This document shows positions 1 to 64,000 of a stretch of DNA of 64,000 nucleotides, one piece after another. Each line of letters starts with the position of its first letter. Position 1 is the stretch's first letter. The DNA comes from Candidatus Aenigmatarchaeota archaeon. GTDB taxonomy: Archaea > Aenigmatarchaeota > Aenigmatarchaeia > CG10238-14 > SCSR01. The notes below the pieces were generated by a model, which saw only the letters and a list, made by a program, of their open reading frames with translations, searched no databases and was not told where the DNA came from. Location of the stretch: positions 78,646 to 142,645 of the forward strand of contig JACPAE010000004.1 of NCBI GenBank assembly GCA_016181005.1. The letters are read 5' to 3'. A program made the translations under genes and the position numbers.

Positions 1-43
1 TCATTCTAGACGGTAGAAATAAGAAATTGCATTTGGAATATAA

Positions 44-130
44 TGGGGAGACTGGGATTTGAACCCAGGTTGCCACCATGCTGTTTAATACCCCAAGGTG
101 GATGCCTAGACCAAGCTAGCAGACCTCCCC
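44..130 (-). tRNA. tRNA with a predicted 12-nt anticodon-loop intron; anticodon GGG (Pro) tentative
   Basis: Reverse complement reads GGGGAGG..CTGGGTTCAAATCCCAG..TCTCCCCA: 7-bp acceptor stem, T-stem CTGGG/CCCAG with TTCAAAT loop, anticodon stem CCACC/GGTGG enclosing a 19-nt loop (7-nt loop plus 12-nt insertion). About 76 nt once the intron is removed. Confidence 0.6.
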
Positions 131-164
131 TATCAATATTTGATATAAAACCAAATTCTTTAAT

Positions 165-1427
165 ATGCGTTACGAGACTATAGTAGGCAGGACAAAAGAC
201 GATTTGGATAAGTTCGGAGTAGAAGCCTCCGGCTACATAGGCAAGCACATCGTGGGCACTGGTGAAGATGCGCATTTGACAACTAAAGTTTATTTAGATT
301 TGCTAAAACCGCATGTAATCCTTGTAGCCGGCAAGCGCGGATCCGGGAAGTCGTATAGCGCAGGCGCCATAATCGAAGAGTTCTGCATGCTGCCGGACAA
401 ATTCAAGCAAAAGATAGCTTTCGTAGTTTTCGATCCCGTCGGCATATACTGGAGCATGAAGGTTCCCAACGACGAGCAGTTGAAAACATTGACTGAATGG
501 GGGTTGCAGCCGAAGGATTTCAACAATATCAAAATTTACGTTCCCGAAAGCCAGATTGCCGAATACGAAAAGGCGGAGATTCCTGTTGACGGGACAATAT
601 CCATAGCATTGAACGAGCTTACTGCAGAGGATTTGGTTCTTGCATTCAACTTTGAAAGGACAAGCGAGCTTGCCGTAGCTTTGGAAAAGAACTTCAACCA
701 GCTTCTGAAGGCGGGAAAAAGTTTCAGCATAGAGGATTTAATCGATTTAATTTCGAGCGACAAGCGGTTGGATAAAGGGACGAAGGACACGCTGGTCAAT
801 TTCCTCGAGCTATTATCTCAGTGGGAGGTAATCAAAAAGGAAGGCACCAAAGTTAGGGATTTGGTCAAGCCCGGCCATGTGATAGTTTTTGATTTCTCTA
901 GACTGAAGTCTCAGGAAGTCAGGACTCTAGTGGCAGGTCTTGTCTCAAGAGAAATAATGCACCAAAGAATTCTGGCAAGAAAGGAGGAGGAAATAGCTAA
1001 GATCACGGGCGAAAAGTCGAAGGCTAAATTCCCAATTACGTGGATAATATACGAAGAAGCCCACGGATTTGTACCGAATGATGGGGAAACAAGCTCTAGT
1101 GCTGATATTAAGCGTATTGCAAAAGAAGGACGTGAACCTGGAGTGGGTCTGATGGTAATTACGCAACAACCAAACAAAGTTCACTCAGATGTTTTAAGCC
1201 AATCTGACATAGTCATATCGTTCAGATTAACCAGTAAAGATGATTTGCAAGCATTGCATAGAGTGCATCAAACTTACATGCAGGAAGAACTTGAGAAAAT
1301 GATTAATAAGCTTCCCAGAGTTCCGGGAGCAAGCTTGATTTTGGATGATGTACTCGAAAAAATATTTCTAGTTAATATAAGGCCACGACTTAGCCATCAT
1401 GCAGGTTCAACTGCTGTCATTATTTAA
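165..1427 (+). CDS. P-loop ATPase, HerA/FtsK-like (DUF87-type)
   Basis: Walker A GKRGSGKS near the N-terminus; 420 aa; a TATA-like tttgatataaaa lies about 20 nt upstream. Confidence 0.5.
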   Translation: MRYETIVGRTKDDLDKFGVEASGYIGKHIVGTGEDAHLTTKVYLDLLKPHVILVAGKRGSGKSYSAGAIIEEFCMLPDKFKQKIAFVVFDPVGIYWSMKVPNDEQLKTLTEWGLQPKDFNNIKIYVPESQIAEYEKAEIPVDGTISIALNELTAEDLVLAFNFERTSELAVALEKNFNQLLKAGKSFSIEDLIDLISSDKRLDKGTKDTLVNFLELLSQWEVIKKEGTKVRDLVKPGHVIVFDFSRLKSQEVRTLVAGLVSREIMHQRILARKEEEIAKITGEKSKAKFPITWIIYEEAHGFVPNDGETSSSADIKRIAKEGREPGVGLMVITQQPNKVHSDVLSQSDIVISFRLTSKDDLQALHRVHQTYMQEELEKMINKLPRVPGASLILDDVLEKIFLVNIRPRLSHHAGSTAVII

Positions 1428-1447
1428 TCTTTTAGACAAAAATAATT

Positions 1448-2590
1448 ATGCCGTTTTCACAAAATGCAAGGCGGAAAATAATAGTTCGAGAAATAAAAGT
1501 TGACAAGGTCCTTGATATTAATGAACATGTGGACGGAGGATGGTTTTGGACAAAATATTCAGCCGCCCCCTACATGGGTTGCCAATACGGCTGTACTTAC
1601 TGTTTTCTCCGTGAAGATATGTATAGATTGAATGTCAAAAATAAAATCACTAAAAATTTAGAAGATCCATTTTCCCAGTTTATCAGAGTAAGAATTAATG
1701 CACCTGAAATCTTAGACAAGGAATTGCCACTAGTACCTAAAGATATCATAGTAACTGGCGATTATCAGCCTATTGAAAATAAGTTTAAACTATCTAGAAA
1801 GATGCTTGAAGTTTGTCTGAAACATGAATTCCCAACTCTCATAATAGCAAAATCACCATTAATCCTAAGAGATCTGGATGTGATCAAAAGGATAAGCGAA
1901 AAGTCATGGGCTTGTGTTGTTTTCAGCATTTCTTCTACGTCAAAAAGTCATCGAGAATCATTCGAACCTTTTGCGTCATCAATAGAAAGCAGATTCATGA
2001 TTATGAAAAGATTTAGTGAAGCTGGAATTTATACAGGAACAGCTCTTATGCCCATATTCCCATTTATTACAGATAGCGATGAAAATCTTGAGACAATCGT
2101 CGGAAAAACAAAAGAAAATGGAGGGAAATTCATTCTAGCTGGTGGGTTGGTACTCAGCGATAGCCAGGCTGAAGCATTTTACATGTCTTTAGAAAAATAT
2201 AATAAAAGTCTAGTTGAAAAGTATAAACTCATATATGGAAACCAATTTTCTCCCCAAGACAATTCCTGGGCTGTAATAGGACGAAAAGTCAGAGAATTAT
2301 GCAAAAAATACGGTTTAGATTATAGAATTAAAAGATTTATTCCAGATACACCGTTACTTGTAAATAAAAGAATAGTGGAACAGTTATTTCTAAAAGTTTA
2401 TGAAATGGAATTGAATGAGGAGAACGAAGAGAGTATTTTTAGATATAGAAAATTAGCTTGGTTTATTGATGAATTTAAAGAACCAATCTCAAATTTGGCA
2501 AGTGGGAAAATATTAATTGATAGGTTAAAAACAGATAAAAATCTAAGTAAAATAGAAAAGATTCTTTCAGAGAGAAGGCTATTTAACTAG
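1448..2590 (+). CDS. Radical SAM protein, SplB-like DNA repair photolyase family
   Basis: CxxxCxxC motif (CQYGCTYC) in the N-terminal third; 380 aa. Confidence 0.5.
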   Translation: MPFSQNARRKIIVREIKVDKVLDINEHVDGGWFWTKYSAAPYMGCQYGCTYCFLREDMYRLNVKNKITKNLEDPFSQFIRVRINAPEILDKELPLVPKDIIVTGDYQPIENKFKLSRKMLEVCLKHEFPTLIIAKSPLILRDLDVIKRISEKSWACVVFSISSTSKSHRESFEPFASSIESRFMIMKRFSEAGIYTGTALMPIFPFITDSDENLETIVGKTKENGGKFILAGGLVLSDSQAEAFYMSLEKYNKSLVEKYKLIYGNQFSPQDNSWAVIGRKVRELCKKYGLDYRIKRFIPDTPLLVNKRIVEQLFLKVYEMELNEENEESIFRYRKLAWFIDEFKEPISNLASGKILIDRLKTDKNLSKIEKILSERRLFN

Positions 2591-2622
2591 TAATTGAGTA
2601 TTGTTCTTAGTCCCCGCAAAAT

Positions 2623-2904
2623 TCATCTTCGATAAAGTTTCCTAATACCTTTCACACCAAGATACAAAGGCAAGTAAACTGTATCCCAAAAGGCTCCAGC
2701 TGCAGTCAAAACTAATCCACCATCATTTGTTTTTTCGTATTTGGTGAAAGCATAAGGATGATCAAAATCATCGCCTGTTCCGGCAGTAATTATTTTCACA
2801 ATCGGTGCGGCGTAAATTTCCATAAGCGGAACAGCTATAGCAAAAATTCCACTCGTTTCTGAATCAAATCTTAGTTTTCCTGGAAATATTTTCGGTATAT
2901 TCAT
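2623..2904 (-). CDS. hypothetical protein
   Basis: 93-aa ORF in an otherwise empty gap; no recognisable motif. Confidence 0.3.
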   Translation of the reverse strand: MNIPKIFPGKLRFDSETSGIFAIAVPLMEIYAAPIVKIITAGTGDDFDHPYAFTKYEKTNDGGLVLTAAGAFWDTVYLPLYLGVKGIRKLYRR

Positions 2905-3011
2905 ATTTACCCTGAGATATAAATAATTAGTTTGTTGTAATCTTTAAATCCTTTCCCATACTGATGCTATTGCTGGATAAGTTTGCAGATGACAGTTTAC
3001 AAGCAACTTAA

Positions 3012-4577
3012 TTAACTCAAAATTCTCGTTACAGTTCCTATACCCTTCGTCTTTCCTTCCCTGAAAACAAACCTGTCCCCCTCTTCCATGTAGTGCGGCG
3101 AATACTTGAAAGTGAACTTGACCTCCCCAGTCTCACCAGCCTTGAGATACTCCCTGCTCATCGAGTCAATCTTCGCAGATTCGGCAACCGTTGCCAAATG
3201 TATCACAGGCTCGTAACCATTTGTTATCCTTGTAGGATGGGTTAAAACTAAAACATCTGCTTCAAAACTTTTTACAGTATGCGGTTTCAATTCTTCATCA
3301 CAAATTATCATCCCACGGCCAACATCATCATAGTTCACTCCTCTTAATGCTGTGCCAACAACAAATCCAGTGTCAGCTTCTGCTATACGGTGATAATGCA
3401 TTTCTATGCTAGCGGCTTTAACTTTTCTAAACTTGCCTGCTGAATCAGGGCCCAATAACAATTCTTTCCCTGTCTTCAATCTGCCTTGTTTAATAGTCCC
3501 CGAAACAACAGTACCGACACCAGTAACATTGTATATCTTGTCGACAAACATCAGAAATGGTTTGTCCAAATTCCTTCTCCTTTCAGGCAATGCAAGCAAT
3601 AATTTATTCAAAATATCATATCCTTCCAATGTAACGGCAGATGTTTTTATTATCGGGACAATTGTATCCAGCTTGTCAATCACGACATTCAGATCATTCC
3701 CATCTTTTACCAGATAAGGAATCCTGCCGACATGCTTCAACAGTTCTTCTATCTGCAGTTCTGCATCCTCCATTTTTTTCTTGCCTACTTTATCAATTTT
3801 TGTCATGCACACTATTACCGGGAGATTGACTGCCAACAACAATCCCAGATGTTCTTTTGTCATGTTCATCACACCGTCATCGACAGCTACAACAAGCAAG
3901 CCATAATCAATATCCTGACCTACAACTCCACGTATAGCAGTCCTGAGAAAGCCCTCATGTCCAGGCGCGTCCACGAAACTAATTAGTTTATCTGATTGCT
4001 CAACAATTCTACTTCTCTCTTTCTTGTCTAAAGGATTTTTGAGGTGCAGCGGTTTGTTATCCTTAAATCCTAATAATGCATAGTGCAAATCTGCCGACAA
4101 GTTTCTTTCTATTTCATGAGGCAATACATCCAGAAAGAGCCAGTTTTTTAATGCTGTGTCAGCTTTGCCTGTCATCAAGGTGCCGAGTAATGTCGACTTG
4201 CCATGGTTTACATGGCCGGATGAGGCAATGACAATATGTGATTTGAATCCATTTGCAAAAGCCTTGTTAATGACAATCTTTCCTAGCAAGTTTCCATTAT
4301 CAGTGAATTTTTCTACTTTAACAATGTTAGCATTGTTTTCTGCTGTAACAACTTTCAAAACATTTAACGTCTCTTCAAATTCCAAGTCACTCAAACCTTT
4401 AGACCTACCGTCGTCATCAACGCCAATGACATAAACAGCAGTACCTTTACCAATCTCAAGCAAATACTTCATCTGCGACGCAAGGTGCTGCTTCTTCACG
4501 TCCTTCAAATGAATGCTCGGCACCAGCTTCTCCTTAAACTCGATGTTCTTGTTTTCCCTGTTTGGAATCGATGGCAT
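3012..4577 (-). CDS. Translational GTPase, EF-Tu/EF-1A superfamily (GTPBP1-like) with an N-terminal extension
   Basis: G1 GHVNHGKST, G3 DAPGH, NKID-like TKID; 521 aa with about 120 aa ahead of the G domain. Confidence 0.6.
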   Translation of the reverse strand: MPSIPNRENKNIEFKEKLVPSIHLKDVKKQHLASQMKYLLEIGKGTAVYVIGVDDDGRSKGLSDLEFEETLNVLKVVTAENNANIVKVEKFTDNGNLLGKIVINKAFANGFKSHIVIASSGHVNHGKSTLLGTLMTGKADTALKNWLFLDVLPHEIERNLSADLHYALLGFKDNKPLHLKNPLDKKERSRIVEQSDKLISFVDAPGHEGFLRTAIRGVVGQDIDYGLLVVAVDDGVMNMTKEHLGLLLAVNLPVIVCMTKIDKVGKKKMEDAELQIEELLKHVGRIPYLVKDGNDLNVVIDKLDTIVPIIKTSAVTLEGYDILNKLLLALPERRRNLDKPFLMFVDKIYNVTGVGTVVSGTIKQGRLKTGKELLLGPDSAGKFRKVKAASIEMHYHRIAEADTGFVVGTALRGVNYDDVGRGMIICDEELKPHTVKSFEADVLVLTHPTRITNGYEPVIHLATVAESAKIDSMSREYLKAGETGEVKFTFKYSPHYMEEGDRFVFREGKTKGIGTVTRILS

Positions 4578-4612
4578 ACAGTTCTATTAAACACATCTTA
4601 TTTTATAAACTT

Positions 4613-5386
4613 TCATTCCGGCACTAGAACGCCCACATACCAGATTACCAATATACCCAAGATTAGCAAGGCAAACTGCATCGCTGACTTGGTGACTTTC
4701 TTTTCCCTATGGGTTTCTGGCAGCAAGTCAGTGCTTGCTATGTAAATAAACCCGCCTGCCGCCAATGAAATCAATATGGAAGTCATGTTTTCGAACAAAG
4801 GAAGGTAGTAGAATCCGACTATAAATCCCAGCACGGCAGTCATTTGCGCGAACAGGCTGTACAGAATTATCTTGGCCCGCCTGAACCTCGCATGGAGAAG
4901 AATCGCAAACTCTCCGATTTCCTGCGGAACTTCATGGAACAGAACTGCAAGGGAAGTGGCAAGCCCGACTCTAAAGTCAATCAAAAATCCAGCAGCTATA
5001 ATCAAACCGTCCATGAAATTGTGCAGGGCATCCCCGAATGTTATCAAGTATCCTACAGGATGCGCCTTCTCGTCCGGATGGTGTTTGTTACGGTGCCATA
5101 TGTGCTCGACTGAATGATGATGGTACAAGAGCAGAGTCTTCTCAAGAAGGTAAAACAGCAAAATGCCTGCAAGAGTGTAGGTCAGGACTGTTTCCGCCTT
5201 GACAACTCCCAAAGCCTCAGGCAGCATATCCAGGAAAACAACGCCCAGCATCGCGCCTATAGCAAAGCTTATCATGTATTTTGAAACGAATTTCGCCCAT
5301 TTCTGCTTGTATATCAGCAACAGCCCGCCGCTCAAGCCAAGAAGGCTTATGAGAAAAACGATGCCAAGTGCAAGGAGGAAAACCAT
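4613..5386 (-). CDS. ZIP family metal transporter (ZupT-like)
   Basis: HNFMDG and HEVPQEIGEFAILL signature motifs; multiple TM helices. Confidence 0.75.
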   Translation of the reverse strand: MVFLLALGIVFLISLLGLSGGLLLIYKQKWAKFVSKYMISFAIGAMLGVVFLDMLPEALGVVKAETVLTYTLAGILLFYLLEKTLLLYHHHSVEHIWHRNKHHPDEKAHPVGYLITFGDALHNFMDGLIIAAGFLIDFRVGLATSLAVLFHEVPQEIGEFAILLHARFRRAKIILYSLFAQMTAVLGFIVGFYYLPLFENMTSILISLAAGGFIYIASTDLLPETHREKKVTKSAMQFALLILGILVIWYVGVLVPE

Positions 5387-5436
5387 ACAAATACATTAAA
5401 AATTCCCTTTTAAATAATAACTATCCAAGTGATTGT

Positions 5437-6204
5437 ATGGCAGCGAAGGATGGAAGGCCGAGGAACGGGGAATTGGTTCTGTGCACTGTCAGGAAGGTCA
5501 GCCAGTTCGCCGCATGGTGCGACGTCGAGGAATACCCCAACAGCGAAGGGATGATACACATCGCCGAAGTCGCGGGCAAATGGGTGCACGACATCAAAAA
5601 GTTCGTCAAGATGGGCAAGCAGTATGTGGTCAAGGTTGTCAGGGCAGACGGCAACACTATTCACTTGAGCCTGAAGAGGGTTTCAAAGAGCGAGGAAAGG
5701 GGCAAATGGAACGAGTTCAGGAAGGGGCAGAGGGCCGACAGCATCTTGAAAATTATTGGAAGAGAAATAAATTTGCCTATCGATCAAGTCTACGAGGATA
5801 TAAAGGCTCCGCTCCAGGAGAATTTCGGCGACCTGTACGCCGCTTTCGAGGAGATAAAGAAATCCCCGGACATTCTGACAGAGTTGAACATCCCGAAAAA
5901 ATGGCACGAGGGAATCGTTAAGGTTCTCAAAAAGGCGCTTGTTGACAAGGAGTATACTATAAAGGTGGAGATGGAGATGCAGAGCTACGACGGGGACGGG
6001 ATAAAAAGGATTAAATCGATATTAGAGAGCCTGGAAAAAGGCGGGATACATGTCGCATACGTATCCGCCCCGAAATACATGCTCGACATCAAAACAAAGA
6101 ATCCGAAGGCGGACAGGAGAAAGCTTGAGCAGCAGGTTGAAAAGGCCATGTCGGACGCTCAAAAGCTCCACCTTGATGCCAAATACAATTTTGTAGAAGG
6201 CTAG
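5437..6204 (+). CDS. eif2a: Translation initiation factor 2 alpha subunit (aIF2-alpha)
   Basis: N-terminal S1-like region (GELVLCTVRKV...GMIHIAEV); conserved aIF2alpha-Nop10-PAC2 gene order. Start chosen at the internal Met that matches family length. Confidence 0.8.
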   Translation: MAAKDGRPRNGELVLCTVRKVSQFAAWCDVEEYPNSEGMIHIAEVAGKWVHDIKKFVKMGKQYVVKVVRADGNTIHLSLKRVSKSEERGKWNEFRKGQRADSILKIIGREINLPIDQVYEDIKAPLQENFGDLYAAFEEIKKSPDILTELNIPKKWHEGIVKVLKKALVDKEYTIKVEMEMQSYDGDGIKRIKSILESLEKGGIHVAYVSAPKYMLDIKTKNPKADRRKLEQQVEKAMSDAQKLHLDAKYNFVEG

Positions 6205-6209
6205 ATTCG

Positions 6210-6380
6210 ATGAAACTGAGGAAATGCGCAAACTGCAATGCATACACTTTTAAGCAGACCTGCACAAAATGTAATAAAGAAACTATAAATCCTCACCCGC
6301 CCAAATATTCTCCTGAGGATGTTTACGGCGAATTTAGGAGAAGGATGAAGGCTGAATCAAATGTCGACAGAGATAATTGA
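6210..6380 (+). CDS. nop10: Ribosome biogenesis protein Nop10 (H/ACA RNP subunit)
   Basis: 56-aa ORF MKLRKCANCNAYTFKQTCTKCNKETINPHPPKYSPEDVYGEFRRRMKAE with a Cys4 zinc ribbon and PHPPKFSPEDxY-type Nop10 signature. It is below the ORF-track size cutoff and overlaps the next gene start by 20 nt. Confidence 0.8.
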   Translation: MKLRKCANCNAYTFKQTCTKCNKETINPHPPKYSPEDVYGEFRRRMKAESNVDRDN

Positions 6381-7158
6381 ACTGGAAAAACCAAAGCTGA
6401 AGAACCCCATTTTCGTAGAAGGGTTGCCAGGAATAGGCCATGTGGGCAGGATTGCGGCAAGCTATCTGGTCGAGGAGCTGAAGGCGAAAAAGTTTGCAGA
6501 GCTAATTTCCTCGCATTTTATGCATTACGTGCTTTTGAAGCAGTCGTCTTCGGTGCATCTGCTGAAGAACGAGTTCTACTACCTGAAGGCGAAGGGAAGC
6601 GGAAGGGACTTGATAATACTTGTAGGCGATTCGCAGAGCGTGGATCCAGAAGGACATTACGAGATTGCGAACAAAATTCTCGAGTATCTGAAAAAATACG
6701 GTGTCAAGGAAATGATAACTCTAGGAGGCTTGGGTATAGGCGAGGTAAAGGACAAGCCAAAAGTTGTTGGAGCTGTGAGCGACGAAGGGATGGGCAAAAA
6801 GTACAAGAGCTACGGGATCGATTTCAACACTGCAAGCAAAGTCGGAACGATTATAGGCGCATCAGGATTGTTGCTGGGTTTAGGCAAGTTGTACGGCATG
6901 AGAGGGTTGTGCTTGCTGGGCGAGACCACAGGATACCCGCTTCTGCCAGATCCTAAAGCTGCAGAAGAAGTGCTAAAGGTCTTGGCAAAGGTTCTGGGTT
7001 TGAAGATGGATACTACAAAGCTTGACAAGAAGATAAAGGAAATGGAAGAGTTCATCAAGAAGATGGAGGACATGCAGAGGAAGGTTATGGGCCAGATGAT
7101 GCAGCAGCAGATGCCGCAGAAAAAGGAAGGCAAGGAAGAACTGAGCTACATAGGATAA
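6361..7158 (+). CDS. PAC2 family protein (proteasome assembly chaperone-like)
   Basis: N-terminal PIFVEGLPGIGHVGRIAASYL motif; conserved neighbour of nop10 in archaea. Confidence 0.7.
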   Translation: MSTEIIELEKPKLKNPIFVEGLPGIGHVGRIAASYLVEELKAKKFAELISSHFMHYVLLKQSSSVHLLKNEFYYLKAKGSGRDLIILVGDSQSVDPEGHYEIANKILEYLKKYGVKEMITLGGLGIGEVKDKPKVVGAVSDEGMGKKYKSYGIDFNTASKVGTIIGASGLLLGLGKLYGMRGLCLLGETTGYPLLPDPKAAEEVLKVLAKVLGLKMDTTKLDKKIKEMEEFIKKMEDMQRKVMGQMMQQQMPQKKEGKEELSYIG

Positions 7159-7193
7159 AATCTTTAAAAGCGTTTTCTGACAATAAGATATTC

Positions 7194-7802
7194 ATGACTA
7201 CAAAGCTTTTGATGTCGCAGGAAGAATATCTGGCTTCAGGAGTTCACATAGGCATGAAGCAGAAGGCCGAGCAGATGAAGCCGTTCATCTACAAGGTAAG
7301 GGAAGACGGGCTTGCAGTAATGAACCTGGGAAAGATTGACGAGAGGATAAAGACTGCGGCAAAGTTCCTGTCAAGCTTGGAAAAGATTCTTGTTGTCACA
7401 AGGAAATCAATTGCATTCAGTTCAATCAAGAAATTCGGCGAGGCTATAGGCGCAGAAGTTGTTACTGGAAGATTTATGCCAGGAACATTGACCAACCCGA
7501 CTTACAAGAGCTTTTTCGAGGCTCAGGCTGTTGTCATTGTCGATCCTGTAAGCGACCACCAGGCGATGGAGGAGGCTGTAAAAGCAAGAGTTCCTGTTGT
7601 CGCCATTTGCGATACTTTCAACGAGACGAAAGACATCGACTTGATTATTCCTGCCAACAACAAGGGAAGAAAGTCAGTCGCGACAATTTTCTGGCTACTT
7701 GCAAGAGAAATCATGAAGGAACGGGGAGGTATCAAGTCTGACAAGGACTTCAAGTACGAGATTAAGGATTTTGAAGGGACGGAAGCGAGTCAGCTTGGAT
7801 AA
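7194..7802 (+). CDS. rps2: 30S ribosomal protein S2 (uS2)
   Basis: EEYLASGVHIGMKQK N-terminal signature; 202 aa. Confidence 0.8.
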   Translation: MTTKLLMSQEEYLASGVHIGMKQKAEQMKPFIYKVREDGLAVMNLGKIDERIKTAAKFLSSLEKILVVTRKSIAFSSIKKFGEAIGAEVVTGRFMPGTLTNPTYKSFFEAQAVVIVDPVSDHQAMEEAVKARVPVVAICDTFNETKDIDLIIPANNKGRKSVATIFWLLAREIMKERGGIKSDKDFKYEIKDFEGTEASQLG

Positions 7803-8263
7803 TAGGTTGGTTCTTCGCCCCTTTTTGGACGTTCTCTACGCCAACCATGTTGTGTGTACTCACTTCCTAAAATATGAGCCACTTCCCATGAAACTGCTAT
7901 ATCAGACGGCTTGACGTAACCTTGTGATATCATGAGCTCTTCAGCTTTATTTATTATGTAAGCTCTGCTAAGCGATCCGCTAGGAATATATACATTAGTC
8001 TTTCTCGGTCTTACAGTTCTATCATAGGCGGATAAAGTATCGGATACGACTCCTCTAAGCTCTTGAATAAATGCATCGGCATCTTCGAACATTTCAATAT
8101 GTCCAGCGTCAGATAATACCCTTCCCTTTAGACTATCTAGTCTTTCCAATTCTTTATTTACTCTTCCCATAAACTGTGTTTTAAGTCTTGAATAGTGCCC
8201 CCTGTTTGCCATACAAGGAATAACGGCAGTTAATTTTAAATATCTGATTAAATGCCGCAACAA
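7790..8263 (-). CDS. hypothetical protein
   Basis: 157-aa ORF convergent with rps2; weak H-x7-H element (VAHILGSEYTQHGW); no confident family. Confidence 0.35.
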   Translation of the reverse strand: MLRHLIRYLKLTAVIPCMANRGHYSRLKTQFMGRVNKELERLDSLKGRVLSDAGHIEMFEDADAFIQELRGVVSDTLSAYDRTVRPRKTNVYIPSGSLSRAYIINKAEELMISQGYVKPSDIAVSWEVAHILGSEYTQHGWRRERPKRGEEPTYYPS

Positions 8264-8364
8264 TTTTCAATAACTACACCAAAGTAATCCCACATCTTTG
8301 GAATATATTTTCATAAACAGAAAAGGGTATTTATACTCAAGCTGAAACCTATATATTGGCCTCA

Positions 8365-8388
8365 AAAACCACAACATATTGTGGTTTT
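8365..8388. promoter_or_regulatory. NrdR-box-like palindrome overlapping the TATA element upstream of nrdR
   Basis: aaaaccacaacatattgtggtttt has perfect 10-bp inverted arms (aaaaccacaa / ttgtggtttt) and an acaCwAtATaTwGtgt-like core. TATA-like ttttataa at 8385-8392 sits about 30 nt upstream of the nrdR ATG. Confidence 0.55.
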
Positions 8389-8418
8389 ATAAGTATGCGA
8401 ACACAATTATAGAAATAC

Positions 8419-8868
8419 ATGAAATGCCCGTATTGCGACAGCGAAGACACAAAGGTTATAGACAAGAGGGCGAGCGACGAAAGGTCGTTCAGAAGGCGTA
8501 GGCAGTGTGAAAAGTGCGAGAAAAGGTTCACAACATACGAACGGGTTGAGATAGTCCCCCTAACCGTGATAAAGAAGGACGGAAGAAGGGAGAACTTTGA
8601 CAGGAACAAGATGCGAGTCGGCATAATGCACGCGTGCGAAAGAAGACCGATAAACCAGGAAAAAATAGAGAAGATCGTGAACGAGATCGAGACTGAAATC
8701 AAAAACATGGACACGGTGGAGATAAAGTCGAAGATTGTTGGTGACATGGCAATGGAAAAATTGAAAGAATTGGACGAAGTCGCTTATATCCGTTTTGCAT
8801 CAGTCTATAAAAAGTTCAGGGACATAGAATCTTTTGAAAAGGAACTGAAGGAATTGAAAAAGGGATAG
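8419..8868 (+). CDS. nrdR: Transcriptional repressor NrdR (zinc ribbon plus ATP-cone)
   Basis: MKCPYCDSEDTKVIDKR...CEKCEKRFTTYE Zn-ribbon followed by an ATP-cone; 149 aa; sits 2 nt upstream of the RNR gene. Confidence 0.85.
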   Translation: MKCPYCDSEDTKVIDKRASDERSFRRRRQCEKCEKRFTTYERVEIVPLTVIKKDGRRENFDRNKMRVGIMHACERRPINQEKIEKIVNEIETEIKNMDTVEIKSKIVGDMAMEKLKELDEVAYIRFASVYKKFRDIESFEKELKELKKG

Positions 8869-8870
8869 AC

Positions 8871-11800
8871 ATGGAATCTGATATCAACCAGAGAGTTGTT
8901 CTTTCCGGAGAACAGAAAGGGTTGAAGGTTCCACGATTTTTCACAAAGGACGGTGACAATGTCTATGAAACCATCGAGTGGGAAAAAAGGACATCGATGA
9001 TAAAAAATCCTGATGGAACTATTGTTTTCAAGATGGACAATATAGAGATTCCGAAATTTTGGTCGCAAATAGCGACGGACATTCTGGCTCAGAAATATTT
9101 AAGAAAGCGTGGCGTTCCGCAAGTCGATGCGGACGGAAACCCAATTCTGGATGCCCATGGAAGGCAAGTACTTGGAAGCGAGACTTCGTTAAAGCAGGTT
9201 GTGCACAGGCTTGCCGGTTGCTGGGCATGGTGGGGAAGCAAGTTCAATTATTTTGCAACACAGGAAGATGCCAAGGCTTTCTATGACGAGATTGCTTTCA
9301 TGCTTATGCATCAGCATTGCGCCCCGAATTCCCCACAATGGTTCAATACAGGACTAAATTTCGCCTACGGGATTACAGGACCGTCGCAAGGACATTGGTA
9401 TGTTGATCCAGAAACAAAAGAGTTGACGCAATCTATAGATGCTTATTCACATCCGCAAGCGCATGCGTGCTTTATTCAGCCTGTAAAAGATGATTTAGTA
9501 AATGACGGAGGAATTTTGGATTTGGCAGTCAGGGAAGCAAGAATTTTCAAGTACGGCTCCGGGACAGGAACGAATTTTTCCAACCTGAGAGCTAAAGGCG
9601 AGCATCTTTCAGGTGGTGGAACTTCGAGCGGTGTAATTTCATTTTTGAAGATCAACGACACAGTCGCAGGCTCTATCAAATCTGGCGGTACCACAAGACG
9701 CGCGGCAAAGATGGTGCTTCTGAACATCGACCATCCGGAGATAGAGGCTTTCATAAGATGGAAGGCTGATGAGGAGAAAAAGTTTGCAGCTCTAGTCGGC
9801 ACAGGATTGGTCAAAGCCGATAGCGTCGAATCTGCAAGCGAGCATGTGTTCGGACAAAACTCGAACAATTCCGTACGCATTACAGATGATTTCATGAAGG
9901 CTGTTGTCGAAGACAAGGATTGGAATTTAACTTGGAGGACTGATGGAAGAACTGCAAAGACTTTAAAGTCTCGCTATCTATGGGATATGATTGCACAGGC
10001 CGCATGGGAATGTGCTGACCCAGGATTGCAGTTTGACACGACATACAATGATTGGCACACGTCTCCAAAATCGGGCAGAATAAATGCAACTAATCCATGT
10101 AGCGAATTTGCTTATCTTGATAACTCGGCTTGTAACTTGGCATCATTGAATTTGGGCAAGTTTATGGAAAATGGTACATTTGATGTTGAAGCATTCAACT
10201 ATGCTACAAGACTGTGGACTATAGTTCTTGAAATCTCTGTTTTAATGGCTCAGCTTCCGAGTAAAGAAATAGCAGATGTGACGTATAAAACAAGAAGTCT
10301 GGGGTTAGGGTATACAAATCTTGGTTCCGTCTTGATGAAGTCAGGAATTGCTTACGACTCCGATAAAGCCAGAGCAATCGCGGCTGCTATAACAGCAATA
10401 ATGACAGGCGAGAGTTATGCTGCAAGTGCCGAGCTTGCAAGCATCCTTGGACCATTCGAAGAATTTGAAAAGAATAAAGAGGATATGTTGCGTGTCATTA
10501 GAAACCATAGAAGAGTGGCATACAATGCGCCGAAAGAGGAATACGAGGGCTTGCATGTCGTGCCCCCTGGAATTGACCATACAGAATGCCCTGATTATTT
10601 GCTCAAGGCAGCACTTGCGTCTTGGGACAATGCACTGATGCTAGGCGAAAGATACGGATATAGAAATGCGCAGTCGACTTTGATCGCACCTACAGGTACG
10701 ATAAGCTTTGTTATGGACGCTGACACAACTGGAATCGAGCCTGATTTTGCTCTCGTGAAATTCAAGAAACTTGTCGGCGGCGGTTACTTTAAGATTATAA
10801 ACAAGACAATCGAGCCTGCGTTGAAGAATCTTGGCTACAGCAAGGAGCAGATTAAAGACATTCTCAGGTATCTTGTAGGAAGCAACTCATTCGAAGGCAC
10901 ACCTTACATAAACACGTTCACATTGACAAGGAAAGGATTTACGGATGCTGAATTGGCAAAGATGGAGAAATTGTTGCATGGCATCCTGAACCTGTCGTTT
11001 GTTTTCAATGTCAATACTCTTGGAAAGGAATGCTTGGAAAGATTAGGATTCAAGGAATCGCAGTACAATTCACCCGAGTTTAATTTGTTGAGGGGGTTGG
11101 GTTTCAGGGACGATGAGATAGAAGCCGCTAACGAATTCATCTGCGGGACACAGACAATTGAGGGCGCTCCACATTTGAAGTCTGAGCATTATCCGATTTT
11201 CGACTGCGCGAACAAGTGCGGTAAGAAGGGGCAGAGATACATTGACTATATGGCACATGTTCATATGATGGCGGCCGTACAACCATTTTTGTCCGGCAGC
11301 ATAAGCAAGACAATCAACATGCCAAATCATGCAACTGTGGAAGAAATAGAAAAAGTTTACACGGAGTCATGGAAGCTTGCTTTGAAGTCGCTTGCATTGT
11401 ATCGCGACGGAAGCAAAGTTGTGCAGCCTTTGGCAGTCTTCAAGCAGAAGGAAGAAGCGGTGGCAACACCGGTAAGAAGAAAGCTGATGCAGGAAAGGAA
11501 AGCGATAGCGCACAAGTTCAGGATTGGGAATCAGGAGGGATACATTCATGTTGGATTGTTCGAGGATGGTGCTCCTGGAGAGTTATTTGTGACAATGGCA
11601 AAGCAGGGCAGCACTTTGTCAGGCTTGATGGACGCTTTTGCATTGACTGTGTCTATAGGTTTGCAGTACGGGGTTCCGCTGAATGTTTTGGTCAGCAAGT
11701 TCATCAACAGCAGGTTCGAGCCGATGGGATGGACGGACAATGAGGACATACCTGTGGCCAAGTCGATTATGGACTACATATTCAGATGGATGGCATTCAA

Positions 11801-12056
11801 GTTCCTTCCGAATGAAGACTTGAAGGAGCTTGGACTGCTCAATGGGGAGAAGATAATTGTTGCTGGCGAGAAGGTGGAGGATGTTGAAAGCCAGAAGCAT
11901 GATGTTGTTAGATTGACTCAGTTTGTGCATGAGAAATCAAGCAAGTATGACATGTCTGGCGATGCGCCTGCTTGCCCAGAGTGCGGCTCGTTGATGGTCA
12001 GGAGCGGTTCTTGCTATGTCTGCACCGGTTGCGGGAGCACTAGCGGTTGTTCTTAG
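8871..12056 (+). CDS. nrdJ: Ribonucleotide reductase, class II (adenosylcobalamin-dependent), long form with C-terminal Cys-rich zinc ribbon
   Basis: 1061 aa; C-terminal CPECGSLMVRSGSCYVCTGCGS; co-operonic with nrdR. Confidence 0.8.
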   Translation: MESDINQRVVLSGEQKGLKVPRFFTKDGDNVYETIEWEKRTSMIKNPDGTIVFKMDNIEIPKFWSQIATDILAQKYLRKRGVPQVDADGNPILDAHGRQVLGSETSLKQVVHRLAGCWAWWGSKFNYFATQEDAKAFYDEIAFMLMHQHCAPNSPQWFNTGLNFAYGITGPSQGHWYVDPETKELTQSIDAYSHPQAHACFIQPVKDDLVNDGGILDLAVREARIFKYGSGTGTNFSNLRAKGEHLSGGGTSSGVISFLKINDTVAGSIKSGGTTRRAAKMVLLNIDHPEIEAFIRWKADEEKKFAALVGTGLVKADSVESASEHVFGQNSNNSVRITDDFMKAVVEDKDWNLTWRTDGRTAKTLKSRYLWDMIAQAAWECADPGLQFDTTYNDWHTSPKSGRINATNPCSEFAYLDNSACNLASLNLGKFMENGTFDVEAFNYATRLWTIVLEISVLMAQLPSKEIADVTYKTRSLGLGYTNLGSVLMKSGIAYDSDKARAIAAAITAIMTGESYAASAELASILGPFEEFEKNKEDMLRVIRNHRRVAYNAPKEEYEGLHVVPPGIDHTECPDYLLKAALASWDNALMLGERYGYRNAQSTLIAPTGTISFVMDADTTGIEPDFALVKFKKLVGGGYFKIINKTIEPALKNLGYSKEQIKDILRYLVGSNSFEGTPYINTFTLTRKGFTDAELAKMEKLLHGILNLSFVFNVNTLGKECLERLGFKESQYNSPEFNLLRGLGFRDDEIEAANEFICGTQTIEGAPHLKSEHYPIFDCANKCGKKGQRYIDYMAHVHMMAAVQPFLSGSISKTINMPNHATVEEIEKVYTESWKLALKSLALYRDGSKVVQPLAVFKQKEEAVATPVRRKLMQERKAIAHKFRIGNQEGYIHVGLFEDGAPGELFVTMAKQGSTLSGLMDAFALTVSIGLQYGVPLNVLVSKFINSRFEPMGWTDNEDIPVAKSIMDYIFRWMAFKFLPNEDLKELGLLNGEKIIVAGEKVEDVESQKHDVVRLTQFVHEKSSKYDMSGDAPACPECGSLMVRSGSCYVCTGCGSTSGCS

Positions 12057-12128
12057 ATAAAATATCATGAGTACAGAAATGTTCTGGAGGAAATTCGCTG
12101 GAAATTCTCATAAAATTTCTATATTAAT

Positions 12129-12854
12129 TTATCCGACACCAACCACATTAGTCCCAAACAATGCGCCCAATCCAATTCCGATAAAGTACCCGCTTATGGC
12201 AGCCAAAGTTCCTATCAATGCCAGCTCCAAACCGCTTCCGAGCCAGTTGCCCACGGTCAACTTCGCCTTAACAACACCTACAGCAAACAGCACTGCAACG
12301 GCAATAATCACCGAAGCTATCATCGCGTTTGAAATAGGCAAGAAAACAAATGGGACAAGCGGCACTATGGAACCTACTAAAGTTGCAACAAAAACAATCA
12401 ACCCATTCTTTATCGGCGATTTACCAAATTTTGGAGAAAGGTTAAGCTCTTCTGACATCATTGTGTCAACCCAAACCTTTTCGTTCGACGTGATAATTTT
12501 AACTATATCATTCAAAAGCCTGCCTTTGAAACCTTTCTTGGCGTATATTTCACGTATTTCTTTTATTTCGTCTTTTGGATTCTCTTTAATTGCATTTTCC
12601 TCTAAAGCTCTTTCAGCTTTGTAGTAGTCCCAATCAGCCTTGGTCGAAGTGTAAGCTACTGCAGCCATTGAAATAGTTTCGGCAAATGTCGCAGCCAATC
12701 CTGCGACGAGAACAATAAAAACATCGTTTGTGGCGCTAGCAACACCCAAAACAACTGCAAGGACGTTAACTAAACCATCCTGGCCCCCGAGAATTATATT
12801 GCCTATTTGTTCACCTCGAAAGTGTTTTTCATATTCAGGCATGCTTTTCTCCAC
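12129..12854 (-). CDS. VIT1/CCC1 family iron/manganese transporter
   Basis: N-terminal GGQDGLVNVLAVVLGVA motif and C-terminal TM bundle typical of VIT/DUF125. Confidence 0.65.
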   Translation of the reverse strand: MEKSMPEYEKHFRGEQIGNIILGGQDGLVNVLAVVLGVASATNDVFIVLVAGLAATFAETISMAAVAYTSTKADWDYYKAERALEENAIKENPKDEIKEIREIYAKKGFKGRLLNDIVKIITSNEKVWVDTMMSEELNLSPKFGKSPIKNGLIVFVATLVGSIVPLVPFVFLPISNAMIASVIIAVAVLFAVGVVKAKLTVGNWLGSGLELALIGTLAAISGYFIGIGLGALFGTNVVGVG

Positions 12855-13104
12855 CCTTTTCCCAATTACCTATCCTAACTTTATCACTATTGTTTTTCAG
12901 CTTGATAAAATAATCAATCAGGCACGCAGCCGTATAGCTGGCAACAACAAGTATCGAAACTTTGGCAATGACACTCGTTTCAAAATATGAAAATATATTA
13001 AATGCAAAATCTGCTATCAATAAAGGTATGCCGAAAACTTTAGCGATAACAATTTTATTTAATGTAATCTTGAAAAATTCCTTAAATCCCATGTCAACCA
13101 GCAA
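12835..13104 (-). CDS. small membrane protein, member of a local paralog trio
   Basis: 89 aa, hydrophobic; LIADFAFNIFS resembles LISFNIFS in the next ORF. Confidence 0.3.
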   Translation of the reverse strand: MLVDMGFKEFFKITLNKIVIAKVFGIPLLIADFAFNIFSYFETSVIAKVSILVVASYTAACLIDYFIKLKNNSDKVRIGNWEKGGEKHA

Positions 13105-13402
13105 CCATCCTGAATAGGAAATCGAATAAAATGAAGACTATCTTCTGCCCCAGCCAAACCGCAGTTATCACAGTCAAGATATTGTTTGAAAAGATGTTGA
13201 ACGAAATCAAAACCATATAGATGCCTGCAAGAATGTCTATCCTGCTCGGCCAGTCATTGATCGCAAATATCAGCCCCTTCAGTATCAGGTAGAATGCATT
13301 GTAGAGAATTGTCTCAGTCGAGAACCAGCCTAATGTTGCATGCAGCACTAGAACAAAGGCTGCTACCAAGTCAAGTACAGTGAGAAGTATGTGGATGACC
13401 AT
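13094..13402 (-). CDS. small membrane protein, paralog
   Basis: 102 aa, three predicted TM helices; similar to 13437-13733 (IDILAGIYMVLISFNIF vs IDILSGLLLIFTFF). Confidence 0.4.
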   Translation of the reverse strand: MVIHILLTVLDLVAAFVLVLHATLGWFSTETILYNAFYLILKGLIFAINDWPSRIDILAGIYMVLISFNIFSNNILTVITAVWLGQKIVFILFDFLFRMVAG

Positions 13403-13436
13403 TTCATAAATTTACTAGTATAGCTTTAATTCTTTG

Positions 13437-13733
13437 CTAAAGCGCGAAGAGGAACGACCAGATGCCCTTGGACAGCAGAAGGACTCCAAATATCCAGACA
13501 AAGCCTGCAGGCAAGCCGAAGAATGTGAAAATTAAAAGCAGGCCTGAGAGAATGTCAATCCCGCCAAGAAAATCCAAGTAAAACCTTTTCTCAAGCCCGT
13601 AAAGTACAGACATGATTCCCTTGAATAGAATAGTAATGCCTAGGTACAAAAGAAAGATGTGAAGAAAGGAAACGAAGTTGAAGAATATCAATAGGCCTCC
13701 GAAAATGTCAATCAAGGACACTACCAATAGCAA
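13437..13733 (-). CDS. small membrane protein, paralog
   Basis: 98 aa, hydrophobic; tandem paralog of the preceding ORF. Confidence 0.4.
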   Translation of the reverse strand: MLLVVSLIDIFGGLLIFFNFVSFLHIFLLYLGITILFKGIMSVLYGLEKRFYLDFLGGIDILSGLLLIFTFFGLPAGFVWIFGVLLLSKGIWSFLFAL

Positions 13734-13782
13734 TGTCGAAAATGGAATTGTTACCGCCTAATTATGAAGACAATAGCAAGAG

Positions 13783-15039
13783 TTATAAGCTTATGTCTGG
13801 TTCCTGCAAATGCTTTATCAGAGAATTCATAAATCTTGTGGCGTAAGCCCCGTCGACAATCCTGTGGTCAAACACCAGCGACAACGGCAGCACTTTCCTA
13901 ATCTCTACTTTCCCAGCGATTGCGAGAGGCTTGTCGTACATCCTTCCCACGCCAAGAATTGCGGCCTCCGGATAGTTGATTATGGGTGTGGCGAATGTCG
14001 CACCCAAGCTTCCGTAGTTGGTTATAGTGAAAGTGCCCCCCTTCAAGTCCTGCAAATCAATCTTCCTCTGTTTAGCCTTTTCTCCAAGCTCCTGAACCTC
14101 CTTTGCTATATCAAAAACATTCTTTATGTCAACGCCTTTAATGACAGGCACAAGAAGCCCCTCACCATCGACATCAACAGCGAATCCGAAGTTGTAATAT
14201 TTCTTTACGACAATCTCCTCCTCTTCTTCTAGGAGGCTGGAATTTAGCAGCGGAAACTCCTTCATTGCCGCCAGGCACGCCTTCATAATAAAAGGCATGT
14301 AAGTAAGGTGAATTCCCTGCTCCTTTGATTTAACCTTTTCTTTCTCTCTTAATTCAAACAGCTTGCTGACATCAGCTTCGTCCATGGCTGTCACATGCGG
14401 TATGTGCTTTACTGACTCTACCATGTGGGTTGCGATAACTTTCCTCAAGCCCCTCAGCGGAATTCTGTCGACATAGCCCCACATGTCGTATTTCTTCTTC
14501 ACAACCAGAGCCTTCTCTTCTTTAACCTCTTTTGTTCCCACAGCGCTTTTGACGTCTTCCTCTGTTATTCTTCCTTCTGGTCCTGTACCAGTGACTTTCG
14601 TTAGATCAACTCCCAATTCCTTAGCCAGATTTCTGACAGCAGGTGCGGCAAGCACTTTTTCACCGACTGCTTTAGGCGGAATTACAGGTCTTGGCTTAAC
14701 TTCCTCCTCATCAGGCGCCTCTTCAAGATAACCAACAGCGCCAGCAGCCTTCATGACAGGCCCTTTAATTTCCTGCCTGGATTCTGGGATATATTTTTCT
14801 CCCACTTCACCTATAACAAACAGAACCTGGCCGACTTTGACAGTTTCGCCCTCCTTGAAGTTAATCTTCAGCACAGCACCTGAATAAGGAGAAGGAATCT
14901 CTGCAACAGCCTTGTCAGTCTCGACCTCTCCGACAACTTGGTGCTCCTCTACCCTGTCGCCCTCCTTGATGAGCCATTTTACTATCTCCCCTTCTTCTAT
15001 GCCTTCGCCAATGTCGGGAAACTTGAACTCTTTCGGCAT
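13783..15039 (-). CDS. Dihydrolipoamide acyltransferase, E2 component of a 2-oxoacid dehydrogenase complex
   Basis: Lipoyl-lysine motif VETDKAVAEIPSP, peripheral subunit-binding domain, catalytic DHRIVDGA. Confidence 0.85.
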   Translation of the reverse strand: MPKEFKFPDIGEGIEEGEIVKWLIKEGDRVEEHQVVGEVETDKAVAEIPSPYSGAVLKINFKEGETVKVGQVLFVIGEVGEKYIPESRQEIKGPVMKAAGAVGYLEEAPDEEEVKPRPVIPPKAVGEKVLAAPAVRNLAKELGVDLTKVTGTGPEGRITEEDVKSAVGTKEVKEEKALVVKKKYDMWGYVDRIPLRGLRKVIATHMVESVKHIPHVTAMDEADVSKLFELREKEKVKSKEQGIHLTYMPFIMKACLAAMKEFPLLNSSLLEEEEEIVVKKYYNFGFAVDVDGEGLLVPVIKGVDIKNVFDIAKEVQELGEKAKQRKIDLQDLKGGTFTITNYGSLGATFATPIINYPEAAILGVGRMYDKPLAIAGKVEIRKVLPLSLVFDHRIVDGAYATRFMNSLIKHLQEPDISL

Positions 15040-15040
15040 T
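14992..15040. repeat. 49-bp direct repeat, copy 1 (covers the functional E2 start)
   Basis: ttcttctatgccttcgccaatgtcgggaaacttgaactctttcggcatt; matches 15535-15583 with one mismatch. Confidence 0.9.
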
Positions 15041-15048
15041 ATATCACA

Positions 15049-15300
15049 TCAATAATGAATTCTCCCCCTTACATCTAACTTAACAACTTCAATTACCCCT
15101 TTATCAAAATAAACATCTATTATAATTCTAAAATCACCCGTCCTAATCCTATAGGTTATTTCCCCAATCTTCTTTACATCCAAACTCTTAGGAAAGCCAG
15201 TTAAAGAATCTAGCTTATTCATTAACTTGTTTTGTAAATCTGAAGGATATTTAGTTATTTTTTTCTTAATTTTTTTAGGAATCACAACCAAAAAGGTCAT
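15049..15300 (-). CDS. RelE/ParE family type II toxin
   Basis: YRIRTGDFRIIIDVYFDKGVIEVVKLDVRGRIHY C-terminal RelE signature; 83 aa; 4-nt overlap with the upstream partner. Confidence 0.65.
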   Translation of the reverse strand: MTFLVVIPKKIKKKITKYPSDLQNKLMNKLDSLTGFPKSLDVKKIGEITYRIRTGDFRIIIDVYFDKGVIEVVKLDVRGRIHY

Positions 15301-15503
15301 TTTCGCAACTCTTTCTTTAGTTGTTCCAGTGTGACATATTGACCTTTCCTTATTTCTTCCCTTGACCTCCTTATTCCCTTCCAGTCTTTGTGTGTCAACT
15401 GATCTTCCGCTAGCATAGACTCGACCCTTATCAAATGCCTTTTAACATCCCTCAGTTCACTCAAAAACTGCTTCATTATGCCGAATTCTTTACCAAGCTT
15501 CAT
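15297..15503 (-). CDS. putative antitoxin partner of the RelE-like toxin
   Basis: 68-aa ORF overlapping the toxin start (ATGA); paralogous to the ORF at 46314-46520. Confidence 0.5.
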   Translation of the reverse strand: MKLGKEFGIMKQFLSELRDVKRHLIRVESMLAEDQLTHKDWKGIRRSREEIRKGQYVTLEQLKKELRK

Positions 15504-15534
15504 AATTAACTATTAGGCATATTATTTAAATAAT

Positions 15535-15583
15535 TTCTTCTATGCCTTCGCCAATGTCCGGAAACTTGAACTCTTTCGGCATT
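15535..15583. repeat. 49-bp direct repeat, copy 2 (remnant E2 start right after the E1-beta stop)
   Basis: ttcttctatgccttcgccaatgtccggaaacttgaactctttcggcatt; encodes a truncated MPKEFKFPDIGEGIEEII* remnant. Confidence 0.9.
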
Positions 15584-16561
15584 TTAAAAACTCATCACAT
15601 TTTCTATAGCTTTATTTATTCTTGTTGCATCAGGAATGTAATAGTTCTCCAGCTTTGGCAGCGGTACAGGAACATCATAACCAGTAACTCTCTGCACAGG
15701 CGCCTCTAAATTTAGTAAAGCTTTTTCATTTATCGTCGCAACCAATTCTGCACCATAACCACATGTCCTTGGCGCTTCCTGCACAACAACACACCTGCCA
15801 GTCTTCTTAACAGAGTCGATAAGAGTTTTCCTATCAACAGGATACAGTGTCAGCAAGTCAACAATCTCCACAGAATACTTTGACTGGGCAACAGCCTCAC
15901 GAACAACCTTCTGCATCGCACCCCAAGCAATAACAGTGATGTCACTCCCCTCCTGCACAACTTCGGCCTTGTTTAGCGGAATTGTATACTCTTCTTCAGG
16001 AACCTCTTCCTTGATTGCGCGGTAGACTCTTTTGGGTTCTAGGAAAACGACTGGATCAGGATCACGGATTGATGAAATCAACAATCCTTTTGCATTGTAA
16101 GGCCCCGATGGTGTAACAACTTTAATCCCGGGCATGTGCGTGAAGAATGCTTCCAATGATTCCGAATGATGTTCCAGTGCTCTGATTCCTCCACCGTGGG
16201 GAACTCGAAAAACTAGAGGCACGTGCCATTTTCCTTGAGACCTCTTCCTCATCCTGCCTGCATGATTGTAAAGCTGGTCGAGCATTGACATTGAAAAGCC
16301 GTCGAACTGAACTTCCGCTATAGGTTTCATTCCCGCAATAGCTAATCCAATCGAAGTGCCAATAATTCCAACTTCTGCCAGTGGAGTGTCAATAACCCTA
16401 TCATCGCCAAACTGTTGCCACAAGCCTTCTGTGACTCTGAAAACACCACCGTCTTTGCCGATGTCTTCTCCTAAAAGGATAACTGAGGGATATTTCTCCA
16501 TCTCCTGCTTTAGTGCAAGATTAATTGCTTGAACTAGGTTCATCTTCATAACATCACTCAA
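15584..16561 (-). CDS. 2-oxoacid dehydrogenase E1 component, beta subunit
   Basis: Transketolase-like C-terminal domain; 325 aa; 8-nt overlap with the E1-alpha gene. Confidence 0.85.
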   Translation of the reverse strand: MSDVMKMNLVQAINLALKQEMEKYPSVILLGEDIGKDGGVFRVTEGLWQQFGDDRVIDTPLAEVGIIGTSIGLAIAGMKPIAEVQFDGFSMSMLDQLYNHAGRMRKRSQGKWHVPLVFRVPHGGGIRALEHHSESLEAFFTHMPGIKVVTPSGPYNAKGLLISSIRDPDPVVFLEPKRVYRAIKEEVPEEEYTIPLNKAEVVQEGSDITVIAWGAMQKVVREAVAQSKYSVEIVDLLTLYPVDRKTLIDSVKKTGRCVVVQEAPRTCGYGAELVATINEKALLNLEAPVQRVTGYDVPVPLPKLENYYIPDATRINKAIENVMSF

Positions 16562-17612
16562 AATCTTTCTTCTGTTCTTCTAATTCTTCGGGCAACTCGG
16601 CATAAACGTCTTCAAACATGTCCGTAGGCTTTGGCGGTTCAACAGCTTCAAACTTTTTCACAGCTTCAGCAACTTTTACCTTCGCCTTTTCCCAAACTCC
16701 CTTTTCATAATTTTCATTCCAAATTCCTTCACTCTCCATATACTTTCTCAGTCTTTCGACAGGGTCCTTCCTCTTCCACATTTCGACTTCAGCAGGGTCC
16801 CGATACTTCTTCCAGTCATCAGCAGTCGTGTGATTTTCCATCCTGTAGGTATAGCACTCGATGAACGTAGGACCCTTGCCTGCTCTTGCCTTGTCAGCGG
16901 CGTCCTTCGTAACTTTGTAAACTGCAAAAACGTCATTGCCGTCAACAAGAACGCCTTCAAAACCATATGAAAATGCCTTTTCAGCCAATGTATCGCTCGC
17001 GCTCTGTCTCTTGCGGGGGACTGAAATCGCCCACTGGTTGTTCTGGCAAATAAAAATACATGGAATCTTGAAAACACCGGCGAAATTCATCCCTTCGTGG
17101 AAGTCACCCTTGCTTGTCGCACCGTCGCCAAAATAAACAACAGCAACAGATTTTTTCCCCTGAAGCTTGCTGGCCCATGCAAGCCCGACAGCATGCGGTA
17201 TTTGCGTCCCTACAGGAACCGCGACAGGCAGCGCATTCATATCCTCAGGAATTGTCATTCCCCTCTCGTCGCCGGCCCAATACTGGTAAAGGGCGTCCAT
17301 CGGGAAGCCGAGGGTTATGAATACTCCATTTTCCCTGAATGACGGGGCAAACCAGTCCTCCTTGTGCATAGCAAGCGCAGAACCAATCTGGGAAGCTTCT
17401 TGTCCTAGCAGCGAAGCATATGTAAGCATTCTCCCTTCTCTCTGCAGCTTCAATGCAACATCGTCAAACGCGCGCGACAAAACCATGTATTCGTACATTG
17501 CCTTAATTTCATCGTTCGTGAGCTTCGGCATGTCCCTTGTGTTTACTATCTTGCCTTCTTCGTTGAGAATCTGGAACATTTCCATTTTCATATACTTGAA
17601 TTTTACATCCAA
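16554..17612 (-). CDS. 2-oxoacid dehydrogenase E1 component, alpha subunit (TPP-binding)
   Basis: TPP-binding GDG..N motif (YFGDGATSKGDFHEGMNFA); 352 aa. Confidence 0.85.
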   Translation of the reverse strand: MDVKFKYMKMEMFQILNEEGKIVNTRDMPKLTNDEIKAMYEYMVLSRAFDDVALKLQREGRMLTYASLLGQEASQIGSALAMHKEDWFAPSFRENGVFITLGFPMDALYQYWAGDERGMTIPEDMNALPVAVPVGTQIPHAVGLAWASKLQGKKSVAVVYFGDGATSKGDFHEGMNFAGVFKIPCIFICQNNQWAISVPRKRQSASDTLAEKAFSYGFEGVLVDGNDVFAVYKVTKDAADKARAGKGPTFIECYTYRMENHTTADDWKKYRDPAEVEMWKRKDPVERLRKYMESEGIWNENYEKGVWEKAKVKVAEAVKKFEAVEPPKPTDMFEDVYAELPEELEEQKKDFE

Positions 17613-17623
17613 CTTTAATAAGG

Positions 17624-18571
17624 TTAAACCTGCGGTCCCGCCATTTTCTTAAAGTCCTTGTCCGGGACTTGCAGGAACAAACAGTAGCCAAGATTCCTCT
17701 TCAAAGGACCGCTCAAATCCTCCCCAGGAATTTCTTCGACTTCTCTCCTTGTGAATGTCGGTTGGTGCCTGTTTATCCAGCGCGGCACGCCATATCGCTG
17801 TTTTAACAATTCCATAGAACGGTCTATGACAGCGTCATTTATAACCCGGCTTTCATAATTACCGCCAGTAACCTCTTTCAATATGGCTTCAGCGACAAGC
17901 CCTCTGAGAGCATAAGGGCTTGTTTGTGGAGGGGCGTTGCCGTCCAGTTCTGTAGAGACAGTTGGGAGATTTCTAAGCGCATCGTATTCTGAATAAACAG
18001 AGTTGCCTATCTTGCGTCGTTGCAACAAAACTCGTGAAGCAATCTTGTCAACATCGTATGGCGTAAGATGAACTAGGCCATGCAATAGAGCACTTTTAAC
18101 ACCCCACCAGATTGCGTGACTTGCTATTACCCTCCCGTTAACATTTATCGTCGATGCCTTGTTGTCTACGTCTACAGCATCTACGCCAATATTAGAAAGT
18201 GCATTTGCAACTTGCGTAGCAAAATACGCACGCATGTCTTCATAATCTCTAAAACTTCCATCGCGAGGCACTACAAAAGAATACGCAATTATGTTAGGGC
18301 CAGTTTGGACATGAGAACCTCCAGTTACCCTCCTAGTAAGATCTACTGACGGGTCCAACTTCTTTAAAACATCCGTGGCTTGGGCATATCCGAGAACTAT
18401 AGAATCTTTTGCAAAACTATAAAATCTCACTGTTGCCAAATGCTTATCTTTTGTTTCTTCTGCAATACGCCTTATTAAAAACTCTTCAAGAGCCATATTT
18501 ATTTGGCTGGGGAATACACCTCTGCCCCAATACTCGTAGTTGAACATTTCAATCTTACTGGTTTTGGACAA
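17624..18571 (-). CDS. lplA: Lipoate-protein ligase A
   Basis: BPL/LPL catalytic domain (RRVTGGSHVQTGPN...); clusters with lipA and the E1/E2 genes. Confidence 0.7.
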   Translation of the reverse strand: MSKTSKIEMFNYEYWGRGVFPSQINMALEEFLIRRIAEETKDKHLATVRFYSFAKDSIVLGYAQATDVLKKLDPSVDLTRRVTGGSHVQTGPNIIAYSFVVPRDGSFRDYEDMRAYFATQVANALSNIGVDAVDVDNKASTINVNGRVIASHAIWWGVKSALLHGLVHLTPYDVDKIASRVLLQRRKIGNSVYSEYDALRNLPTVSTELDGNAPPQTSPYALRGLVAEAILKEVTGGNYESRVINDAVIDRSMELLKQRYGVPRWINRHQPTFTRREVEEIPGEDLSGPLKRNLGYCLFLQVPDKDFKKMAGPQV

Positions 18572-19466
18572 TAGATTTTATAAAGAATTCTCCTGCACGG
18601 TAAGAGCTCCTGACAAAGGGCCCAGAGGCCACATACTTGAATCCCAGCTCCTCACCTTTCTTTTTATAAAATTCAAATTTTTCTGGCGGTACATAAGCTG
18701 TCACTTCTATGTGCTTCAAACTCGGCCTTAGATATTGCCCAACCGTTAGAAAGTCAACGTCGATATCCTTCAAAGCCTCCATGGCCTCTATGACTTCCTC
18801 TTGGTTTTCACCGAAGCCAACTATTATAGAAGATTTTGTGAATATTCTCGGATTCATTTTCTTGACATTCTTCAAAACACCCAACGACTGCTCATAACCA
18901 GCTCTTCTATCACGAACCTTTCCCTGCAATCTTTTTACCGTCTCAACGTTATGTGCAATAACCTGAGGCCCGGCGTCAACAATCTTTTTCAAACATTCTT
19001 CATCGCCTTGGAAGTCAGGTATGAGAACTTCCACTAGGACATTAGGGTCCTGTTCTTTTACAGATCGTATACATTCGGCAAAATGCCCGGATCCTTGGTC
19101 AGGCAAGTCGTCCCGGTCGACTGATGTTATCACGACATAATCCAGTTTCAGCTCTTTAACAGCCATCGCCAGCATCTTCGGTTCCCAAGGATTCAAAGGC
19201 AGAGGATTACGCCCCTTGTCAACATTGCAGAATCTGCAGCCCCTTGTGCAAGTGTCTCCAAGCACCATGAAGGTGGCAGTCCCACCATCCCAACATTCAG
19301 GAATATTCGGGCAGTGAGATTCTTCACATACAGTAACTAGTCCATGCCTTCTAAGAATTTCACGCAATTCCAGTATTCGTTGATTCTTTTCAGGTAGCTT
19401 GATTTTTAACCAAGAAGGTTTTCCTCTGCTGGCTAACGTCATAACATCTTTTAATAAATAAAACAA
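18555..19466 (-). CDS. lipA: Lipoyl synthase
   Basis: N-terminal Cys cluster CEESHCPNIPECW plus radical SAM CTRGCRFC. Confidence 0.9.
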   Translation of the reverse strand: MFYLLKDVMTLASRGKPSWLKIKLPEKNQRILELREILRRHGLVTVCEESHCPNIPECWDGGTATFMVLGDTCTRGCRFCNVDKGRNPLPLNPWEPKMLAMAVKELKLDYVVITSVDRDDLPDQGSGHFAECIRSVKEQDPNVLVEVLIPDFQGDEECLKKIVDAGPQVIAHNVETVKRLQGKVRDRRAGYEQSLGVLKNVKKMNPRIFTKSSIIVGFGENQEEVIEAMEALKDIDVDFLTVGQYLRPSLKHIEVTAYVPPEKFEFYKKKGEELGFKYVASGPFVRSSYRAGEFFIKSIVQNQ

Positions 19467-19478
19467 TAGCAGATAAAT

Positions 19479-20255
19479 ATGAAAACAGCTTATTTGCTGA
19501 ATCTAGGGATTGTAGATTACCGAGAAAGCCTGGATATTCAGGAGCAACTAGCTTATCTAAGGCAGGCCGGAAGAATTGAAGATACTTTGATTCTGTTAGA
19601 ACATCCATCTTGCGTAACGTTTGGCAGACGAGCACATCCTAAGAATAAGAAATCTGAGATGGTTAAAATTCCACTTGAAGAGTTGGAAAGAAGGATTCCT
19701 GTATATGATGTTGGCAGAGGCGGGTTTGTTACTTATCATGAACCTGGTCAGCTAGTCGCATACCCAATTCTAAACTTTTCTAATCTGTCGAATGGTGTAC
19801 ACGTTCCTTTTGTAGATACCCTAAGAACTTTAGTTAGATACGTGAATGGACTAGAAGAAGTTATGATACGGGTTGCAAGATCGTATGGAATAGATTTGGT
19901 ACGAAAAAAGGCATTGGATACAAGAAGTTTGTTTAGGCATGTTGGTGTCTGGAACGATGATTCTATTAAGATGAGGAAAGTGGGGTCTATAGGCGTAGAG
20001 ACAAGATCATATCCTAACATGAAGGTAACTATGCATGGATTCGCCTTTAATGTAAATAATTCTTTGGAACTGAGCAATCTGATTTACCCTTGTGGTTTGG
20101 ATGTGGAAGAGCTTTCGCTTGAAAGAATAGCAGGTTATGCATTGCCTATCGAAGATGTACGGAGAAATGTAGTCGAAAATTTTGCCGACCTGTTTGAATA
20201 TGATATTAAAGAAGTTAAACTAGAAGATATTCTTTTAGAACCTGCTACAGTCTGA
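19479..20255 (+). CDS. lipB: Octanoyltransferase (LipB-like)
   Basis: RGGFVTYHEPGQLVAYPI matches the LipB RGG..TYHGPGQ motif; 258 aa. Confidence 0.65.
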   Translation: MKTAYLLNLGIVDYRESLDIQEQLAYLRQAGRIEDTLILLEHPSCVTFGRRAHPKNKKSEMVKIPLEELERRIPVYDVGRGGFVTYHEPGQLVAYPILNFSNLSNGVHVPFVDTLRTLVRYVNGLEEVMIRVARSYGIDLVRKKALDTRSLFRHVGVWNDDSIKMRKVGSIGVETRSYPNMKVTMHGFAFNVNNSLELSNLIYPCGLDVEELSLERIAGYALPIEDVRRNVVENFADLFEYDIKEVKLEDILLEPATV

Positions 20256-20531
20256 CTATTTCCCTAAAGCCCATTTCTTCAAAACCTCATAGTCAACAGC
20301 GCCGCAAATCTTCTTCCCTGTTTTTGTGTTGTAAAAGAATGGGACGCCTCCACAGAAGCCTTTGTCAATGCCTTCCATGAATCTAGCATTGGCAGCATTG
20401 TGCCAGACTTCTATTCTCTTAACTTTAACACCTTCCTCCTTTTCCAGCCTCTCAACCAAAGGCCTCATCTCGTGGCAATGTACGCACTCTACACCGTAAA
20501 ACTCCAACAGGTCGTCAGCCATTATTCTCAA
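20256..20531 (-). CDS. Glutaredoxin/NrdH-like redoxin (thioredoxin fold)
   Basis: CVHC active-site CxxC; 91 aa. Confidence 0.5.
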   Translation of the reverse strand: MRIMADDLLEFYGVECVHCHEMRPLVERLEKEEGVKVKRIEVWHNAANARFMEGIDKGFCGGVPFFYNTKTGKKICGAVDYEVLKKWALGK

Positions 20532-20583
20532 AATAGTTTTTGTATTAAACCCATAAATATCTTCCTTTTAACAAATCATTGTT

Positions 20584-21699
20584 ATGCGCGTTATAATGCA
20601 TGTTGATATAGATTCCTTTTATGCTTCGATAGAACAGAGAGACAACCTTAGGCTAAGAGGATTGCCGATAGCAGTAAGACTCGGTAAGAGTGAGGTAATA
20701 GCATCGGCAAGCTATGAAGCGAAATCATTTGGTGTGAGGTCAGAAATGGACATTTCTGATGCTGCCTTGTTGTGTCCCGAGTTGCAACTTATAGAAGCTG
20801 ATCTTGAGAAATATGCCGAGGCATCAAGAATATTTCAACAGACTTGTATAGCTAGATGCAGAGAATTCGAGCCCTATTCTGTTTCGGGTATTCCAGAGGA
20901 AGGCTGGTTTGATTATACAGATAAAATAGAGAGTTGGGAAGAAGGGGAGGAAGAAGCAAAATCTCTGAAAACAGATATTAGAAATAATACTGGCTTGACA
21001 TCGTCTGCTGGTGTAGCGTATGCAAAAATACCTGCAAAGATGGCGTCTGATTACGATAAACCTGACGGTCTGACCATTGTTAGAAACAGGGAAGAATTTG
21101 CTTCTTTGTTCCACGATAAAGGCGCAAGGGACTTGTTTGGTGTTGGGCATGCTATAGAGAAAAGATTGAAAGCGTTAGGTATACAAACTATAGGCGATAT
21201 AGCGAAACAAAGTCCGGATTATCTTGTTGAGCATTTCAAAACCGTCAGAGGCACCTATCTATATCTTATTTCTCGGGGTATAGACGAATGGGAAGTTAAC
21301 CCATCCTATAGTCTTGCTCATATTCCAAAATCAATTGGCAGAGGAAAAACAGTAAGAAGAAGAGGCACGAAGAATTTCGATATGATCGCCGATGTTTTGA
21401 GAGAGTTAAGCCGGCAAGTTGGTGCCAGCCTTCGAGGAAATGGCTATTACTTCAAAACAGCTACTGTTGAAATCAGTGGATTTAATTCATATGGGAAAAG
21501 AATAAGATTATCTAGAAATAGAACTTTCGATTATCATACAAATGATTGGAGAGACCTTTACGATGCAGCTGTGAGAATGCTTTATAATGAATCGAACCAG
21601 CAACAGATAAGTGTGATAAAAATAGGCGTGAGAGCTGGGAAAATTACGCAAGAACAGCAACTTACGCTTTTCAATCTAAGAGATTACAAAGTATTGTAA
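20584..21699 (+). CDS. dinB: Y-family DNA polymerase IV (Dpo4/DinB-like)
   Basis: MHVDIDSFYASIEQRDN..LRGLPIAV N-terminal signature; 371 aa. Confidence 0.85.
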   Translation: MRVIMHVDIDSFYASIEQRDNLRLRGLPIAVRLGKSEVIASASYEAKSFGVRSEMDISDAALLCPELQLIEADLEKYAEASRIFQQTCIARCREFEPYSVSGIPEEGWFDYTDKIESWEEGEEEAKSLKTDIRNNTGLTSSAGVAYAKIPAKMASDYDKPDGLTIVRNREEFASLFHDKGARDLFGVGHAIEKRLKALGIQTIGDIAKQSPDYLVEHFKTVRGTYLYLISRGIDEWEVNPSYSLAHIPKSIGRGKTVRRRGTKNFDMIADVLRELSRQVGASLRGNGYYFKTATVEISGFNSYGKRIRLSRNRTFDYHTNDWRDLYDAAVRMLYNESNQQQISVIKIGVRAGKITQEQQLTLFNLRDYKVL

Positions 21700-23045
21700 T
21701 ATTCAACCAGATGCTTGACAGCCTTCACAGCATCCTCTGGAAAGGTGTAAGTCGGAATACCGTTTGCCTCCAGATTCTTCCTCATAACCTCTGTAAACTC
21801 GCCTCCGGCGGAGACAACAACCAGAGGCTTTTTCTTCAGGTCGTTCGCCTCGACCAGCACGTCAATGATATCAGTAGCTATAAGCGGAGTCTGAACAAGC
21901 ACAATTACAAGGAGGACGTCGACATTCTTGTCTTTCATGAATGCATCTATACAGGTCTTGTACATGCCCGAAGTGGCGTCGCCGGCCAAGTCCAGCGGAT
22001 TCCCGACATTGATTATCGGCGACAGCTGCTTCCTCAGCCCTTTCACAGTCTCTCTGCCCAGCTGTGCCATTTCCACGCCATCTTTTGCCGCCTCGTCCAC
22101 CGCAAGGATGCCGTACCCACCGCCGTTGGTTATTACCTGCAGCCTCCCGCCTTTCGGTTTAATACACTTCTCCAACATCTTGGCATAATCAAACATGTCC
22201 TCCAGAGTCTCAGCACGGATGACTCCCGCCTGCTTGAAAGCGCCGAAATAGACATCTGCACTGCCTGCAAGGGAGCCTGTGTGCGATAAAGCAGCTTTTG
22301 CACCAGCCTCAGTCACACCGCCTTTGATAGCTATTATCGGCTTTTTCCTCGAGACCTTCCTGCACGCTTCAAGAAACTTCCTGCCATTCTTGACAGCTTC
22401 GATGTAAAGGCATATGATCTTTGTCTTCTCGTCATTGCCAAGGTACTCGATCAAGTCCGACTCATCAACATCAATGTCGTTGCCGTAGCTGATGAACTTT
22501 GCAAAGCCGTGTCCCTCGCTTGTAGCCAAGTCGACTATGGACGAGCCAACAGCTCCTGACTGGCAGACGAACGAAATCACACCTTCTTTTGGCCTAGTCA
22601 TCCTGTAGCGGGGCAAGAATAAAGAATCTATCTTTGAATATGCGTCAAAAACCCCCAGCGCATTGGGCCCAATAACGCTCAACTTGTGTTTCTTAATTAC
22701 AGCCTCCAATTTCCTCTGCAATCTCATATTTCCGACTTCCTTAAAGCCGGCACTTACAATTATGATGTTATGAATTTTTTTCCTGCCACATTCTTCCAAG
22801 ACCCTGGGAACAAGCTCTGCAGGCACAGCAACAATTGCCAACTCAATACTTTCTTCTATGTCAAGCACTGAAGGATAAGAGTGATAATTCAAAATGCTCT
22901 CTATATTAGGGTTGATAACAAACAATCTCCCGCTGTAACCGCCGTCGATAAAGTTCCTAAATATAACATGACCTACTTTGTTCGGATCCCGTGAGACACC
23001 TATGATTGCTATGCTATTGGCGTTGAAGAACTTGTCCAGGGTCAT
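21684..23045 (-). CDS. Acetyl-CoA synthetase (ADP-forming), alpha subunit (CoA-binding, SCS-alpha-like)
   Basis: N-terminal CoA-binding Rossmann fold (SIAIIGVSRDPNKVGHVIF) followed by a succinyl-CoA-synthetase-like flavodoxin domain; 453 aa. Confidence 0.75.
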   Translation of the reverse strand: MTLDKFFNANSIAIIGVSRDPNKVGHVIFRNFIDGGYSGRLFVINPNIESILNYHSYPSVLDIEESIELAIVAVPAELVPRVLEECGRKKIHNIIIVSAGFKEVGNMRLQRKLEAVIKKHKLSVIGPNALGVFDAYSKIDSLFLPRYRMTRPKEGVISFVCQSGAVGSSIVDLATSEGHGFAKFISYGNDIDVDESDLIEYLGNDEKTKIICLYIEAVKNGRKFLEACRKVSRKKPIIAIKGGVTEAGAKAALSHTGSLAGSADVYFGAFKQAGVIRAETLEDMFDYAKMLEKCIKPKGGRLQVITNGGGYGILAVDEAAKDGVEMAQLGRETVKGLRKQLSPIINVGNPLDLAGDATSGMYKTCIDAFMKDKNVDVLLVIVLVQTPLIATDIIDVLVEANDLKKKPLVVVSAGGEFTEVMRKNLEANGIPTYTFPEDAVKAVKHLVEYYNTL

Positions 23046-23130
23046 TATACCACTAAAGTAATTTGAACTTTTTTAAATAATTAATTCCACTGGTCTGTGA
23101 CCAGTGGTTAAACTGTCATATAAAGTACTT

Positions 23131-23466
23131 TTACGCTTTCAGCGGTATCATCAACACATCCTTTTCTATTTCAGGTTTCTTTACTTTTCCTGTTCTTACC
23201 AAACTCAACAAGCCGTAATTCTCAAGAAGGCCCAAATCTCTCGAGACCGACTCTATAGGGCGTTTAACGAGTCTGGCCAATTCACCAACTGATTTAGGTT
23301 TCTTTTCTCTTATTTCTCTTACTAACTCCATTCTGCTTGGTGTAAGAACTTTCTCTAGAGTGCCCTTGCTTAAATTGATGACTAGGACCCTGCTTGGGGA
23401 TAGTTCAGGCTTTTCCAAAGCAAAGTCTATCATTCTACTCACCATTCTATCGGTTCTATCCATCAT
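23131..23466 (-). CDS. winged-helix transcriptional regulator (putative)
   Basis: SVGELARLVKRPIESVSRDLGLLENYGLLSL resembles an HTH; 4-nt overlap with the upstream ORF. Confidence 0.4.
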   Translation of the reverse strand: MMDRTDRMVSRMIDFALEKPELSPSRVLVINLSKGTLEKVLTPSRMELVREIREKKPKSVGELARLVKRPIESVSRDLGLLENYGLLSLVRTGKVKKPEIEKDVLMIPLKA

Positions 23467-23792
23467 ATATCACCTCTTTTTCTCGCTTCTTTGAAAAGTT
23501 TAATCCATCTTTCATAGTTTTCAAACACCTCTTTCTTCTTTTCTACGAATGCTGAGTTATAGTCCGTCTCTAGTGCTTTCGGCTTGGGTGATATCCAGAA
23601 TCTTTGCTCATGCAGATATTCGTGCTTTGTATCTACTCGGAATACGTCAGTAGACCTCCCGCCTTCCAAAAGGCTGACGTTGATCGCAAAGTCTGTTATC
23701 TTCCCTCTTTTTATCACCCACCTGAAATCAAGTCTCGCCGCATCGCCTTCGGGTATATCTTTTATTTCAGTTATATGGAATTCCTGTTCCAT
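23463..23792 (-). CDS. hypothetical protein, co-operonic with the wHTH regulator
   Basis: 109-aa ORF with ATGA overlap to the next gene; no recognisable motif. Confidence 0.35.
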   Translation of the reverse strand: MEQEFHITEIKDIPEGDAARLDFRWVIKRGKITDFAINVSLLEGGRSTDVFRVDTKHEYLHEQRFWISPKPKALETDYNSAFVEKKKEVFENYERWIKLFKEARKRGDI

Positions 23793-24079
23793 TATATAAC
23801 CTCATATATCAATTAACATGTAGAGTTAAGTATTTAAACTTGATGCCAACCGACTTGTCAAAATTTCAACCTCTCCTGCAACAGAACCCTAAAGTGAACG
23901 TAAACAAAAATAAATGCCGAACTAAAATCCTAAAAATTAGTTTGACACAGAGACGTACATATTCGTATCACCAGATCTTCCAATACGTGTTATTTGTCGT
24001 TCAGCGCCTTTAAAGGTTGCGATGAACACTGTCATCAGAAACCCTAAATAATAAACAGTTCAAAACCAAAATCATCTAT

Positions 24080-24703
24080 ATGAAAGTTCTCCTAGGCAAG
24101 GACGCCGAAAAATTCCTTAAAGGGCTTCCGCTTGCCAAGAGCTTCCTTGTAAAAGACAGCAAGGAACTGGACAAGAACAGGCGATATCCCGTCGTCATGA
24201 AGATAATCTCGCCGCAGGCCATCCACAAAACCGAAATAAAGGGCGTCCAAACAGCCGACACCAAACGAGAAGCGCAAGACATTATCAACAATTTCATGAA
24301 AACAATCAAATCGAAAAGAATTAAGCTGACAGGGATTTTGGTCCAAGAACATGTTAAAGGAAGGGAGTTCATCGTAGGAGTCAAGAAGGACCCGACTTTT
24401 GGCCATGTTATAATGTTCGGTGCCGGCGGAATTTTTGTCGAATCTCTGAAGGACGTAACATTCAGAGTATGTCCTATAAGTGACAGTGATGCAGATTCGA
24501 TGTTAGCAGATTTAAAAAATCAATGGCTAATCTCCGGTGCAAGAGGCCAAAAACCTATTAAAGCTAAATTATTAAAACAGGTTCTCGTTAAAGTTTCAAA
24601 ATTACCGCAAAAAAACAAAAGAATACAAGAGCTTGATATAAACCCTTTGATTGCGAATGAGAAAGAGGCTAAGATAGCAGATGTTAGAATTGTGCTTAGC
24701 TAA
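24080..24703 (+). CDS. Acetyl-CoA synthetase (ADP-forming), beta subunit (ATP-grasp)
   Basis: ATP-grasp features (VVMKIISPQAIHKTEIKGV, GVKKDPTFGHVIMFGAGG); divergent from the alpha subunit gene. Confidence 0.65.
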   Translation: MKVLLGKDAEKFLKGLPLAKSFLVKDSKELDKNRRYPVVMKIISPQAIHKTEIKGVQTADTKREAQDIINNFMKTIKSKRIKLTGILVQEHVKGREFIVGVKKDPTFGHVIMFGAGGIFVESLKDVTFRVCPISDSDADSMLADLKNQWLISGARGQKPIKAKLLKQVLVKVSKLPQKNKRIQELDINPLIANEKEAKIADVRIVLS

Positions 24704-24713
24704 ACTGATGCCG

Positions 24714-25034
24714 TCACAACCTCTGTTCTTGAAGTTCGGCATATTTCACCACTTTTACGCCAGTCATGGCACGCCAATTATCAAATACAGCCCTAGTCAC
24801 ACCAAAACGAGAGTAAACAGGTTGAAAGCCTTCTCTTCCATAATGATTAATTACGACTGCAAGAACTCTTCCCAAAACGCTCGTCTTTTCGCCATCATAA
24901 AGATCGAAATTATAACCTAAATCACCTGGTAGCTCATTTAGGACAGACGACTCTTCTAACTCCCGTCTGAGGTCACCATCCATAGCAGCTTGTATAACAA
25001 ATTTTCTCTGTTGGTCAGTAAGTCCTAATGTCAT
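24714..25034 (-). CDS. hypothetical protein
   Basis: 106-aa ORF; no motif. Confidence 0.3.
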   Translation of the reverse strand: MTLGLTDQQRKFVIQAAMDGDLRRELEESSVLNELPGDLGYNFDLYDGEKTSVLGRVLAVVINHYGREGFQPVYSRFGVTRAVFDNWRAMTGVKVVKYAELQEQRL

Positions 25035-25068
25035 ATTATATGCATGGTAATAAGGGATTTAAAGCCTT

Positions 25069-26199
25069 TTATTTCCTAACTCTTTCCTGCGCTATCCTTA
25101 AAGCAGCATCTCTCGGCTTCACATCCTCTTTCCCAGCTCTGTCCAAAACCAACTTAACATTCTTCTTAATCTTCTTTTCCACGAGTTCAAACATCCTCTT
25201 AGGGTTCTGCCCTCGGTATTCGGCATAGGAAGAAATCACGCCGCCGGCATTTGCAACAAAATCAGGAACTACAAGAACACCTCTTTTATGTAAAATAGCC
25301 TCAATTTCAGGTGTTGTTGGAATATTCCCAGCCTCAACCACAATCCTAGCTTTAATTTTATCCATGTTCTCCTTAGTAATAACATCAGGCAGTGCCGCCG
25401 GGATTAAAACGTCAACAGGCAGTTCGAAGATTTCCTTGTTGCGCAATAATTTTGCAGATTTGTAATTGACCACGCTGCCTGCCCTTTCCTTAACTTTGAC
25501 CAACTTCTTAACATCCAAACCCTTCTCATTGTAAGCAACACCTCTACTGTCACTAACAGCTACAATCTTTGCCCCAAAATCATCTAGGTAACTCGACGCA
25601 AAAGTGCCGACATTCCCGAATCCTTCTATCGCAACTGTCGCACCGTTAATATCCAAACCTATATGCTTCGCAGCTACAACAGTAGCATGCGCGACTCCGA
25701 ATCCGGTAGAGCCATATTCATGCGGTATGCCGCACTTCTCGCCTTTCTTTCCAAATAAATTCATGCAAACATTTGCAGGTTTTCCGGTACATGCCCTCCA
25801 GTCACCATTAGCTTCAAAGAACCACTGCATTTCTTGCTCGCCTGTATTAACATCAGGTCCTGCTATGTAAAGCTTGGGTACAAGAGGCTTCAATGCTCTA
25901 GAAAATGCTTGTATCAGAACCTTCTTTCTTACCTTGTTTTTAATGTCCTCAGGCGAGGCTTTAATCCCAGCTTTCGCCCCACCAAACGGCAGTTCAGCTA
26001 AGGCACATTTCCATGTCATTGTTCGTGCAAGCCGAAAGACTTCAGCAACATCTACAGTAGGAGTCATCCTAATCCCGCCTTTTCCCGGACCTAGGGAGGT
26101 CGAGTCTATAATTAAGATTCCATTCAGGCCGATTTTCTTGTCGTAAACCTCAACAACATACTCAGGGCCAAACTCATCAGCAAACTCTTCAAGTTCCAT
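25069..26199 (-). CDS. Glu/Leu/Phe/Val dehydrogenase family protein
   Basis: Catalytic Lys region GGAKAGI and NAD(P)-binding GFGNVG; 376 aa. Confidence 0.8.
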   Translation of the reverse strand: MELEEFADEFGPEYVVEVYDKKIGLNGILIIDSTSLGPGKGGIRMTPTVDVAEVFRLARTMTWKCALAELPFGGAKAGIKASPEDIKNKVRKKVLIQAFSRALKPLVPKLYIAGPDVNTGEQEMQWFFEANGDWRACTGKPANVCMNLFGKKGEKCGIPHEYGSTGFGVAHATVVAAKHIGLDINGATVAIEGFGNVGTFASSYLDDFGAKIVAVSDSRGVAYNEKGLDVKKLVKVKERAGSVVNYKSAKLLRNKEIFELPVDVLIPAALPDVITKENMDKIKARIVVEAGNIPTTPEIEAILHKRGVLVVPDFVANAGGVISSYAEYRGQNPKRMFELVEKKIKKNVKLVLDRAGKEDVKPRDAALRIAQERVRK

Positions 26200-26230
26200 G
26201 ACATAACTATATATTGCCAGAATAAAAACT

Positions 26231-27391
26231 TTGTATTTAAACGGCGATTTAATGCCTCGATTAAAATATCCGTATGAATTTGATCCGGAAAAAAGGAGAA
26301 TAGCAAAAACCTACAGGAGAGGCCGGCTGCTGATTTTCCTTTTCAGCATCCTGCTTTCAACCAGCCTTATTCTGTTCATTCTTTCAACTGGCTATCACAT
26401 CACACTCAAGCAACTGGTTGCACAGTATCCATCGCAAACAATTTTCTACGCACTTACATTCCTATTTATCATAACCATCTTCAAATTTCCACTCACATTC
26501 TATTCGTCATACATCTACGAGCATAAGTTCAAACTCTCCCGGTATTCAATCCTGTCATGGCTCAAGGACTTTGTTAAGATGACTCTGCTAGGGTACGTCA
26601 TTTCACTAATCCTCATCTACTTCCTCTACACGACAATCAGAACTTTCTCCGCTTGGTGGCTGTTTGCAGGCATGCTATATGCAATCTTCATGACCGTCAT
26701 GAATTACATTTATCCTCTAGTCATCCTGCCGTTCATGTGGAAAGTGGAGCCCTACAAGGACAGTAGAATGAAGCAGAAGATTCTCAAGCTCTGCAGAAGA
26801 CTTGGGGTTACCAGCATCAAGAACATAGTCGTGATAAAGGAGAGCGAGAAATCTGTCCGGCCGAATGCGGTATTTATGGGCTTTGGCAACTCTAGGAAGA
26901 TAGGGTTGTACGACACGCTTTTAGGCAGCTTTACCAAAGACGAGACGGAGACTGTTGTAGGACACGAGCTTGGGCATTACGTGAACAGGGACGTCTGGAA
27001 AGGGTTTGCAATCGAAGCGATTCTGATATTCCCGATGCTTTTTGCAGTAGATTATGTCGTCGATGTTTCCGGGCCTGCTTTTGGAATCTATTCCATAGCA
27101 GATATTTCTTCATTGCCGTTGATTGTTCTAACGTTCGGCATCTTGGACTTTTTGCTTGCGCCCATTGTCAATGCTTACTCCCGCCATAGGGAAGCTATGG
27201 CTGACGAGTTTGCGTTGGAGCATGTTAGGAAGCCTTTTGCCCAAGTCTCTACGGAGAAAAGATTGGCTGATATGGGCTTGTCTGACTCGAAGCCACACTG
27301 GCTTGTGGAGTTCTGGCTGTTCAATCATCCTGCAACGTTCAGGAGGATTAAGATGGCTGAGAGATGGAGGAAGAAGCTGAAAAATAGCTAA
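26231..27391 (+). CDS. M48 family zinc metallopeptidase (Ste24/HtpX-like), membrane
   Basis: HELGHY zinc motif with a downstream E; N-terminal TM helices. Confidence 0.7.
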   Translation: MYLNGDLMPRLKYPYEFDPEKRRIAKTYRRGRLLIFLFSILLSTSLILFILSTGYHITLKQLVAQYPSQTIFYALTFLFIITIFKFPLTFYSSYIYEHKFKLSRYSILSWLKDFVKMTLLGYVISLILIYFLYTTIRTFSAWWLFAGMLYAIFMTVMNYIYPLVILPFMWKVEPYKDSRMKQKILKLCRRLGVTSIKNIVVIKESEKSVRPNAVFMGFGNSRKIGLYDTLLGSFTKDETETVVGHELGHYVNRDVWKGFAIEAILIFPMLFAVDYVVDVSGPAFGIYSIADISSLPLIVLTFGILDFLLAPIVNAYSRHREAMADEFALEHVRKPFAQVSTEKRLADMGLSDSKPHWLVEFWLFNHPATFRRIKMAERWRKKLKNS

Positions 27392-27795
27392 TGAATCTAA
27401 ACTTTACCAACAACTATAAACTATGGTCAATTTACTTGGTTTGTTTGAACCTCGTCGAAAAGGCTGGAATTCAGCCGTTGATTTGTGATTTGGAAGATAT
27501 AATATTTTACTTAAGACACGAAACTAAGGGAAGCGAATCAGTTAGATGTAGAACACCGGGTAGAGTGCCGTTCAGTTATTCCACTTCTTTTTATAATCCT
27601 TCTGATAAAGATGATTTAGAAAATCTTGTTGATTATTTAGCCAGAGACTTTAGTGGATATGTTCCCTCAAATGGGTACGGAATAGGGACATATGAATCTT
27701 GGATAATGCCCAGAAAAAGACTAGAGAGACATAAGATATATTTAAGATCTGGAAGCAAGTCTGCAACTATTGAATGGGAAACCAAGGTTGAGTAA
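27391..27795 (+). CDS. hypothetical protein
   Basis: 134-aa ORF starting at the stop of the M48 gene. Confidence 0.3.
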   Translation: MNLNFTNNYKLWSIYLVCLNLVEKAGIQPLICDLEDIIFYLRHETKGSESVRCRTPGRVPFSYSTSFYNPSDKDDLENLVDYLARDFSGYVPSNGYGIGTYESWIMPRKRLERHKIYLRSGSKSATIEWETKVE

Positions 27796-27796
27796 T

Positions 27797-28804
27797 TCAC
27801 TTCTTTTTCTTCGCAACCCAGTCAGCTACAAACGTAGGCTGCTGCCCAGCAAGATAGTTGTAAGCCTGAAGCGCGGCTTTGCATCCTTCCCCTGCAGAAA
27901 CTACAATCTGCTTGAATGGTGTTTGTGTTATATCACCTGCAGCAAAAATACCAGGTCTAACCTTGTCGCTATCAGGATAATATGTTTCTGCATTATTTGT
28001 AGCTAACACTTGTCCCATTTGATCCAGTTTAACCAAGTGCTTAATGAACTCAGTCTTGGTCACAGATCCAATCTCAACAAAAACTCCAGAAACAGGTATT
28101 TCCTTAGTTTCATTAGTCACAACATTCTGCAGGACAATTGAATGCACAGTCTGCTCACCTTTAATTTCCTTTACAATACTATTAAACAAAATTTCAATAT
28201 TCTCTCTTTTTTTGACCTCTTCAACTAAATACTCAAAACCTCTGAACTGATCTCTTCTGTGTATCAGGTAAACTTTAGGGCATATCTTACTAAGATACTC
28301 TGCACCTTCCAAAGCAGAATTGCCGCCACCAACTACAGCAACCTTCTTCCCTTTAAATAAGGGTCCGTCGCATACAGTGCAGTAAGATACACCCTTAGCT
28401 CCAAACTCACCTTCACCAGGTACATCCAATGTCCTAGGTGTTTTCCCATATGAAAGAATAACTGTTTTAGTTTTGTAAATATTTCCACTAGTCTTTACAG
28501 CAAACATCGGTTTACCATTGTTAGCATTAGGAATTTCTTCTATAACAGTCACCTCTTCATAAATAACTTCAGCCCCAGCTTTGATGGCTTGCTTTAGCAT
28601 CTTATTCATCAAAGGAATCCCGCCAACTGACATAAATCCAGGATAGTTCTCTATAACATCAGTCATCGCAGCCTGCCCACCAATGCTTTTGGCTATAACT
28701 AAAGTCTTCATCGCCCTTCTTGCAGCGTATATCGCGGCAGTCAAGGAAGCAGCCGCACCGCCGATAATGACAGAATCGTAGACAGTGTCAGTAATGTCAT
28801 CCAC
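27797..28804 (-). CDS. trxB: Thioredoxin reductase (NADPH)
   Basis: FAD motif IIGGAAASLTAAIYAAR, redox CTVCDG, NADPH GGGNSALEGA. Confidence 0.85.
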   Translation of the reverse strand: MDDITDTVYDSVIIGGAAASLTAAIYAARRAMKTLVIAKSIGGQAAMTDVIENYPGFMSVGGIPLMNKMLKQAIKAGAEVIYEEVTVIEEIPNANNGKPMFAVKTSGNIYKTKTVILSYGKTPRTLDVPGEGEFGAKGVSYCTVCDGPLFKGKKVAVVGGGNSALEGAEYLSKICPKVYLIHRRDQFRGFEYLVEEVKKRENIEILFNSIVKEIKGEQTVHSIVLQNVVTNETKEIPVSGVFVEIGSVTKTEFIKHLVKLDQMGQVLATNNAETYYPDSDKVRPGIFAAGDITQTPFKQIVVSAGEGCKAALQAYNYLAGQQPTFVADWVAKKKK

Positions 28805-28940
28805 CCTTTGCCTTCAAGATAACATCACACTGGTTGCACACGCCCGGCTTTTTGTAAAGCTTTTTGCATACGGTGCACTCGAAAACAAGCTGAGTATACG
28901 CTCCTACAAGATCATTTTCGTCATCATTTTTTCTCGGCAT
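28797..28940 (-). CDS. small zinc-ribbon protein
   Basis: CTVCKK...CNQCD pair of CxxC; internal Met start chosen to avoid overlapping the upstream glutaredoxin-like gene. Confidence 0.35.
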   Translation of the reverse strand: MPRKNDDENDLVGAYTQLVFECTVCKKLYKKPGVCNQCDVILKAKGG

Positions 28941-28941
28941 C

Positions 28942-29190
28942 TTATTTACCTGTAACGGCGGCAATTGCTTTGTCCTTTGCTGGAATTCCAGTAAACTTGA
29001 CCTTACCATCTACAATTATTGTAGGCACGGACATTATCGAATATTTTGCAACCAGTTTCTGCCCCTCTTGGGACATCGCATCTATCTCCTCATAGTCAAA
29101 TTTGTGGTTCTTCTTCAATTCTTTAAACAGCGCCTTTGAAGCCGGGCAATATATGCAGGTCTTGGTATATACCAACTGAACTTTAACCAT
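28942..29190 (-). CDS. Glutaredoxin-like protein
   Basis: MVKVQLVYTKTCIYCP ... SVPTIIVDG; CxxC plus cis-Pro thioredoxin-fold motifs. Confidence 0.6.
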   Translation of the reverse strand: MVKVQLVYTKTCIYCPASKALFKELKKNHKFDYEEIDAMSQEGQKLVAKYSIMSVPTIIVDGKVKFTGIPAKDKAIAAVTGK

Positions 29191-29245
29191 TTCAACATCC
29201 CTCTTCATAAGCAAAATATTAATTGTCTTTGGTTATTTAAACATT

Positions 29246-29461
29246 TTAACTTGTTTTCGGGAAATGAATAGCATTCTTTGTTATCTGCAGATTACAGCTT
29301 TTATGTTTAGAGCACCAATCTTGGCAGGCTTTGGCTGTAGACTCATCTTTGTAACCAAAACCGCAAATTTCGCATTTGTAAATATTCCTTCCTTTGATTG
29401 TGGTTTTTTCCACCATTATTTTGCACTTCCTTTTGATAATTTTGTACTTTGGGCTAAGCAA
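29246..29461 (-). CDS. small zinc-finger protein
   Basis: CEICGF...CQDWC Cys cluster; 71 aa (start uncertain). Confidence 0.35.
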   Translation of the reverse strand: MLSPKYKIIKRKCKIMVEKTTIKGRNIYKCEICGFGYKDESTAKACQDWCSKHKSCNLQITKNAIHFPKTS

Positions 29462-29793
29462 GCTTCGCTCCTTTCCAAAATTCTATCTATCTCATCTTTC
29501 AATTTTTCTTTTGGCATATATCCTATAGCTTCACCAATAACTTGACCTTTGCAAAACACCTTAATTGTTGGCGTACTCATAATGCCATATTTTTCTGCTA
29601 GATTGGAATTCTCATGGGATTCCAAGATATTTAGTTTAACGAATTTTGCTTTATTTTTATACTCCTTTGAAAGCGTTTCATATAACGGTGCTAATGCTTT
29701 ACACCAAACACATTGATTATGCCAAAAATCAACTACTACAGGGAGTTCTGCTGCAAGCACTTCTTTATTCCAATTTTTTCCATTCACATCCAT
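29416..29793 (-). CDS. trx: Thioredoxin
   Basis: WCVWCK active site, STPTI cis-Pro motif. Start MDVNG sits after GGAGGTGA, with the ATG overlapping the upstream stop (TAATG). Confidence 0.75.
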   Translation of the reverse strand: MDVNGKNWNKEVLAAELPVVVDFWHNQCVWCKALAPLYETLSKEYKNKAKFVKLNILESHENSNLAEKYGIMSTPTIKVFCKGQVIGEAIGYMPKEKLKDEIDRILERSEACLAQSTKLSKGSAK

Positions 29794-30113
29794 TATTTCA
29801 CCTCCTTTTCTATTACACCGCATTTAACAAGATGATCGTGATATTTTTCAACATGCCTGTTTATCGCTTCCAATATAGGCGAAACAGTAGATTTATTTAT
29901 CGAATACATCCGTTTCTTACCTAATTTTTTAGATGTTACAAACCCACAATCTATAAGGCATTTTAGATTATGCGAAACTCTACTCTGTTCAAGATCAAGC
30001 TTTCTATGTATTTCCGATACAGACAAAGACCGCTTTCTAAGAAGTTCTATTATATCCAGCCTTGTCTCTGAACCAAAAGCTTTAACAAACAACTTATATG
30101 AATTACCTTTCAT
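29793..30113 (-). CDS. ArsR/SmtB family transcriptional regulator
   Basis: ETRLDIIELLRKRSLSVSEIHRKLDLEQSRVSHNLKCL HTH; 106 aa. Confidence 0.7.
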   Translation of the reverse strand: MKGNSYKLFVKAFGSETRLDIIELLRKRSLSVSEIHRKLDLEQSRVSHNLKCLIDCGFVTSKKLGKKRMYSINKSTVSPILEAINRHVEKYHDHLVKCGVIEKEVK

Positions 30114-30160
30114 ATGAATTATATATCATATTAAGTATTTAAAGCTTACTTCTCAGCAAT

Positions 30161-31474
30161 CTAAGCACAGACTTCTTTAATCGAATCTTCTAAAATATCC
30201 AAACCTAAATCAGCTTGCTCTTTCGTCAAAATCAATGGCGGGCATATCCTGATTGTGCTGACTCCTGCAGGAAGCATCAAAAGACCCTTTTCACTTGATT
30301 TGCACAGGATATCACTTCTCTCCTCGATGCCATATTCTTTCGTCGACTTGCTTTTCACAATTTCCACACCAATCATCATCCCAATACCTCTCACATCGCC
30401 TATAATCTCATACTCATCTTTCATCTCCTCCAGCCTACTAATCATATAACTCCCAACCTTCTTTGCATTCTCACCAAGCTTCTTCTGCCTCATAAATTTC
30501 AAAGTCGCAAGTCCAGCCGCACATGCCAACAAATTCCCTCCGAAGGTGTTCGCGTGGCTTCCTGCAATCCAGTCCATTGTCTTCTCGTTGGCCACTGTTG
30601 CCCCAAGAGGGACGCCTCCACCAATGGCTTTGCTTAATGCAACGATGTCTGCCTTGACGTCAAAGTTTTCAATGGCCAAAAACTTCCCAGTCCTGTAGCA
30701 ACCAGCCTGAACCTCATCATCGCATAGTAGTACACCATGATCGTCACAAAGCTCTCTGACGCCCTTGACGAAATCTTTCGGCGGCACTAGGTATCCGCCT
30801 TCACCGGAAACAGGCTCGAGAAAAACAGCAGCTACATCTTTATCACACTCGCCCATTTTCTCTTCAAGAACCTCAAGGTAAAGATTGACACAGCCATCGT
30901 GCTCTTTGTTCTTGAAAGGGCAGCGGTAACAGTATGGGTACAAAGCATGCTTTACCGGTAGAAAAGGCCAAAACCTCTCTCTCTGAACCGGCCTAGAATT
31001 TGTCAATGATAAACTACCCATCGTCCGCCCGTGAAAAGACGGCTTGAATGCAATGGCCCATTTTTTGTTCGTATGCCATCGAGCAAGTTTGTAAGCGGCT
31101 TCTACGGCCTCGGTTCCAGAATTGGATAAAAATGCTTTATTCAAGTGCTTAGGGAGGAATGTCAACAAATATTCAACAAACTTTACTGGCAGTTCGGCAT
31201 AAAAATCGGAAAACCCGACATGTACAGCATTCCTTATCTGCCGGCGGACAGCCTTCTCTATTACAGGATTCGTATGTCCTATATTCATCACAGCCACACC
31301 AGCTGCAAAATCCAGATACTTCCTGTTGTCAACATCCCATAAATAGCAACCCTTGCCTTTTTTGAGTACAAACGAGTACTCCCGCGTTAAAGAAGGCGAT
31401 ATGACTTTATTGTCGCGCCCTACAACCTTGAGAGACTTTGGTCCAGGCTTTCTGCACACGAACTTGGGTTTCAT
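30161..31474 (-). CDS. Class III pyridoxal-phosphate aminotransferase
   Basis: GTEAVEAA, DEVQAG and PLP-binding Lys region (ALSKAIGGGVPLGA); 437 aa. Confidence 0.8.
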   Translation of the reverse strand: MKPKFVCRKPGPKSLKVVGRDNKVISPSLTREYSFVLKKGKGCYLWDVDNRKYLDFAAGVAVMNIGHTNPVIEKAVRRQIRNAVHVGFSDFYAELPVKFVEYLLTFLPKHLNKAFLSNSGTEAVEAAYKLARWHTNKKWAIAFKPSFHGRTMGSLSLTNSRPVQRERFWPFLPVKHALYPYCYRCPFKNKEHDGCVNLYLEVLEEKMGECDKDVAAVFLEPVSGEGGYLVPPKDFVKGVRELCDDHGVLLCDDEVQAGCYRTGKFLAIENFDVKADIVALSKAIGGGVPLGATVANEKTMDWIAGSHANTFGGNLLACAAGLATLKFMRQKKLGENAKKVGSYMISRLEEMKDEYEIIGDVRGIGMMIGVEIVKSKSTKEYGIEERSDILCKSSEKGLLMLPAGVSTIRICPPLILTKEQADLGLDILEDSIKEVCA

Positions 31475-31512
31475 ATAATTTAATTACTGGTTTACAAATA
31501 ATTATAGTGGAT

Positions 31513-32532
31513 ATGGAACTGCTCAAGAAGCTGGTAGAGGCCTACGGCGTCAGCGGCAACGAAGGCGAGGTCAGGGAGCTGATCAAAAATGAAATTTCAA
31601 AGTGCGTCGATGAGGTGCATACGGACAAGCTAGGCAATTTAGTTGCACATAAAAAAGGAAAATTGCCACGGGTCATGCTTGCAGCCCACATGGACGAAAT
31701 AGGGCTTATCATTAAAAGAATAAATGAGAGGGGCAAGATTGTTTTCTCCACCGTAGGCGGGATTGAAGTCTCTGCTTTGATCGGGCAGAAAGTTTCCATT
31801 CAAACAAACAAAAAAAACCAGCTTTTAGGAGTTATAACATTGGACCAAATGTCATCCGGAGATTCGATTAAGGAGCTGCCAAGAGTCACTGATTTGTACA
31901 TAGATACTGGATTGGACAGGGAGCAGCTGGCAGAACTGGGAGTCGAGATTGGGAACTATGTCTACTTTTATGACTCGAGATATAGTCTTGCAACAAATGA
32001 ATTTATAATTGGCAAATCCTTGGACAACAGGATAGGATGCTATGTCCTCATCGAGCTCGCCAAGCTTCTGAAAGAGAACAAGAACGAAATTTTTTACGTA
32101 TTCACCGTGCAGGAAGAGATAGGGATGTACGGCGCAAGGACTTCGGCATATACAATAGACCCCTCCTGGGCTATTGCTGTTGACGCGACAACCACGGACG
32201 ACGTCTACGCCACGCCTACAAGATCGCTGAAGGGCGGACCATGCATAACTGTGAAGGACGCCGGCATGCTCGGAAACAAGTGCATAAACGACTGGCTGAG
32301 GGAAATCGCAAAGAAGAGCAACATACCGATTCAGTATGACGTGAGCGAATACGGCGCAACAGACGCCTTGACAATTTCCCTTGCGCGCGGAGGCATACCC
32401 TCGACTACAGTCTCCATACCAGTAAGGAACATCCATACGGCTGTAGGAATGGCGCATGTCAGCGACATAAAGAACACGATAAAGCTTTTGGAATTGCTTT
32501 TGAGAAAGCCGCCGCTGGTTTGCGTAGTTTAA
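31513..32532 (+). CDS. M42 family aminopeptidase (TET/FrvX-like)
   Basis: MELLKKLVEAYGVSGNE N-terminus, AAHMDEIGL, EEIGMYGA metal-ligand motifs. Confidence 0.75.
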   Translation: MELLKKLVEAYGVSGNEGEVRELIKNEISKCVDEVHTDKLGNLVAHKKGKLPRVMLAAHMDEIGLIIKRINERGKIVFSTVGGIEVSALIGQKVSIQTNKKNQLLGVITLDQMSSGDSIKELPRVTDLYIDTGLDREQLAELGVEIGNYVYFYDSRYSLATNEFIIGKSLDNRIGCYVLIELAKLLKENKNEIFYVFTVQEEIGMYGARTSAYTIDPSWAIAVDATTTDDVYATPTRSLKGGPCITVKDAGMLGNKCINDWLREIAKKSNIPIQYDVSEYGATDALTISLARGGIPSTTVSIPVRNIHTAVGMAHVSDIKNTIKLLELLLRKPPLVCVV

Positions 32533-33794
32533 AATTTCTTGAAATAAACCCAGTAAAATACCAATCCTGCCAGCAGCAGTGCAATGCCATATAAGGCAAT
32601 TTCAAACGTGATACTCATCAGCAAAATCGCCGAAGTTATAACACCCAGCAATGGTAAAACTGGGAACTTGCCTATGCTGATAGGAACTTTGAATTCGCGC
32701 TTCATCTTAGGTTTGGTATACCTCAGCTTAATTACAGTAAGGTTGACAATTACGAAAGCTATGAAGATAAGGAAATCTGTAAGGTAGCCTACAGTTTCTA
32801 TACCACCAAGAAAGATAAAAGCAACAGAAATTAAACCCACAATGGCAATTGAAAAGCCTGGTGTTCTTGTTTTATAATTGACATTTGCCAAAAGTCTTGG
32901 CAGCGAACCTTCTGCAGCCATGCCGTATGCAATTCTAGACGCAGACAGAAGAACCAGCAGCACAGTATTGAAAGTTGCAAATAATGCCACTATCGAAAGC
33001 ACGAAGGAGCTCTCCTTTCCAAGAGCACTTCCCATGACATCGGCCAATGGAGAGTTCGATTGTGCAAGCTTGTCAGCACCAATGACGCTGATTGCAGAAA
33101 TTGAAACCAGAACATAAATTACAGTGCTGATAATAATCGCCAAAAGCAGTGCCTTCGGCATAATCTTCTTGGTTCCTTTTGTCTCCTCGGAGAGCCTGAC
33201 CATTTCTTCAAAGCCGATGAATGCAAAGAAGATCAACGCGGCTGCACTAAAGACGCTTGGAAGTGAGTTCACCTCAAAATAATCCACCGATCCGAAGTAA
33301 GGCAGCCCTATAATAATTATCATTAGCAGCCCCAATGACTCGATGATGCTGAAAATTATGGCTAATGTGACCGACTGTTTTATCCCCCAAAAGTTTATTG
33401 CGGAAACCGCGAGAATTACAAAAACTGCAGTCAATGCGATAGGAGTTTTCACTAAAGCATTGAGATAGCCTGCAAACCCCAGCGCAACTGTTGAACCAGC
33501 AATTATTGCGGCGAAAATAAGTATCCAGCCCGTGAACCAAGCAATTTTTTTGCCAAAGCTTGCTCTAGTGTAGACATATTCGGCACCTGCTTTGGGAAAC
33601 ATGCATGACAGTTCGGCATAGCTTAGCCCTGTGAATGCAGCGACAACAGCGGCAAGAAAGAATGAAAGCCACACGGCATTCCCAGCTATCCCGGCAGCTT
33701 TACCAATAAGGACGTAAATTCCGGCACCTAATATGATGCCTATGCCAACTAGCGTCAGCTCAAACAAACCAAGTACCCTTCTAAGTTTGGCCAT
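32529..33794 (-). CDS. APC family amino acid permease
   Basis: 12 TM-like hydrophobic segments; AGIYVLIGKAAGIAG N-terminal motif. Confidence 0.7.
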   Translation of the reverse strand: MAKLRRVLGLFELTLVGIGIILGAGIYVLIGKAAGIAGNAVWLSFFLAAVVAAFTGLSYAELSCMFPKAGAEYVYTRASFGKKIAWFTGWILIFAAIIAGSTVALGFAGYLNALVKTPIALTAVFVILAVSAINFWGIKQSVTLAIIFSIIESLGLLMIIIIGLPYFGSVDYFEVNSLPSVFSAAALIFFAFIGFEEMVRLSEETKGTKKIMPKALLLAIIISTVIYVLVSISAISVIGADKLAQSNSPLADVMGSALGKESSFVLSIVALFATFNTVLLVLLSASRIAYGMAAEGSLPRLLANVNYKTRTPGFSIAIVGLISVAFIFLGGIETVGYLTDFLIFIAFVIVNLTVIKLRYTKPKMKREFKVPISIGKFPVLPLLGVITSAILLMSITFEIALYGIALLLAGLVFYWVYFKKF

Positions 33795-33833
33795 CCATTA
33801 TAGATTAATTCAAGAAAAGATAAAGTTTGATTA

Positions 33834-35150
33834 ATGAAACCTATTAGAACACTCATCATGGGAGCAGCTGGCAGGGACTTCCATAACTTCAACATGGTTT
33901 TCAGAGATAATCCAAAGTACAAAGTTGTTGCTTTCACTGCCACACAAATTCCTGATATTGCGAACAGAAGTTATCCAAATGAATTATCCGGAAAGTTGTA
34001 TCCCAAAGGAATCCCAATATATCCGGAAATAGTTTTAGCCGATTTAATTAAGAAATTAAAGGTCGATTTAGTCGTTTTCGCTTACAGCGATGTTAACCAT
34101 GAGTATGTGATGCACAAGGCTTCGATTGCTTTAGCAAACGGCGCTGATTTTGTTTTACTTGGGCCAAATTCAACAATGCTGAACTCTTCCAAGCCTGTAA
34201 TTTCCGTCACTGCAGTAAGAACTGGTGCTGGCAAAAGTCAGACGTCTAGAGCGATAGCAGAAATTCTTAGAAAACATGGTAAGAAAGTTGTAGCCATTAG
34301 GCACGGGATGCCTTACGGAAATCTCTTAAAACAAAAATGTCAATGGTTTGCAAGTGCGGAAGACTTTAAAAAACATGACACAACAATAGAAGAAGAAGAG
34401 GAGTATCAGCCTTGGATTGATCATGGATTTGTTGTGTATGCTGGTGTGGATTATGGAGAGATATTAAGAGAAGCAGAAAATGAGTCGGATGTCATCATTT
34501 TCGATGGTGGAAATAACGACTGGGGATTTATCAAATCTGATTTGTACATAGTGGTTGCCGATCCACATAGACCGGGTCATGAATTAACTTATTATCCAGG
34601 ATTTGTTAATTTCTTGTCAGCAGATGTAATTGTTATTAATAAAATCGACAGTGCCAAGAAAGAAAATATAGAAATTGTTAGACAACATGCAAAGCAATAC
34701 AATCCGAAAGCAAAGATTATTTTGGCAAAATCACCAGTAACAGTTGACAAACCTGAACTGATTAGAAATAAGCGTGTAATTTTAACTGAAGATGGGCCTT
34801 CTCTTACCCATGGTGGTATGCCTTATGGCGCAGGATCCATTGTTGCAAAGAGATATAAATGTAAAGTGGTTAATGCCCAAAAATATGCTGTCGGCTCTAT
34901 CAAAAAAGTTTACAAAAAATATCCGCATTTAAAGAACGAACTGCCGGCTATGGGATACAGTAGCAAACAAATCAAAGAGTTGGAAAAAACAATAAATTCA
35001 GCAAAATGTGACGCTGTTATCGATGCTACTCCTGCTAATCTTTCACGAATCTTAAAAATCAATAAACCAATCGCCAATGTAACCTACGAAATGGGAAAAG
35101 AAGCTGTTAAAAGTTTGGAAGCAATATTGAAAAAAACAAAGTTTATTTAA
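33834..35150 (+). CDS. P-loop NTPase, COG2403/cyclic 2,3-diphosphoglycerate synthetase-like family
   Basis: N-terminal ILGAAGRDFHNFN and internal P-loop RTGAGKSQTS; 438 aa. Confidence 0.4.
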   Translation: MKPIRTLIMGAAGRDFHNFNMVFRDNPKYKVVAFTATQIPDIANRSYPNELSGKLYPKGIPIYPEIVLADLIKKLKVDLVVFAYSDVNHEYVMHKASIALANGADFVLLGPNSTMLNSSKPVISVTAVRTGAGKSQTSRAIAEILRKHGKKVVAIRHGMPYGNLLKQKCQWFASAEDFKKHDTTIEEEEEYQPWIDHGFVVYAGVDYGEILREAENESDVIIFDGGNNDWGFIKSDLYIVVADPHRPGHELTYYPGFVNFLSADVIVINKIDSAKKENIEIVRQHAKQYNPKAKIILAKSPVTVDKPELIRNKRVILTEDGPSLTHGGMPYGAGSIVAKRYKCKVVNAQKYAVGSIKKVYKKYPHLKNELPAMGYSSKQIKELEKTINSAKCDAVIDATPANLSRILKINKPIANVTYEMGKEAVKSLEAILKKTKFI

Positions 35151-36373
35151 TTATTGAATTTTCTGAATAAATGATTTATCGAATTTGGTGTCACACCTAT
35201 TTTAAAATTATCAAACACGTATTCACTAACATTACCACCAGACACGCCCCTTTTCTTTAAATACATAATCATTTCTTTCACTTTCATATCAATCTCCTCT
35301 ATGCTTTTATAATTTTCGATCATACTAACTAACTTTTTGAGTTTGTTTTTTCTTCCTTTTGCGTATTTGAAAATAGATATTTTTTCGGCAGTCAAAATAC
35401 TTTTCCTATTATGGATGCTAACAGCATCACCATCTAAATAAGCATCTATATTCAATTTTCTCAGAAGCTTGATAATAAACTGTTGGTTTGGTTCACATGA
35501 TAGTTCTATTCTCCAAAAATTATGTGTGCTACCATCCCCATCATAAAGTCCTTGTAAAAACGGTATAATAAAACTTTTTGGACATGAGAAAATCCATTTC
35601 ATTTTAACTTTATCGTATGTGGTTCTTTCATTAATATCAAGACCCAATAGAGATTGAAGTAAATAGCGAATAAAGGGTGATTTTTCGGTTATCCATCTAT
35701 ATTCACCATAAGGAGCTCTTTCTCTATAGTCAACATGATCTTTGATTCTATGAGCAGTTATTCCTAGTGTAATGAAATATTTACATACATTATCACCAAT
35801 ATCCAAATCCCAATCATATCTTCTTGTCAGCGAAATTAAACATTGATTAGAAAATCTATATCCAAGAGGTTTCGAAGTATCACTGACCATCATACCCAAA
35901 ATATACGCCAATGCCTTTTCTTTTAGACCCACGTTTTTATTACGGTTTCCTAACTGTTTTAGTATGAAAATGATTTCATCGTAAAACTTTATTTCCATCG
36001 GTACTTTAATAAAATCAAAGTACGCATGGCCTCCCTTTTTAGAATGAAGGGGCAATAGCTTGTGTCTTATGTTTAGTCTACAGTTAGGTATTGAAGAAGC
36101 AAGAACATACAGATAAGGTTTAGACTTATTGAGATATCTATTAACACAATTTCTAGGTAGTTTGAGCCTTTTTTCTATTGAGATATAAGTGAATCCTTTC
36201 TTTCGTAGTTTATTTACTAGGAAATAATTTTTACATCTTTTCATATGAATTGCATAAAACTCCCCAGAGGTAAGATCACTGTAAAAATAAAGATTCTTCA
36301 ATCTTCTTTCGACATCTTCCCACGAGTTAAACTTGTTCATATGAAACACCTTATAACTTCTATCGTATATCAA
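35147..36373 (-). CDS. Free-standing double-motif LAGLIDADG homing endonuclease-like protein
   Basis: Two LAGLIDADG-type motifs (LAYILGMMVSDTS and FLQGLYDGDGSTH) about 110 aa apart; AT-rich gene; 408 aa. Confidence 0.6.
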   Translation of the reverse strand: MIYDRSYKVFHMNKFNSWEDVERRLKNLYFYSDLTSGEFYAIHMKRCKNYFLVNKLRKKGFTYISIEKRLKLPRNCVNRYLNKSKPYLYVLASSIPNCRLNIRHKLLPLHSKKGGHAYFDFIKVPMEIKFYDEIIFILKQLGNRNKNVGLKEKALAYILGMMVSDTSKPLGYRFSNQCLISLTRRYDWDLDIGDNVCKYFITLGITAHRIKDHVDYRERAPYGEYRWITEKSPFIRYLLQSLLGLDINERTTYDKVKMKWIFSCPKSFIIPFLQGLYDGDGSTHNFWRIELSCEPNQQFIIKLLRKLNIDAYLDGDAVSIHNRKSILTAEKISIFKYAKGRKNKLKKLVSMIENYKSIEEIDMKVKEMIMYLKKRGVSGGNVSEYVFDNFKIGVTPNSINHLFRKFNN

Positions 36374-36447
36374 TTAGTTACGTTACTATATAAAGCTTTC
36401 GGAGGGGTTCATTTCCCACATCATTAACAACATTTAAATCCTTTGCT

Positions 36448-37152
36448 ATGCTCTATTTAACTATGACAACAACCAGCCAGCTATACCTGCCAATAAAAGG
36501 CATGCAATACTCAGTTATACCGGAAGTGTCTCTTCTTGGAAAAGACTTGTGGGAAGCGCAATTATACGCCCAGGATAATGGACTGGTAGTCTTGTCTTCT
36601 CCTGACATAAACAGGCTGGCAAGAGCCGTAAAGGGCGACAATCCAGACAGGCAATTCCTAAGATACGCAAGGGAACAGGCTGAAAAGCAAGGAACTTCAT
36701 TAAACGACAACGACGCAAAAGACGGATATAAACGGCTTCATGACGGATTATGGAAACAATACGTTGCTATAGCAAGGGAAATTCTTGTATGGACAAGAGA
36801 CGCACAACCTATTAATCACCCCATGATTGTTTTGAAAGATATGCCTGTAACGTCCCATCTAATAACGGACTATAGAGTTGAAAAGCAGGGCGACGGCTAT
36901 AGAATAGTCGAAGCTGTTGTAACGTCAGCCAACTGGATGAAAGAGGACGGGGCAATAACTCCTGAAATGGCACAATTGTTAGGCGCCGAACCCAATACAC
37001 ATGTCTGGACAAATCCAAATCCTGATTATGAAAATGGACTGAGGGCTCTCGGGTGGGACTTCAGGGGCCGTGAGAGGCCGTACCTGGTCTCGGACTGGGA
37101 GCCTTGGGACAGGAACTCCTATGGGGGTTCGCTTTTGGGTAGAAGGCTGTAA
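36448..37152 (+). CDS. DGR target (variable) protein; VR occupies the last 33 or so codons
   Basis: 3' end (37045-37143) matches the template repeat at all non-adenine positions; higher GC than neighbouring genes. Confidence 0.75.
   Translation: MLYLTMTTTSQLYLPIKGMQYSVIPEVSLLGKDLWEAQLYAQDNGLVVLSSPDINRLARAVKGDNPDRQFLRYAREQAEKQGTSLNDNDAKDGYKRLHDGLWKQYVAIAREILVWTRDAQPINHPMIVLKDMPVTSHLITDYRVEKQGDGYRIVEAVVTSANWMKEDGAITPEMAQLLGAEPNTHVWTNPNPDYENGLRALGWDFRGRERPYLVSDWEPWDRNSYGGSLLGRRL
37045..37143 (+). repeat. DGR variable repeat (VR)
   Basis: Aligns to TR 37389-37517; all 16 internal mismatches fall where TR has A. TR AAC/AAT codons correspond to GAC/TAC/GTC/TAT/GGT in VR. Confidence 0.8.
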
Positions 37153-37244
37153 GCTGTAAATGAAACATTAACAATTAGATTTATTCTATAAATCATAATT
37201 CTATATTCCTGGGCTATTGCTGGACAATGATGAAGGCAATGTCT

Positions 37245-37342
37245 GGGCTACACGCCTGTCCATAGCGCATTAGGGCTTTTTCCGTTTGGCCATGAAATAC
37301 AGAGGCGACAGATAGTAGCTATGACGGATGACATGACTAGTG
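37245..37342. repeat. Conserved ~98-nt element, copy A (between VR and TR); possible structured ncRNA or cis element
   Basis: About 95% identical to 47348-47446 (4 differences counted by eye). Confidence 0.6.
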
Positions 37343-37388
37343 CGAAACCTGAAGCTTCAGTGAAAACTTGGTGGATGGGCTAAGATAA

Positions 37389-37517
37389 GCTCTCAGGTGG
37401 AACTTCAGGGACCGTGAGAATATGTATCACGAAAGGCCGAACCTGAACTCGAACAGGGAGCCTTGGAACAGGAAATCCAACGACCTGATCTCCAATAGGG
37501 GTTCGCTTTTGAATAAC
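37389..37517 (+). repeat. DGR template repeat (TR)
   Basis: Intergenic, ends 20 nt upstream of the RT start. Rich in AAC/AAT codons in the VR frame. Carries two in-frame 15-nt segments absent from VR. Confidence 0.8.
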
Positions 37518-37537
37518 CCAGACCGCCCAGGATTTTT

Positions 37538-38503
37538 ATGAAGACGTACAATAAAATCTTTAACAAACTATGCTCCTTAGAGAATCTTAAACTGGCATTC
37601 AAAAAAGCCAAGAAAGGCAAAAGCAAGAAATGGTACGTAAAGGAATTTGAATGCAATTTGGATAATGAATTGACGAAATTAAAAATGGAACTGGATAATC
37701 AAACCTACAGACCACAGACATTAAAGAGATTCATAGTAAGAGATCCGAAAACAAGGGTCGTTCACGCATCAGCTTTCAGAGACAGAGTAGTTCATCATGC
37801 TATATGCAACATAATAGAACCTGTATTCGAGAAGATTTTCATTAATGACAGCTATGCCAACAGGAAGAAAAAAGGAACTCTTTCGGGATTAAATAGATTC
37901 GACAAATTCAAACATAAAGTTACTAGAAATCGTGAGTTATTAAGGAGTGCTAAAGACGGCAATATGACTGTAGGTTATGCCCTAAAAGCAGATATAAGGC
38001 ATTATTTTGATACTGTTGATTTGGAAATCCTAATGGAAATCATCCAAAAGAAGATAATCGACAGCAAAGTCCTGCGGTTAATAAAAGCAATTCTGGACAA
38101 CCATGATTTCAAAACTAAAGGAAAGGGAATGCCTCTTGGAAATTTAACGAGCCAGTTTTTCGCTAATGTCTATCTTAATGAGTTGGATTATTACGTGAAG
38201 CACAAACTCAAGGTAAAATATTATATTCGATATGTGGATGATTTTGTTATTCTGCACAGGTCTAAAGAAAAACTAGCGCTGTACAGGTGGATGATAGACA
38301 ACTTTCTAAAGCAGAGACTTAAGCTCGAATTGCATCCTGAGAAATCGAAAATCGTCCCCTTACATTATGGCGTAAAGTTACTAGGTTTTCGTGTGTTCTA
38401 CTACTATAAGCTACCACGGAAAAGCAATCTAAGGATTTTTGAAAAGAAATTAAGTATCTATACATTGACACCCAGAGAGAGAGAGAGCATATTGAAAAAC
38501 TGA
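37538..38503 (+). CDS. DGR reverse transcriptase
   Basis: RT motifs including YVDDFVIL (YxDD) and the DGR-specific motif-4 variant PLGNLTSQ (cf. IGNLTSQ of Bordetella Brt); 321 aa without a maturase or endonuclease domain. Confidence 0.85.
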   Translation: MKTYNKIFNKLCSLENLKLAFKKAKKGKSKKWYVKEFECNLDNELTKLKMELDNQTYRPQTLKRFIVRDPKTRVVHASAFRDRVVHHAICNIIEPVFEKIFINDSYANRKKKGTLSGLNRFDKFKHKVTRNRELLRSAKDGNMTVGYALKADIRHYFDTVDLEILMEIIQKKIIDSKVLRLIKAILDNHDFKTKGKGMPLGNLTSQFFANVYLNELDYYVKHKLKVKYYIRYVDDFVILHRSKEKLALYRWMIDNFLKQRLKLELHPEKSKIVPLHYGVKLLGFRVFYYYKLPRKSNLRIFEKKLSIYTLTPRERESILKN

Positions 38504-38613
38504 ATAAAATACTTGAAGGGGTGGTTTGGTTACGCTGCACAAGGAAATACTTACAAATTGAGAAAGAGAATTGTTAAAAGAACCAATAATATGATTCGAA
38601 ATCAAATAAAATT

Positions 38614-39459
38614 ATGAAGTTAGCTGTTGTTGCTTTAGGCGGTAATTCTTTGATTCACCCCAAAGAACGAGGAACTGCCGAAAAACAGATCAAACGTGTT
38701 AATAAGACAATTAGCCATCTTAAACCTCTTGCAAGAAAATTTACCCTAGTTTTAACACACGGCTCGGGACCTCAAGTGGGCAATCTATTGTTTCAGCAAA
38801 AGCTTTCTAAGAAAACTTTGCCAGAAATGCCTTTAGACACCTTAGATTCTATGGTGCAGGGCCAGCTCGGTTATTGGATACAGCAAGCTGTTGAAAATGT
38901 TCTGCATAAGAATGCCGTCACTATCATTACACGTGTGCTAGTTGACAAAAGCGACAATGCATTCAAACATCCTACCAAGCCAATAGGTCAGAAGAGCTGG
39001 AAAAAAATGGTAGCATCCCCCATACCAATTCAAATAATTGATGTGGAAAAAATCAAAGCTCTAGTAAAAAATAATTTTGTTGTTATCGCTTGTGGCGGCG
39101 GCGGCATCCCGGTAATTAAAAAGGTTGGAAAGTTCAGCGGTGTAGAAGCCGTGGTGGACAAAGATCATGCCACACAAAAACTTGCATCGCAATTGAAAGC
39201 CGATACAATAATCTTCCTTACTGATGTGCAATATGTTTTTTACAATTATGGGAAATCAAGCCAAAAGCCTCTTAGGAAGTTGTCAATTGAAAATGCTATA
39301 AAATATCTCAAGGATAACCAGTTCGAGGAAGGGTCTATGAAGCCTAAAATTGAGGCAAGTGTGGAATTCCTGAAGAAAGGCGGAAAGAAAGTCTTGATTA
39401 CTTCTCCTGAGAAATTAAATTTAGCACTAAAGGGAAAGGCAGGAACAGTGGTTGAATGA
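38614..39459 (+). CDS. arcC: Carbamate kinase
   Basis: MKLAVVALGGNSL N-terminus, amino-acid-kinase fold; 281 aa. Confidence 0.75.
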   Translation: MKLAVVALGGNSLIHPKERGTAEKQIKRVNKTISHLKPLARKFTLVLTHGSGPQVGNLLFQQKLSKKTLPEMPLDTLDSMVQGQLGYWIQQAVENVLHKNAVTIITRVLVDKSDNAFKHPTKPIGQKSWKKMVASPIPIQIIDVEKIKALVKNNFVVIACGGGGIPVIKKVGKFSGVEAVVDKDHATQKLASQLKADTIIFLTDVQYVFYNYGKSSQKPLRKLSIENAIKYLKDNQFEEGSMKPKIEASVEFLKKGGKKVLITSPEKLNLALKGKAGTVVE

Positions 39460-40325
39460 AGAAGGATTTGTTGTCGATCAATGATCTGTCTAAAGCCGAT
39501 GTAGAAAAGATTTTTAAATTGGCTGATAAATTGAGAAATAAAAGGACGAATTATCTGAAAGGGAAAAATGTCGCATTAATATTCCAAAAACCATCCACTC
39601 GGACAAAAGTTTCTTTTGAAGTTGCTATTAATCACTTGGGTGGCAATGCAATAAGTTTGAATTGGAACGAACTTCAACTTGGCAGAGGAGAAACAATCGA
39701 AGACACTGCTAAAGTTTTAGAAAGGTATGTCGACGCCATAGTCATAAGGGACTTTTACCATGACCATATAGTTAATATGGCCAAGATTGCAAAGATACCT
39801 GTAATTAACGCCTTATCCCATCTGGAGCATCCTTGCCAGGCTTTAGCTGACTTGTACACTATAAGACAAAAGAAGAAAAGCTTGAAAGGCAAAAAAATAG
39901 TTCTTCTAGGGGACGGCTCAAACAATACTTTTCATTCATTGGTTTTATCATCCGAAAAATTCGGCATGGAGGTAGTTGTATCATGTTCAAAGAATTACAA
40001 ACCTAAAGTTAAAGCAAATTATAAAATCGTAGAAAATCCGAAGGAAGCAGTTAAAGGCGCTGATGTTCTTTATGTGGACAGTTTTGTTAGCATGGGAGAG
40101 GAGGCTGAACAAGAGAAAAGATTAAGGGAATTGAGGAATTACCAATTAAACTCAGATTTGGTCAAGTTAGCAAAAAAGGATGTTATTGTGCTTCATCCGT
40201 TACCAGCCCATCGTGGACAGGAAATATCTTCTAAAGTCATTGATGGTAAGAGTTCTGTTGTGTTTGACCAATCTGAGAATAGATTACATACGGAAAAAGC
40301 CATTTTGCAATTGCTAGTAAGATGA
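39456..40325 (+). CDS. argF: Ornithine carbamoyltransferase
   Basis: STRTKVSFEVA carbamoyl-phosphate binding motif and HPLPAHRGQE; 4-nt overlap with arcC. Confidence 0.75.
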   Translation: MKKDLLSINDLSKADVEKIFKLADKLRNKRTNYLKGKNVALIFQKPSTRTKVSFEVAINHLGGNAISLNWNELQLGRGETIEDTAKVLERYVDAIVIRDFYHDHIVNMAKIAKIPVINALSHLEHPCQALADLYTIRQKKKSLKGKKIVLLGDGSNNTFHSLVLSSEKFGMEVVVSCSKNYKPKVKANYKIVENPKEAVKGADVLYVDSFVSMGEEAEQEKRLRELRNYQLNSDLVKLAKKDVIVLHPLPAHRGQEISSKVIDGKSSVVFDQSENRLHTEKAILQLLVR

Positions 40326-40354
40326 ATTTAATAAAGTAAAAGAATTATTTATTA

Positions 40355-41830
40355 ATGGCTGTTGCAACCTACAAAATGTATATAGATGGCAAATGGGGTT
40401 CAAGCAATTCTGGTGAGACCTATACACGTGTCAACCCGGCCAACTACAACCAAGTTCTTGGCAGATTCCAGCAAGGCAATAAAGAGGACGTTAACAAAGC
40501 TGTAGATGCTGCTGAAGATGCTTTTGAAAAATGGAGGAATGTACCACCGCCAAAAAGAGGAGAGATTCTTTTGCGAGTTGCACAATTGCTTAAAGAGCAT
40601 AAAGAAGAGTTGGCACGAACAATGACTCGGGAGATGGGAAAAGTTCTTATGGAAACTCGCGGGGATGTTCAAGAGGCAATAGATACATGCGAGTTGATGG
40701 CTGGAGAAGGTAGGAGATTGTTCGGAAGAACTACAACAAGCGAATTGCGAGACAAATTTGCAATGACTGTTCGTTTGCCTTTAGGTGTTGTCGCATGCAT
40801 AACACCGTGGAACTTTCCTATTGCTATACCTGCATGGAAAATTACAGCGGCACTGATTTGTGGAAATACAGTAGTCTTCAAACCTTCCAGTGACACTCCG
40901 ATTTGCGCAACTAAATTCATTGAAATTCTAGAGAAAGCCGGTGTGCCAAAAGGTGTAGTTAATATGGTAACTGGTCCTGGTGGAACTGTAGGCACTCACT
41001 TGGTCAAGCATAAGAAAGTCAGAGCAGTGTCGTTCACCGGCCACAAGGATACAGGTGCACAAATCTTGAAAGATGCCGGAATAGGGAAGAAAATTGGCTT
41101 GGAGATGGGAAGCAAGAATCCAATAATTATTATGGACGACGCTGACTTGGAGCTGGCGTTGGACGGAGTTGTTTGGGGTGCGTTCGGCACATGCGGGCAA
41201 AGATGCACCGCAGCCAGCCGTGTTATTGTCCACAAGAAAGTTAAGGAAAAGTTTCAGAGAATGTTAATAGAACGTGCAAAAAAGCTGAGAATGGGAGACG
41301 GTTTGCATCCGAAAACAGATGTTGGGCCGCTGGTAAACAAGGCAGCGCAAGAGAAAGTTGCAAAATACATTGAGCTAGGAAAGAATGAAGGCGCCAAATT
41401 ATCTTATGGAGGTAAAGTTCCAAAATTGAAGGGGTGGTTTGTAGAGCCGACAATATTCACAGGCGCATCACCAGACATGAAAATTTTCCAGGACGAGATA
41501 TTCGGTCCTGTTACAAGCTTGACAGAAGCCAGAAATTTGGACCATGCAATCGAGCTTGCCAATGCTGTAGAATACGGGCTCAGTTCGTCCATTTACACTA
41601 GCAATATACAGAATGCAATGAAGGCGATAAAATATCTTGAATATGGACTCACCTACGTCAATTCATCGACGATAGGTTCAGAGGTTCATTTACCATTCGG
41701 AGGGACGAAAGCTTCAGGCTCAGGGCATAAAGAAGTTGGTTGGACTGGCATAGAGTTCTTTACTGATGAAAAGACTGTGTACATCGACTATTCCGGCAAA
41801 TTGCAAAGGGCGCAAATCGATATAGAATAA
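40355..41830 (+). CDS. NAD(P)-dependent aldehyde dehydrogenase
   Basis: ALDH catalytic region (LEMGSKNP, GQRCTAASR); 491 aa. Confidence 0.85.
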   Translation: MAVATYKMYIDGKWGSSNSGETYTRVNPANYNQVLGRFQQGNKEDVNKAVDAAEDAFEKWRNVPPPKRGEILLRVAQLLKEHKEELARTMTREMGKVLMETRGDVQEAIDTCELMAGEGRRLFGRTTTSELRDKFAMTVRLPLGVVACITPWNFPIAIPAWKITAALICGNTVVFKPSSDTPICATKFIEILEKAGVPKGVVNMVTGPGGTVGTHLVKHKKVRAVSFTGHKDTGAQILKDAGIGKKIGLEMGSKNPIIIMDDADLELALDGVVWGAFGTCGQRCTAASRVIVHKKVKEKFQRMLIERAKKLRMGDGLHPKTDVGPLVNKAAQEKVAKYIELGKNEGAKLSYGGKVPKLKGWFVEPTIFTGASPDMKIFQDEIFGPVTSLTEARNLDHAIELANAVEYGLSSSIYTSNIQNAMKAIKYLEYGLTYVNSSTIGSEVHLPFGGTKASGSGHKEVGWTGIEFFTDEKTVYIDYSGKLQRAQIDIE

Positions 41831-42026
41831 CTAGCAGCAGTCTTTCCCGCATGCGCACATCTGTTCCTTGCTTTCCTTTTTCCTCGATTTCATAACATCA
41901 ATTCAGGGTCTATACTTAAATCTTTAACAGCATCTCTTATTATTCGAGTGCCATGGAACCTGTTGAAGCATTGAGGTATGAATAACAAGTCCGATAACAA
42001 CACAGATTAATTTTTATCGTCACCTA

Positions 42027-43038
42027 ATGTTACATAGCGGTATAATGTACAATCTCGGAGCAATAGGCTTGGGTCATTGGGTAAAGAGATTGCATCATGT
42101 GCTTGAAAAAGGAAACAAGATGAAGCTTCTCAAGGCTGTTGCACTCAAAACTTACGAAGAAAGGAAGGACGAATTGGAATCTTACGGGATAGCAAAAGAC
42201 AGATATTTTAATGTGAACTCAGACGGTAAAATTCCAACCGGGTTTTTCAGAGATATCGACGTCGTGCAGATAGCAAGCCACAATAAGTTCCATTTCAACC
42301 AACTGCTCCAGTGCCTCTCAAATAGAAAACTCACTATAGTAGAAAAGACTTTAGCTGTTAATAGAGACGAGTTCAACCAAGTCATGGAGAATAACAAATT
42401 TTGACACAGTTTTTCTTGAGAAAGCCGATGAGGAAGACACTAGAAGAGGATGGGTTTTTTCGCCTGAACACGGCGGCATATTCATGGACTTGATACATCC
42501 GGTAGAGATTCTAGTCCAGATATTGAAAGCGGATTTGGACGAACTGACTGACGCCAGGACATATATAGTGAAACCTGAATACGACAGCAAGAATCCGAGC
42601 GCAGTGCAAGTCATCTATAAAGTTAGTGGTAGTAAATTTGCAAAGGACGCAGTCGCAACAATAAAGCTCGGCAAAGGCTTTGATATGGCTTCAGACAAGA
42701 AAATCATGCGACTGTATTTTGAAGACGGCACGTTTATCGAGTTCGAATATCTAAACACAGAAGAAGAGCTTGCGACAGGCAAAAGAGGAAGTTGGAAGCT
42801 GTTCAAGAGCGAAGAAGGCGGTGCCAAATTGTTGGAAAGCAAGGAGGTGCAAGGCCTTTTGTCCTACGAGACTCTGATAAACGAGGTTGTAAAAATTCTT
42901 CAAGGCGGAGAGATGCCTCTGACGTTGGACGAGATAAAACGCATGTACGAGTCCGAGTGGCAGTTCCAGGAAATCTCAAAAGATTTGAAGCCGATTACAG
43001 ACAAGGAAGAGATTAAAAAACTCACTGAGGGTATTTAA
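42027..43038 (+). pseudogene. Gfo/Idh/MocA family oxidoreductase disrupted by a +1 frameshift in a T-run (or sequencing error)
   Basis: ORF 42027-42404 carries the NAD-binding N-domain with the EKTLA motif and stops at aaattttga. Frame +1 is open from 42403 into ORF 42484-43038. Removing one T from tttt gives ...NNKFDTVFLEKADEED... read-through. Confidence 0.55.
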
Positions 43039-43063
43039 ATTCTTAATCGACTCTTAATAAAAT

Positions 43064-43774
43064 ATGCCAACTATAGTTGTAGCCACCTCTATCGAGGAAG
43101 CTTTACACGAATTAGCAAACTATCTAGTCCCTATAGAGCAATCCAAATTTTCCCAATTAGGGTGTTACGGAGAGCCGTTAAGATCCAACAGGCAAGTTGA
43201 ACTTAAAGGCAGGGGATCTCTTGTAGGAGACGATGGTACAATTAGACTTAACCTGCCGGAACAGATACTATTTTTCAACTTACTAGACTCAAAATACGGT
43301 CCTCTAGAGCACGGCAATCTGGAACGGCAATTAAGAGCAGCCTATTCTCCAGAAGGGCAATCCTACAAAGACAATGTTCTGGCTCTTTTCTGGGTGTATA
43401 CAGGCGAGGTTGGAATAAAATTAGAAAATGGTCATGTGTTTGGAAGAGCTGTTAAAGTTGAGCCTATACCAACAGGTATATCAACAGGTACTGTTGTTTT
43501 TGAAGACGAATCACAAGCTCAGCCCAGCCCAGGGGACTACAAATTTACTCTAAACAGATCGGGAGTTTATGTGCCTACTGACATAGGTCGATTTGATCAA
43601 ATAGGAGAAGCAGAAGGCAATGGTTATTGGCATGGTGTTTATCCAGACAGCCAAGGCAGGTCTGTTGTCAGGTGCGGCTGGGACTCTGGCGATGGGGGGT
43701 TTGGCGCGGATGCGTACGGGCTGTTGGTCAGGGCCGTCGCTACCACTCTGGGTACGTGGAGAAAGGCAGCTTAA
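43064..43774 (+). CDS. hypothetical protein, Gly/Trp-rich C-terminus (paralog family with 36448 and 46688)
   Basis: GNGYWHGVYPDSQGRSVVRCGWDSGDGG tail resembles the C-termini of the DGR target and ORF 46688; GC-rich. Confidence 0.4.
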   Translation: MPTIVVATSIEEALHELANYLVPIEQSKFSQLGCYGEPLRSNRQVELKGRGSLVGDDGTIRLNLPEQILFFNLLDSKYGPLEHGNLERQLRAAYSPEGQSYKDNVLALFWVYTGEVGIKLENGHVFGRAVKVEPIPTGISTGTVVFEDESQAQPSPGDYKFTLNRSGVYVPTDIGRFDQIGEAEGNGYWHGVYPDSQGRSVVRCGWDSGDGGFGADAYGLLVRAVATTLGTWRKAA

Positions 43775-43828
43775 TCACTCTTTTGTTTATTTGAAATATC
43801 TTTTTGACAATGTACGAGATTGATTATT

Positions 43829-44776
43829 ATGAAAGTTGGACTTGTAGGCTTGGGAAGAATGGGAACAGACATAGCCAAACGGCTTGTTAATGGCGGTCAT
43901 GAAGTTTTTGTCTGGGGAAGAAGTGATAAAGTTTTCAAGAATGCCGAAGAAGTAGGAGCTAGGGGAACAACAGACATGCAAGAATTCTTTAACCAGTTGC
44001 CCTCACCCAGAATTATATGGTTGATGGTTACTTCTGACGCGGTCGATGAAGTGTTGCAAAAGACAATGCCATATTTGAGCAAAGGCGATATAGTTGTTGA
44101 CGGCGGCAACTCTTTTTTCAAAGACTCCATAAGGCGTGCAAGCGAATTGAAAGACAAGGGAATTAATTTTCTTGATGTGGGCACGAGCGGCGGAATCGAG
44201 GGCGAGGAAATCGGCTATTGCATCATGGTCGGCGGCGAAAAAGAAATATTCCATAAAATCGAGCCGATACTGCAGAAGATTGCTACCAAAGACGGCTATG
44301 GCTATGTCGGCAAGTCCGGCGCCGGCCATTTCGCCAAGATGGTGCACAACGGAATCGAATACGGCATGATGGAATCGATAGGCGAAGGGGCGGCTATGCT
44401 GAAAAATTCCCAGTTTGATTTTGACCTCCGCGAAGTTTTCAGAATATACAGCGCGAAATCAATCATCGACTCGAGGCTTGTGAGCTGGACTTTGAATGAA
44501 TTAAGGGAAAATCCGGATCTTTCCGGCATCTCCTCGATAATAGGCTCTGGAGGAAGCGGAGAAAAAATTGTTGGCGAAGGCCACTGGACTGTTCAGACAG
44601 CTAAAGAGATGGGCATAGACGTGCCGGCCATAGAGGCTGCAGTCAGGGTAAGGGATTCGTCCGACAAGGATTCTGAAAGCTCGCCGTCCGGCTTTAGAAA
44701 CAAGGTAGTTGCTGCTATGCGCTGGCAATTCGGCCAGCATCCTGTTAAAAAGGATAAGCCGAAGGAAAACGAATGA
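43829..44776 (+). CDS. 6-phosphogluconate dehydrogenase-like NAD(P)-binding protein (short, decarboxylating-type)
   Basis: MKVGLVGLGRMGTDIAKRL Rossmann N-terminus; HNGIEYGMM motif. Confidence 0.7.
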   Translation: MKVGLVGLGRMGTDIAKRLVNGGHEVFVWGRSDKVFKNAEEVGARGTTDMQEFFNQLPSPRIIWLMVTSDAVDEVLQKTMPYLSKGDIVVDGGNSFFKDSIRRASELKDKGINFLDVGTSGGIEGEEIGYCIMVGGEKEIFHKIEPILQKIATKDGYGYVGKSGAGHFAKMVHNGIEYGMMESIGEGAAMLKNSQFDFDLREVFRIYSAKSIIDSRLVSWTLNELRENPDLSGISSIIGSGGSGEKIVGEGHWTVQTAKEMGIDVPAIEAAVRVRDSSDKDSESSPSGFRNKVVAAMRWQFGQHPVKKDKPKENE

Positions 44777-44783
44777 ATAAAGC

Positions 44784-46022
44784 ATGGTAGCGCTTGACCC
44801 AATCGTGCCTGTGATAGCAATCTTTACGCTAGTTGTTCTTGTGCTCGGCGTGATACTGCGGTATCTCGGCCAGCCTTATGTCATAGCATACATAGTCGCA
44901 GGCCTGCTGCTTGGAGCCAACGGCCTTGGGTTGAGCAATGATTTCATACTTTCCCAGCTAGGCACAGTAGGAATAATTCTCCTCCTCTTTTTTATCGGGA
45001 TGGAAGTGTCGTTGCCCCGGCTGGTCTCGAACTGGAGGGTGGCGATAGTCGGCACGACCCTGCAAATAATACTCAGCGTCATACTCATTGTGATTCTTGG
45101 CACGCTACTTAGCTGGCCTTTGGAGCGCAGCATTCTCTTCGGCTTTGTAATCAGCCTAAGCAGCACCGCAGTGGTGCTCAAGATACTGGAGGACAGGAAT
45201 GAGCTGAACACAAAAGTCGGCCAGAACATGCTCGGAGTCCTTCTGGTTCAGGATCTGGCCGTTATTCCCATGCTGATAATTCTCAGCATGTTCGGTGGCA
45301 AGTCCCTTTCGGGCGGCGAACTTGCACTGCCATTGATAGGAACTATCCTGATAATAGGCACTGTTTCTTGGATAGTCAAGCGCGGAGGGATATCTCTTCC
45401 GTTCGGCGAGGCAATAAGACAGGATCATGAGACGCAAGTGTTTGTCGCGCTTGTCATAGCATTCGGCTTTGCGTTGGTGACCGCGTTGTTCGGCCTTTCT
45501 TCAGCATTCGGCGCTTTCGTCGCAGGAATTCTTGTAGCAGCCACGCGGGAGACCCACTGGATACACATGAACCTTAATCCTTTCAGAATAGTCTTCGTCG
45601 CGCTTTTCTTCGTCTACATCGGCATGCTGATAAGCATAGATTTCCTGCTTGAGAACCTGCTCATGATAGGCGTCTTAACCGTCGCAGTATTTGTGGTTAA
45701 CACGGTGGCAAATGCCGTGATATTTAGGTTCTTGGGAGACGGCTGGAAGGAGAGCTTCTATTCCGGCGCACTGCTTTCGCAGATAGGTGAGTTCAGTTTC
45801 GTTCTTGTTTCCGTAGGCTTGCACCAAGGACTTGTCGCCGAGTTCGGCTACAACATCACAATCTCAATTATAGCTCTGACACTGCTCCTTAGCCCGTTCT
45901 GGATTTACTTCATGAAGAGGGTAACCCAGGCAGACTTTAAGAAGTATACGATACCTGTAATAACTCTGCCGGATTTTCCCGGTAGGGGGAAGTCCAAGTA
46001 CAGCTACAAGCCGAAGAAATGA
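44784..46022 (+). CDS. Cation:proton antiporter (CPA family)
   Basis: About 12 TM segments; 412 aa. Confidence 0.65.
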   Translation: MVALDPIVPVIAIFTLVVLVLGVILRYLGQPYVIAYIVAGLLLGANGLGLSNDFILSQLGTVGIILLLFFIGMEVSLPRLVSNWRVAIVGTTLQIILSVILIVILGTLLSWPLERSILFGFVISLSSTAVVLKILEDRNELNTKVGQNMLGVLLVQDLAVIPMLIILSMFGGKSLSGGELALPLIGTILIIGTVSWIVKRGGISLPFGEAIRQDHETQVFVALVIAFGFALVTALFGLSSAFGAFVAGILVAATRETHWIHMNLNPFRIVFVALFFVYIGMLISIDFLLENLLMIGVLTVAVFVVNTVANAVIFRFLGDGWKESFYSGALLSQIGEFSFVLVSVGLHQGLVAEFGYNITISIIALTLLLSPFWIYFMKRVTQADFKKYTIPVITLPDFPGRGKSKYSYKPKK

Positions 46023-46061
46023 GCATAGAGCAATTGCTATTTCACCTTTAGTAAAAACTTC

Positions 46062-46313
46062 TCATTCGTAAATGCTCTCTCTTTGCCCGATTTTGTAAAC
46101 AATTATATCCTTACCTTCCAAATAAAACAGTATCCTAAGCTTCCCCACTCTTAATCTATAATGGTTCTGATAACCTTTCAATTTCCTAATGTCTAAAGCA
46201 TAGGAAAAGCCCCCTTCCAAAATCTTCAATTTACCGGTTATGCTTTCTTTCAACTTTTTGGGTAATTTCTCCAATTCCTTAGAAACCTTTTTCTCAAGAA
46301 GTATATTAAACAT
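46062..46313 (-). CDS. RelE/ParE family toxin (paralog of 15049-15300)
   Basis: HYRLRVGKLRILFYLEGKDIIVYKIGQR C-terminal signature. Confidence 0.6.
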   Translation of the reverse strand: MFNILLEKKVSKELEKLPKKLKESITGKLKILEGGFSYALDIRKLKGYQNHYRLRVGKLRILFYLEGKDIIVYKIGQRESIYE

Positions 46314-46520
46314 TTACTTCAGCTTGCTTAAAGGAACCAGTTTTAGTTTTCCTTCCCTTCTTTTGTTTTCAAAGCCTCTTATTGCAACAATATCTTCTCT
46401 GGTAGGCGCTTCAACACCAACGACCCTGCTTTCAACCAGCATAGACACCTTTCTCAATTCATTTCTTATTTCTTTCAGCTCATCCATCAAGTATCTTGGT
46501 TTCAATTTTTCATGTCTCAT
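46314..46520 (-). CDS. putative antitoxin (paralog of 15297-15503)
   Basis: MDELKEIRNELRKVSMLVES resembles LSELRDVKRHLIRVESMLAE of the other antitoxin; abuts the toxin start. Start codon uncertain (ORF track extends to 46580). Confidence 0.45.
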   Translation of the reverse strand: MRHEKLKPRYLMDELKEIRNELRKVSMLVESRVVGVEAPTREDIVAIRGFENKRREGKLKLVPLSKLK

Positions 46521-46687
46521 GTTAACTAATTGTTTCTCTTGTTTTATAAATATTCGCCCGACGATTTTCCATCGCTTCACGCACTGGCTTTCTATAAGCT
46601 ATACTTACATGAATTAATAATATTTAAATCCTTTCCTGTCACTATTAAATTAGATTATAATGACCACGGCCAGACAGCTTAGTTTCA

Positions 46688-47299
46688 GTGCCGGAAGAGC
46701 AAGAATTGTATACTGTAAAGGTCCGAACGGGTATGAACGCAGGAGTATGGCGAGTTGGCAGACAACTTGTCAGAACACCAAATGGCATCTTTATACCATA
46801 TAATGAAGGATTGACTGTAGTACAAGCTTATGACGCAGTACAAAATGATCCGGCCTTGCTTGAAGCATGTCTTGAACTTGTTCCAGTAACAGTTTTGTTA
46901 TACGGCATACAGCATGATGGAGATTTTTATAAAATGCTGAGAGGAACTTACCAGTTGACTGGAAGCGGCGTTGTTGACTCCCGCCTTTTGGGAACGCCAA
47001 ATGTGACCAGAGGCGATCTGCAATACCATGGATTAAGAAATGACCGCCCTATTGCCAGAATCGAACCCCAAAATGGACGTGTAGAAAAACTCGATAAAAC
47101 TGCTTTATGGGGCGTTGGAAAAGGCTCTAAGGTAGAATCTGAAAATCCAACACATCCAACATACATGTATAATGCTGATGGTAATAGATTTGTTGGCTTG
47201 GGCTTCGGGTACGGCGACGCCGTCGGCGTGAACGCGGACTGGAATCCGTTGAGTCGGGCCTTCGATTGGGGCGCCCGGTTGGCAAAGAAGGCAGAATAA
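46688..47299 (+). CDS. hypothetical protein, Gly/Trp-rich C-terminus (paralog of the DGR target family)
   Basis: C-terminal NPTHPTYMYNADGNRFVGLGFGY resembles PNTHVWTNPNPDYENGLRALGWDF of the DGR target; followed by a second copy of the ~98-nt element. Confidence 0.4.
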   Translation: MPEEQELYTVKVRTGMNAGVWRVGRQLVRTPNGIFIPYNEGLTVVQAYDAVQNDPALLEACLELVPVTVLLYGIQHDGDFYKMLRGTYQLTGSGVVDSRLLGTPNVTRGDLQYHGLRNDRPIARIEPQNGRVEKLDKTALWGVGKGSKVESENPTHPTYMYNADGNRFVGLGFGYGDAVGVNADWNPLSRAFDWGARLAKKAE

Positions 47300-47347
47300 A
47301 AACTTATCCTTGAAAATCAAATTTTTTATTTGTCCTGGCGAAAGCAT

Positions 47348-47446
47348 GGGATACACGCCTGTCCATAGTGCATTAGGGCTTTTCCGTTTGGCCATGAAAT
47401 ACAGGGGCGACAGATAGTAGCTATGACGGATGACATGACTAGTGAG
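47348..47446. repeat. Conserved ~98-nt element, copy B
   Basis: Near-identical to 37245-37342; lies in a convergent intergenic region. Confidence 0.6.
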
Positions 47447-48386
47447 TCGCGAGATAATCCTTGATGTGGTCAATCATGCTCGTCCCGTAAGGGTCTATGC
47501 TGTTCTTCTCGGCCATGTAGTAGGAGACAAAATCGCCTAAAATTATCATGTGCAGAATCCTTTCCAGCCTAGTCTCGCCCTCCCCAAACACTTCATGAAC
47601 ACCCGTCCTCTTGCTCAGCAGTTTCTTGTCCACGTCAAAGCTGTTCTTCACGTCCCTGTCCTCGTGCGATTCCCGCAGGAAAATCACCGAGAAGTTGCTG
47701 TCAAGCCTATGCCATGACTCGACGTCATTGTGGTGTATCTCCGGCAGTATCTCGTCCTTTGCCAGCAACTTGGAGTTCTCATTCAACTGCGTCTTGAACC
47801 TGAGTGCCGGGGACGGATAGTGGGACACTATAATCGGCATGGTTCCGTTGATTTTATCCACCAGCTGCTTGGCCTCGTTCTCTATCCTGTTCATGTTCTT
47901 CGACAAAGTCCTGAACTCCGGCACCTTTACAAGCTTCAGGCTTTCGAAAACCGACAAGGATGCGGCAAGCAGGTAAGGGAATGCGACCCTGGGCATCAGG
48001 CCCTCGTTGAGCTTGACGCAAGGCAGCTTCTTCTTCACTGCCAACTCCCTCATCTTTCCCCCTGACGTTATGCAGACTGTCTTGCACTTTCTCTTTACAG
48101 CCTGCTCCAGCTGCGCCAGAGTCTCCCATGTGTTGCCCGAATAACTGGCAGCTATCACAAGAGTGTTCGAGCCGGCATAACCCGGCAATTTGTGGTTCCT
48201 GGAGACCTCGATTGGCACGTGCAATGCGTCCTTGAAAGAATCCTTTATGACATCCCCGGATATGGCCGAGCCCCCCATGCCGCAAATGACTATGTTGCTG
48301 AACTGCCTATAGTCGGCAGGAAGCTTTACGTCAGAACTAAGAACGTCCTTGACATACTTGAGAGAATTTCTTATGTCCGCAAGCAT
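47439..48386 (-). CDS. Bifunctional phosphoglucose/phosphomannose isomerase (SIS domain)
   Basis: NIVICGMGGSAISG SIS motif near the N-terminus; 315 aa. Confidence 0.65.
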   Translation of the reverse strand: MLADIRNSLKYVKDVLSSDVKLPADYRQFSNIVICGMGGSAISGDVIKDSFKDALHVPIEVSRNHKLPGYAGSNTLVIAASYSGNTWETLAQLEQAVKRKCKTVCITSGGKMRELAVKKKLPCVKLNEGLMPRVAFPYLLAASLSVFESLKLVKVPEFRTLSKNMNRIENEAKQLVDKINGTMPIIVSHYPSPALRFKTQLNENSKLLAKDEILPEIHHNDVESWHRLDSNFSVIFLRESHEDRDVKNSFDVDKKLLSKRTGVHEVFGEGETRLERILHMIILGDFVSYYMAEKNSIDPYGTSMIDHIKDYLATH

Positions 48387-48420
48387 TAAATCTAATTACA
48401 AACGTATATTTTTAAAGAAA

Positions 48421-48708
48421 ATGAGGTATAGTCTTATGAAAAGAGTTTTTGCCAAGATTCATGGCATTGTCCAGCACGTTGGATTCAGGAATTTTGTCCG
48501 GGGAAATGCCAGAAAGCTCGGGATAACAGGCTGGGTCAAGAACAGCCTTGACGGAACCGTGGAGGCAGTCTTTGAAGGGGAGGAGCAGGCAGTATCCGAG
48601 CTGGTGGAGAAGTGCAAGCAGGGGCCTATGCTGGCCATGGTCGAGAAGGTCGAGGTAAGGGAGCACGAGCCCGTAAAAGAGTTCGAGGAATTCCTCGTAC
48701 TTAAATAA
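48421..48708 (+). CDS. acyP: Acylphosphatase
   Basis: VQHVGFRNFV and GWVKNSLDGTVE signature motifs; start chosen at an internal Met to fit family length and avoid overlapping the PGI/PMI gene. Confidence 0.7.
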   Translation: MRYSLMKRVFAKIHGIVQHVGFRNFVRGNARKLGITGWVKNSLDGTVEAVFEGEEQAVSELVEKCKQGPMLAMVEKVEVREHEPVKEFEEFLVLK

Positions 48709-48771
48709 AAGCTTTTCCCTCCTCCTTTACACAGGTGTAACCTTTAAAAGCAGGCTTTCTTAAGTTATTTT

Positions 48772-49143
48772 ATGGCACAATCAAAGGGAAGATCCCTGGC
48801 CGGCCCAAAAGTCGGTGAGTGGTCGTTCCTTGTTGGAGTATTGCTAGCAATAGTTCTTGGGTTGTTCCCACAACCTGGATGGCAGTCTACGGTAACATTG
48901 GTCCTAGTGGTCCTAGGTATCATAGTTGCCCTGGTCAATGTCACGTCCAAGGAGACATCCACATTCCTTGTCGCTGCAATAGCATTGTTGGTGGCGGCAT
49001 CGGCAGGTGGGGCTGGAGGCTTTGGAAGTCTGCCAGTTGTAGGAGCATACTTGATAAACATCTTCGACAACTTGGTGGTGTTCGTCGCGCCTGCAGCTGT
49101 AATAGTAGGGCTCAAGGCGATCTATGCGCTAGCAAAGGACTAG
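48772..49143 (+). CDS. small membrane protein
   Basis: Three or four hydrophobic helices; 123 aa. Preferred over the antisense ORF because of regular codon usage. Confidence 0.4.
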   Translation: MAQSKGRSLAGPKVGEWSFLVGVLLAIVLGLFPQPGWQSTVTLVLVVLGIIVALVNVTSKETSTFLVAAIALLVAASAGGAGGFGSLPVVGAYLINIFDNLVVFVAPAAVIVGLKAIYALAKD

Positions 49144-49265
49144 GCAAAGAATTAAACTTGTCTTTTCTTTGATTTTTTCTTTGCCCTTTCTTTTTTATAC
49201 AGCTTCTTGAGGGAATGTGTACCATTACAAATTTACATCAAAAGCTAAAATTCAAATAGTCTGTA

Positions 49266-50135
49266 ATGGTAAATAAAGATATGAGAATAATTAAAAGAAG
49301 GAAAGGCCGGATTGAATATTTCTACTTGCAGCACTCGTTCAGAGACAATGGAAAAGTCATCACGAAGGAGAAATATCTGGGAAAAGACATACCCAAAAAC
49401 ATCGAAGCCGTTAAAGAGAAATTTCAGCTAGAAGCCCAAAAAAATCTTTATGGAAAATTAGAAAGAGTAAAGGAGAACTTTCAGAAAGAATGGAGGAAAT
49501 ACCCCGAGTCTGCAAAAGAAAAAGAGCTGGAAGAAATAGCTATAGCCTTTACTTATAATACAAATGCGATAGAAGGTTCAACAATAACCCTTGAAGAGGC
49601 AAGAGAAATCATACACAACAAAGTCGCTCCAAACAAATCTTTGAAGGATATAAGGGAAACAGAGTCCCACGCCAAGGTTTTCTTTGACATGCTGAACAAG
49701 AAAGAGAAGATATCCAACGGGCTTCTATTGAGATGGCATAAAGAGATATTCGGTGAAACAAAGCCCGACATTGCAGGAAAATTTCGAAACTATCTTGTTA
49801 GAGTGGGAAATTACATAGCTCCAGACTGGCAAGATGTTGTGAAGCTAATGAATGAGCTTGTTAAGTTTGCCGAAGTCAAATTGAACCCAGTTGAACTTGC
49901 TGCAAGAGCACATTACAGGTTTGAAAAAATACATCCTTTTGGCGATGGGAATGGAAGAATTGGCAGATTGATAATGAACCGTATTTTATGGCACAGCGGT
50001 TATCCTATGATAATTATAGAATACAAAAAAAGGAAGTTCTACTATAAAGCTTTGCAAAAAGGAGAAGAAGGATTTTTAAATTATTTCATAAAAAAATATA
50101 TTCGTATTCATAAAAGACATCTTTATGGTGCATAA
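49266..50135 (+). CDS. Fic/DOC family protein
   Basis: HPFGDGNGRIGR core Fic motif; 289 aa. Confidence 0.8.
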   Translation: MVNKDMRIIKRRKGRIEYFYLQHSFRDNGKVITKEKYLGKDIPKNIEAVKEKFQLEAQKNLYGKLERVKENFQKEWRKYPESAKEKELEEIAIAFTYNTNAIEGSTITLEEAREIIHNKVAPNKSLKDIRETESHAKVFFDMLNKKEKISNGLLLRWHKEIFGETKPDIAGKFRNYLVRVGNYIAPDWQDVVKLMNELVKFAEVKLNPVELAARAHYRFEKIHPFGDGNGRIGRLIMNRILWHSGYPMIIIEYKKRKFYYKALQKGEEGFLNYFIKKYIRIHKRHLYGA

Positions 50136-50167
50136 AGGTTTCTGACAATAAGCCAGTTTATCAGAAA

Positions 50168-50740
50168 TTACTTCTTACGCTTCTTCCCACCCTTCTTATA
50201 CAGCTTCTTGTAGCCTATCCAGACCACTATCAAAAGCTCAGCCAGAACTATAATGACTCTTAGGAGCTTGTCGGCGTCGCTAAAGTACCTGACAGTGGCG
50301 TAGAACAAGAGAAGTATCCCGCCGAACATCAGGCCTGTGCCAAGGAATTCAATGCCCCATAAGGTGCCGGCAAAGATGGCAATTACACCGATAGCGCCTG
50401 TTATTAGGAAAACATTTCTATTGTACTCCTTCGTTGCCTGGTCGAAATCCTTGTTGCAGGTGCTGCAGCTTTCGTAAATCGGGCAGCCGGATGAATAGTT
50501 GAAAACAGGCGTGGCACCTTCATTAATGCATTGCTGGTAGTCGGAGCTGTTCTGGTATTCGTATCCGCATTTATCGACAGGTTCTGGAAAAAGTGGAAAA
50601 GGACGAGCCTTGTTAAAGATGTCCTCGCAGAAATCGTTATAGTTTGGTTGCGGATATACCAACTCTGTCAACAGAGCTATGAAAACTGCGAAGAGAATGG
50701 CTACTGCAGCAGCGACTGCTATCTGCTTGAGGTCGACCAT
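50168..50740 (-). CDS. membrane protein, Cys-rich extracytoplasmic segment
   Basis: N- and C-terminal TM helices flank a Cys-containing loop (CEDIF..CGYEY..CINE..CPIYESCSTC). Confidence 0.4.
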   Translation of the reverse strand: MVDLKQIAVAAAVAILFAVFIALLTELVYPQPNYNDFCEDIFNKARPFPLFPEPVDKCGYEYQNSSDYQQCINEGATPVFNYSSGCPIYESCSTCNKDFDQATKEYNRNVFLITGAIGVIAIFAGTLWGIEFLGTGLMFGGILLLFYATVRYFSDADKLLRVIIVLAELLIVVWIGYKKLYKKGGKKRKK

Positions 50741-50824
50741 TAGAATAATTTGTTAGGAAGGATTAAAAGGATTTGGGTCTAGTAAACTCAAATTAACATT
50801 CTAAAAAGCAAATAACTAATTGGT

Positions 50825-51034
50825 TCACGTTCTTAGAGCATGTTTAACATCATCGCAAACACTATTAGGGACATTTGTGAAATGAGGCCTATAACCTTGA
50901 TAATGCGTAAGCCTTCTTAGAAGCCTACTTCCACTTAAAGGACCTTCACTATGGGTGCCAACTCTATAATAATATTCCATCGAACCTTTTTCCCTCGACC
51001 CTCTGATATAAACTATCTTTTCTGCAGTTTCCAT
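50825..51034 (-). CDS. hypothetical protein
   Basis: 69-aa ORF. Confidence 0.25.
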   Translation of the reverse strand: METAEKIVYIRGSREKGSMEYYYRVGTHSEGPLSGSRLLRRLTHYQGYRPHFTNVPNSVCDDVKHALRT

Positions 51035-51065
51035 ATCTAAAAATAGCTCAAAAAAGTATTTAAAT

Positions 51066-51350
51066 TTACTTGTTGACTTCCCTGTTCAGCTCCGCAGAAA
51101 TATAATGCCCACTCATGTTCAATTTGACCGACTTTACTCCAGGAATCTGCAGTACAACGCCCTTGATGTCATAAGCCATCTTTAATGCCAGCATAGGGGG
51201 GCAGTAGGGCGCTGTTAGATGAAAATCGATAGAAACTTCCCCGTCTTTAATCTCTACCTTGTCCACAAGCTCCATTTCAGTTATTGGTACACCTAACTCT
51301 GGATCCATTACTTTCTCCAACTCCTTCATGATAGTTTTTTTGTCTAGCAT
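51066..51350 (-). CDS. DUF59/MIP18-like Fe-S cluster assembly protein
   Basis: VMDPELGVPITEMELV ... LTAPYCPP motifs. Confidence 0.65.
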   Translation of the reverse strand: MLDKKTIMKELEKVMDPELGVPITEMELVDKVEIKDGEVSIDFHLTAPYCPPMLALKMAYDIKGVVLQIPGVKSVKLNMSGHYISAELNREVNK

Positions 51351-51370
51351 CAGAAGTACCTCTTTTTATT

Positions 51371-51577
51371 TTACTCTAGCTTCCGTTCAAATTCTTCTCT
51401 AGAAAAATGTCTTCCTTTCTCAATCTTTTTTATTTTTCTGATGTAATCTGGTCTGACTTCGTAGATTTCAACATCAAGCGAAGTTAGGTTTTTTAACTGA
51501 GACTTCACTTCTTGCAAATCACTTCTGAGCAGGCCTATTTCTTTGGTGATCTGTTTAAATCTATCTCCAGCACTCAT
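51371..51577 (-). CDS. hypothetical protein
   Basis: 68-aa ORF, coiled-coil-like. Confidence 0.25.
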   Translation of the reverse strand: MSAGDRFKQITKEIGLLRSDLQEVKSQLKNLTSLDVEIYEVRPDYIRKIKKIEKGRHFSREEFERKLE

Positions 51578-51710
51578 TTTATCACTAAAATCATTTAGTT
51601 GTTTTTGAACTTAAGTTGCACATTTGCTAGGATAATATAACCCTTACCACTACATCACAATTTTCTTAAGCACGACTTCTTATTTATACAGTCGGGACAA
51701 AATATTTATA

Positions 51711-51893
51711 ATGGCGAAAGTCCTGTCCTGGAAGGAGACAAAGCTCGAGAAATGCTATGAATGCGGCAAAGTTCTTCATCCGAAAAAGCAGGTCCATCTG
51801 CACAAGAGGCTGTTCTGTTGCGCAAAGTGTGCGGAGCACTACAAGAAGCACAAGGGAAAGAAAAAGAAAGCCGAGGTATGCGAGTTTTGTTGA
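51711..51893 (+). CDS. small zinc-binding protein
   Basis: CYECGK...CCAKCAEH...CEFC; 60 aa. Confidence 0.35.
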   Translation: MAKVLSWKETKLEKCYECGKVLHPKKQVHLHKRLFCCAKCAEHYKKHKGKKKKAEVCEFC

Positions 51894-52588
51894 GAGCCAT
51901 GAAAGCTGCAATGATTTTGCTAGTTCTTCTGCTGTTGCCAGCAGCTGTCCTTGGGCACGAAGAAGTAGCTCATGAAGAATCAAACGACAGGATAGCCGAA
52001 GAAATAGTACATTTCTTGAACGTGCCGAAATACTGGCTTCTGGCGCCAATTGCCATAATCTCAGCATGCATCGCGGCGATAATATACGGGGAGACGCTGA
52101 GCGAAAACAAGCGAATAATAATTTTTTCTGTCATAGCAATATCGACTGTTTCGGCGACCGCATTTCTCGTTGGACAGACAATCTACATGAGCATGACGTC
52201 ATGGAGCAATGGGATAGTGCATTGGCATGCCGATTTTGAGCTTTGGATTTGCGGCGAGAAGCAAACATTGCCAGATCCTGCAGGGCTTGCAAACAGGGTG
52301 GGAACACAAGACGTGCACCATCACGGCGATTACAGGATTCACATAGAAGGCGTGATTGTTGACATGGAAGAGGCAACCTTGGGGCACTTTTTCGACGTTA
52401 TAGAAGTGCCGTTCAGCAACAGCCAGTTAATGGAAAAGAAGAACGGAGACTTTTGCCCGGACGGAAATCCGGGAATTGTCAGGATGTACGTTAACGGCAA
52501 GGACTATATCGGGGATTATCGAGACTATGTGATAGCGCCTTATTCAAATGTGCCGCCAGGGGATTTCATAAAAATAGTTTTCGGTTGA
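51878..52588 (+). CDS. secreted/membrane-anchored protein with His-rich domain (paralog 1 of 3)
   Basis: Signal-peptide-like N-terminus, then HWHADFELWICGEK...HHHGDYRIHIEG...YVIAPYSNVPPGDFIKIVFG; paralogous to 57748-58263 and 60993-61667. Confidence 0.5.
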   Translation: MRVLLRAMKAAMILLVLLLLPAAVLGHEEVAHEESNDRIAEEIVHFLNVPKYWLLAPIAIISACIAAIIYGETLSENKRIIIFSVIAISTVSATAFLVGQTIYMSMTSWSNGIVHWHADFELWICGEKQTLPDPAGLANRVGTQDVHHHGDYRIHIEGVIVDMEEATLGHFFDVIEVPFSNSQLMEKKNGDFCPDGNPGIVRMYVNGKDYIGDYRDYVIAPYSNVPPGDFIKIVFG

Positions 52589-52592
52589 TTTT

Positions 52593-53303
52593 ATGGCAGT
52601 TGAGACAGCATTACCGACACTGGGAATCGTGGTGACAACGGCTATTGTGGACTCTATCAATCCATGCGCCATAGGTGTCTTAATCGTCCTATTATCAGCT
52701 TTGCTGGTGCTCAGGGAAAGCAAGAAGAGGATGATTATTTTCGGCATTACTTACATAGCAGCAGTGTTCGTAGCCTACCTGCTTGCCGGGCTCGGCCTGA
52801 TATTCTTCCTACAGAGGATACCTCTTGCAATTGCCGAATACATATCAATAGCGGTCGCGTCCCTGCTGATGGTCGCTGGCCTGCTGGAGATAAAGGACTT
52901 TTTCTGGTACGGCCGGTGGTTTTCGCTCAGCATTTCCGGCGCCAATGCAAAAAGAATCGAGAGGTACGCGAAAAGAATTTCCCTCCCCAGCCTGATTTTC
53001 CTTGGATTTTTCGTGGCTGCAGTCGAGCTTCCGTGCACAGGCGGGCCCTATCTTGCAATCACGCTCCTGCTTTCCCAAAGCTTCAATGCCACGGCGTTCG
53101 CAATGCTAGTGTTATACAACATAATCTTCATTATTCCTCTAGTTGCAATTCTTGCGGTAGTAATGCTGGGCGCAAGGGTTGATGTTGTCAAAAAGTGGAA
53201 GCAAAGGACCAAGGCTTACATGCGGCTTGCAACAGGTCTGATATTAATCGTCCTTAGCTGGCTTTTGATACTGATTGCCAATGGCACGATAAACTTTGGA
53301 TAA
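52593..53303 (+). CDS. ccdA: Cytochrome c biogenesis protein CcdA/DsbD-like membrane thiol-disulfide transporter
   Basis: Conserved NPCA and LPCTGGP Cys motifs in TM helices. Confidence 0.7.
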   Translation: MAVETALPTLGIVVTTAIVDSINPCAIGVLIVLLSALLVLRESKKRMIIFGITYIAAVFVAYLLAGLGLIFFLQRIPLAIAEYISIAVASLLMVAGLLEIKDFFWYGRWFSLSISGANAKRIERYAKRISLPSLIFLGFFVAAVELPCTGGPYLAITLLLSQSFNATAFAMLVLYNIIFIIPLVAILAVVMLGARVDVVKKWKQRTKAYMRLATGLILIVLSWLLILIANGTINFG

Positions 53304-53320
53304 CCCTGCAAGAAAGTTGT

Positions 53321-53830
53321 CTACCTTTTTCTTTTCTGCCTTGTCAGGTACAAGACAAGTGTGATTATGAAAAGAACCCAGCCGAGAGCACCGACCAAAA
53401 ACAAAGTATTGTAATCGGCAAAATAACCCGGGTAGTAGTTTCCCATCATCCTCATCATCATAGGCATCATATTCACATTCATCATTCCAGATACAGTTCC
53501 GCACCCTAGCCAGTTCTTGCCCATAATAATGTGCATCTGTTTCAAGCTTTCAGACCCTTCGCCGCCCATCATTGCGTCCATCTGCTCATGAAGCTCATGG
53601 TCGCCAGCCATCTTCTCCATCACGGAATCACCAAGCCCTTCAAGTTCTTGGCCGGATACGTTATTGCAGCTCAGCTCTCCCACAGTGCTGACGCCCTGTT
53701 CCGCCATCATGCTTGCCATAATGTCGTTAACGTCGGCAGAGCTAGACGTCATGTGTGCATAAGAAAATGGTGCGATAACGCTGACTGCAAATATAAACAA
53801 AACTATCGTTTGCAGTTTCATATTTGACAA
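53321..53830 (-). CDS. Met-rich secreted/membrane protein (putative Cu(I)-binding)
   Basis: Signal peptide, then Met-rich stretches (MMNVNMMPMMMRMMGNYYPG) and a C-terminal TM; adjacent to copA. Confidence 0.5.
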   Translation of the reverse strand: MSNMKLQTIVLFIFAVSVIAPFSYAHMTSSSADVNDIMASMMAEQGVSTVGELSCNNVSGQELEGLGDSVMEKMAGDHELHEQMDAMMGGEGSESLKQMHIIMGKNWLGCGTVSGMMNVNMMPMMMRMMGNYYPGYFADYNTLFLVGALGWVLFIITLVLYLTRQKRKR

Positions 53831-53851
53831 TTCAAACTCATAGCTTAAATA

Positions 53852-55918
53852 CTATTTTATCCTAGGTTTATAGCCCCTCATCAACAGAGAATTCCCGACA
53901 ACAGAAAATGAGCTGAACGCCATCGCAGCCCCCGCGATGATGGGCGACAGCAGCAAGCCGAAGAAAGGATATAACAACCCGGCGGCTATCGGTATTCCGA
54001 CTGTGTTGTATGCAAATGCCCAAAATAAGTTCTGCTTTATCTTCCGAACAGTATACCTGCTCAAATCTATGGACGTAATTACATCTCTTATATCACTTTT
54101 GATAAGAACAATCTTTCCTGTCTCAAGTGCAACATCTGTACCGGAACCTATTGCAATTCCTAGATGCGCCTGAGCCAGCATGGGCGCGTCATTAATGCCG
54201 TCCCCTACGGTTGCAACTACTTTTTTCTTCCTCTGGAGTTCTTTCACTTTCTCCGCCTTCTCTTCCGGCAAAACTTGAGCCATAACGTTTTCGATTCCAA
54301 GTTGTTTGGCAATAGTTTTAGCAGTTCTTTCGTTATCCCCCGTAATCATCCAAACTTCTATTCCCATTCTCTTCAGCTGTTCAATTGCTTCTTTGGAAAA
54401 TTCCTTCAAAGTATCAGCGACCGCAATTAAACCAATGGCCTCCCCACCATATGCAACTGCAACTGCAGTTTTGCCCTCGTTTTCTAATTTCTGAAGTTCA
54501 GACTCAAACTTTGTCACGTCAACCTTGTTTTCTTTCAAGAAAGTTCTGGTTCCCACAAGAATTTGTTTTTTCAGGTATGTTGCCTTAATTCCTTTACCTG
54601 AAACCGCTTCGTATTTTTCCGCGCTTGGTATCCTAGTCTTCATTTCCCTAGCCTTTTGTACAATCGCCTGCCCTATTGGATGTTCAGAGCCAGCTTCAGC
54701 GACAGACGCCAGCCTGAGAACCTCGTCTTCCTTAACATTAGACAAACGAACTATATCCGTGACAACTGGCTGACCTTTTGTCAACGTCCCAGTTTTATCA
54801 AGAACAATGGTATCAATTTTGTGTGCAACCTCTAAAGCTTCTCCGCCCTTTATTAAAATTCCATTCTTGGCTCCCAAGCCTGTGCCAACTAAAATTGCTG
54901 TTGGTGTCGCAATTCCCAAGGCGCATGGACATGCAATTATCAGAACTGTGATGAAGATTGTTAAAGCAAAAATGAAACTTTGCCCCAGAATATACCATAA
55001 AATACCGGATAATATCGCAACGGCGATGACGCTAGGCGTGAAAATAGCCGAGACTTTATCAGCCAGCCTCTGGATAGGCGCCCTTCCTGTCTGAGCTTCT
55101 TGCACAACCTTGATTATCTGTTGCAATACAGTGTCGCTACCTATTTTTGTGGCCTTGAATTTGACCAGTCCCGTCTTGTTGATAGTAGAGCCTATGACTT
55201 CGTCGCCGACCCTTTTTGTAACAGGCAATGACTCTCCCGTAATCATGCTCTCATCAACAGACGATTCTCCTTCAACAACCACACCGTCAACAGGAAACTT
55301 TTCACCCGGCCTAACAGCGATTATGTCACCAATCTGAAGCTCCTCTATAGGAATCTCGACCTCTCTCTTGTTCTTGATAACCATTGCAGTTTTAGGCTGC
55401 AGTCCCATCAGCGCCTTGATGGATTCGGAAGCCTTGGCTTTTGCAGATTCCTCCAAGAACTTTCCCAACAATATTAGAGCTATTATGATCACAGAAGCGT
55501 CAAAATAAGTCTCGCCAATAAATGTTTCTGGAAAGAATGTTACAAGAGTGCTGTATAGCCAGGCCGCAGAAGTGCCTGTTGCAATCAGCGTGTCCATGTT
55601 GGCGATTCTGGCTCTCAAACCGTCCCATGCGCCTTTGTAGAATCTCCAGCCTGCATAGAACTGGACTGGCGTAGCCAGAAGTAACAAAATCAAATTGTTG
55701 TTCGGCAGCTTGTAAAAGAAAGAAAGGACAACGACCGGTATAGCTATCAAGCCGCTGAATATGGCAAGGAACCGCAGTTTCTTAAGCTCGACCTCAGGAG
55801 ATTCATAAGTTTTCAGGCAGACTTCGCTGCAAAAGTAGATTGTTTTGCCGTCGACTTGCTTCTTGTAGACTGCATTCTTCTCATCCACGTGCATGCCACA
55901 GACAGTGTCTATCGCCAT
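53852..55918 (-). CDS. copA: Copper-translocating P1B-type ATPase with N-terminal TRASH/YHS domain
   Basis: N-terminal [10 protein letters not shown]...YYFCSEVC, TM CPC (IACPCALG), [15 protein letters not shown]. Confidence 0.9.
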
Positions 55919-55933
55919 AATTAATTATAAATT

Positions 55934-56071
55934 TTATTTAACAAATTTATTAGGATCTATCATGAATTCAGCTTGACAATTGCTACTGCAGAAATAATAG
56001 GTTTTGCCTTTATGTTGAGCTTTAATTTTACCTTCATTAATTTCCATTTTGCAAATAGGGTCCATGGCCAT
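55934..56071 (-). CDS. TRASH/YHS-domain small metallochaperone
   Basis: MAMDPICKMEI...YYFCSSNC; Met start chosen within the longer ORF. Confidence 0.6.
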   Translation of the reverse strand: MAMDPICKMEINEGKIKAQHKGKTYYFCSSNCQAEFMIDPNKFVK

Positions 56072-56094
56072 AACAATCCATTGAAGTTTAAAGT

Positions 56095-56937
56095 TCATTT
56101 TGGGAAAAGCAAGATCACAAATTCCTTTACGAATATTGACGAAAGAAACAAATAAAGACCAACTAAAATCAAAATTACTGCACTCCATTTCCTTATCTTT
56201 GGTGTAATATTAGTCAACTTTTCTATAGTTTCCCTCTTTACTAAACCAACAAGGAAAGATAATACTATCATTAGAAAAGCCATTGTTAGTGAAAAAACAA
56301 TGAAAGCGGTTAATGCAGATATAAAACCACCTGTACTGAAAGCAAATAGTATTAGCCCAGCAAGTATAGGACCTACACATCCAATTCCAATTATATTATA
56401 AGCAAAACCATAGGTGAATGCTTTAGCTGATGAATTCTGTCGAATAATCAGTCTATTGCTATACTCAGCTATTCTGTGAAAGAATCCTAATCCAGTGAAA
56501 TATTGTGAGAATCCAAATAAGATTAAAACAGAACCTACAACTCCTCTGAAGATTCTAACATACAAGTTTGGCTGGTCTGTTGATAATGCAAACGATTTAG
56601 CAAAGTTTTCGCCTAAAATTCCGATCAAACTCCCGAAGATAATGTTAAAAACAATTATACCTAACGCTGTTAGTACACCATAATAAACTATTTTGGATAT
56701 ACCCTTTCTTCTTGCACCATAAAAGCTAGTTAAATAAGCCGGTAATACAGGAAATGAACAGGGATTAAAAAATGTAGCAATTCCAGCAACAATAGCTAAA
56801 AATAACAAGCTGTATACCTCAAAAGTTTTGGTAACAGTAATAACAAAATATCTGAATGTTAAATAACCAAATAAAATAACAAAAGCTAGCAAAATTAAAC
56901 TTATCAGTAAACTAAAATTTTGAGTTCTATTTTTCAT
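56095..56937 (-). CDS. CcdA/DsbD-family membrane thiol-disulfide transporter (second copy)
   Basis: NPCSFPVLPAYL motif; multiple TM segments. Confidence 0.6.
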   Translation of the reverse strand: MKNRTQNFSLLISLILLAFVILFGYLTFRYFVITVTKTFEVYSLLFLAIVAGIATFFNPCSFPVLPAYLTSFYGARRKGISKIVYYGVLTALGIIVFNIIFGSLIGILGENFAKSFALSTDQPNLYVRIFRGVVGSVLILFGFSQYFTGLGFFHRIAEYSNRLIIRQNSSAKAFTYGFAYNIIGIGCVGPILAGLILFAFSTGGFISALTAFIVFSLTMAFLMIVLSFLVGLVKRETIEKLTNITPKIRKWSAVILILVGLYLFLSSIFVKEFVILLFPK

Positions 56938-57371
56938 CTTATCACAATTCGGATTTTATTTAATAACAAACCATAAGACAACAAAATTGTTGCAAAAGAA
57001 ATTGCTATTACTCCTAAAGAATTTATAACATACATTCCCAAATAAAAGAGACTTCCGCCTATTATCATTAACAAAAAAGAAAGTTTATTTCTATAAGCAC
57101 CAATTGCTGCTAAAATTATTGATAATATCAAAATTATTGGACCATAAGGAGGAGTACCTAGTGTTATCCAAAAGTTTAACAAGTATCCTAAAGGTGAATT
57201 ATCAACAACTCCTAAAGTTTGACTCGACGCCATAATACCTGTATGAGAAAGTGTTTGTGATCCTATAAGAATTGTTATCGGAAGGAGAGGAACTATAACC
57301 ATACCCGAGCAACTTACAAACCCTACTCCACCTAATGCACTAAAATATTTTCTTAGATTTTTTACCATCAT
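56934..57371 (-). CDS. membrane protein
   Basis: Four hydrophobic helices; overlaps the next gene by 4 nt. Confidence 0.4.
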   Translation of the reverse strand: MMVKNLRKYFSALGGVGFVSCSGMVIVPLLPITILIGSQTLSHTGIMASSQTLGVVDNSPLGYLLNFWITLGTPPYGPIILILSIILAAIGAYRNKLSFLLMIIGGSLFYLGMYVINSLGVIAISFATILLSYGLLLNKIRIVIR

Positions 57372-57413
57372 TTTACTCGCAACCGAATTAATTTTACATA
57401 TCCCCAGTTTTCA

Positions 57414-57710
57414 TTATCTACCACACAAATATTTACAGTATTTGTTAGTGTGTTTATCGATTAATTTCAATAGAGGCAATATAGTTTCTTTGTTTAGGGA
57501 ATAGATACTGTGTTTACCTTTTCTAGTATTATGGACAAATCTACATGTTGTTAGGCGTTTCAGACTTTTAGAAATAGTTGTCTGATCATAACCTAGTTCA
57601 TTAGTTAGTTGCGTAACATTCTTAGGTTTCTTCATTAAGGCATGCAGTATTTCTAGTCTAATTTCGTTGCTCAATGTACCAAAGAATAGTGCATATGGCA
57701 TTTTAGTCAT
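57414..57710 (-). CDS. ArsR/SmtB family metalloregulator
   Basis: NEIRLEILHALMKKPKNVTQLTNELGYDQTTISKSLKRL HTH; C-terminal Cys pair. Confidence 0.7.
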   Translation of the reverse strand: MTKMPYALFFGTLSNEIRLEILHALMKKPKNVTQLTNELGYDQTTISKSLKRLTTCRFVHNTRKGKHSIYSLNKETILPLLKLIDKHTNKYCKYLCGR

Positions 57711-57747
57711 ATGATATATTTGCCATATTTAGTATTTAAGTTTAACT

Positions 57748-58263
57748 TCATTCGAAGATTATCACTATTTCATCCCCATCTCTAATAACATATTTTTCAA
57801 AGTCGTTATTTAATTTGTTATTTACAAACATTTTCACGCTTCCTTCAGGACCATTGCAAAATTCGAAAATACAGTTCTTGTTAAAAGTCTTTCCCCAAAC
57901 TTGGAAGAAATTACCCAGATACATATCCTGTGATGTTGGTGCATGCATCATAACTTCCCAATGTAGCGTGCCAGTAGCATCGTGAGTATGCATATTCGTC
58001 ATGTCCATCATACTGTCATAAAAGGGGCTGCTTGCATATTCGCTACCTATCCCTATATTGGCGGGTATAGCAACTTTCTCACCTTTTATTATTATTTCAA
58101 GATTAGGATGCCAGTGTATAGGTTTATTGGGTAAAACAACATTGTCGGTTATTTTTGAAAAAGAAAACAAAGAGTATAGGCCCATCAATAAGCCAATAGA
58201 ACCCAAAACAACGACAAAAATTACTATTATGTTTTCATTTCTTTTCATACTATCTCGTTGCAT
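57748..58263 (-). CDS. secreted protein with His-rich domain (paralog 2 of 3)
   Basis: TM/signal, then IHWHPNLEIIIKGEKVAIP...NMHTHDATGTLHWEV...YVIRDGDEIVIIFE. Confidence 0.5.
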   Translation of the reverse strand: MQRDSMKRNENIIVIFVVVLGSIGLLMGLYSLFSFSKITDNVVLPNKPIHWHPNLEIIIKGEKVAIPANIGIGSEYASSPFYDSMMDMTNMHTHDATGTLHWEVMMHAPTSQDMYLGNFFQVWGKTFNKNCIFEFCNGPEGSVKMFVNNKLNNDFEKYVIRDGDEIVIIFE

Positions 58264-59053
58264 TGACTACCTTATTCTGATCGAGATCCTTATAAGTTCC
58301 CATCAGTTCCGTGCTCCTGAAAACATACCAGCCGTCATCCTCGACAGTTCCGACATCATTCCAAATGCCAACTAAAGACGGATATACGGAAGCATCAGGG
58401 GAAAGAATTATCGTAGGCACTTTTGTTATGCTGTACTTTTGCAGCAGTTCTTTCCCTGCAGTCGACGATACATCATAAGTCAGAGACTTGTCTACATAAA
58501 TGCCGAAGTTTGGAAGTACCTGCATATGGTTCTCCACATCATAGCACTCCAGACAAGAGTTATCCGTGAGCCTTATCACTTCAACGAGGCCGACAACACG
58601 CTCTGTGTCCAGCCTGTAATATGGCGGGATGTGGTCGATAACAACAACATTGTCAACAGCCTCCACACCAATCCTCGCCCACAAATGGGCAATATTTGCC
58701 TGTGAAACCTCTCCGGTGATGACTAGAGCCGGGAGACTTGCTATACCGTTCTTCGCAATTATGTCCTGCGCTTCATCGCCCTTATAATCCAAATTCTTTT
58801 CCTGGACAACATTAACATTCTGGTCCTTGATGAACTCAGCAACTCGCGACATGTCATAACAGTTTTCGCAATCGGCAGCCGTTATCAAGGCGAAATGCAA
58901 GTTTGCAGGCCTCTCCTGCTGGAGCTTCGACCTGATCGGCTCAAGCGCACTATTTGTAAGGAAAATGTTTATGCCATAAATAATAACCAAGGCTATTGCA
59001 AGCCCTACGAATGCATTGCGCACCAGTTCATTGTGCCTCTTGCGTTTTCTCAA
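58250..59053 (-). CDS. membrane-anchored protein with two thioredoxin-like repeats
   Basis: N-terminal TM, then two repeats each with CxxC (CENC, CLEC) and cis-Pro-like motifs (LPALVITGE, VPTIILSPD). Confidence 0.5.
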   Translation of the reverse strand: MRKRKRHNELVRNAFVGLAIALVIIYGINIFLTNSALEPIRSKLQQERPANLHFALITAADCENCYDMSRVAEFIKDQNVNVVQEKNLDYKGDEAQDIIAKNGIASLPALVITGEVSQANIAHLWARIGVEAVDNVVVIDHIPPYYRLDTERVVGLVEVIRLTDNSCLECYDVENHMQVLPNFGIYVDKSLTYDVSSTAGKELLQKYSITKVPTIILSPDASVYPSLVGIWNDVGTVEDDGWYVFRSTELMGTYKDLDQNKVVNATR

Positions 59054-59089
59054 CTAGACAACTCCTTTAAAAATGAAGAAAAGGAAAGC

Positions 59090-59278
59090 TTACCCGCAAC
59101 CGCCAACTTGCGAAGCCTGCGACAACTGGGAAAGCACGCCAGACTGAGAACTTACGGCAGCCGTTCCTACCACACCGCTGGATATGGCCTGGGTCAATGT
59201 AACAAGCTGTATCGCCTGCACACCTGCCATTAGCACCAATATTCCCATCAGCGCAAGCAGCACCATGTTCGTGTTCAT
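59090..59278 (-). CDS. small secreted low-complexity peptide ending in GGCG
   Basis: Signal/TM MVLLALMGILVLMAGVQA, then a Ser/Gln/Val-rich tail with a C-terminal Cys. Confidence 0.3.
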   Translation of the reverse strand: MNTNMVLLALMGILVLMAGVQAIQLVTLTQAISSGVVGTAAVSSQSGVLSQLSQASQVGGCG

Positions 59279-59299
59279 CTAACAACCTCCTTAATTAAT

Positions 59300-59575
59300 T
59301 TAATCATTATCTAATAAATGCCCTTTGCAGCCATGCTCTATGCTGCATTGCACCAATTCCCCGAACTTTGGAACGCCTTCAAACATCTTCCTGCCGTTTC
59401 CAACTATTGTCGGAATTGTTCTGACATTGTATTTTTTTGCCTCTTTCATGCCCTGGCTTTTGGCAAGATCGTATATCCGCAGAGAGCATTTCGCGCCCAT
59501 AACTTTTCTTACCATGTCCTCTGTTTTTGTGCAAAGATGGCAACCGCTTACGAATAACTCAATATCCATTGGCAT
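59300..59575 (-). CDS. thioredoxin/glutaredoxin-like protein
   Basis: CHLC CxxC and TIPTIV cis-Pro motif; 91 aa. Confidence 0.55.
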   Translation of the reverse strand: MPMDIELFVSGCHLCTKTEDMVRKVMGAKCSLRIYDLAKSQGMKEAKKYNVRTIPTIVGNGRKMFEGVPKFGELVQCSIEHGCKGHLLDND

Positions 59576-59579
59576 TTAC

Positions 59580-60974
59580 TCACAACCCCAGGCCCTGCAG
59601 ATACTGCTTAACGGCATAAGAGCCTGATAAGGATGAATATTGCTTTCCGGCAACCAGTTCTCTATCCACATCGTTCCAATCTTTGTTTTCCGCCAATTTA
59701 AAGTACAGTGCGTCCTGTATGTATGTTGCGGGGAACCAGTATGAGTTGAACTTGACGAATGCATCAAACATCTCCTCCTCACTGTAGCCTTGATGAGCCA
59801 TGAGCTCAACCAATCCAAGTGCAGAGAACCCGTGCGAGCAGTCTGGCGCAGACGTAGGATTGCCGCAGCACGGCCTGTACGAGTTCTTCGCGACCTTCTC
59901 GGCTTTAGCCTGCTGTTCAGGCGTCAGCTCAATGAGACTTGTGTCGCCGTAGCCTGCCTTGCCTACGCCTATATCATAATCGCCAAAATACTGCGCAAAC
60001 GGGCTGTCGTGCAGAATCTGGTTGTCGTTGTGCTTGCCCAGCGTCCAGAGTACGTACATCATAAAGACGCCATTGTCTGAATTGATCGTAAGCTTTTCGT
60101 CCGAATAGTCCGATGTCAGCAATGTTTTTTGTTCAGTTGTCAGGGGCTTGCCATACCTTTTCGTCATTATATCGTCCAGCTTGTCCACGTCAAGAACGCC
60201 CGCCTTGACCATCTTGCTCACAGAATCTCCCCATTTAGCGTCTATTGTGAAACCTTTCTCCGGCAGAACCTCCAGGGCAACCGAGTCTACATCAACCTTT
60301 CCATCTGTGCTTGTAGCAGAGCCCGTTGTGCTGACTGCGTTCCCTGTGACGATTGGCATTAACTGATAGCCGAAAATCAGCAAGGCCGCGACAGTAATGC
60401 CGATGAAGGCGTATGTCTGCAAAGGAGTTAGTTCATCGCTGAAAGAATGCCTGGATCTCTTTAAAGCAGCTTCTGTTGTGGTGCATGCTATGCAAATGTT
60501 GTCGTATGAAAATCTTACCGTAAGCAAAACTCCAACGGCCAGCAGGGCAAGTCCGGCAATCTGTATCCAAATCAGGTATGGTATAACTGAGACAAGCGGA
60601 ATGGTTATGAAACTGCCAAGGACAAGAAAGTTCACGCCAAGGCACACCGGGCACACTGCAGCGAACGCTCCTGCGGCCATTCCCAAGAACGACGTGCCTC
60701 TTGAAATAGCCTTGTTCTGAATGGAGTATCTAGTCAGCGTGACAATCAGCGAGGCCATTAAAGACGCTGCTGCAATGTAGAAATAATCAAACAGCCCTGG
60801 TTTCACATCCTTGAAAAATCCCAGCTCGATAATAGGGATTACAAAAATCCCATAGAAGAAAGAGTACAGCAACAAAAATCCAACTAGGGCAGCGAGAAAA
60901 AACTTTAGGTTCTTTTTTGCGACCACGGTTAAAGTGTTTGAAAAGACTTGTTTAATAGAAGATTTTTTCCTCAT
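59580..60974 (-). CDS. polytopic membrane protein with intramembrane CxxC pairs and Cys-rich extracytoplasmic C-terminal domain
   Basis: CPVCLG and CIAC within hydrophobic segments; C-terminal YRPCCGNPTSAPDCSHGF; 464 aa. Confidence 0.45.
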   Translation of the reverse strand: MRKKSSIKQVFSNTLTVVAKKNLKFFLAALVGFLLLYSFFYGIFVIPIIELGFFKDVKPGLFDYFYIAAASLMASLIVTLTRYSIQNKAISRGTSFLGMAAGAFAAVCPVCLGVNFLVLGSFITIPLVSVIPYLIWIQIAGLALLAVGVLLTVRFSYDNICIACTTTEAALKRSRHSFSDELTPLQTYAFIGITVAALLIFGYQLMPIVTGNAVSTTGSATSTDGKVDVDSVALEVLPEKGFTIDAKWGDSVSKMVKAGVLDVDKLDDIMTKRYGKPLTTEQKTLLTSDYSDEKLTINSDNGVFMMYVLWTLGKHNDNQILHDSPFAQYFGDYDIGVGKAGYGDTSLIELTPEQQAKAEKVAKNSYRPCCGNPTSAPDCSHGFSALGLVELMAHQGYSEEEMFDAFVKFNSYWFPATYIQDALYFKLAENKDWNDVDRELVAGKQYSSLSGSYAVKQYLQGLGL

Positions 60975-60992
60975 AATACCATTATTCTGTCG

Positions 60993-61667
60993 TTACCTAT
61001 TTAATACCATTGTCCTTCCGGAGTTGTCCTTGGAAAAGTCTGTGACATTGTTTTGCTGCAATGCAATCTCCTCGTCAGTTTCATCGCCGTAAGTAATAAG
61101 AATCTTGTCCAAGTCCTTGAAGACATACTTTTCATATTCAGAGTTCTGTTCCCACGCGCCGTCAGCATGCTTGATGTACATCTTCAAAGTCGCGGAGCCA
61201 GAGTTGCAGTATTTTTTGGCGCCAGTGACTTCGAAGCATTCCAAATTAAACCTCATCCCCAAGCTGTCGAAGAACATCTTTAGCGGTACTCCTGTGGAGT
61301 GTATGTGTGTGACAGTGCCTGCTCCAGGACCTTCTTCTATATGCACGTAAGAACTCCTGACATAGAATTGCGGGGGCAGAGGCGTTATTTCTTCACCGTT
61401 CAAGTGTATTCCAATGTCCGCATGGATGTGAGTTGAGCCTACGGGTCCTATATTCGGGGAATTCGATAACGACCAGTAAATTCCGTATCCGACAGCGCCC
61501 ACAACAAGCAAAGGTATCAGGATTAGCAGAATCTTGCCCTTAGTTATTTTGCTTTTCCTCTGATGATGGTGGACAGGCTGCTCCTTATGCGCGTCATTCC
61601 TATGCTGGCTAAGGGCTTCGTTGGTTTTGAATTTCCTGCCGCATACGTCGCACGAAACCTTTTCCAT
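60993..61667 (-). CDS. C2H2 zinc finger-TM-His-rich domain protein (paralog 3 of 3)
   Basis: N-terminal CDVCGRKFKTNEALSQHRNDAH, His-rich linker, TM, then THIHADIGIHLNGEEI...VTHIHSTG domain. Confidence 0.5.
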   Translation of the reverse strand: MEKVSCDVCGRKFKTNEALSQHRNDAHKEQPVHHHQRKSKITKGKILLILIPLLVVGAVGYGIYWSLSNSPNIGPVGSTHIHADIGIHLNGEEITPLPPQFYVRSSYVHIEEGPGAGTVTHIHSTGVPLKMFFDSLGMRFNLECFEVTGAKKYCNSGSATLKMYIKHADGAWEQNSEYEKYVFKDLDKILITYGDETDEEIALQQNNVTDFSKDNSGRTMVLNR

Positions 61668-61675
61668 GAACCTTA

Positions 61676-62167
61676 TTGTTTAAATCTGCTTTAAATAAAT
61701 ATCGTTTAATGGCAAAGAAAAAATTTGTCTGGCACGAGCCTAAGAGTGTGCCAAAGCCTGTTATCGACATGATAATAGAAAAGGGCGGCAAGATGCTGCT
61801 GTACAAGCGCGACATATACCCGTTCAAGGGGAAGTATTGCGTCATCGGCGGCTTTGTGGAAGATGGCGAGGCTGTTGAAGAGACTGCCTTGAGGGAAGTA
61901 AAGGAAGAGACAGGCCTGAAAGTAAAGCTCACTCACATACTCGGAGTTTATTCGGACAAGAAGCGGGATCCAAGGTTCCACACTATAAGCACGGTCTTTA
62001 TCGGGAAAGTTGTTGGTGGTAGGCTGAGAAGCAGCTACGAGGGCAAAGTTGAATGGGTGGAAATAGGCAAAATAGATGTTAACAATATGGGATTTGACCA
62101 TGGCACGATGGTAAGAGATTATATTAGATGGAAAAGGAAGAAGGGGACTTACTGGAGCACGAAATAA
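61676..62167 (+). CDS. NUDIX hydrolase
   Basis: Nudix box GGFVEDGEAVEETALREVKEETGL. Confidence 0.8.
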   Translation: MFKSALNKYRLMAKKKFVWHEPKSVPKPVIDMIIEKGGKMLLYKRDIYPFKGKYCVIGGFVEDGEAVEETALREVKEETGLKVKLTHILGVYSDKKRDPRFHTISTVFIGKVVGGRLRSSYEGKVEWVEIGKIDVNNMGFDHGTMVRDYIRWKRKKGTYWSTK

Positions 62168-62800
62168 CTAGAATCTTTTGTCAATCTCTTTCTGGATTCT
62201 TTTGGCGCACCTTGTGGCGATTTCGTCTGGGCTGTCATTGGCATCTATGTATTCGACGTTGAACTCATTGGCAAAATCCTTAGGCAGGTTGTAGTAAACC
62301 TTCAGCTCTTCCTCTAGATGCTCCTTCGTCTCAAACCTGTCGAACTCCTTCTTGCCAAGCTGGCTCCTTTTATGGACTTCATTTCCAAGAACTCTCAATA
62401 TAAGCGTCAGGTCAGGCACATTCTTGTTGAACTTGTTTATCTGCCTCATCCAGGCCAAGTCAGACTTTCCTATAAGGCTCTGGTAGATGTAGGTGGAAAG
62501 AAGAGACCTCTCCTGGATGACCACAAAGTTATCCTTCGACTCTTTCAAAGGCTTTATAACGCTCTCATAATGGTGAAGGTGGTCTGCGGCGAATGCAAGA
62601 GAAAACACATTGGAAGAGACTTGATCGGCAGAGTTGGCAAGAATTCTCGTGAAAAATCCCGTTGAAGAATTGCTGGGGAGCTGGGTTCTCTTGAAAATTA
62701 TCTTCTTGTTCTCATTTCTGAGTATTTCTACAATCAGGTTTGATACAGTTGACTTGCCTGAAAAGTCAGGTCCGTCTATGCTGATTACAAGCGCTGGCAT
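62168..62800 (-). CDS. Thymidylate kinase-like P-loop nucleotide kinase
   Basis: ISIDGPDFSGKST P-loop, as in dTMP kinases; 210 aa. Confidence 0.5.
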   Translation of the reverse strand: MPALVISIDGPDFSGKSTVSNLIVEILRNENKKIIFKRTQLPSNSSTGFFTRILANSADQVSSNVFSLAFAADHLHHYESVIKPLKESKDNFVVIQERSLLSTYIYQSLIGKSDLAWMRQINKFNKNVPDLTLILRVLGNEVHKRSQLGKKEFDRFETKEHLEEELKVYYNLPKDFANEFNVEYIDANDSPDEIATRCAKRIQKEIDKRF

Positions 62801-62831
62801 AATTGATTATTGAAAGTTTTGTTTTAAATCT

Positions 62832-63992
62832 TCAAACAGCCCAAAACCTTTTCGTCCTTGCGAACTGTTTCTCAGCTTCGAGAATGTCCTTCATGAAAGC
62901 ATCCTCATCCTTGTGATACTTCGCCAAAATCCTTTTTGCAGTAGTAGCGCCCACGCCTTTTCCTGCAAGGGCCTTGACAGCCTTGGCACGATAATACATA
63001 AACAAATCAGCCCTACTCTTCATGTTTTCATACCTCTTCTTCTCCTCTTCCGTCAGTCCGCTCTTCCTCAAAGCCTTCTTCACAATCTTCCCTCCACCGA
63101 TCCACTGCTTGTTCAATGCCGCTAAAAGCTTTGAATCGCACTTGCCACACTTCAACCTATCCCCAACTTCCTTCACATAATAGATCTGGTCCCAATTGCC
63201 ACAATTGATGCAAACCAATCTAAGCTGAGTATTCAACAGCCTCTGCTTGAACAATTCAAAAATCTCCATCTCCGGCTTGGCAGGCCCGACAATTTCCGCA
63301 TACTTGTGCTTAATCCCAATCTTCCCCAAGTGCGACAAGCCGTTCTTGAAGACAACATTAATCTCCTTCTTCTGTATCTTCTTCAGAATATCCACAGCCT
63401 TCTCAACATCAAACTTTTCAGTCAGCAACTCCTTTATGGTCTCCTTGTAAATCGGCGTGCCTGCAAAATCCTCAATCACCTTCTTCATCCTCACCTTTCC
63501 AAAGTCGGCATCCCTAGTTATCGCTCCAAACCTCTTCGCCACATGCACAAACTTCCACGCAAACAACTCGCTATTGCTCAACGACAATTCTAGATAGCTC
63601 TGCAAGTGCTCCGGATTCGTGCCGAAAAGAATCTCCTTAACAAGCTCTACATTCTTCTTCTGGAACTCTATCATTATCCTGTACGGATCTGTCTTGAATC
63701 CGACAGAGCCAATCCTGCTGGTGAGCAATGCAACAATGAACCTGCCCAAAGTCTCGTTAACAGTGTTTCCAGCACATGTATGAATAATAACCAAGTTCTC
63801 AAAATCCTCCACCAGAATAGTCTTGTCGTCAGGAACGATTCCGAACTGCTTCTGCTTCTTGATGACGTCAATCATTTCTTTTGCACAGTTGTCGTCAACA
63901 GGGTACTTGTTCTGTATTTCTTTCACAAGACTCGATTTCTTCTCCAACTCTTGTTTAATAAATCTCCTAAGCTGTCCGACCTCCCGCGTCAC
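62832..63992 (-). CDS. hypothetical protein, probably 5'-truncated by the window edge
   Basis: ORF begins with GTG at 63990-63992 and the frame stays open to the window end; contains a CINCGNW...CGKCD Zn-ribbon-like element. Confidence 0.3.
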   Translation of the reverse strand: MTREVGQLRRFIKQELEKKSSLVKEIQNKYPVDDNCAKEMIDVIKKQKQFGIVPDDKTILVEDFENLVIIHTCAGNTVNETLGRFIVALLTSRIGSVGFKTDPYRIMIEFQKKNVELVKEILFGTNPEHLQSYLELSLSNSELFAWKFVHVAKRFGAITRDADFGKVRMKKVIEDFAGTPIYKETIKELLTEKFDVEKAVDILKKIQKKEINVVFKNGLSHLGKIGIKHKYAEIVGPAKPEMEIFELFKQRLLNTQLRLVCINCGNWDQIYYVKEVGDRLKCGKCDSKLLAALNKQWIGGGKIVKKALRKSGLTEEEKKRYENMKSRADLFMYYRAKAVKALAGKGVGATTAKRILAKYHKDEDAFMKDILEAEKQFARTKRFWAV

Positions 63993-64000
63993 ATCATGCA

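Follow-up and report, generated by a model that had tools for sequence, protein, structure and literature searches.

A repeated element in a DPANN DGR cassette belongs to the RT-16 RNA, a probable TR leader, and to a truncated second copy

Copy A of a near-identical repeat found twice in the window, i.e., the whole 64-kb stretch of DNA analysed here, which comes from a Candidatus Aenigmarchaeota MAG, is part of a full-length RT-16 RNA located within a DGR cassette, an assignment that is practically certain. Judging from sequence conservation and covariation among related loci, RT-16 very probably constitutes the leader of the TR and forms a long-range helix with the sequence that follows it. 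The best overall explanation, which is considered likely, is that copy A belongs to an RT-16 leader and scaffold of the TR and that copy B is the relic of a second cassette.

Copy A and the RT-16 RNA

A cmscan search against Rfam placed RT-16 (RF03019) at 37208-37388 on the plus strand, with 89.5 bits for a gathering score of 50 and an E value of 8.5e-13. The match spans model positions 1-158, i.e., the complete model, over 181 nt and is the sole above-threshold Rfam match in the whole window. From its 5' end, the RNA successively includes strand a (CCUGGGC, 37208-37214), the top of P1 (37215-37240), strand b (GUCUGGG, 37241-37247), a conserved box (CUACACGC, 37248-37255), the 5' strand of P2 (37254-37263), the core helices, and the 3' strand of P2 (37371-37380), all on the plus strand. 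This multi-stem structure, with P1, P2, and core helices showing compensatory pairs, was recovered by RNAalifold from five relatives, and the cmscan alignment agrees with it. The RT gene starts 150 nt 3' of the element.

Copy A itself (37244-37342, plus strand) corresponds only to model positions ~40 to 108, the 5' two-thirds of the 181-nt RNA. It contains the last 4 nt of P1, the conserved box, and the 5' strand of each helix from P2 to P4, and it stops with the apical loop of P4, the innermost hairpin of RT-16. All the 3' strands (GCGAAACCUGAAGC ... GUGGAUGGGC-UA) are located outside the repeat. The original prediction had taken the 98-nt repeat as the element itself, a view that has to be abandoned as copy A is only part of the longer 37208-37388 element. 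Its proposal of a DGR-associated structured RNA proved right for copy A, with the reservation that the repeat covers only part of this 181-nt RNA.

RT-16 is one of the nineteen "RT" motifs described near reverse transcriptase genes, and its function was left unassigned (Weinberg et al. 2017, PMC5737381). In that work, retron or DGR roles were presented as speculation, with a tie to DGRs for RT-10 only. The family is already catalogued, and the present RNA is a further Rfam member. No other Rfam family matched copies A and B, and a scan of the window for tRNA and tmRNA returned none. A pairing between CAUUAG and CUAGUG seen in the MFE fold is lineage-specific and was discarded as unconserved, loci L004 and L087 retaining CAUUAG without its partner.

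The DGR cassette

The cassette is organized as a target gene with a VR at its 3' end, followed by RT-16, the TR, a spacer of ~22 nt, and the RT gene. The target gene (36448..37152, plus strand) carries a VR at ~37045-37140, delimited by TR/VR alignment and ending in the IMH UUUUGGGUAG. No Pfam family was found for this gene; a homologue of it is the DGR target in L004. The TR (37389..37516, plus strand) ends in the IMH* GAAUAA at 37511-37516. Mismatches between TR and VR are found only at TR adenines, with 8/8 in the best aligned segment and agreement over the full alignment. Two 15-nt segments of the TR, 37419-37433 and 37475-37489, form hairpins and are absent from the VR. A bulge-helix-bulge intron was rejected for these TR-only hairpins as the geometry is unfit, with a central helix of 4-8 bp and asymmetric bulges.

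A TATA-like box (ATTTATTCTATAAAT, 37179..37193, plus strand) is a putative archaeal promoter of the RT-16/TR transcript. In a survey of 58 loci, words resembling a TATA box were most frequent between -29 and -24 relative to the first paired base of RT-16, with a mode at -27. Because of this peak 27 nt upstream, the RT-16/TR RNA probably begins at strand a, the predicted start being at about 37208.

The RT gene (37538..38503, plus strand) encodes a protein of 321 aa with the Pfam domain RVT_1 (E 1e-22). Among solved structures, the bRT of the Bordetella phage (8ub7) is its best match (E 5e-43), with an alignment that covers almost the entire protein. The protein belongs to a very large DPANN clade with homologues in the thousands. 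The window thus holds both a TR/VR pair with adenine-located differences and an RT of the DGR clade. As for Avd, which is present in many DGRs but not all and is not strictly defining, no Pfam match was obtained among the small ORFs around the window cassette, and bAvd-like proteins account for only 3/149 small ORFs near related cassettes.

Association of RT-16 with the TR in related loci

For comparison, 80 genome loci encoding relatives of the RT were fetched (RT +/- 10 kb) together with 5 metagenome contigs. RT-16 was detected by Rfam above the gathering score in 17/17 related loci scanned, and a sequence profile built from the Rfam matches revealed exactly one RT-16 copy beside the RT in ~75/80 DPANN loci. 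In 59/74 loci, the 175 nt directly 3' of RT-16 match a VR elsewhere in the locus. Across these 59 loci, 92.3% of the 752 TR/VR mismatches are located at TR adenines, and the onset of homology lies 1-8 nt past the terminal GCUA of RT-16 in 46 of them.

Rearranged cassettes are informative about the partner of the element. When RT-16 stands on the strand opposite to the RT, the TR is still found directly 3' of it in all the loci tested (L029, L070, L079, L050, L049, and L055). In L004, an additional gene separates the VR from RT-16. In nine other loci, remote VRs have neither the RT-16 box nor a match to the RT-16 profile and are mostly followed by a short GC-rich hairpin. Since the rearranged cassettes keep RT-16 with the TR, the element is attached to the TR and not to the RT gene or the VR. 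These same cassettes and the nine remote VRs leave the target-recognition element of the original prediction unsupported. Covariation, which it proposed to look for, was seen as compensatory pairs with RNAalifold and in pair counts over 64 loci.

Half copies were considered as a general feature and dismissed, since the profile search of the 80 loci and 5 metagenome contigs returned no second or half RT-16 copy outside the population of this organism. A split RT-16 with orphan 3' halves was also dismissed, the partial matches in L026, L049, and L029 being complete elements with insertions.

A long-range helix enclosing the TR

Two segments of the short TR-RT spacer, located directly 3' of the terminal IMH* (GAAUAR) of the TR, are antisense to the two strands at the base of P1. 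The first one, b' (CCCAGAC, 37517-37523, plus strand), is complementary to strand b, the P1 3' strand, and the second one, a' (GCCCAGG, 37525-37531, plus strand), is complementary to strand a, the P1 5' strand. The sequences of b:b' and a:a' vary between loci, with complementarity kept.

The b:b' pairing was evaluated over 64 loci by comparing the 12 nt located 5' of the box with the 12 nt following the first GAAT[AG][AG] at least 75 nt downstream of RT-16, both anchors being picked blind to complementarity. Over 8 bp, 74.2% of the cells are paired vs 55.7% in shuffles, 0/500 of which attain the observed level. Changes affecting both sides concern 133 cells vs 53, and pairing drops to 26-46% when the partner is slid by 1-3 columns. 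The helix extends further by pairing the invariant CUA of the box with the UAG/UAA of IMH*. Position 2 of the box (U/C) covaries with position 5 of IMH* (A/G), the combinations being UA (49 loci), CG (11), and UG (3), while the pair between the A of CUA and the U of IMH* is invariant (64/64 loci). For a:a', strand a was located by folding the upstream region alone; cognate duplexes have a mean of -11.3 kcal/mol vs -5.8 for non-cognate ones (p = 3e-20).

The same pairings appear in structure prediction. Folded without constraints, 37200-37540 has an MFE structure in which a:a', the top of P1, b:b', and P2 are all present, and the RNAalifold consensus of the five relatives also contains the four of them. 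G.U pairs on the plus strand, found in the P1 base and in the long-range helices, argue for an RNA rather than a DNA structure. Through b:b' and a:a', one loop encloses the RT-16 core together with the TR, whose two ends are thereby kept at the RT-16 junction. According to the Rfam model, P1 may alternatively be closed by pairing at its own base, and the long-range helix may represent one of two alternative states. Segment a' often includes an AGGA-like motif located 5-13 nt upstream of the start codon of the RT gene, and part of the a:a' signal could come from translation control via this motif.

The two copies of the repeat

Copies A (37244-37342) and B (47347-47444) agree at 95/99 positions, the differences being 3 substitutions and a 1-nt indel, as expected from the near-identical pair of ~98 nt announced beforehand. 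The diverged flanks were likewise confirmed, as those of the two copies are unalignable apart from a weak similarity in an AT-rich upstream spacer. Chance is excluded for this repeat because only five direct-repeat families of at least 30 nt exist within the 64-kb window.

Assemblies made independently of the window (Logan unitigs from several runs on the same population) break at both copies, with unitig ends overlapping each copy by exactly k-1 = 30 nt. Thus, unitig L001 covers window positions 37345-47435, from just after copy A to the inside of copy B, whereas unitigs L084-L086 reach copy B from the other side and end at 47415. At both junctions, the unitigs include SNPs proper to each copy as well as unique flanks, as a k=31 graph would show when each copy is present with its own SNPs and flanks, and the repeat is not an assembly artefact because independent assemblies break at both copies.

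Copy B, a truncated RT-16

Copy B forms the repeat proper (47347-47444) of a truncated element, hereafter B-type RT-16, located at 47334..47444 on the plus strand. This element starts with a mini-P1 (CCUGGC-GAAA-GCAUGGG, 47334-47350), continues with the box AUACACGC (47351-47358) and then with the 5' strands as far as the P4 apical loop, and is devoid of all 3' strands, TR, and RT. A promoter-like box is retained at this copy. No match to RT-16 or to any Rfam model was obtained in 47200-47700, even at E<=10, and the RT-16 sequence profile is covered only over positions 26-120 of 183. The fold of copy B is no stabler than that of shuffled sequence (z +1.37). Copy B, in short, fails the model and is a fragment, not a member of the family. 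The mini-P1 is also present in the complete RT-16 element of L026 and is a natural variant.

The truncation boundary coincides with a convergent gene encoding an SIS protein/bifunctional PGI (47439..48386, minus strand), whose TAG stop (47439-47441) falls within copy B. The intergenic position initially attributed to both copies does not hold for copy B, the last 6 nt of which contain the final codon and the stop of this gene.

Upstream of copy B, a gene at 46688..47299 (plus strand) belongs to a small family whose proteins share a conserved body but diverge in a C-terminal block of ~25 aa, which is hypervariable. From an internal start, the protein of the window is identical to the NCBI entry HYT70_04610, and it has 13 homologues at 65-73% identity. 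In this family, the hypervariable block is bounded by conserved NRFV.L and GARLAKK motifs and resembles a VR. No TR matching this gene was found in the window, and the TR of the window does not match it. Paralogy of its C-terminus with the DGR target had been asserted; only a weak form of it can be retained, with a non-significant BLASTP E value of 0.2 and C-terminal coding sequences 62.5% identical over 48 nt, although the family does have the VR-like block.

Orthologues of 46688-47299 in related genomes are accompanied by fragments to various extents. In L092, the mini-P1 and the box are found again after the orthologue, together with 48 nt of RT-16, before unrelated sequence begins. In L096, the mini-P1 and at least 70 nt follow the orthologue up to the contig end, and in L098 only a degenerate middle piece is found. 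No B-type fragment follows the orthologues of L093, L095, and L099. Downstream neighbours differ case by case, as do the truncation points, i.e., the P4 loop in the window and the start of P3 in L092. A 3' element shared by the gene family, one of the two functions initially considered, finds partial support in L092, L096, and the degenerate L098, whereas its absence from the three other genomes and the varied cut points speak against it; the distribution of the fragments is more consistent with the decay of a relic than with a 3' element that is required. Compared with L092, the retained parts of copy B are identical at 47/48 nt while the adjacent protein is at 73% aa identity; this conservation, like the retention of the promoter-like box, would not be anticipated for a simple relic.

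No relative is as close to copy B as copy A is (95/99), and the apical loop shared by both copies differs in all the other lineages aligned there. Moreover, A/B identity starts exactly where the differing P1s end. Because of this lineage-specific loop and of this boundary, the near-identity of the two copies would be best explained by gene conversion between them. The master RT-16 of the L096 organism, which bears on concerted evolution, was not found among the fetched loci. Scans of viral contigs gave no matches to the mini-P1 and only chance-level matches to the conserved end of the VR of the gene family.

An ancestral second cassette, made of gene, B-type RT-16, TR, and RT, would have been cut to different extents or lost in the different lineages. 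In the window, a deletion would have removed everything from the 3' strand of P4 onward (3' strands, TR, and RT) up to the end of the PGI gene, and the former cassette of copy B would have served the hypervariable gene 46688-47299. That copy B is a non-functional relic is, from these comparisons, somewhat favoured.

Alternative explanations

The main alternative to a relic is that copy B is functional. As a half RNA transcribed from the promoter-like box, it might act in trans, for instance by serving the RT as a decoy or regulator; it might otherwise provide the 5' half of a split RT-16 completed by a 3' half from another locus, or be a DNA or RNA landmark directing homing to 46688-47299. Such a role would account for the retention of the fragment with an identical mini-P1 after orthologues in at least three genomes with different downstream neighbours, and for its conservation being higher than that of the adjacent protein-coding gene. 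The fragment also stops at a hairpin loop, a place suited to the reassembly of a split RNA via P2-P4, and the upstream gene family has its VR-like hypervariable block. Nevertheless, the window and L092 are truncated at different points, L098 retains only a degenerate version, no fragment follows the orthologues of L093, L095, and L099, and a search of the window and of ~100 loci revealed no orphan 3' half. The TR of the window does not match 46688-47299, the remote VRs of nine other loci are devoid of RT-16 box or profile match, and the fragment has no stable fold of its own. A functional copy B is on balance unlikely, and the relic is the preferred reading.

Two further explanations would deprive the repeat of its link with RT-16 or the DGR. 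The copies could mark the two ends of a segment duplicated recently, result from faulty assembly, or be the direct repeats of a mobile or excisable 10-kb segment, with no RNA role. They are indeed direct repeats 10.1 kb apart that bracket the RT and metabolic genes, and assemblers do break there. This is very improbable as the covariance model matched by copy A is a curated one and its helices covary, the unitigs carry copy-specific SNPs and unique flanks at both junctions, and B-type fragments occur in other genomes without the 10-kb arrangement. In addition, the intervening segment consists of arginine-biosynthesis and other housekeeping genes with no mobility genes, and the flanks are unrelated on both sides, which also runs counter to the larger duplication envisaged from the start as an objection to the repeat. 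The element might otherwise be an independent small RNA, of C/D-box or other guide type, merely located near the DGR. The box-like strings pointed out in the original prediction do exist, with GAUGA-like and CUGA strings in the P4 loop and 3' strand of RT-16 and a (U)GAUGA motif in P1 in a subset of loci. However, neither copy matches any Rfam snoRNA family, RT-16 being the only family found, and the GAUGA motif occurs in only 11-18/69 loci; the strings are internal to RT-16, and an archaeal C/D-box sRNA was rejected. With the element fused to the TR in ~60 loci and pairing with IMH* and the TR-RT spacer, an independent guide RNA is scarcely credible.

RT-16 as a possible permuted DGR scaffold

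The DGR RNA of the Bordetella phage BPP-1 consists of the avd 3' end, the TR, and Sp and corresponds to Rfam RT-10 (Handa et al. 2018, PMC6182149; bioRxiv 10.1101/2023.10.23.563531). In the phage RNP, TR 117-129 pairs with Sp 47-56, and Sp A56 primes via its 2'-OH. Two nucleotides on, Sp 59-70 pairs with avd 369-379 just 5' of the TR in the so-called "cPRT Stop", the cDNA ends just before this duplex, and the remaining Sp binds bRT and Avd (bioRxiv 10.1101/2023.10.23.563531).

The order of elements in RT-16 is strand b with CUA, paired with IMH* and b', then CAC, the 5' strand of P2, the core stem-loops, the 3' strand of P2, ~8 nt, and the TR. In a comparison with the phage RNA, b and CUA would be the counterpart of the primer strand (Sp47-56), the invariant A37250 being a candidate priming nucleotide. 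P2, three nt past CUA, would be the counterpart of the avd:Sp "cPRT Stop" duplex, to which it is likened because its 3' strand lies shortly before the TR. In a JAR3D survey of Rfam, a sarcin-ricin-type loop has been reported for RT-16 (weak match) and for RT-10 (strong match) (PMC13085918). The AGUA/GAA loop of the RT-16 core is this weak match, and the core that includes it would be the counterpart of the RT-binding rest of Sp. Such a scaffold would bind the RT, position initiation, and bound cDNA synthesis in cassettes that are mostly devoid of Avd.

Since the cyclic order is the same as in the phage RNA but opened elsewhere, RT-16 can be viewed as a circularly permuted scaffold. On the strength of this analogy, a role of RT-16 as primer, stop, and RT-binding scaffold, in the manner of a permuted phage-type RNA, stands at slightly under even chances. 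The more complete version remains tentative and a shade less probable: RT-16 would be a natural circular permutation of the DGR scaffold, in which two covarying helices would replace the covalent link and clamp IMH* onto the invariant CUA, the RNA alone, without Avd, positioning cis-priming and stopping the cDNA. If the permutation is true, a related peculiarity would be the presence in these TRs of small conserved hairpins that never reach the VR, implying programmed skipping or processing of the template.

Comparison with known systems

Several features are common to the window cassette and BPP-1. The RTs are homologous (8ub7), and RNA segments pairing with each other on either side of the TR leave it looped out. 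In both, the 3' end of the TR region forms a duplex with a strand ending in an invariant A and, after few unpaired nucleotides, a second duplex follows whose other strand is just 5' of the TR. Further stem-loops include the sarcin-ricin-like loop, and the cyclic order (primer strand, stop strand, accessory stem-loops, stop strand, and TR, with the roles proposed above) is the same. Both systems differ by the location of the large structured part, 5' of the TR here and 3' in the phage, i.e., a circular permutation, and by the link between TR and primer, covalent in the phage whereas base pairing through b:b' and a:a' is found here. The TR-RT spacer is of only ~22 nt here (37517-37537). With no Avd in the window and the scarcity of bAvd-like ORFs in related cassettes, an Avd-binding stem-loop is not expected here. 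The duplex enclosing the TR, characteristic of BPP-1, is present as b:b' and a:a', with its upstream strand located 5' of the RT-16 core and not adjacent to the TR. This upstream partner stands ~140 nt from the TR, whereas it is directly adjacent in the phage, an observation that goes against the analogy. In the phage system, compensatory mutations failed to bring activity back. No sequence similarity of the element to RT-10 was found by Rfam. Priming and termination sites are known for BPP-1, whereas here they are suggested by positional analogy, namely, the invariant A37250 and the P2 3' strand ~8 nt 5' of the TR.

Also close are the nanoarchaeal/DPANN DGRs (Paul et al. 2015, PMC4372165), whose RTs belong to the same clade; L009 is SCGC AAA011-G17, a nanoarchaeal single-cell genome. 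They share with the window the IMH/IMH* pattern, of GGGGU type in the VR and GGAAU type in the TR, and targets that are orphan proteins. What that study reported was IMH/IMH* and, 3' of the VR, a hairpin whose trinucleotide loop is GRA; it described neither a structured RNA between VR and TR nor a pairing of IMH* with such an RNA (PMC4372165). With retron msr/msd RNAs, the similarities are a structured non-coding RNA beside an RT, a 2'-OH priming nucleotide, for which there is only a candidate here, and inverted repeats closing the template. By contrast, the RT is here of the DGR clade, TR and VR display adenine-specific mismatches, and there is no msd-type template or effector gene.

As regards Rfam RT-16 (RF03019) itself, copy A with its flanks matches the full model and adjoins a reverse transcriptase gene as the family does, whereas the TR fusion, the promoter position, the IMH*/spacer pairing, and the possible swap of P1 partners are added by the present analysis to the description of the family (PMC5737381). 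The RT-16-TR fusion, the position of the promoter, the covarying pairing with IMH* and spacer, and the permuted correspondence with the phage were not found in the literature searched.

Significance

Present in Rfam since 2017 without a function, RT-16 now receives a testable one, together with an inferred mechanism. To our knowledge, DPANN and CPR organisms are the largest known DGR reservoir, whereas detailed work on the DGR mechanism is confined to the Bordetella phage and, less extensively, Legionella. Copy B calls for caution, as conserved fragments of such RNAs may persist beside former target genes and break assemblies. If RT-16 is indeed a permuted scaffold working without Avd, it would provide a precise marker of TR boundaries for pipelines annotating archaeal DGRs, as well as a minimal two-component system, made of a 321-aa RT and a ~330-nt RNA, for reconstitution and engineering. 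It would also show which features of DGR RNAs are universal, namely, a primer duplex, a stop duplex, and a looped-out template.

Template-only hairpins in the TR

The VR of the diversity-generating retroelement is shorter than its TR, and the missing segments are those able to form hairpins, both in the window and in the related loci L004, L005, L007, L009, L010, L014, L018, L023, L044 and L088. In the window, two such TR-only segments, each of 15 nt and in-frame, lie inside the TR. The first (37419-37433) folds as the hairpin CGUGA-GAAUAUGUA-UCACG and the second (37475-37489) as CAGG-AAAUCCAACGA-CCUG. The first one is found again at this position in three relatives, where the stem changes are compensatory (CGUGA/UCACG versus CACGA/UCGUG). 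Altogether, TR-only segments of 6-31 nt are found in 16 of 57 loci, and several follow the pattern C(A/U)(G/C)G|GAAAU-[stem-loop]-GAC|C(U/G)(G/A)G. In L005, A-to-N changes in the TR arm of the locus itself account for the VR arm, with the 15 nt still missing from the VR. The comparison of TR with VR suggests that these template hairpins are skipped by the RT or that the template is processed. Slippage at AAC repeats is the explanation that published surveys give for indels between TR and VR (PMC5758913).

Motifs in RT-16 and in the TR-RT spacer

A (U)GAUGA(A/G) motif is located at the top of P1, the RT-16 hairpin, in the window (37226-37233) and in a subset of related loci, about 18-20 nt before the conserved box that follows P1. 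GATGA occurs there in 11 of 69 loci versus approximately 3 expected, and ATGA[AG] in 18 of 69 versus approximately 7 expected, while other loci display GGAGUA at this site instead. The (U)GAUGA(A/G) motif may be a k-turn or k-loop site of the L7Ae type.

In the TR-RT spacer of the window (37525-37537) and in the equivalent spacers of related loci, the a' segment, which pairs with strand a at the base of P1, often includes an AGGA/GGGA-like motif, placed 5-13 nt ahead of the RT start codon. Pairing of a with a' could thus also mask a ribosome-binding site. The a' segment is retained even where no RT gene follows, as in locus L079.

Other features of the window

Another direct repeat, of 52 nt (14992-15043 and 15535-15586), displays 96% identity between copies 543 nt apart, and a weaker third copy of the repeat's end is found inside the RT gene (37875-37908). 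At 42382-42388, two Logan contigs (L001 and L002) are longer than the window by about 108 nt and encode one intact product of 375 aa with a weak GFO_IDH_MocA match, in place of which the window has two shorter ORFs (42027-42404 and 42484-43038). A deletion, strain variation or a difference in assembly could account for this.

A hypervariable gene family

The gene at 46688-47299 (+) belongs to a family of small proteins (about 213 aa) without Pfam domain, whose gene lies in most genomes among housekeeping genes and away from any RT. Their body is conserved, and a hypervariable stretch of about 25 aa at the C-terminus is flanked by the conserved NRFV.L and GARLAKK(I/V)E (alignment A6). The family looks like a DGR target. 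On a viral contig, L102 (IMG/VR IMGVR_UViG_3300017693_000018), two neighbouring stretches 114 nt apart (12299-12505) resemble the VR-like C-terminus of the 46688-47299 protein (31 aa compared, of which 39% and 35% are identical) and may represent a VR/TR pair of related type.

In the 3' UTR of the orthologue in L095 (about 6675-6712), a 38-nt insert, TTGGAACTTCAGGAAGCGTGAGAAAATGGTTCACGAAA, is similar to the 5' portion of the TR in the window, with the TR-only hairpin included, and occupies the site of the RT-16 fragment in other orthologues.

Avd in RT-16-type cassettes

P0116, an RT homologue of the same clade (523 aa), has a precomputed bAvd-like domain (PF22296) besides RVT_1, and separate bAvd-like ORFs are found in a few related cassettes (three small ORFs, alignment A7). 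Avd is thus not uniformly absent from RT-16-type DGRs.

Follow-up and report, generated by a model that had tools for sequence, protein, structure and literature searches.

The gene cluster

The region between 50 and 62 kb of the window, i.e. the whole 64-kb stretch of DPANN archaeal DNA analysed, carries a cluster of copper and extracytoplasmic thiol-disulfide genes (Table 1), as a first-pass annotation had described it. The neighbours named there are borne out: CopA, a stand-alone YHS/TRASH protein, a Met-rich protein, two members of the DsbD/CcdA superfamily and an ArsR/SmtB regulator; the two-domain thioredoxin-fold protein, the 91-aa thioredoxin and a 464-aa polytopic protein with CxxC pairs, hereafter mem464, are present as well. 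CopA matches Pfam E1-E2_ATPase (5e-59), YHS (2.6e-7) and TIGR01511 (647 bits, cutoff 397). The first DsbD/CcdA-superfamily protein passes the SfLAP model only (PF11139, 37.9 bits, cutoff 35) and is homologous to a CcdA/SfLAP cluster of locus neighbours whose representative also matches DsbD_TM. The second, CcdA2, lies within a low-GC segment of the window. The stand-alone YHS protein probably starts at Met40 (position 56071) and would then be 45 aa long; in the sister genome (L081) a 45-aa YHS gene occupies the matching position. The two-domain protein combines Thioredoxin_3 (aa 60-116) and Thioredoxin_2 (aa 162-222); its homologs are found directly upstream of related His-rich genes in three loci (L001, L002, L042), while in two more (L053, L064) the distance upstream is one or two ORFs.

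Paralogs 2 and 3 belong to a single 12-gene minus-strand array that includes ArsR, YHS and CopA and whose gaps do not exceed 42 nt. The core of this array (paralog 3, mem464, thioredoxin, paralog 2, ArsR, then YHS and CopA) is syntenic in another Aenigmarchaeota genome, where it is flanked by the same NUDIX and thymidylate-kinase genes. Taken in the sense of a recent transfer, the term island used earlier for the region holds for part of it but not for the core array.

Table 1. Genes of the 50-62 kb region of the window
Feature	Coordinates	Strand	Remarks
Paralog 1	51878..52588	+	236 aa from 51878; ORF can also open at 51761
DsbD/CcdA-superfamily membrane protein 1	52593..53303	+	begins 4 nt after paralog 1; two 'PC' motifs
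Met-rich protein, secreted or membrane-anchored	53321..53830	-	MMNVNMMPMMMRMM; final gene of minus-strand array
CopA-type Cu(I) P1B-ATPase	53852..55918	-	N-terminal YHS/TRASH domain, CPC motif
Stand-alone YHS/TRASH metallochaperone	55934..56188	-	Pfam YHS 9.7e-11
CcdA/DsbD-type membrane thiol-disulfide transporter 2 (CcdA2)	56095..56937	-	Pfam DsbD_TM 9e-9, above gathering score
Polytopic membrane protein	56934..57371	-	145 aa; without family assignment
ArsR/SmtB metalloregulator	57414..57710	-	Pfam HTH_5 1.3e-11; NF033788 64.6 bits (cutoff 55)
Paralog 2	57748..58263	-	171 aa; canonical family member
Membrane-anchored two-domain thioredoxin-fold protein	58250..59053	-	CxxC in each domain
Conserved membrane peptide	59090..59278	-	62 aa, end ...SQVGGCG; 77% identity to L081 positional counterpart, E 4e-25
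Thioredoxin/glutaredoxin-like protein	59300..59575	-	91 aa; CHLC; Pfam Thioredoxin_3 7.4e-11
mem464, second unnamed family	59580..60974	-	464 aa
Paralog 3	60993..61667	-	224 aa

Three paralogs of a His-rich domain

Three of these open reading frames had been proposed to share a domain, and they are true paralogs. Pairwise BLASTP comparisons gave E-values of 2e-11, 1e-8 and 1e-3, and the alignment contains 21 invariant columns, among them HxH, GE, P, HxH/H and the C-terminal D-x-I-x-I. A family profile built from 267 members and run on the six-frame translation of all 64 kb matched the three paralog ORFs only (E = 1e-25, 2.5e-69 and 1.9e-32 for paralogs 1, 2 and 3), with no fourth copy. Paralog 2 consists of an N-terminal TM helix (aa 7-33) and the domain (aa ~45-171), with conserved H50, H52, H92, T93, H94, H101 and E103, the pair Cys131/Cys136 and a Met-rich insert, YDSMMDMTNM. 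Paralog 1 carries a signal-like segment and two more hydrophobic helices ahead of the domain and keeps the ligand set as HWH...HHH...HIE. Paralog 3 has a C2H2 zinc finger of predicted cytoplasmic location ahead of its TM helix and His-rich domain, and a conserved acidic tail behind the domain; the ligands read HIH...HIE...HIH. The residues equivalent to H94 and E103 are thus exchanged (HxE...HxH) both there and in its 73%-identical ortholog, which implies that the ligand set is retained while positions are swapped between the two hairpin strands.

Size, distribution and conservation of the family

The products of the three genes fall into a large family without a name, made up of single-pass membrane proteins. 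The first annotation did not recognise the domain, and it finds no sequence-family match in Pfam, NCBIfam or PDB. The family comprises 4,408 clusters at 50% identity, annotated as hypothetical throughout, whose hosts, where named, are nearly all CPR/Patescibacteria and DPANN archaea. An unnamed membrane-anchored domain really does recur in thousands of ultra-small bacteria and archaea, within operons for copper export and disulfide handling.

Five His and one Glu, carried by the motifs HxH, HTH and HxE, are almost invariant: H50, H52, H92, H94, H101 and E103 (paralog 2 numbering) each occur in 264-267 of the 267 aligned sequences, at 25-45% identity elsewhere. The position 4-5 residues upstream of HTH alternates between Met (98), His (80) and Tyr (49), and about 46-50 sequences, paralog 2 among them, carry a Met-rich insert beside HTHD. 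Cys131 and Cys136 covary strictly: both are present in 182 sequences, and no sequence has only one of them. The domain is also found fused to C-terminal blue-copper or CuA-like cupredoxins, to the HMBD heavy-metal domain and to a TlpA-like Redoxin.

Predicted fold

AlphaFold2 (pLDDT 93.5) predicts an N-terminal membrane helix followed by an elaborated beta-grasp domain. All Foldseek matches of the model are beta-grasp proteins, namely the transcobalamin beta-domain, superantigen C-domains and Urm1/ThiS, the top ones including haptocorrin and transcobalamin (4kki, E 8.5e-3, prob 0.99; 5np4, TM 0.56 on target). For the C-terminal VNG...DGDxIxI segment there is a weak alignment with 4wwm; one family member matches Pfam ThiS and another carries the JGI name ThiS. 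The cupredoxin-like or other beta-sandwich fold suggested earlier for testing is not supported, the predicted fold being neither.

The model suggests a beta-grasp core with an extra N-terminal strand bearing HxH and, inserted before the helix, a hairpin bearing HTH(D)...HxE. Judging from strand positions, the five His and the Glu, on neighbouring strands, may form one or two metal sites. The TM helix is confidently modelled and preceded by basic residues; together with the strict Cys covariation and the secreted operon partners, these residues suggest that the ~125-residue domain is extracytoplasmic. We know of no other beta-grasp family with a comparable His cluster. The family differs from the beta-grasp proteins ThiS/MoaD/Urm1 and transcobalamin beta-domain/SLBB in having no C-terminal GG and in its membrane anchor and predicted extracytoplasmic placement; its inserted hairpin precedes the helix, whereas the insert of the transcobalamin clade comes after it (PMC1796856).

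A second unnamed family, mem464

The N-terminal part of mem464 comprises about five TM helices, one of which contains CPVC, and TM4 is followed by CIAC; the C-terminal domain of ~235 aa contains an invariant RPCC...DCxHG. Cys motifs are predicted outside the cell, within the membrane and, in the archaeal form, on the cytoplasmic side; the split bacterial N-terminal part (mem464N) is without the second CxxC. The protein has no match in Pfam or NCBIfam, its 118 homologs are all hypothetical, and its AlphaFold2 model (pLDDT 81, above 90 in the C-domain) found no PDB fold match.

Operon context in related loci

Genomic context was surveyed around 83 family genes in 80 loci, a sample retrieved with one peptide pattern and biased to close relatives. 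The loci contain a Cu P-type ATPase of the CopA/CopB kind in 24 cases (10 CPC, 10 CPH, 4 CPD), a DsbA-like protein in 29, a multicopper oxidase in 13, CsoR in 12 and a Met-rich protein in 8, homologs of the Met-rich protein of the window being present in 5-8. Whole or split, mem464 occurs in 44 of the 80, more often than any other partner of the His-rich family. These operons are tightly packed (median intergenic gaps of -8 to +8 nt). The direct neighbours of the 83 genes are parts of mem464 (33), multicopper oxidase (8), Cu-ATPase (7) and CcdA (2), and where the oxidase gene follows the family gene the median gap is -8 nt. Minimal operons consist of CsoR, ATPase and the family gene (L074), or of CsoR, one further gene, ATPase, the family gene and the oxidase (L065).

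Comparison with known copper systems

CopC has a His-rich Cu(II) site, to which some forms add a Met-rich Cu(I) loop. In the cop/pco operons and in E. coli (YobA-YebZ; the AZY operon described in PMC8689200), CopC/PcoC with CopD likewise represents a small extracytoplasmic copper-binding protein accompanied by a multicopper oxidase and a polytopic partner. The present family resembles CopC in its His cluster, in the Met-rich insert of a subset and in adjoining the oxidase and mem464; it differs in its predicted fold, beta-grasp rather than beta-sandwich, in its TM anchor and in its ligands, five His and a Glu with no N-terminal amine. There is no match to Pfam CopC or CopD.

CopL is a copper-binding protein as well. 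The Staphylococcus aureus copXL/copBL and copB-mco arrangements co-encode a Cu-ATPase with a membrane-tethered surface protein or a multicopper oxidase (PMC5947656, PMC6191537). This one-membrane logic is matched by the CPR orders ATPase-family gene-oxidase and CsoR-ATPase-family gene, but the family is unrelated to CopL in sequence (no DUF1541 match), has a TM rather than a lipoprotein anchor, and its copper binding is putative. In Rhodobacter capsulatus, the small gene cutF directly upstream of the oxidase gene cutO is needed for copper-dependent maturation of the oxidase, downstream of CopA export (PMC8456105). The 7-8 adjacencies of family gene and oxidase recall this pair, although the family has no sequence relationship to CutF and is far more often found without an oxidase. 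Scs and DsbD/CcdA-dependent copper tolerance group a DsbD-family membrane reductase with thioredoxin-fold proteins. The window similarly has CopA together with a pair of CcdA/DsbD-type genes and two proteins that contain three thioredoxin-fold domains between them, whereas Scs, with ScsA-D compared by Pfam domains, has no His-rich beta-grasp component or mem464-like protein.

Functional interpretation

A metal-binding role, already suggested by the first-pass annotation, is the best reading of the domain. The metal is most likely copper, and the family would most probably represent a novel type of copper-binding protein on the cell surface. More specifically, we favour, at about an even chance, an extracytoplasmic copper-binding and hand-off protein that acts like CopC or CopL and is a member of neither. 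It would capture copper at the outer face of the membrane, either Cu that a CopA/CopB exporter has released or Cu(II) produced by the multicopper oxidase, and would buffer it or, in the presumed direction of hand-off, deliver it to this oxidase or the Cys-rich mem464. The DsbA-like, thioredoxin and CcdA proteins of the same operons would protect or repair exposed thiols against copper damage, and what CopC/PcoC, CopL, CusF or CutF do for other copper operons would here fall to a protein of a different fold. Because mem464, the tightest partner, is itself without assigned function, the module could serve another purpose.

It is unlikely that the domain binds Zn, Ni or Fe instead, or that its His residues serve pH sensing, a structural cell-surface function or zinc-finger signalling, with copper genes adjacent merely because envelope-stress genes cluster in tiny genomes. 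Sites made only of His and Glu are not copper-specific and suit Zn, Ni or Fe too, which counts against copper; in 17 of the 80 loci copper and thiol-disulfide genes are both absent within 6 kb, an N-terminal C2H2 finger with potential for signalling is present in at least 12 of 144 family representatives, and giant fusions with cyclophilin and Calx-beta domains exist. Independent pointers to copper argue the other way: CsoR-headed operons, CPC/CPH ATPases, the adjoining oxidase, cupredoxin and HMBD fusions, the Met-rich insert and the Met/His alternation. A redox role, which we also consider rather improbable, would have a catalytic or electron-relay copper in the His/Glu cluster take electrons from the thiol module of DsbA-like protein and mem464 and deliver them to a cupredoxin or multicopper oxidase, with O2 as the final acceptor. 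Such a route would accommodate the conserved, translationally coupled order mem141, DsbA-like, mem464N, (mem464C), family gene, oxidase, the CPFC active site of 22 of the 29 DsbA-like proteins, the membrane-embedded CxxC of mem464 and the fusions to Redoxin and to known electron carriers, the type-1 and CuA-like cupredoxins. It would amount to quinone-independent re-oxidation of DsbA in organisms without respiratory quinones and would have a gap to fill, since ~20% of bacterial species are without DsbB, VKOR and MauE (10.64898/2026.03.05.709764). However, many family genes are accompanied by CsoR and a Cu-ATPase only, with no DsbA or mem464 nearby (L046, L065, L074), the oxidase is limited to 13 of the 80 loci, many hosts are anaerobes, and a search for similarity to known oxidases found none.

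The partnership with CcdA transporters, redox or metal, proposed in the first annotation is already disfavoured and very improbable. Paralog 1 ends 4 nt from a CcdA-like gene, paralog 2 lies three genes from CcdA2, and CcdA/SfLAP-type genes occur in 19-24 of the 80 loci, but direct adjacency is confined to two of the 83 genes (L016, L066; a DsbA-like gene intervenes in L043), against 33 for mem464 parts. Moreover, the domain has no CxxC, a third of members are without the Cys pair, and in the syntenic locus of the sister genome MerA (TIGR02053, 567 bits) occupies the CcdA2 slot while the family genes are kept. A further reading, to which we assign a low probability, makes the domain the external metal-capturing partner of mem464, which would take a soft metal, Cu(I) or Hg(II), into the cell via its external CC...C-H site and membrane CxxC, by analogy with MerP feeding MerT or CopC feeding CopD. 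The frequent adjacency of mem464, the placement of its Cys motifs, the MerA of the sister genome and MerA-like genes in five CPR loci would fit. Conversely, His/Glu ligands serve Hg(II) poorly, split bacterial mem464N is short of one CxxC, the family also occurs without mem464, and a transporter function of mem464 is a guess for want of a detectable fold relative. As a point against a dedicated copper role, the presence of MerA in the sister locus suggests that the locus may respond to thiophilic metals generally.

Three paralogs of an unnamed family

The three genes for a shared His-rich domain were found where the first-pass annotation had placed them, and their products share an alignable stretch of about 125 residues in which 21 columns are invariant (pairwise BLASTP E-values of 2e-11, 1e-8 and 1e-3). 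When a 267-member profile was run against every stop-to-stop ORF of the 64 kb, only the three paralogs matched, with E-values of 2.5e-69, 1.9e-32 and 1e-25. The paralogy of the three proteins is real. Paralog 2 is 100% identical to HYT70_04700, which assigns the window to a Candidatus Aenigmarchaeota (DPANN) MAG.

Coordinates of the features discussed
Feature	Position	Strand	Description
Thioredoxin locus	27797-30113	-	separate, cytoplasmic
Fic-domain gene	49266-50135	+	adjoins the 190-aa protein gene
190-aa protein	50168-50740	-	membrane protein with Cys-rich external loop, left edge of the annotated region
60-aa ORF	51711-51893	+	candidate; overlaps the first 16 nt of paralog 1 in a different frame
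Paralog 1	51878-52588	+	His-rich domain
12-gene run	61667-53321	-	gaps of at most 42 nt
Low-GC segment	55800-58000		GC 0.29-0.33, against 0.43-0.49 flanking
CcdA2	56095-56937	-	second CcdA/DsbD-type gene
Paralog 2	57748-58263	-	His-rich domain, 171 aa
62-aa ORF	59090-59278	-	one TM helix, Ser/Gln-rich tail ending GGCG
mem464	59580-60974	-	polytopic membrane protein with CxxC pairs, 464 aa
Paralog 3	60993-61667	-	His-rich domain

The domain was unmatched in Pfam and NCBIfam at E ≤0.1 in all three paralogs, and a scan of 144 family representatives against the same databases at E ≤1e-3 found no family for it. Sequence and profile searches of the PDB gave nothing significant, the best match being 4wwm (E 0.086, C-terminal strand region). 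Close homologs number 132, a second profile gave 694 matches at E ≤1e-5, and an exhaustive HMMER search returned 4,408 clusters (50% identity) at E ≤1e-3 and 2,762 at E ≤1e-10. Nearly all are labelled 'hypothetical protein' at source, with the sole exception of a JGI entry called ThiS, and the sources that carry names are nearly all CPR/Patescibacteria and DPANN archaea.

Conservation was counted in a 267-sequence alignment using the numbering of paralog 2 (Met = 1). The histidines H50 (266), H52 (264), H92 (267), H94 (264) and H101 (266) are accompanied by P67 (264), G71 (266), T93 (259), E103 (265) and W123 (264), and the rare exceptions at the conserved ligand positions retain ligand-capable residues. 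One site located 4-5 residues N-terminal to the HTH motif varies among Met, His and Tyr, and a Met-rich insert (YDSMMxMTN) lies beside HTHD in about 46-50 of the 267 sequences, paralog 2 included. Cys131 and Cys136 covary strictly, since 182 sequences carry both, 85 lack the pair and a lone Cys never occurs; this pattern fits a disulfide in an exported domain.

Paralog 3 carries HxE...HxH in place of the HxH...HxE of the family, as does a 73%-identical ortholog from another genome. The exchange thus preserves the putative ligand set, two positions being traded between strands of one hairpin, as a shared metal site would predict. Paralog 3 also has a predicted cytoplasmic C2H2 zinc finger and a basic stretch N-terminal to its TM helix. 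At least 12 of the 144 representatives, family members P0016, P0121 and P0177 among them, have such a finger ahead of the TM helix; this architecture is uncommon in prokaryotes and could mean signalling or cytoplasmic metal binding. In its Cys pattern (CxxC...FCCAKC) the candidate 60-aa ORF overlapping paralog 1 is TRASH-like; its tail is rich in Lys, and Pfam gave no match.

Predicted fold and family membership

An AlphaFold2 model computed from a 61-sequence alignment (pLDDT 93.5, pTM 0.79) has an N-terminal TM helix (residues 7-33) and, behind it, a domain of mixed alpha/beta structure. [quoted passage not shown] The predicted order of elements, strand-strand-(hairpin)-helix-strand-strand, is that of a beta-grasp. 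Read against ThiS, the model comprises strand 1 (LxIxIxG), strand 2, an inserted hairpin (HTHD...HxE), the helix (LxxFFxVWG), strand 3 (VxMxVNG) and the last strand (DGDxIxIxYE), with HxH sitting on an additional N-terminal strand. No Foldseek match in the PDB reached E ≤1e-3, and the likeness seen is at the level of fold. The ranked matches are nonetheless consistent, nearly all being beta-grasp proteins: the haptocorrin, transcobalamin and intrinsic factor beta-domains (4kki, E 8.5e-3, probability 0.99; 5np4, TM-score 0.56 on the target), the C-domains of staphylococcal superantigens and Urm1/ThiS. Weak sequence ties to beta-grasp proteins involve 4wwm and Pfam ThiS.

The cupredoxin-like or other beta-sandwich fold envisaged in the first-pass annotation was not recovered, model and Foldseek search giving a beta-grasp instead. 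Cupredoxins are Greek-key beta-sandwiches with a His...Cys...His...Met copper site. The domain has no cupredoxin Pfam match, no cupredoxin among its Foldseek top 50 and no conserved Cys ligand, and this reading was dropped on fold, cupredoxins being seen solely as separate fused domains. Among the best 150 family representatives, such C-terminal cupredoxins bear type-1 (C...H...M) or CuA-like (CxxxCxxxHxxM) sites; other fusions in this set involve an HMBD heavy-metal domain, a TlpA-like Redoxin (WCPTC) and giant surface proteins joining the family domain to cyclophilin and Calx-beta domains.

Sulfur carriers of the ThiS/MoaD/Urm1 type are cytoplasmic proteins whose C-terminal Gly-Gly is adenylated or thiocarboxylated. 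The family sequences terminate in ...I-x-I-x-[YF]-E without GG and possess an N-terminal TM helix predicted to anchor them outside the cell, which dismisses both this assignment and the JGI label. The transcobalamin clade of the SLBB superfamily is marked by a pair of conserved glycines and by a beta-hairpin inserted C-terminal to the helix (PMC1796856). G71, after strand 2, could be one of these glycines; the family insert precedes the helix, and the domain has no SLBB or DUF4430 Pfam match. CopC/PcoC, CusF, PCuAC, YcnI and CopL/DUF1541 were rejected, none being matched in Pfam/NCBIfam, the PDB profile search or the Foldseek top 50.

The gene cluster and its counterpart in a sister genome

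Pfam and NCBIfam scans of the window genes bore out the list of neighbours initially proposed. The CopA-type ATPase combines a YHS N-domain (E 2.6e-7), a CPC motif and a TIGR01511 score of 646.9 bits against a cutoff of 397; with CPC in a TM helix, a supra-cutoff score and an N-terminal metal-binding domain, it has the features of a P1B-1 copper ATPase. Also encoded are an ArsR/SmtB regulator, a Met-rich protein and a stand-alone YHS/TRASH protein. Two membrane proteins belong to the DsbD/CcdA superfamily (one passing the related SfLAP model only), two thioredoxin domains occur in one membrane-anchored protein, and a 91-aa thioredoxin and mem464 complete the list. The 12-gene minus-strand run is a single operon-like array, and paralog 1 forms a separate plus-strand pair with a CcdA-like gene, 4 nt apart. 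Scs-like copper-tolerance systems associate a DsbD-family membrane protein and thioredoxin-fold proteins with a copper-sensitivity phenotype; of these components, the cluster encodes DsbD_TM and Thioredoxin_3/_2 domains.

Mem464 matches no Pfam or NCBIfam family, its 118 homologs are without a name, and its AlphaFold2 model found no fold relative in the PDB by Foldseek. Its C-domain, modelled with confidence, contains the invariant RPCC...DCxHG, and a CxxC is embedded in a TM helix.

Another Aenigmarchaeota genome (L081) has a syntenic locus in which the same NUDIX and thymidylate-kinase genes enclose, in order, paralog 3-like, mem464, a 60-aa peptide, the double-thioredoxin protein, paralog 2-like, ArsR, MerA (TIGR02053, 567 bits), YHS and CopA. 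The MerA slot of L081 (10830-12248) is filled in the window by a 145-aa membrane protein and CcdA2, within the low-GC segment that spans the start of the YHS gene, CcdA2, the 145-aa gene, ArsR and the 3' part of paralog 2. Synteny, the difference in this slot and the low GC together suggest that the core array is chromosomal and conserved, that one cassette was exchanged and that the locus may serve thiophilic metals in general. The 62-aa ORF shares 77% identity with the peptide at the same position in L081 and is probably a true small operon gene.

Gene context in related loci

Scanning one genome per GTDB species found 164 relatives, of which 80 loci were taken for ORF calling, clustering and annotation; the query comprised 17 closer sequences and biases these loci towards close relatives. 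By our estimate, in genomes of about 1 Mb chance alone would place a single-copy gene no more than 6 kb from a random gene in about 1-2% of cases.

Genes around the family gene in related loci
Gene	Loci of 80 (within 6 kb)	Adjoining, of 83 family genes
mem464 (single gene or separate N and C parts)	44	33
DsbA-like (Thioredoxin_4/DSBA)	29 (CPFC in 22)	4
Copper-type P-ATPase	24 (10 CPC, 10 CPH, 4 CPD)	7
CcdA/SfLAP-type	19-24	2
Unnamed 141-aa membrane protein	14	
Multicopper oxidase	13	8
CsoR	12	
Met-rich protein	8	
Second family copy		10
Any copper or thiol-disulfide gene	63	

The His-rich family, mem464 and the DsbA-like protein define a new conserved envelope module. In CPR bacteria mem464 is usually split into a membrane gene of about 178 aa and a secreted Cys-rich gene of about 200 aa. 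The recurrent bacterial order is 141-aa protein>DsbA-like>mem464 N part>(mem464 C part)>family gene>(multicopper oxidase), with median gaps of -8 to +8 nt and with CsoR and the ATPase often on the same strand. Minimal forms include CsoR>ATPase>family gene (L074) and CsoR>.>ATPase>family gene>multicopper oxidase (L065). The archaeal order of the window, family gene>mem464>...>double-thioredoxin>family gene, recurs in L001 and is partly present or contains extra intervening ORFs in L002, L042, L053 and L064.

The unnamed membrane protein of about 141 aa that heads the bacterial operon, right before the DsbA-like gene, has the motif CPF...MCQMP..DH (L004, L008, L013, L021, L023, L037, L045, L056, L057, L068, L071, L073, L079, L080); Pfam gave nothing for it or for the split parts of mem464. 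Four CPR copper-type ATPases (L017, L023, L048, L065), with an HMBD N-terminus and a Met-rich stretch, carry CPD at the transmembrane metal site in place of CPC or CPH; we know of no described P1B subgroup with CPD.

Proposed function

The reading we favour, to which we give about an even chance, is that of a membrane-tethered, outward-facing predicted copper-binding protein for copper buffering or hand-off. From the conservation, predicted fold, context and fusions obtained with the tools used here, we infer orientation, metal binding, copper as the metal and direction of hand-off; copper binding is suggested indirectly, by ligand conservation, context and fusions. The protein would pick up copper at the outer membrane face, from the exporter or after oxidation by the multicopper oxidase, and the captured copper would then be buffered or passed on while the co-operonic thiol-disulfide proteins guard exposed cysteines. 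Such a role resembles those of CopC/PcoC, CopL, CusF and CutF, although the fold is unrelated to theirs. Small extracytoplasmic copper proteins in cop operons are a known functional kind; the libraries and literature searched contain no description of the family, its ligand arrangement on a beta-grasp, its operon or its mem464 companion.

The partnership with CcdA first proposed is highly improbable. The plus-strand pair recalls it; in the context survey CcdA adjoins two of the 83 family genes, counts on which a dedicated partnership was rejected, and a thioredoxin-fold partner of the ResA/CcmG/TlpA type is excluded by the beta-grasp fold, the absence of CxxC and the lack of CxxxxC in 85 of 267 sequences. 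The prominence of mem464 among adjoining genes would suit a domain that captures metal and feeds it to mem464 acting as an importer, on the MerP or CopC/CopD pattern; this is unlikely. Another metal, or a non-metal role, appears unlikely next to copper ATPases, CsoR and multicopper oxidases.

The frequent DsbA-like gene bears on a redox-active copper centre joining the DsbA/mem464 module to an oxidase, which we consider quite unlikely. A long shot of the same kind is that the operon DsbA-like>mem464>His-rich protein>multicopper oxidase/cupredoxin performs copper-based, quinone-independent DsbA re-oxidation for surface disulfide formation in CPR/DPANN. The His-rich domain would then be the copper centre coupling thiol oxidation to the oxidase, with mem464 contributing its membrane CxxC and external CC...C-H domain. 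CPR bacteria and DPANN archaea are not known to have respiratory quinones and would therefore lack the usual electron sink of DsbB/VKOR. A 2026 preprint reports the share of bacterial species still without any known DsbA oxidase as about 20% (10.64898/2026.03.05.709764). Should the module turn out to form disulfides or relay metal, it would bear on how organisms without DsbB, VKOR or MauE oxidize DsbA.

To our knowledge, extracytoplasmic copper handling involves a handful of protein families, all characterized in cultivated bacteria, and the CPR and DPANN radiations, which account for much of microbial diversity, have seen almost no experimental work. The family discussed here (at least 4,400 clusters at 50% identity, with no name, Pfam model or solved structure) appears to fill the copper role across CPR/DPANN. 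Even on a conservative reading, annotators gain a label that can be applied to thousands of 'hypothetical proteins', and biochemists a small domain with a confident model to study.

Other genes of the window

The 190-aa membrane protein next to the Fic-domain gene probably lies outside the module, because no homolog was found among the 80 related loci. The separate thioredoxin locus encodes a thioredoxin reductase, a 70-aa Cys-rich ORF, a 90-aa Trx-like protein, a thioredoxin (WCVWC), a second ArsR regulator and a 71-aa zinc-ribbon-like protein with weak similarity to part of some mem464-cluster members.
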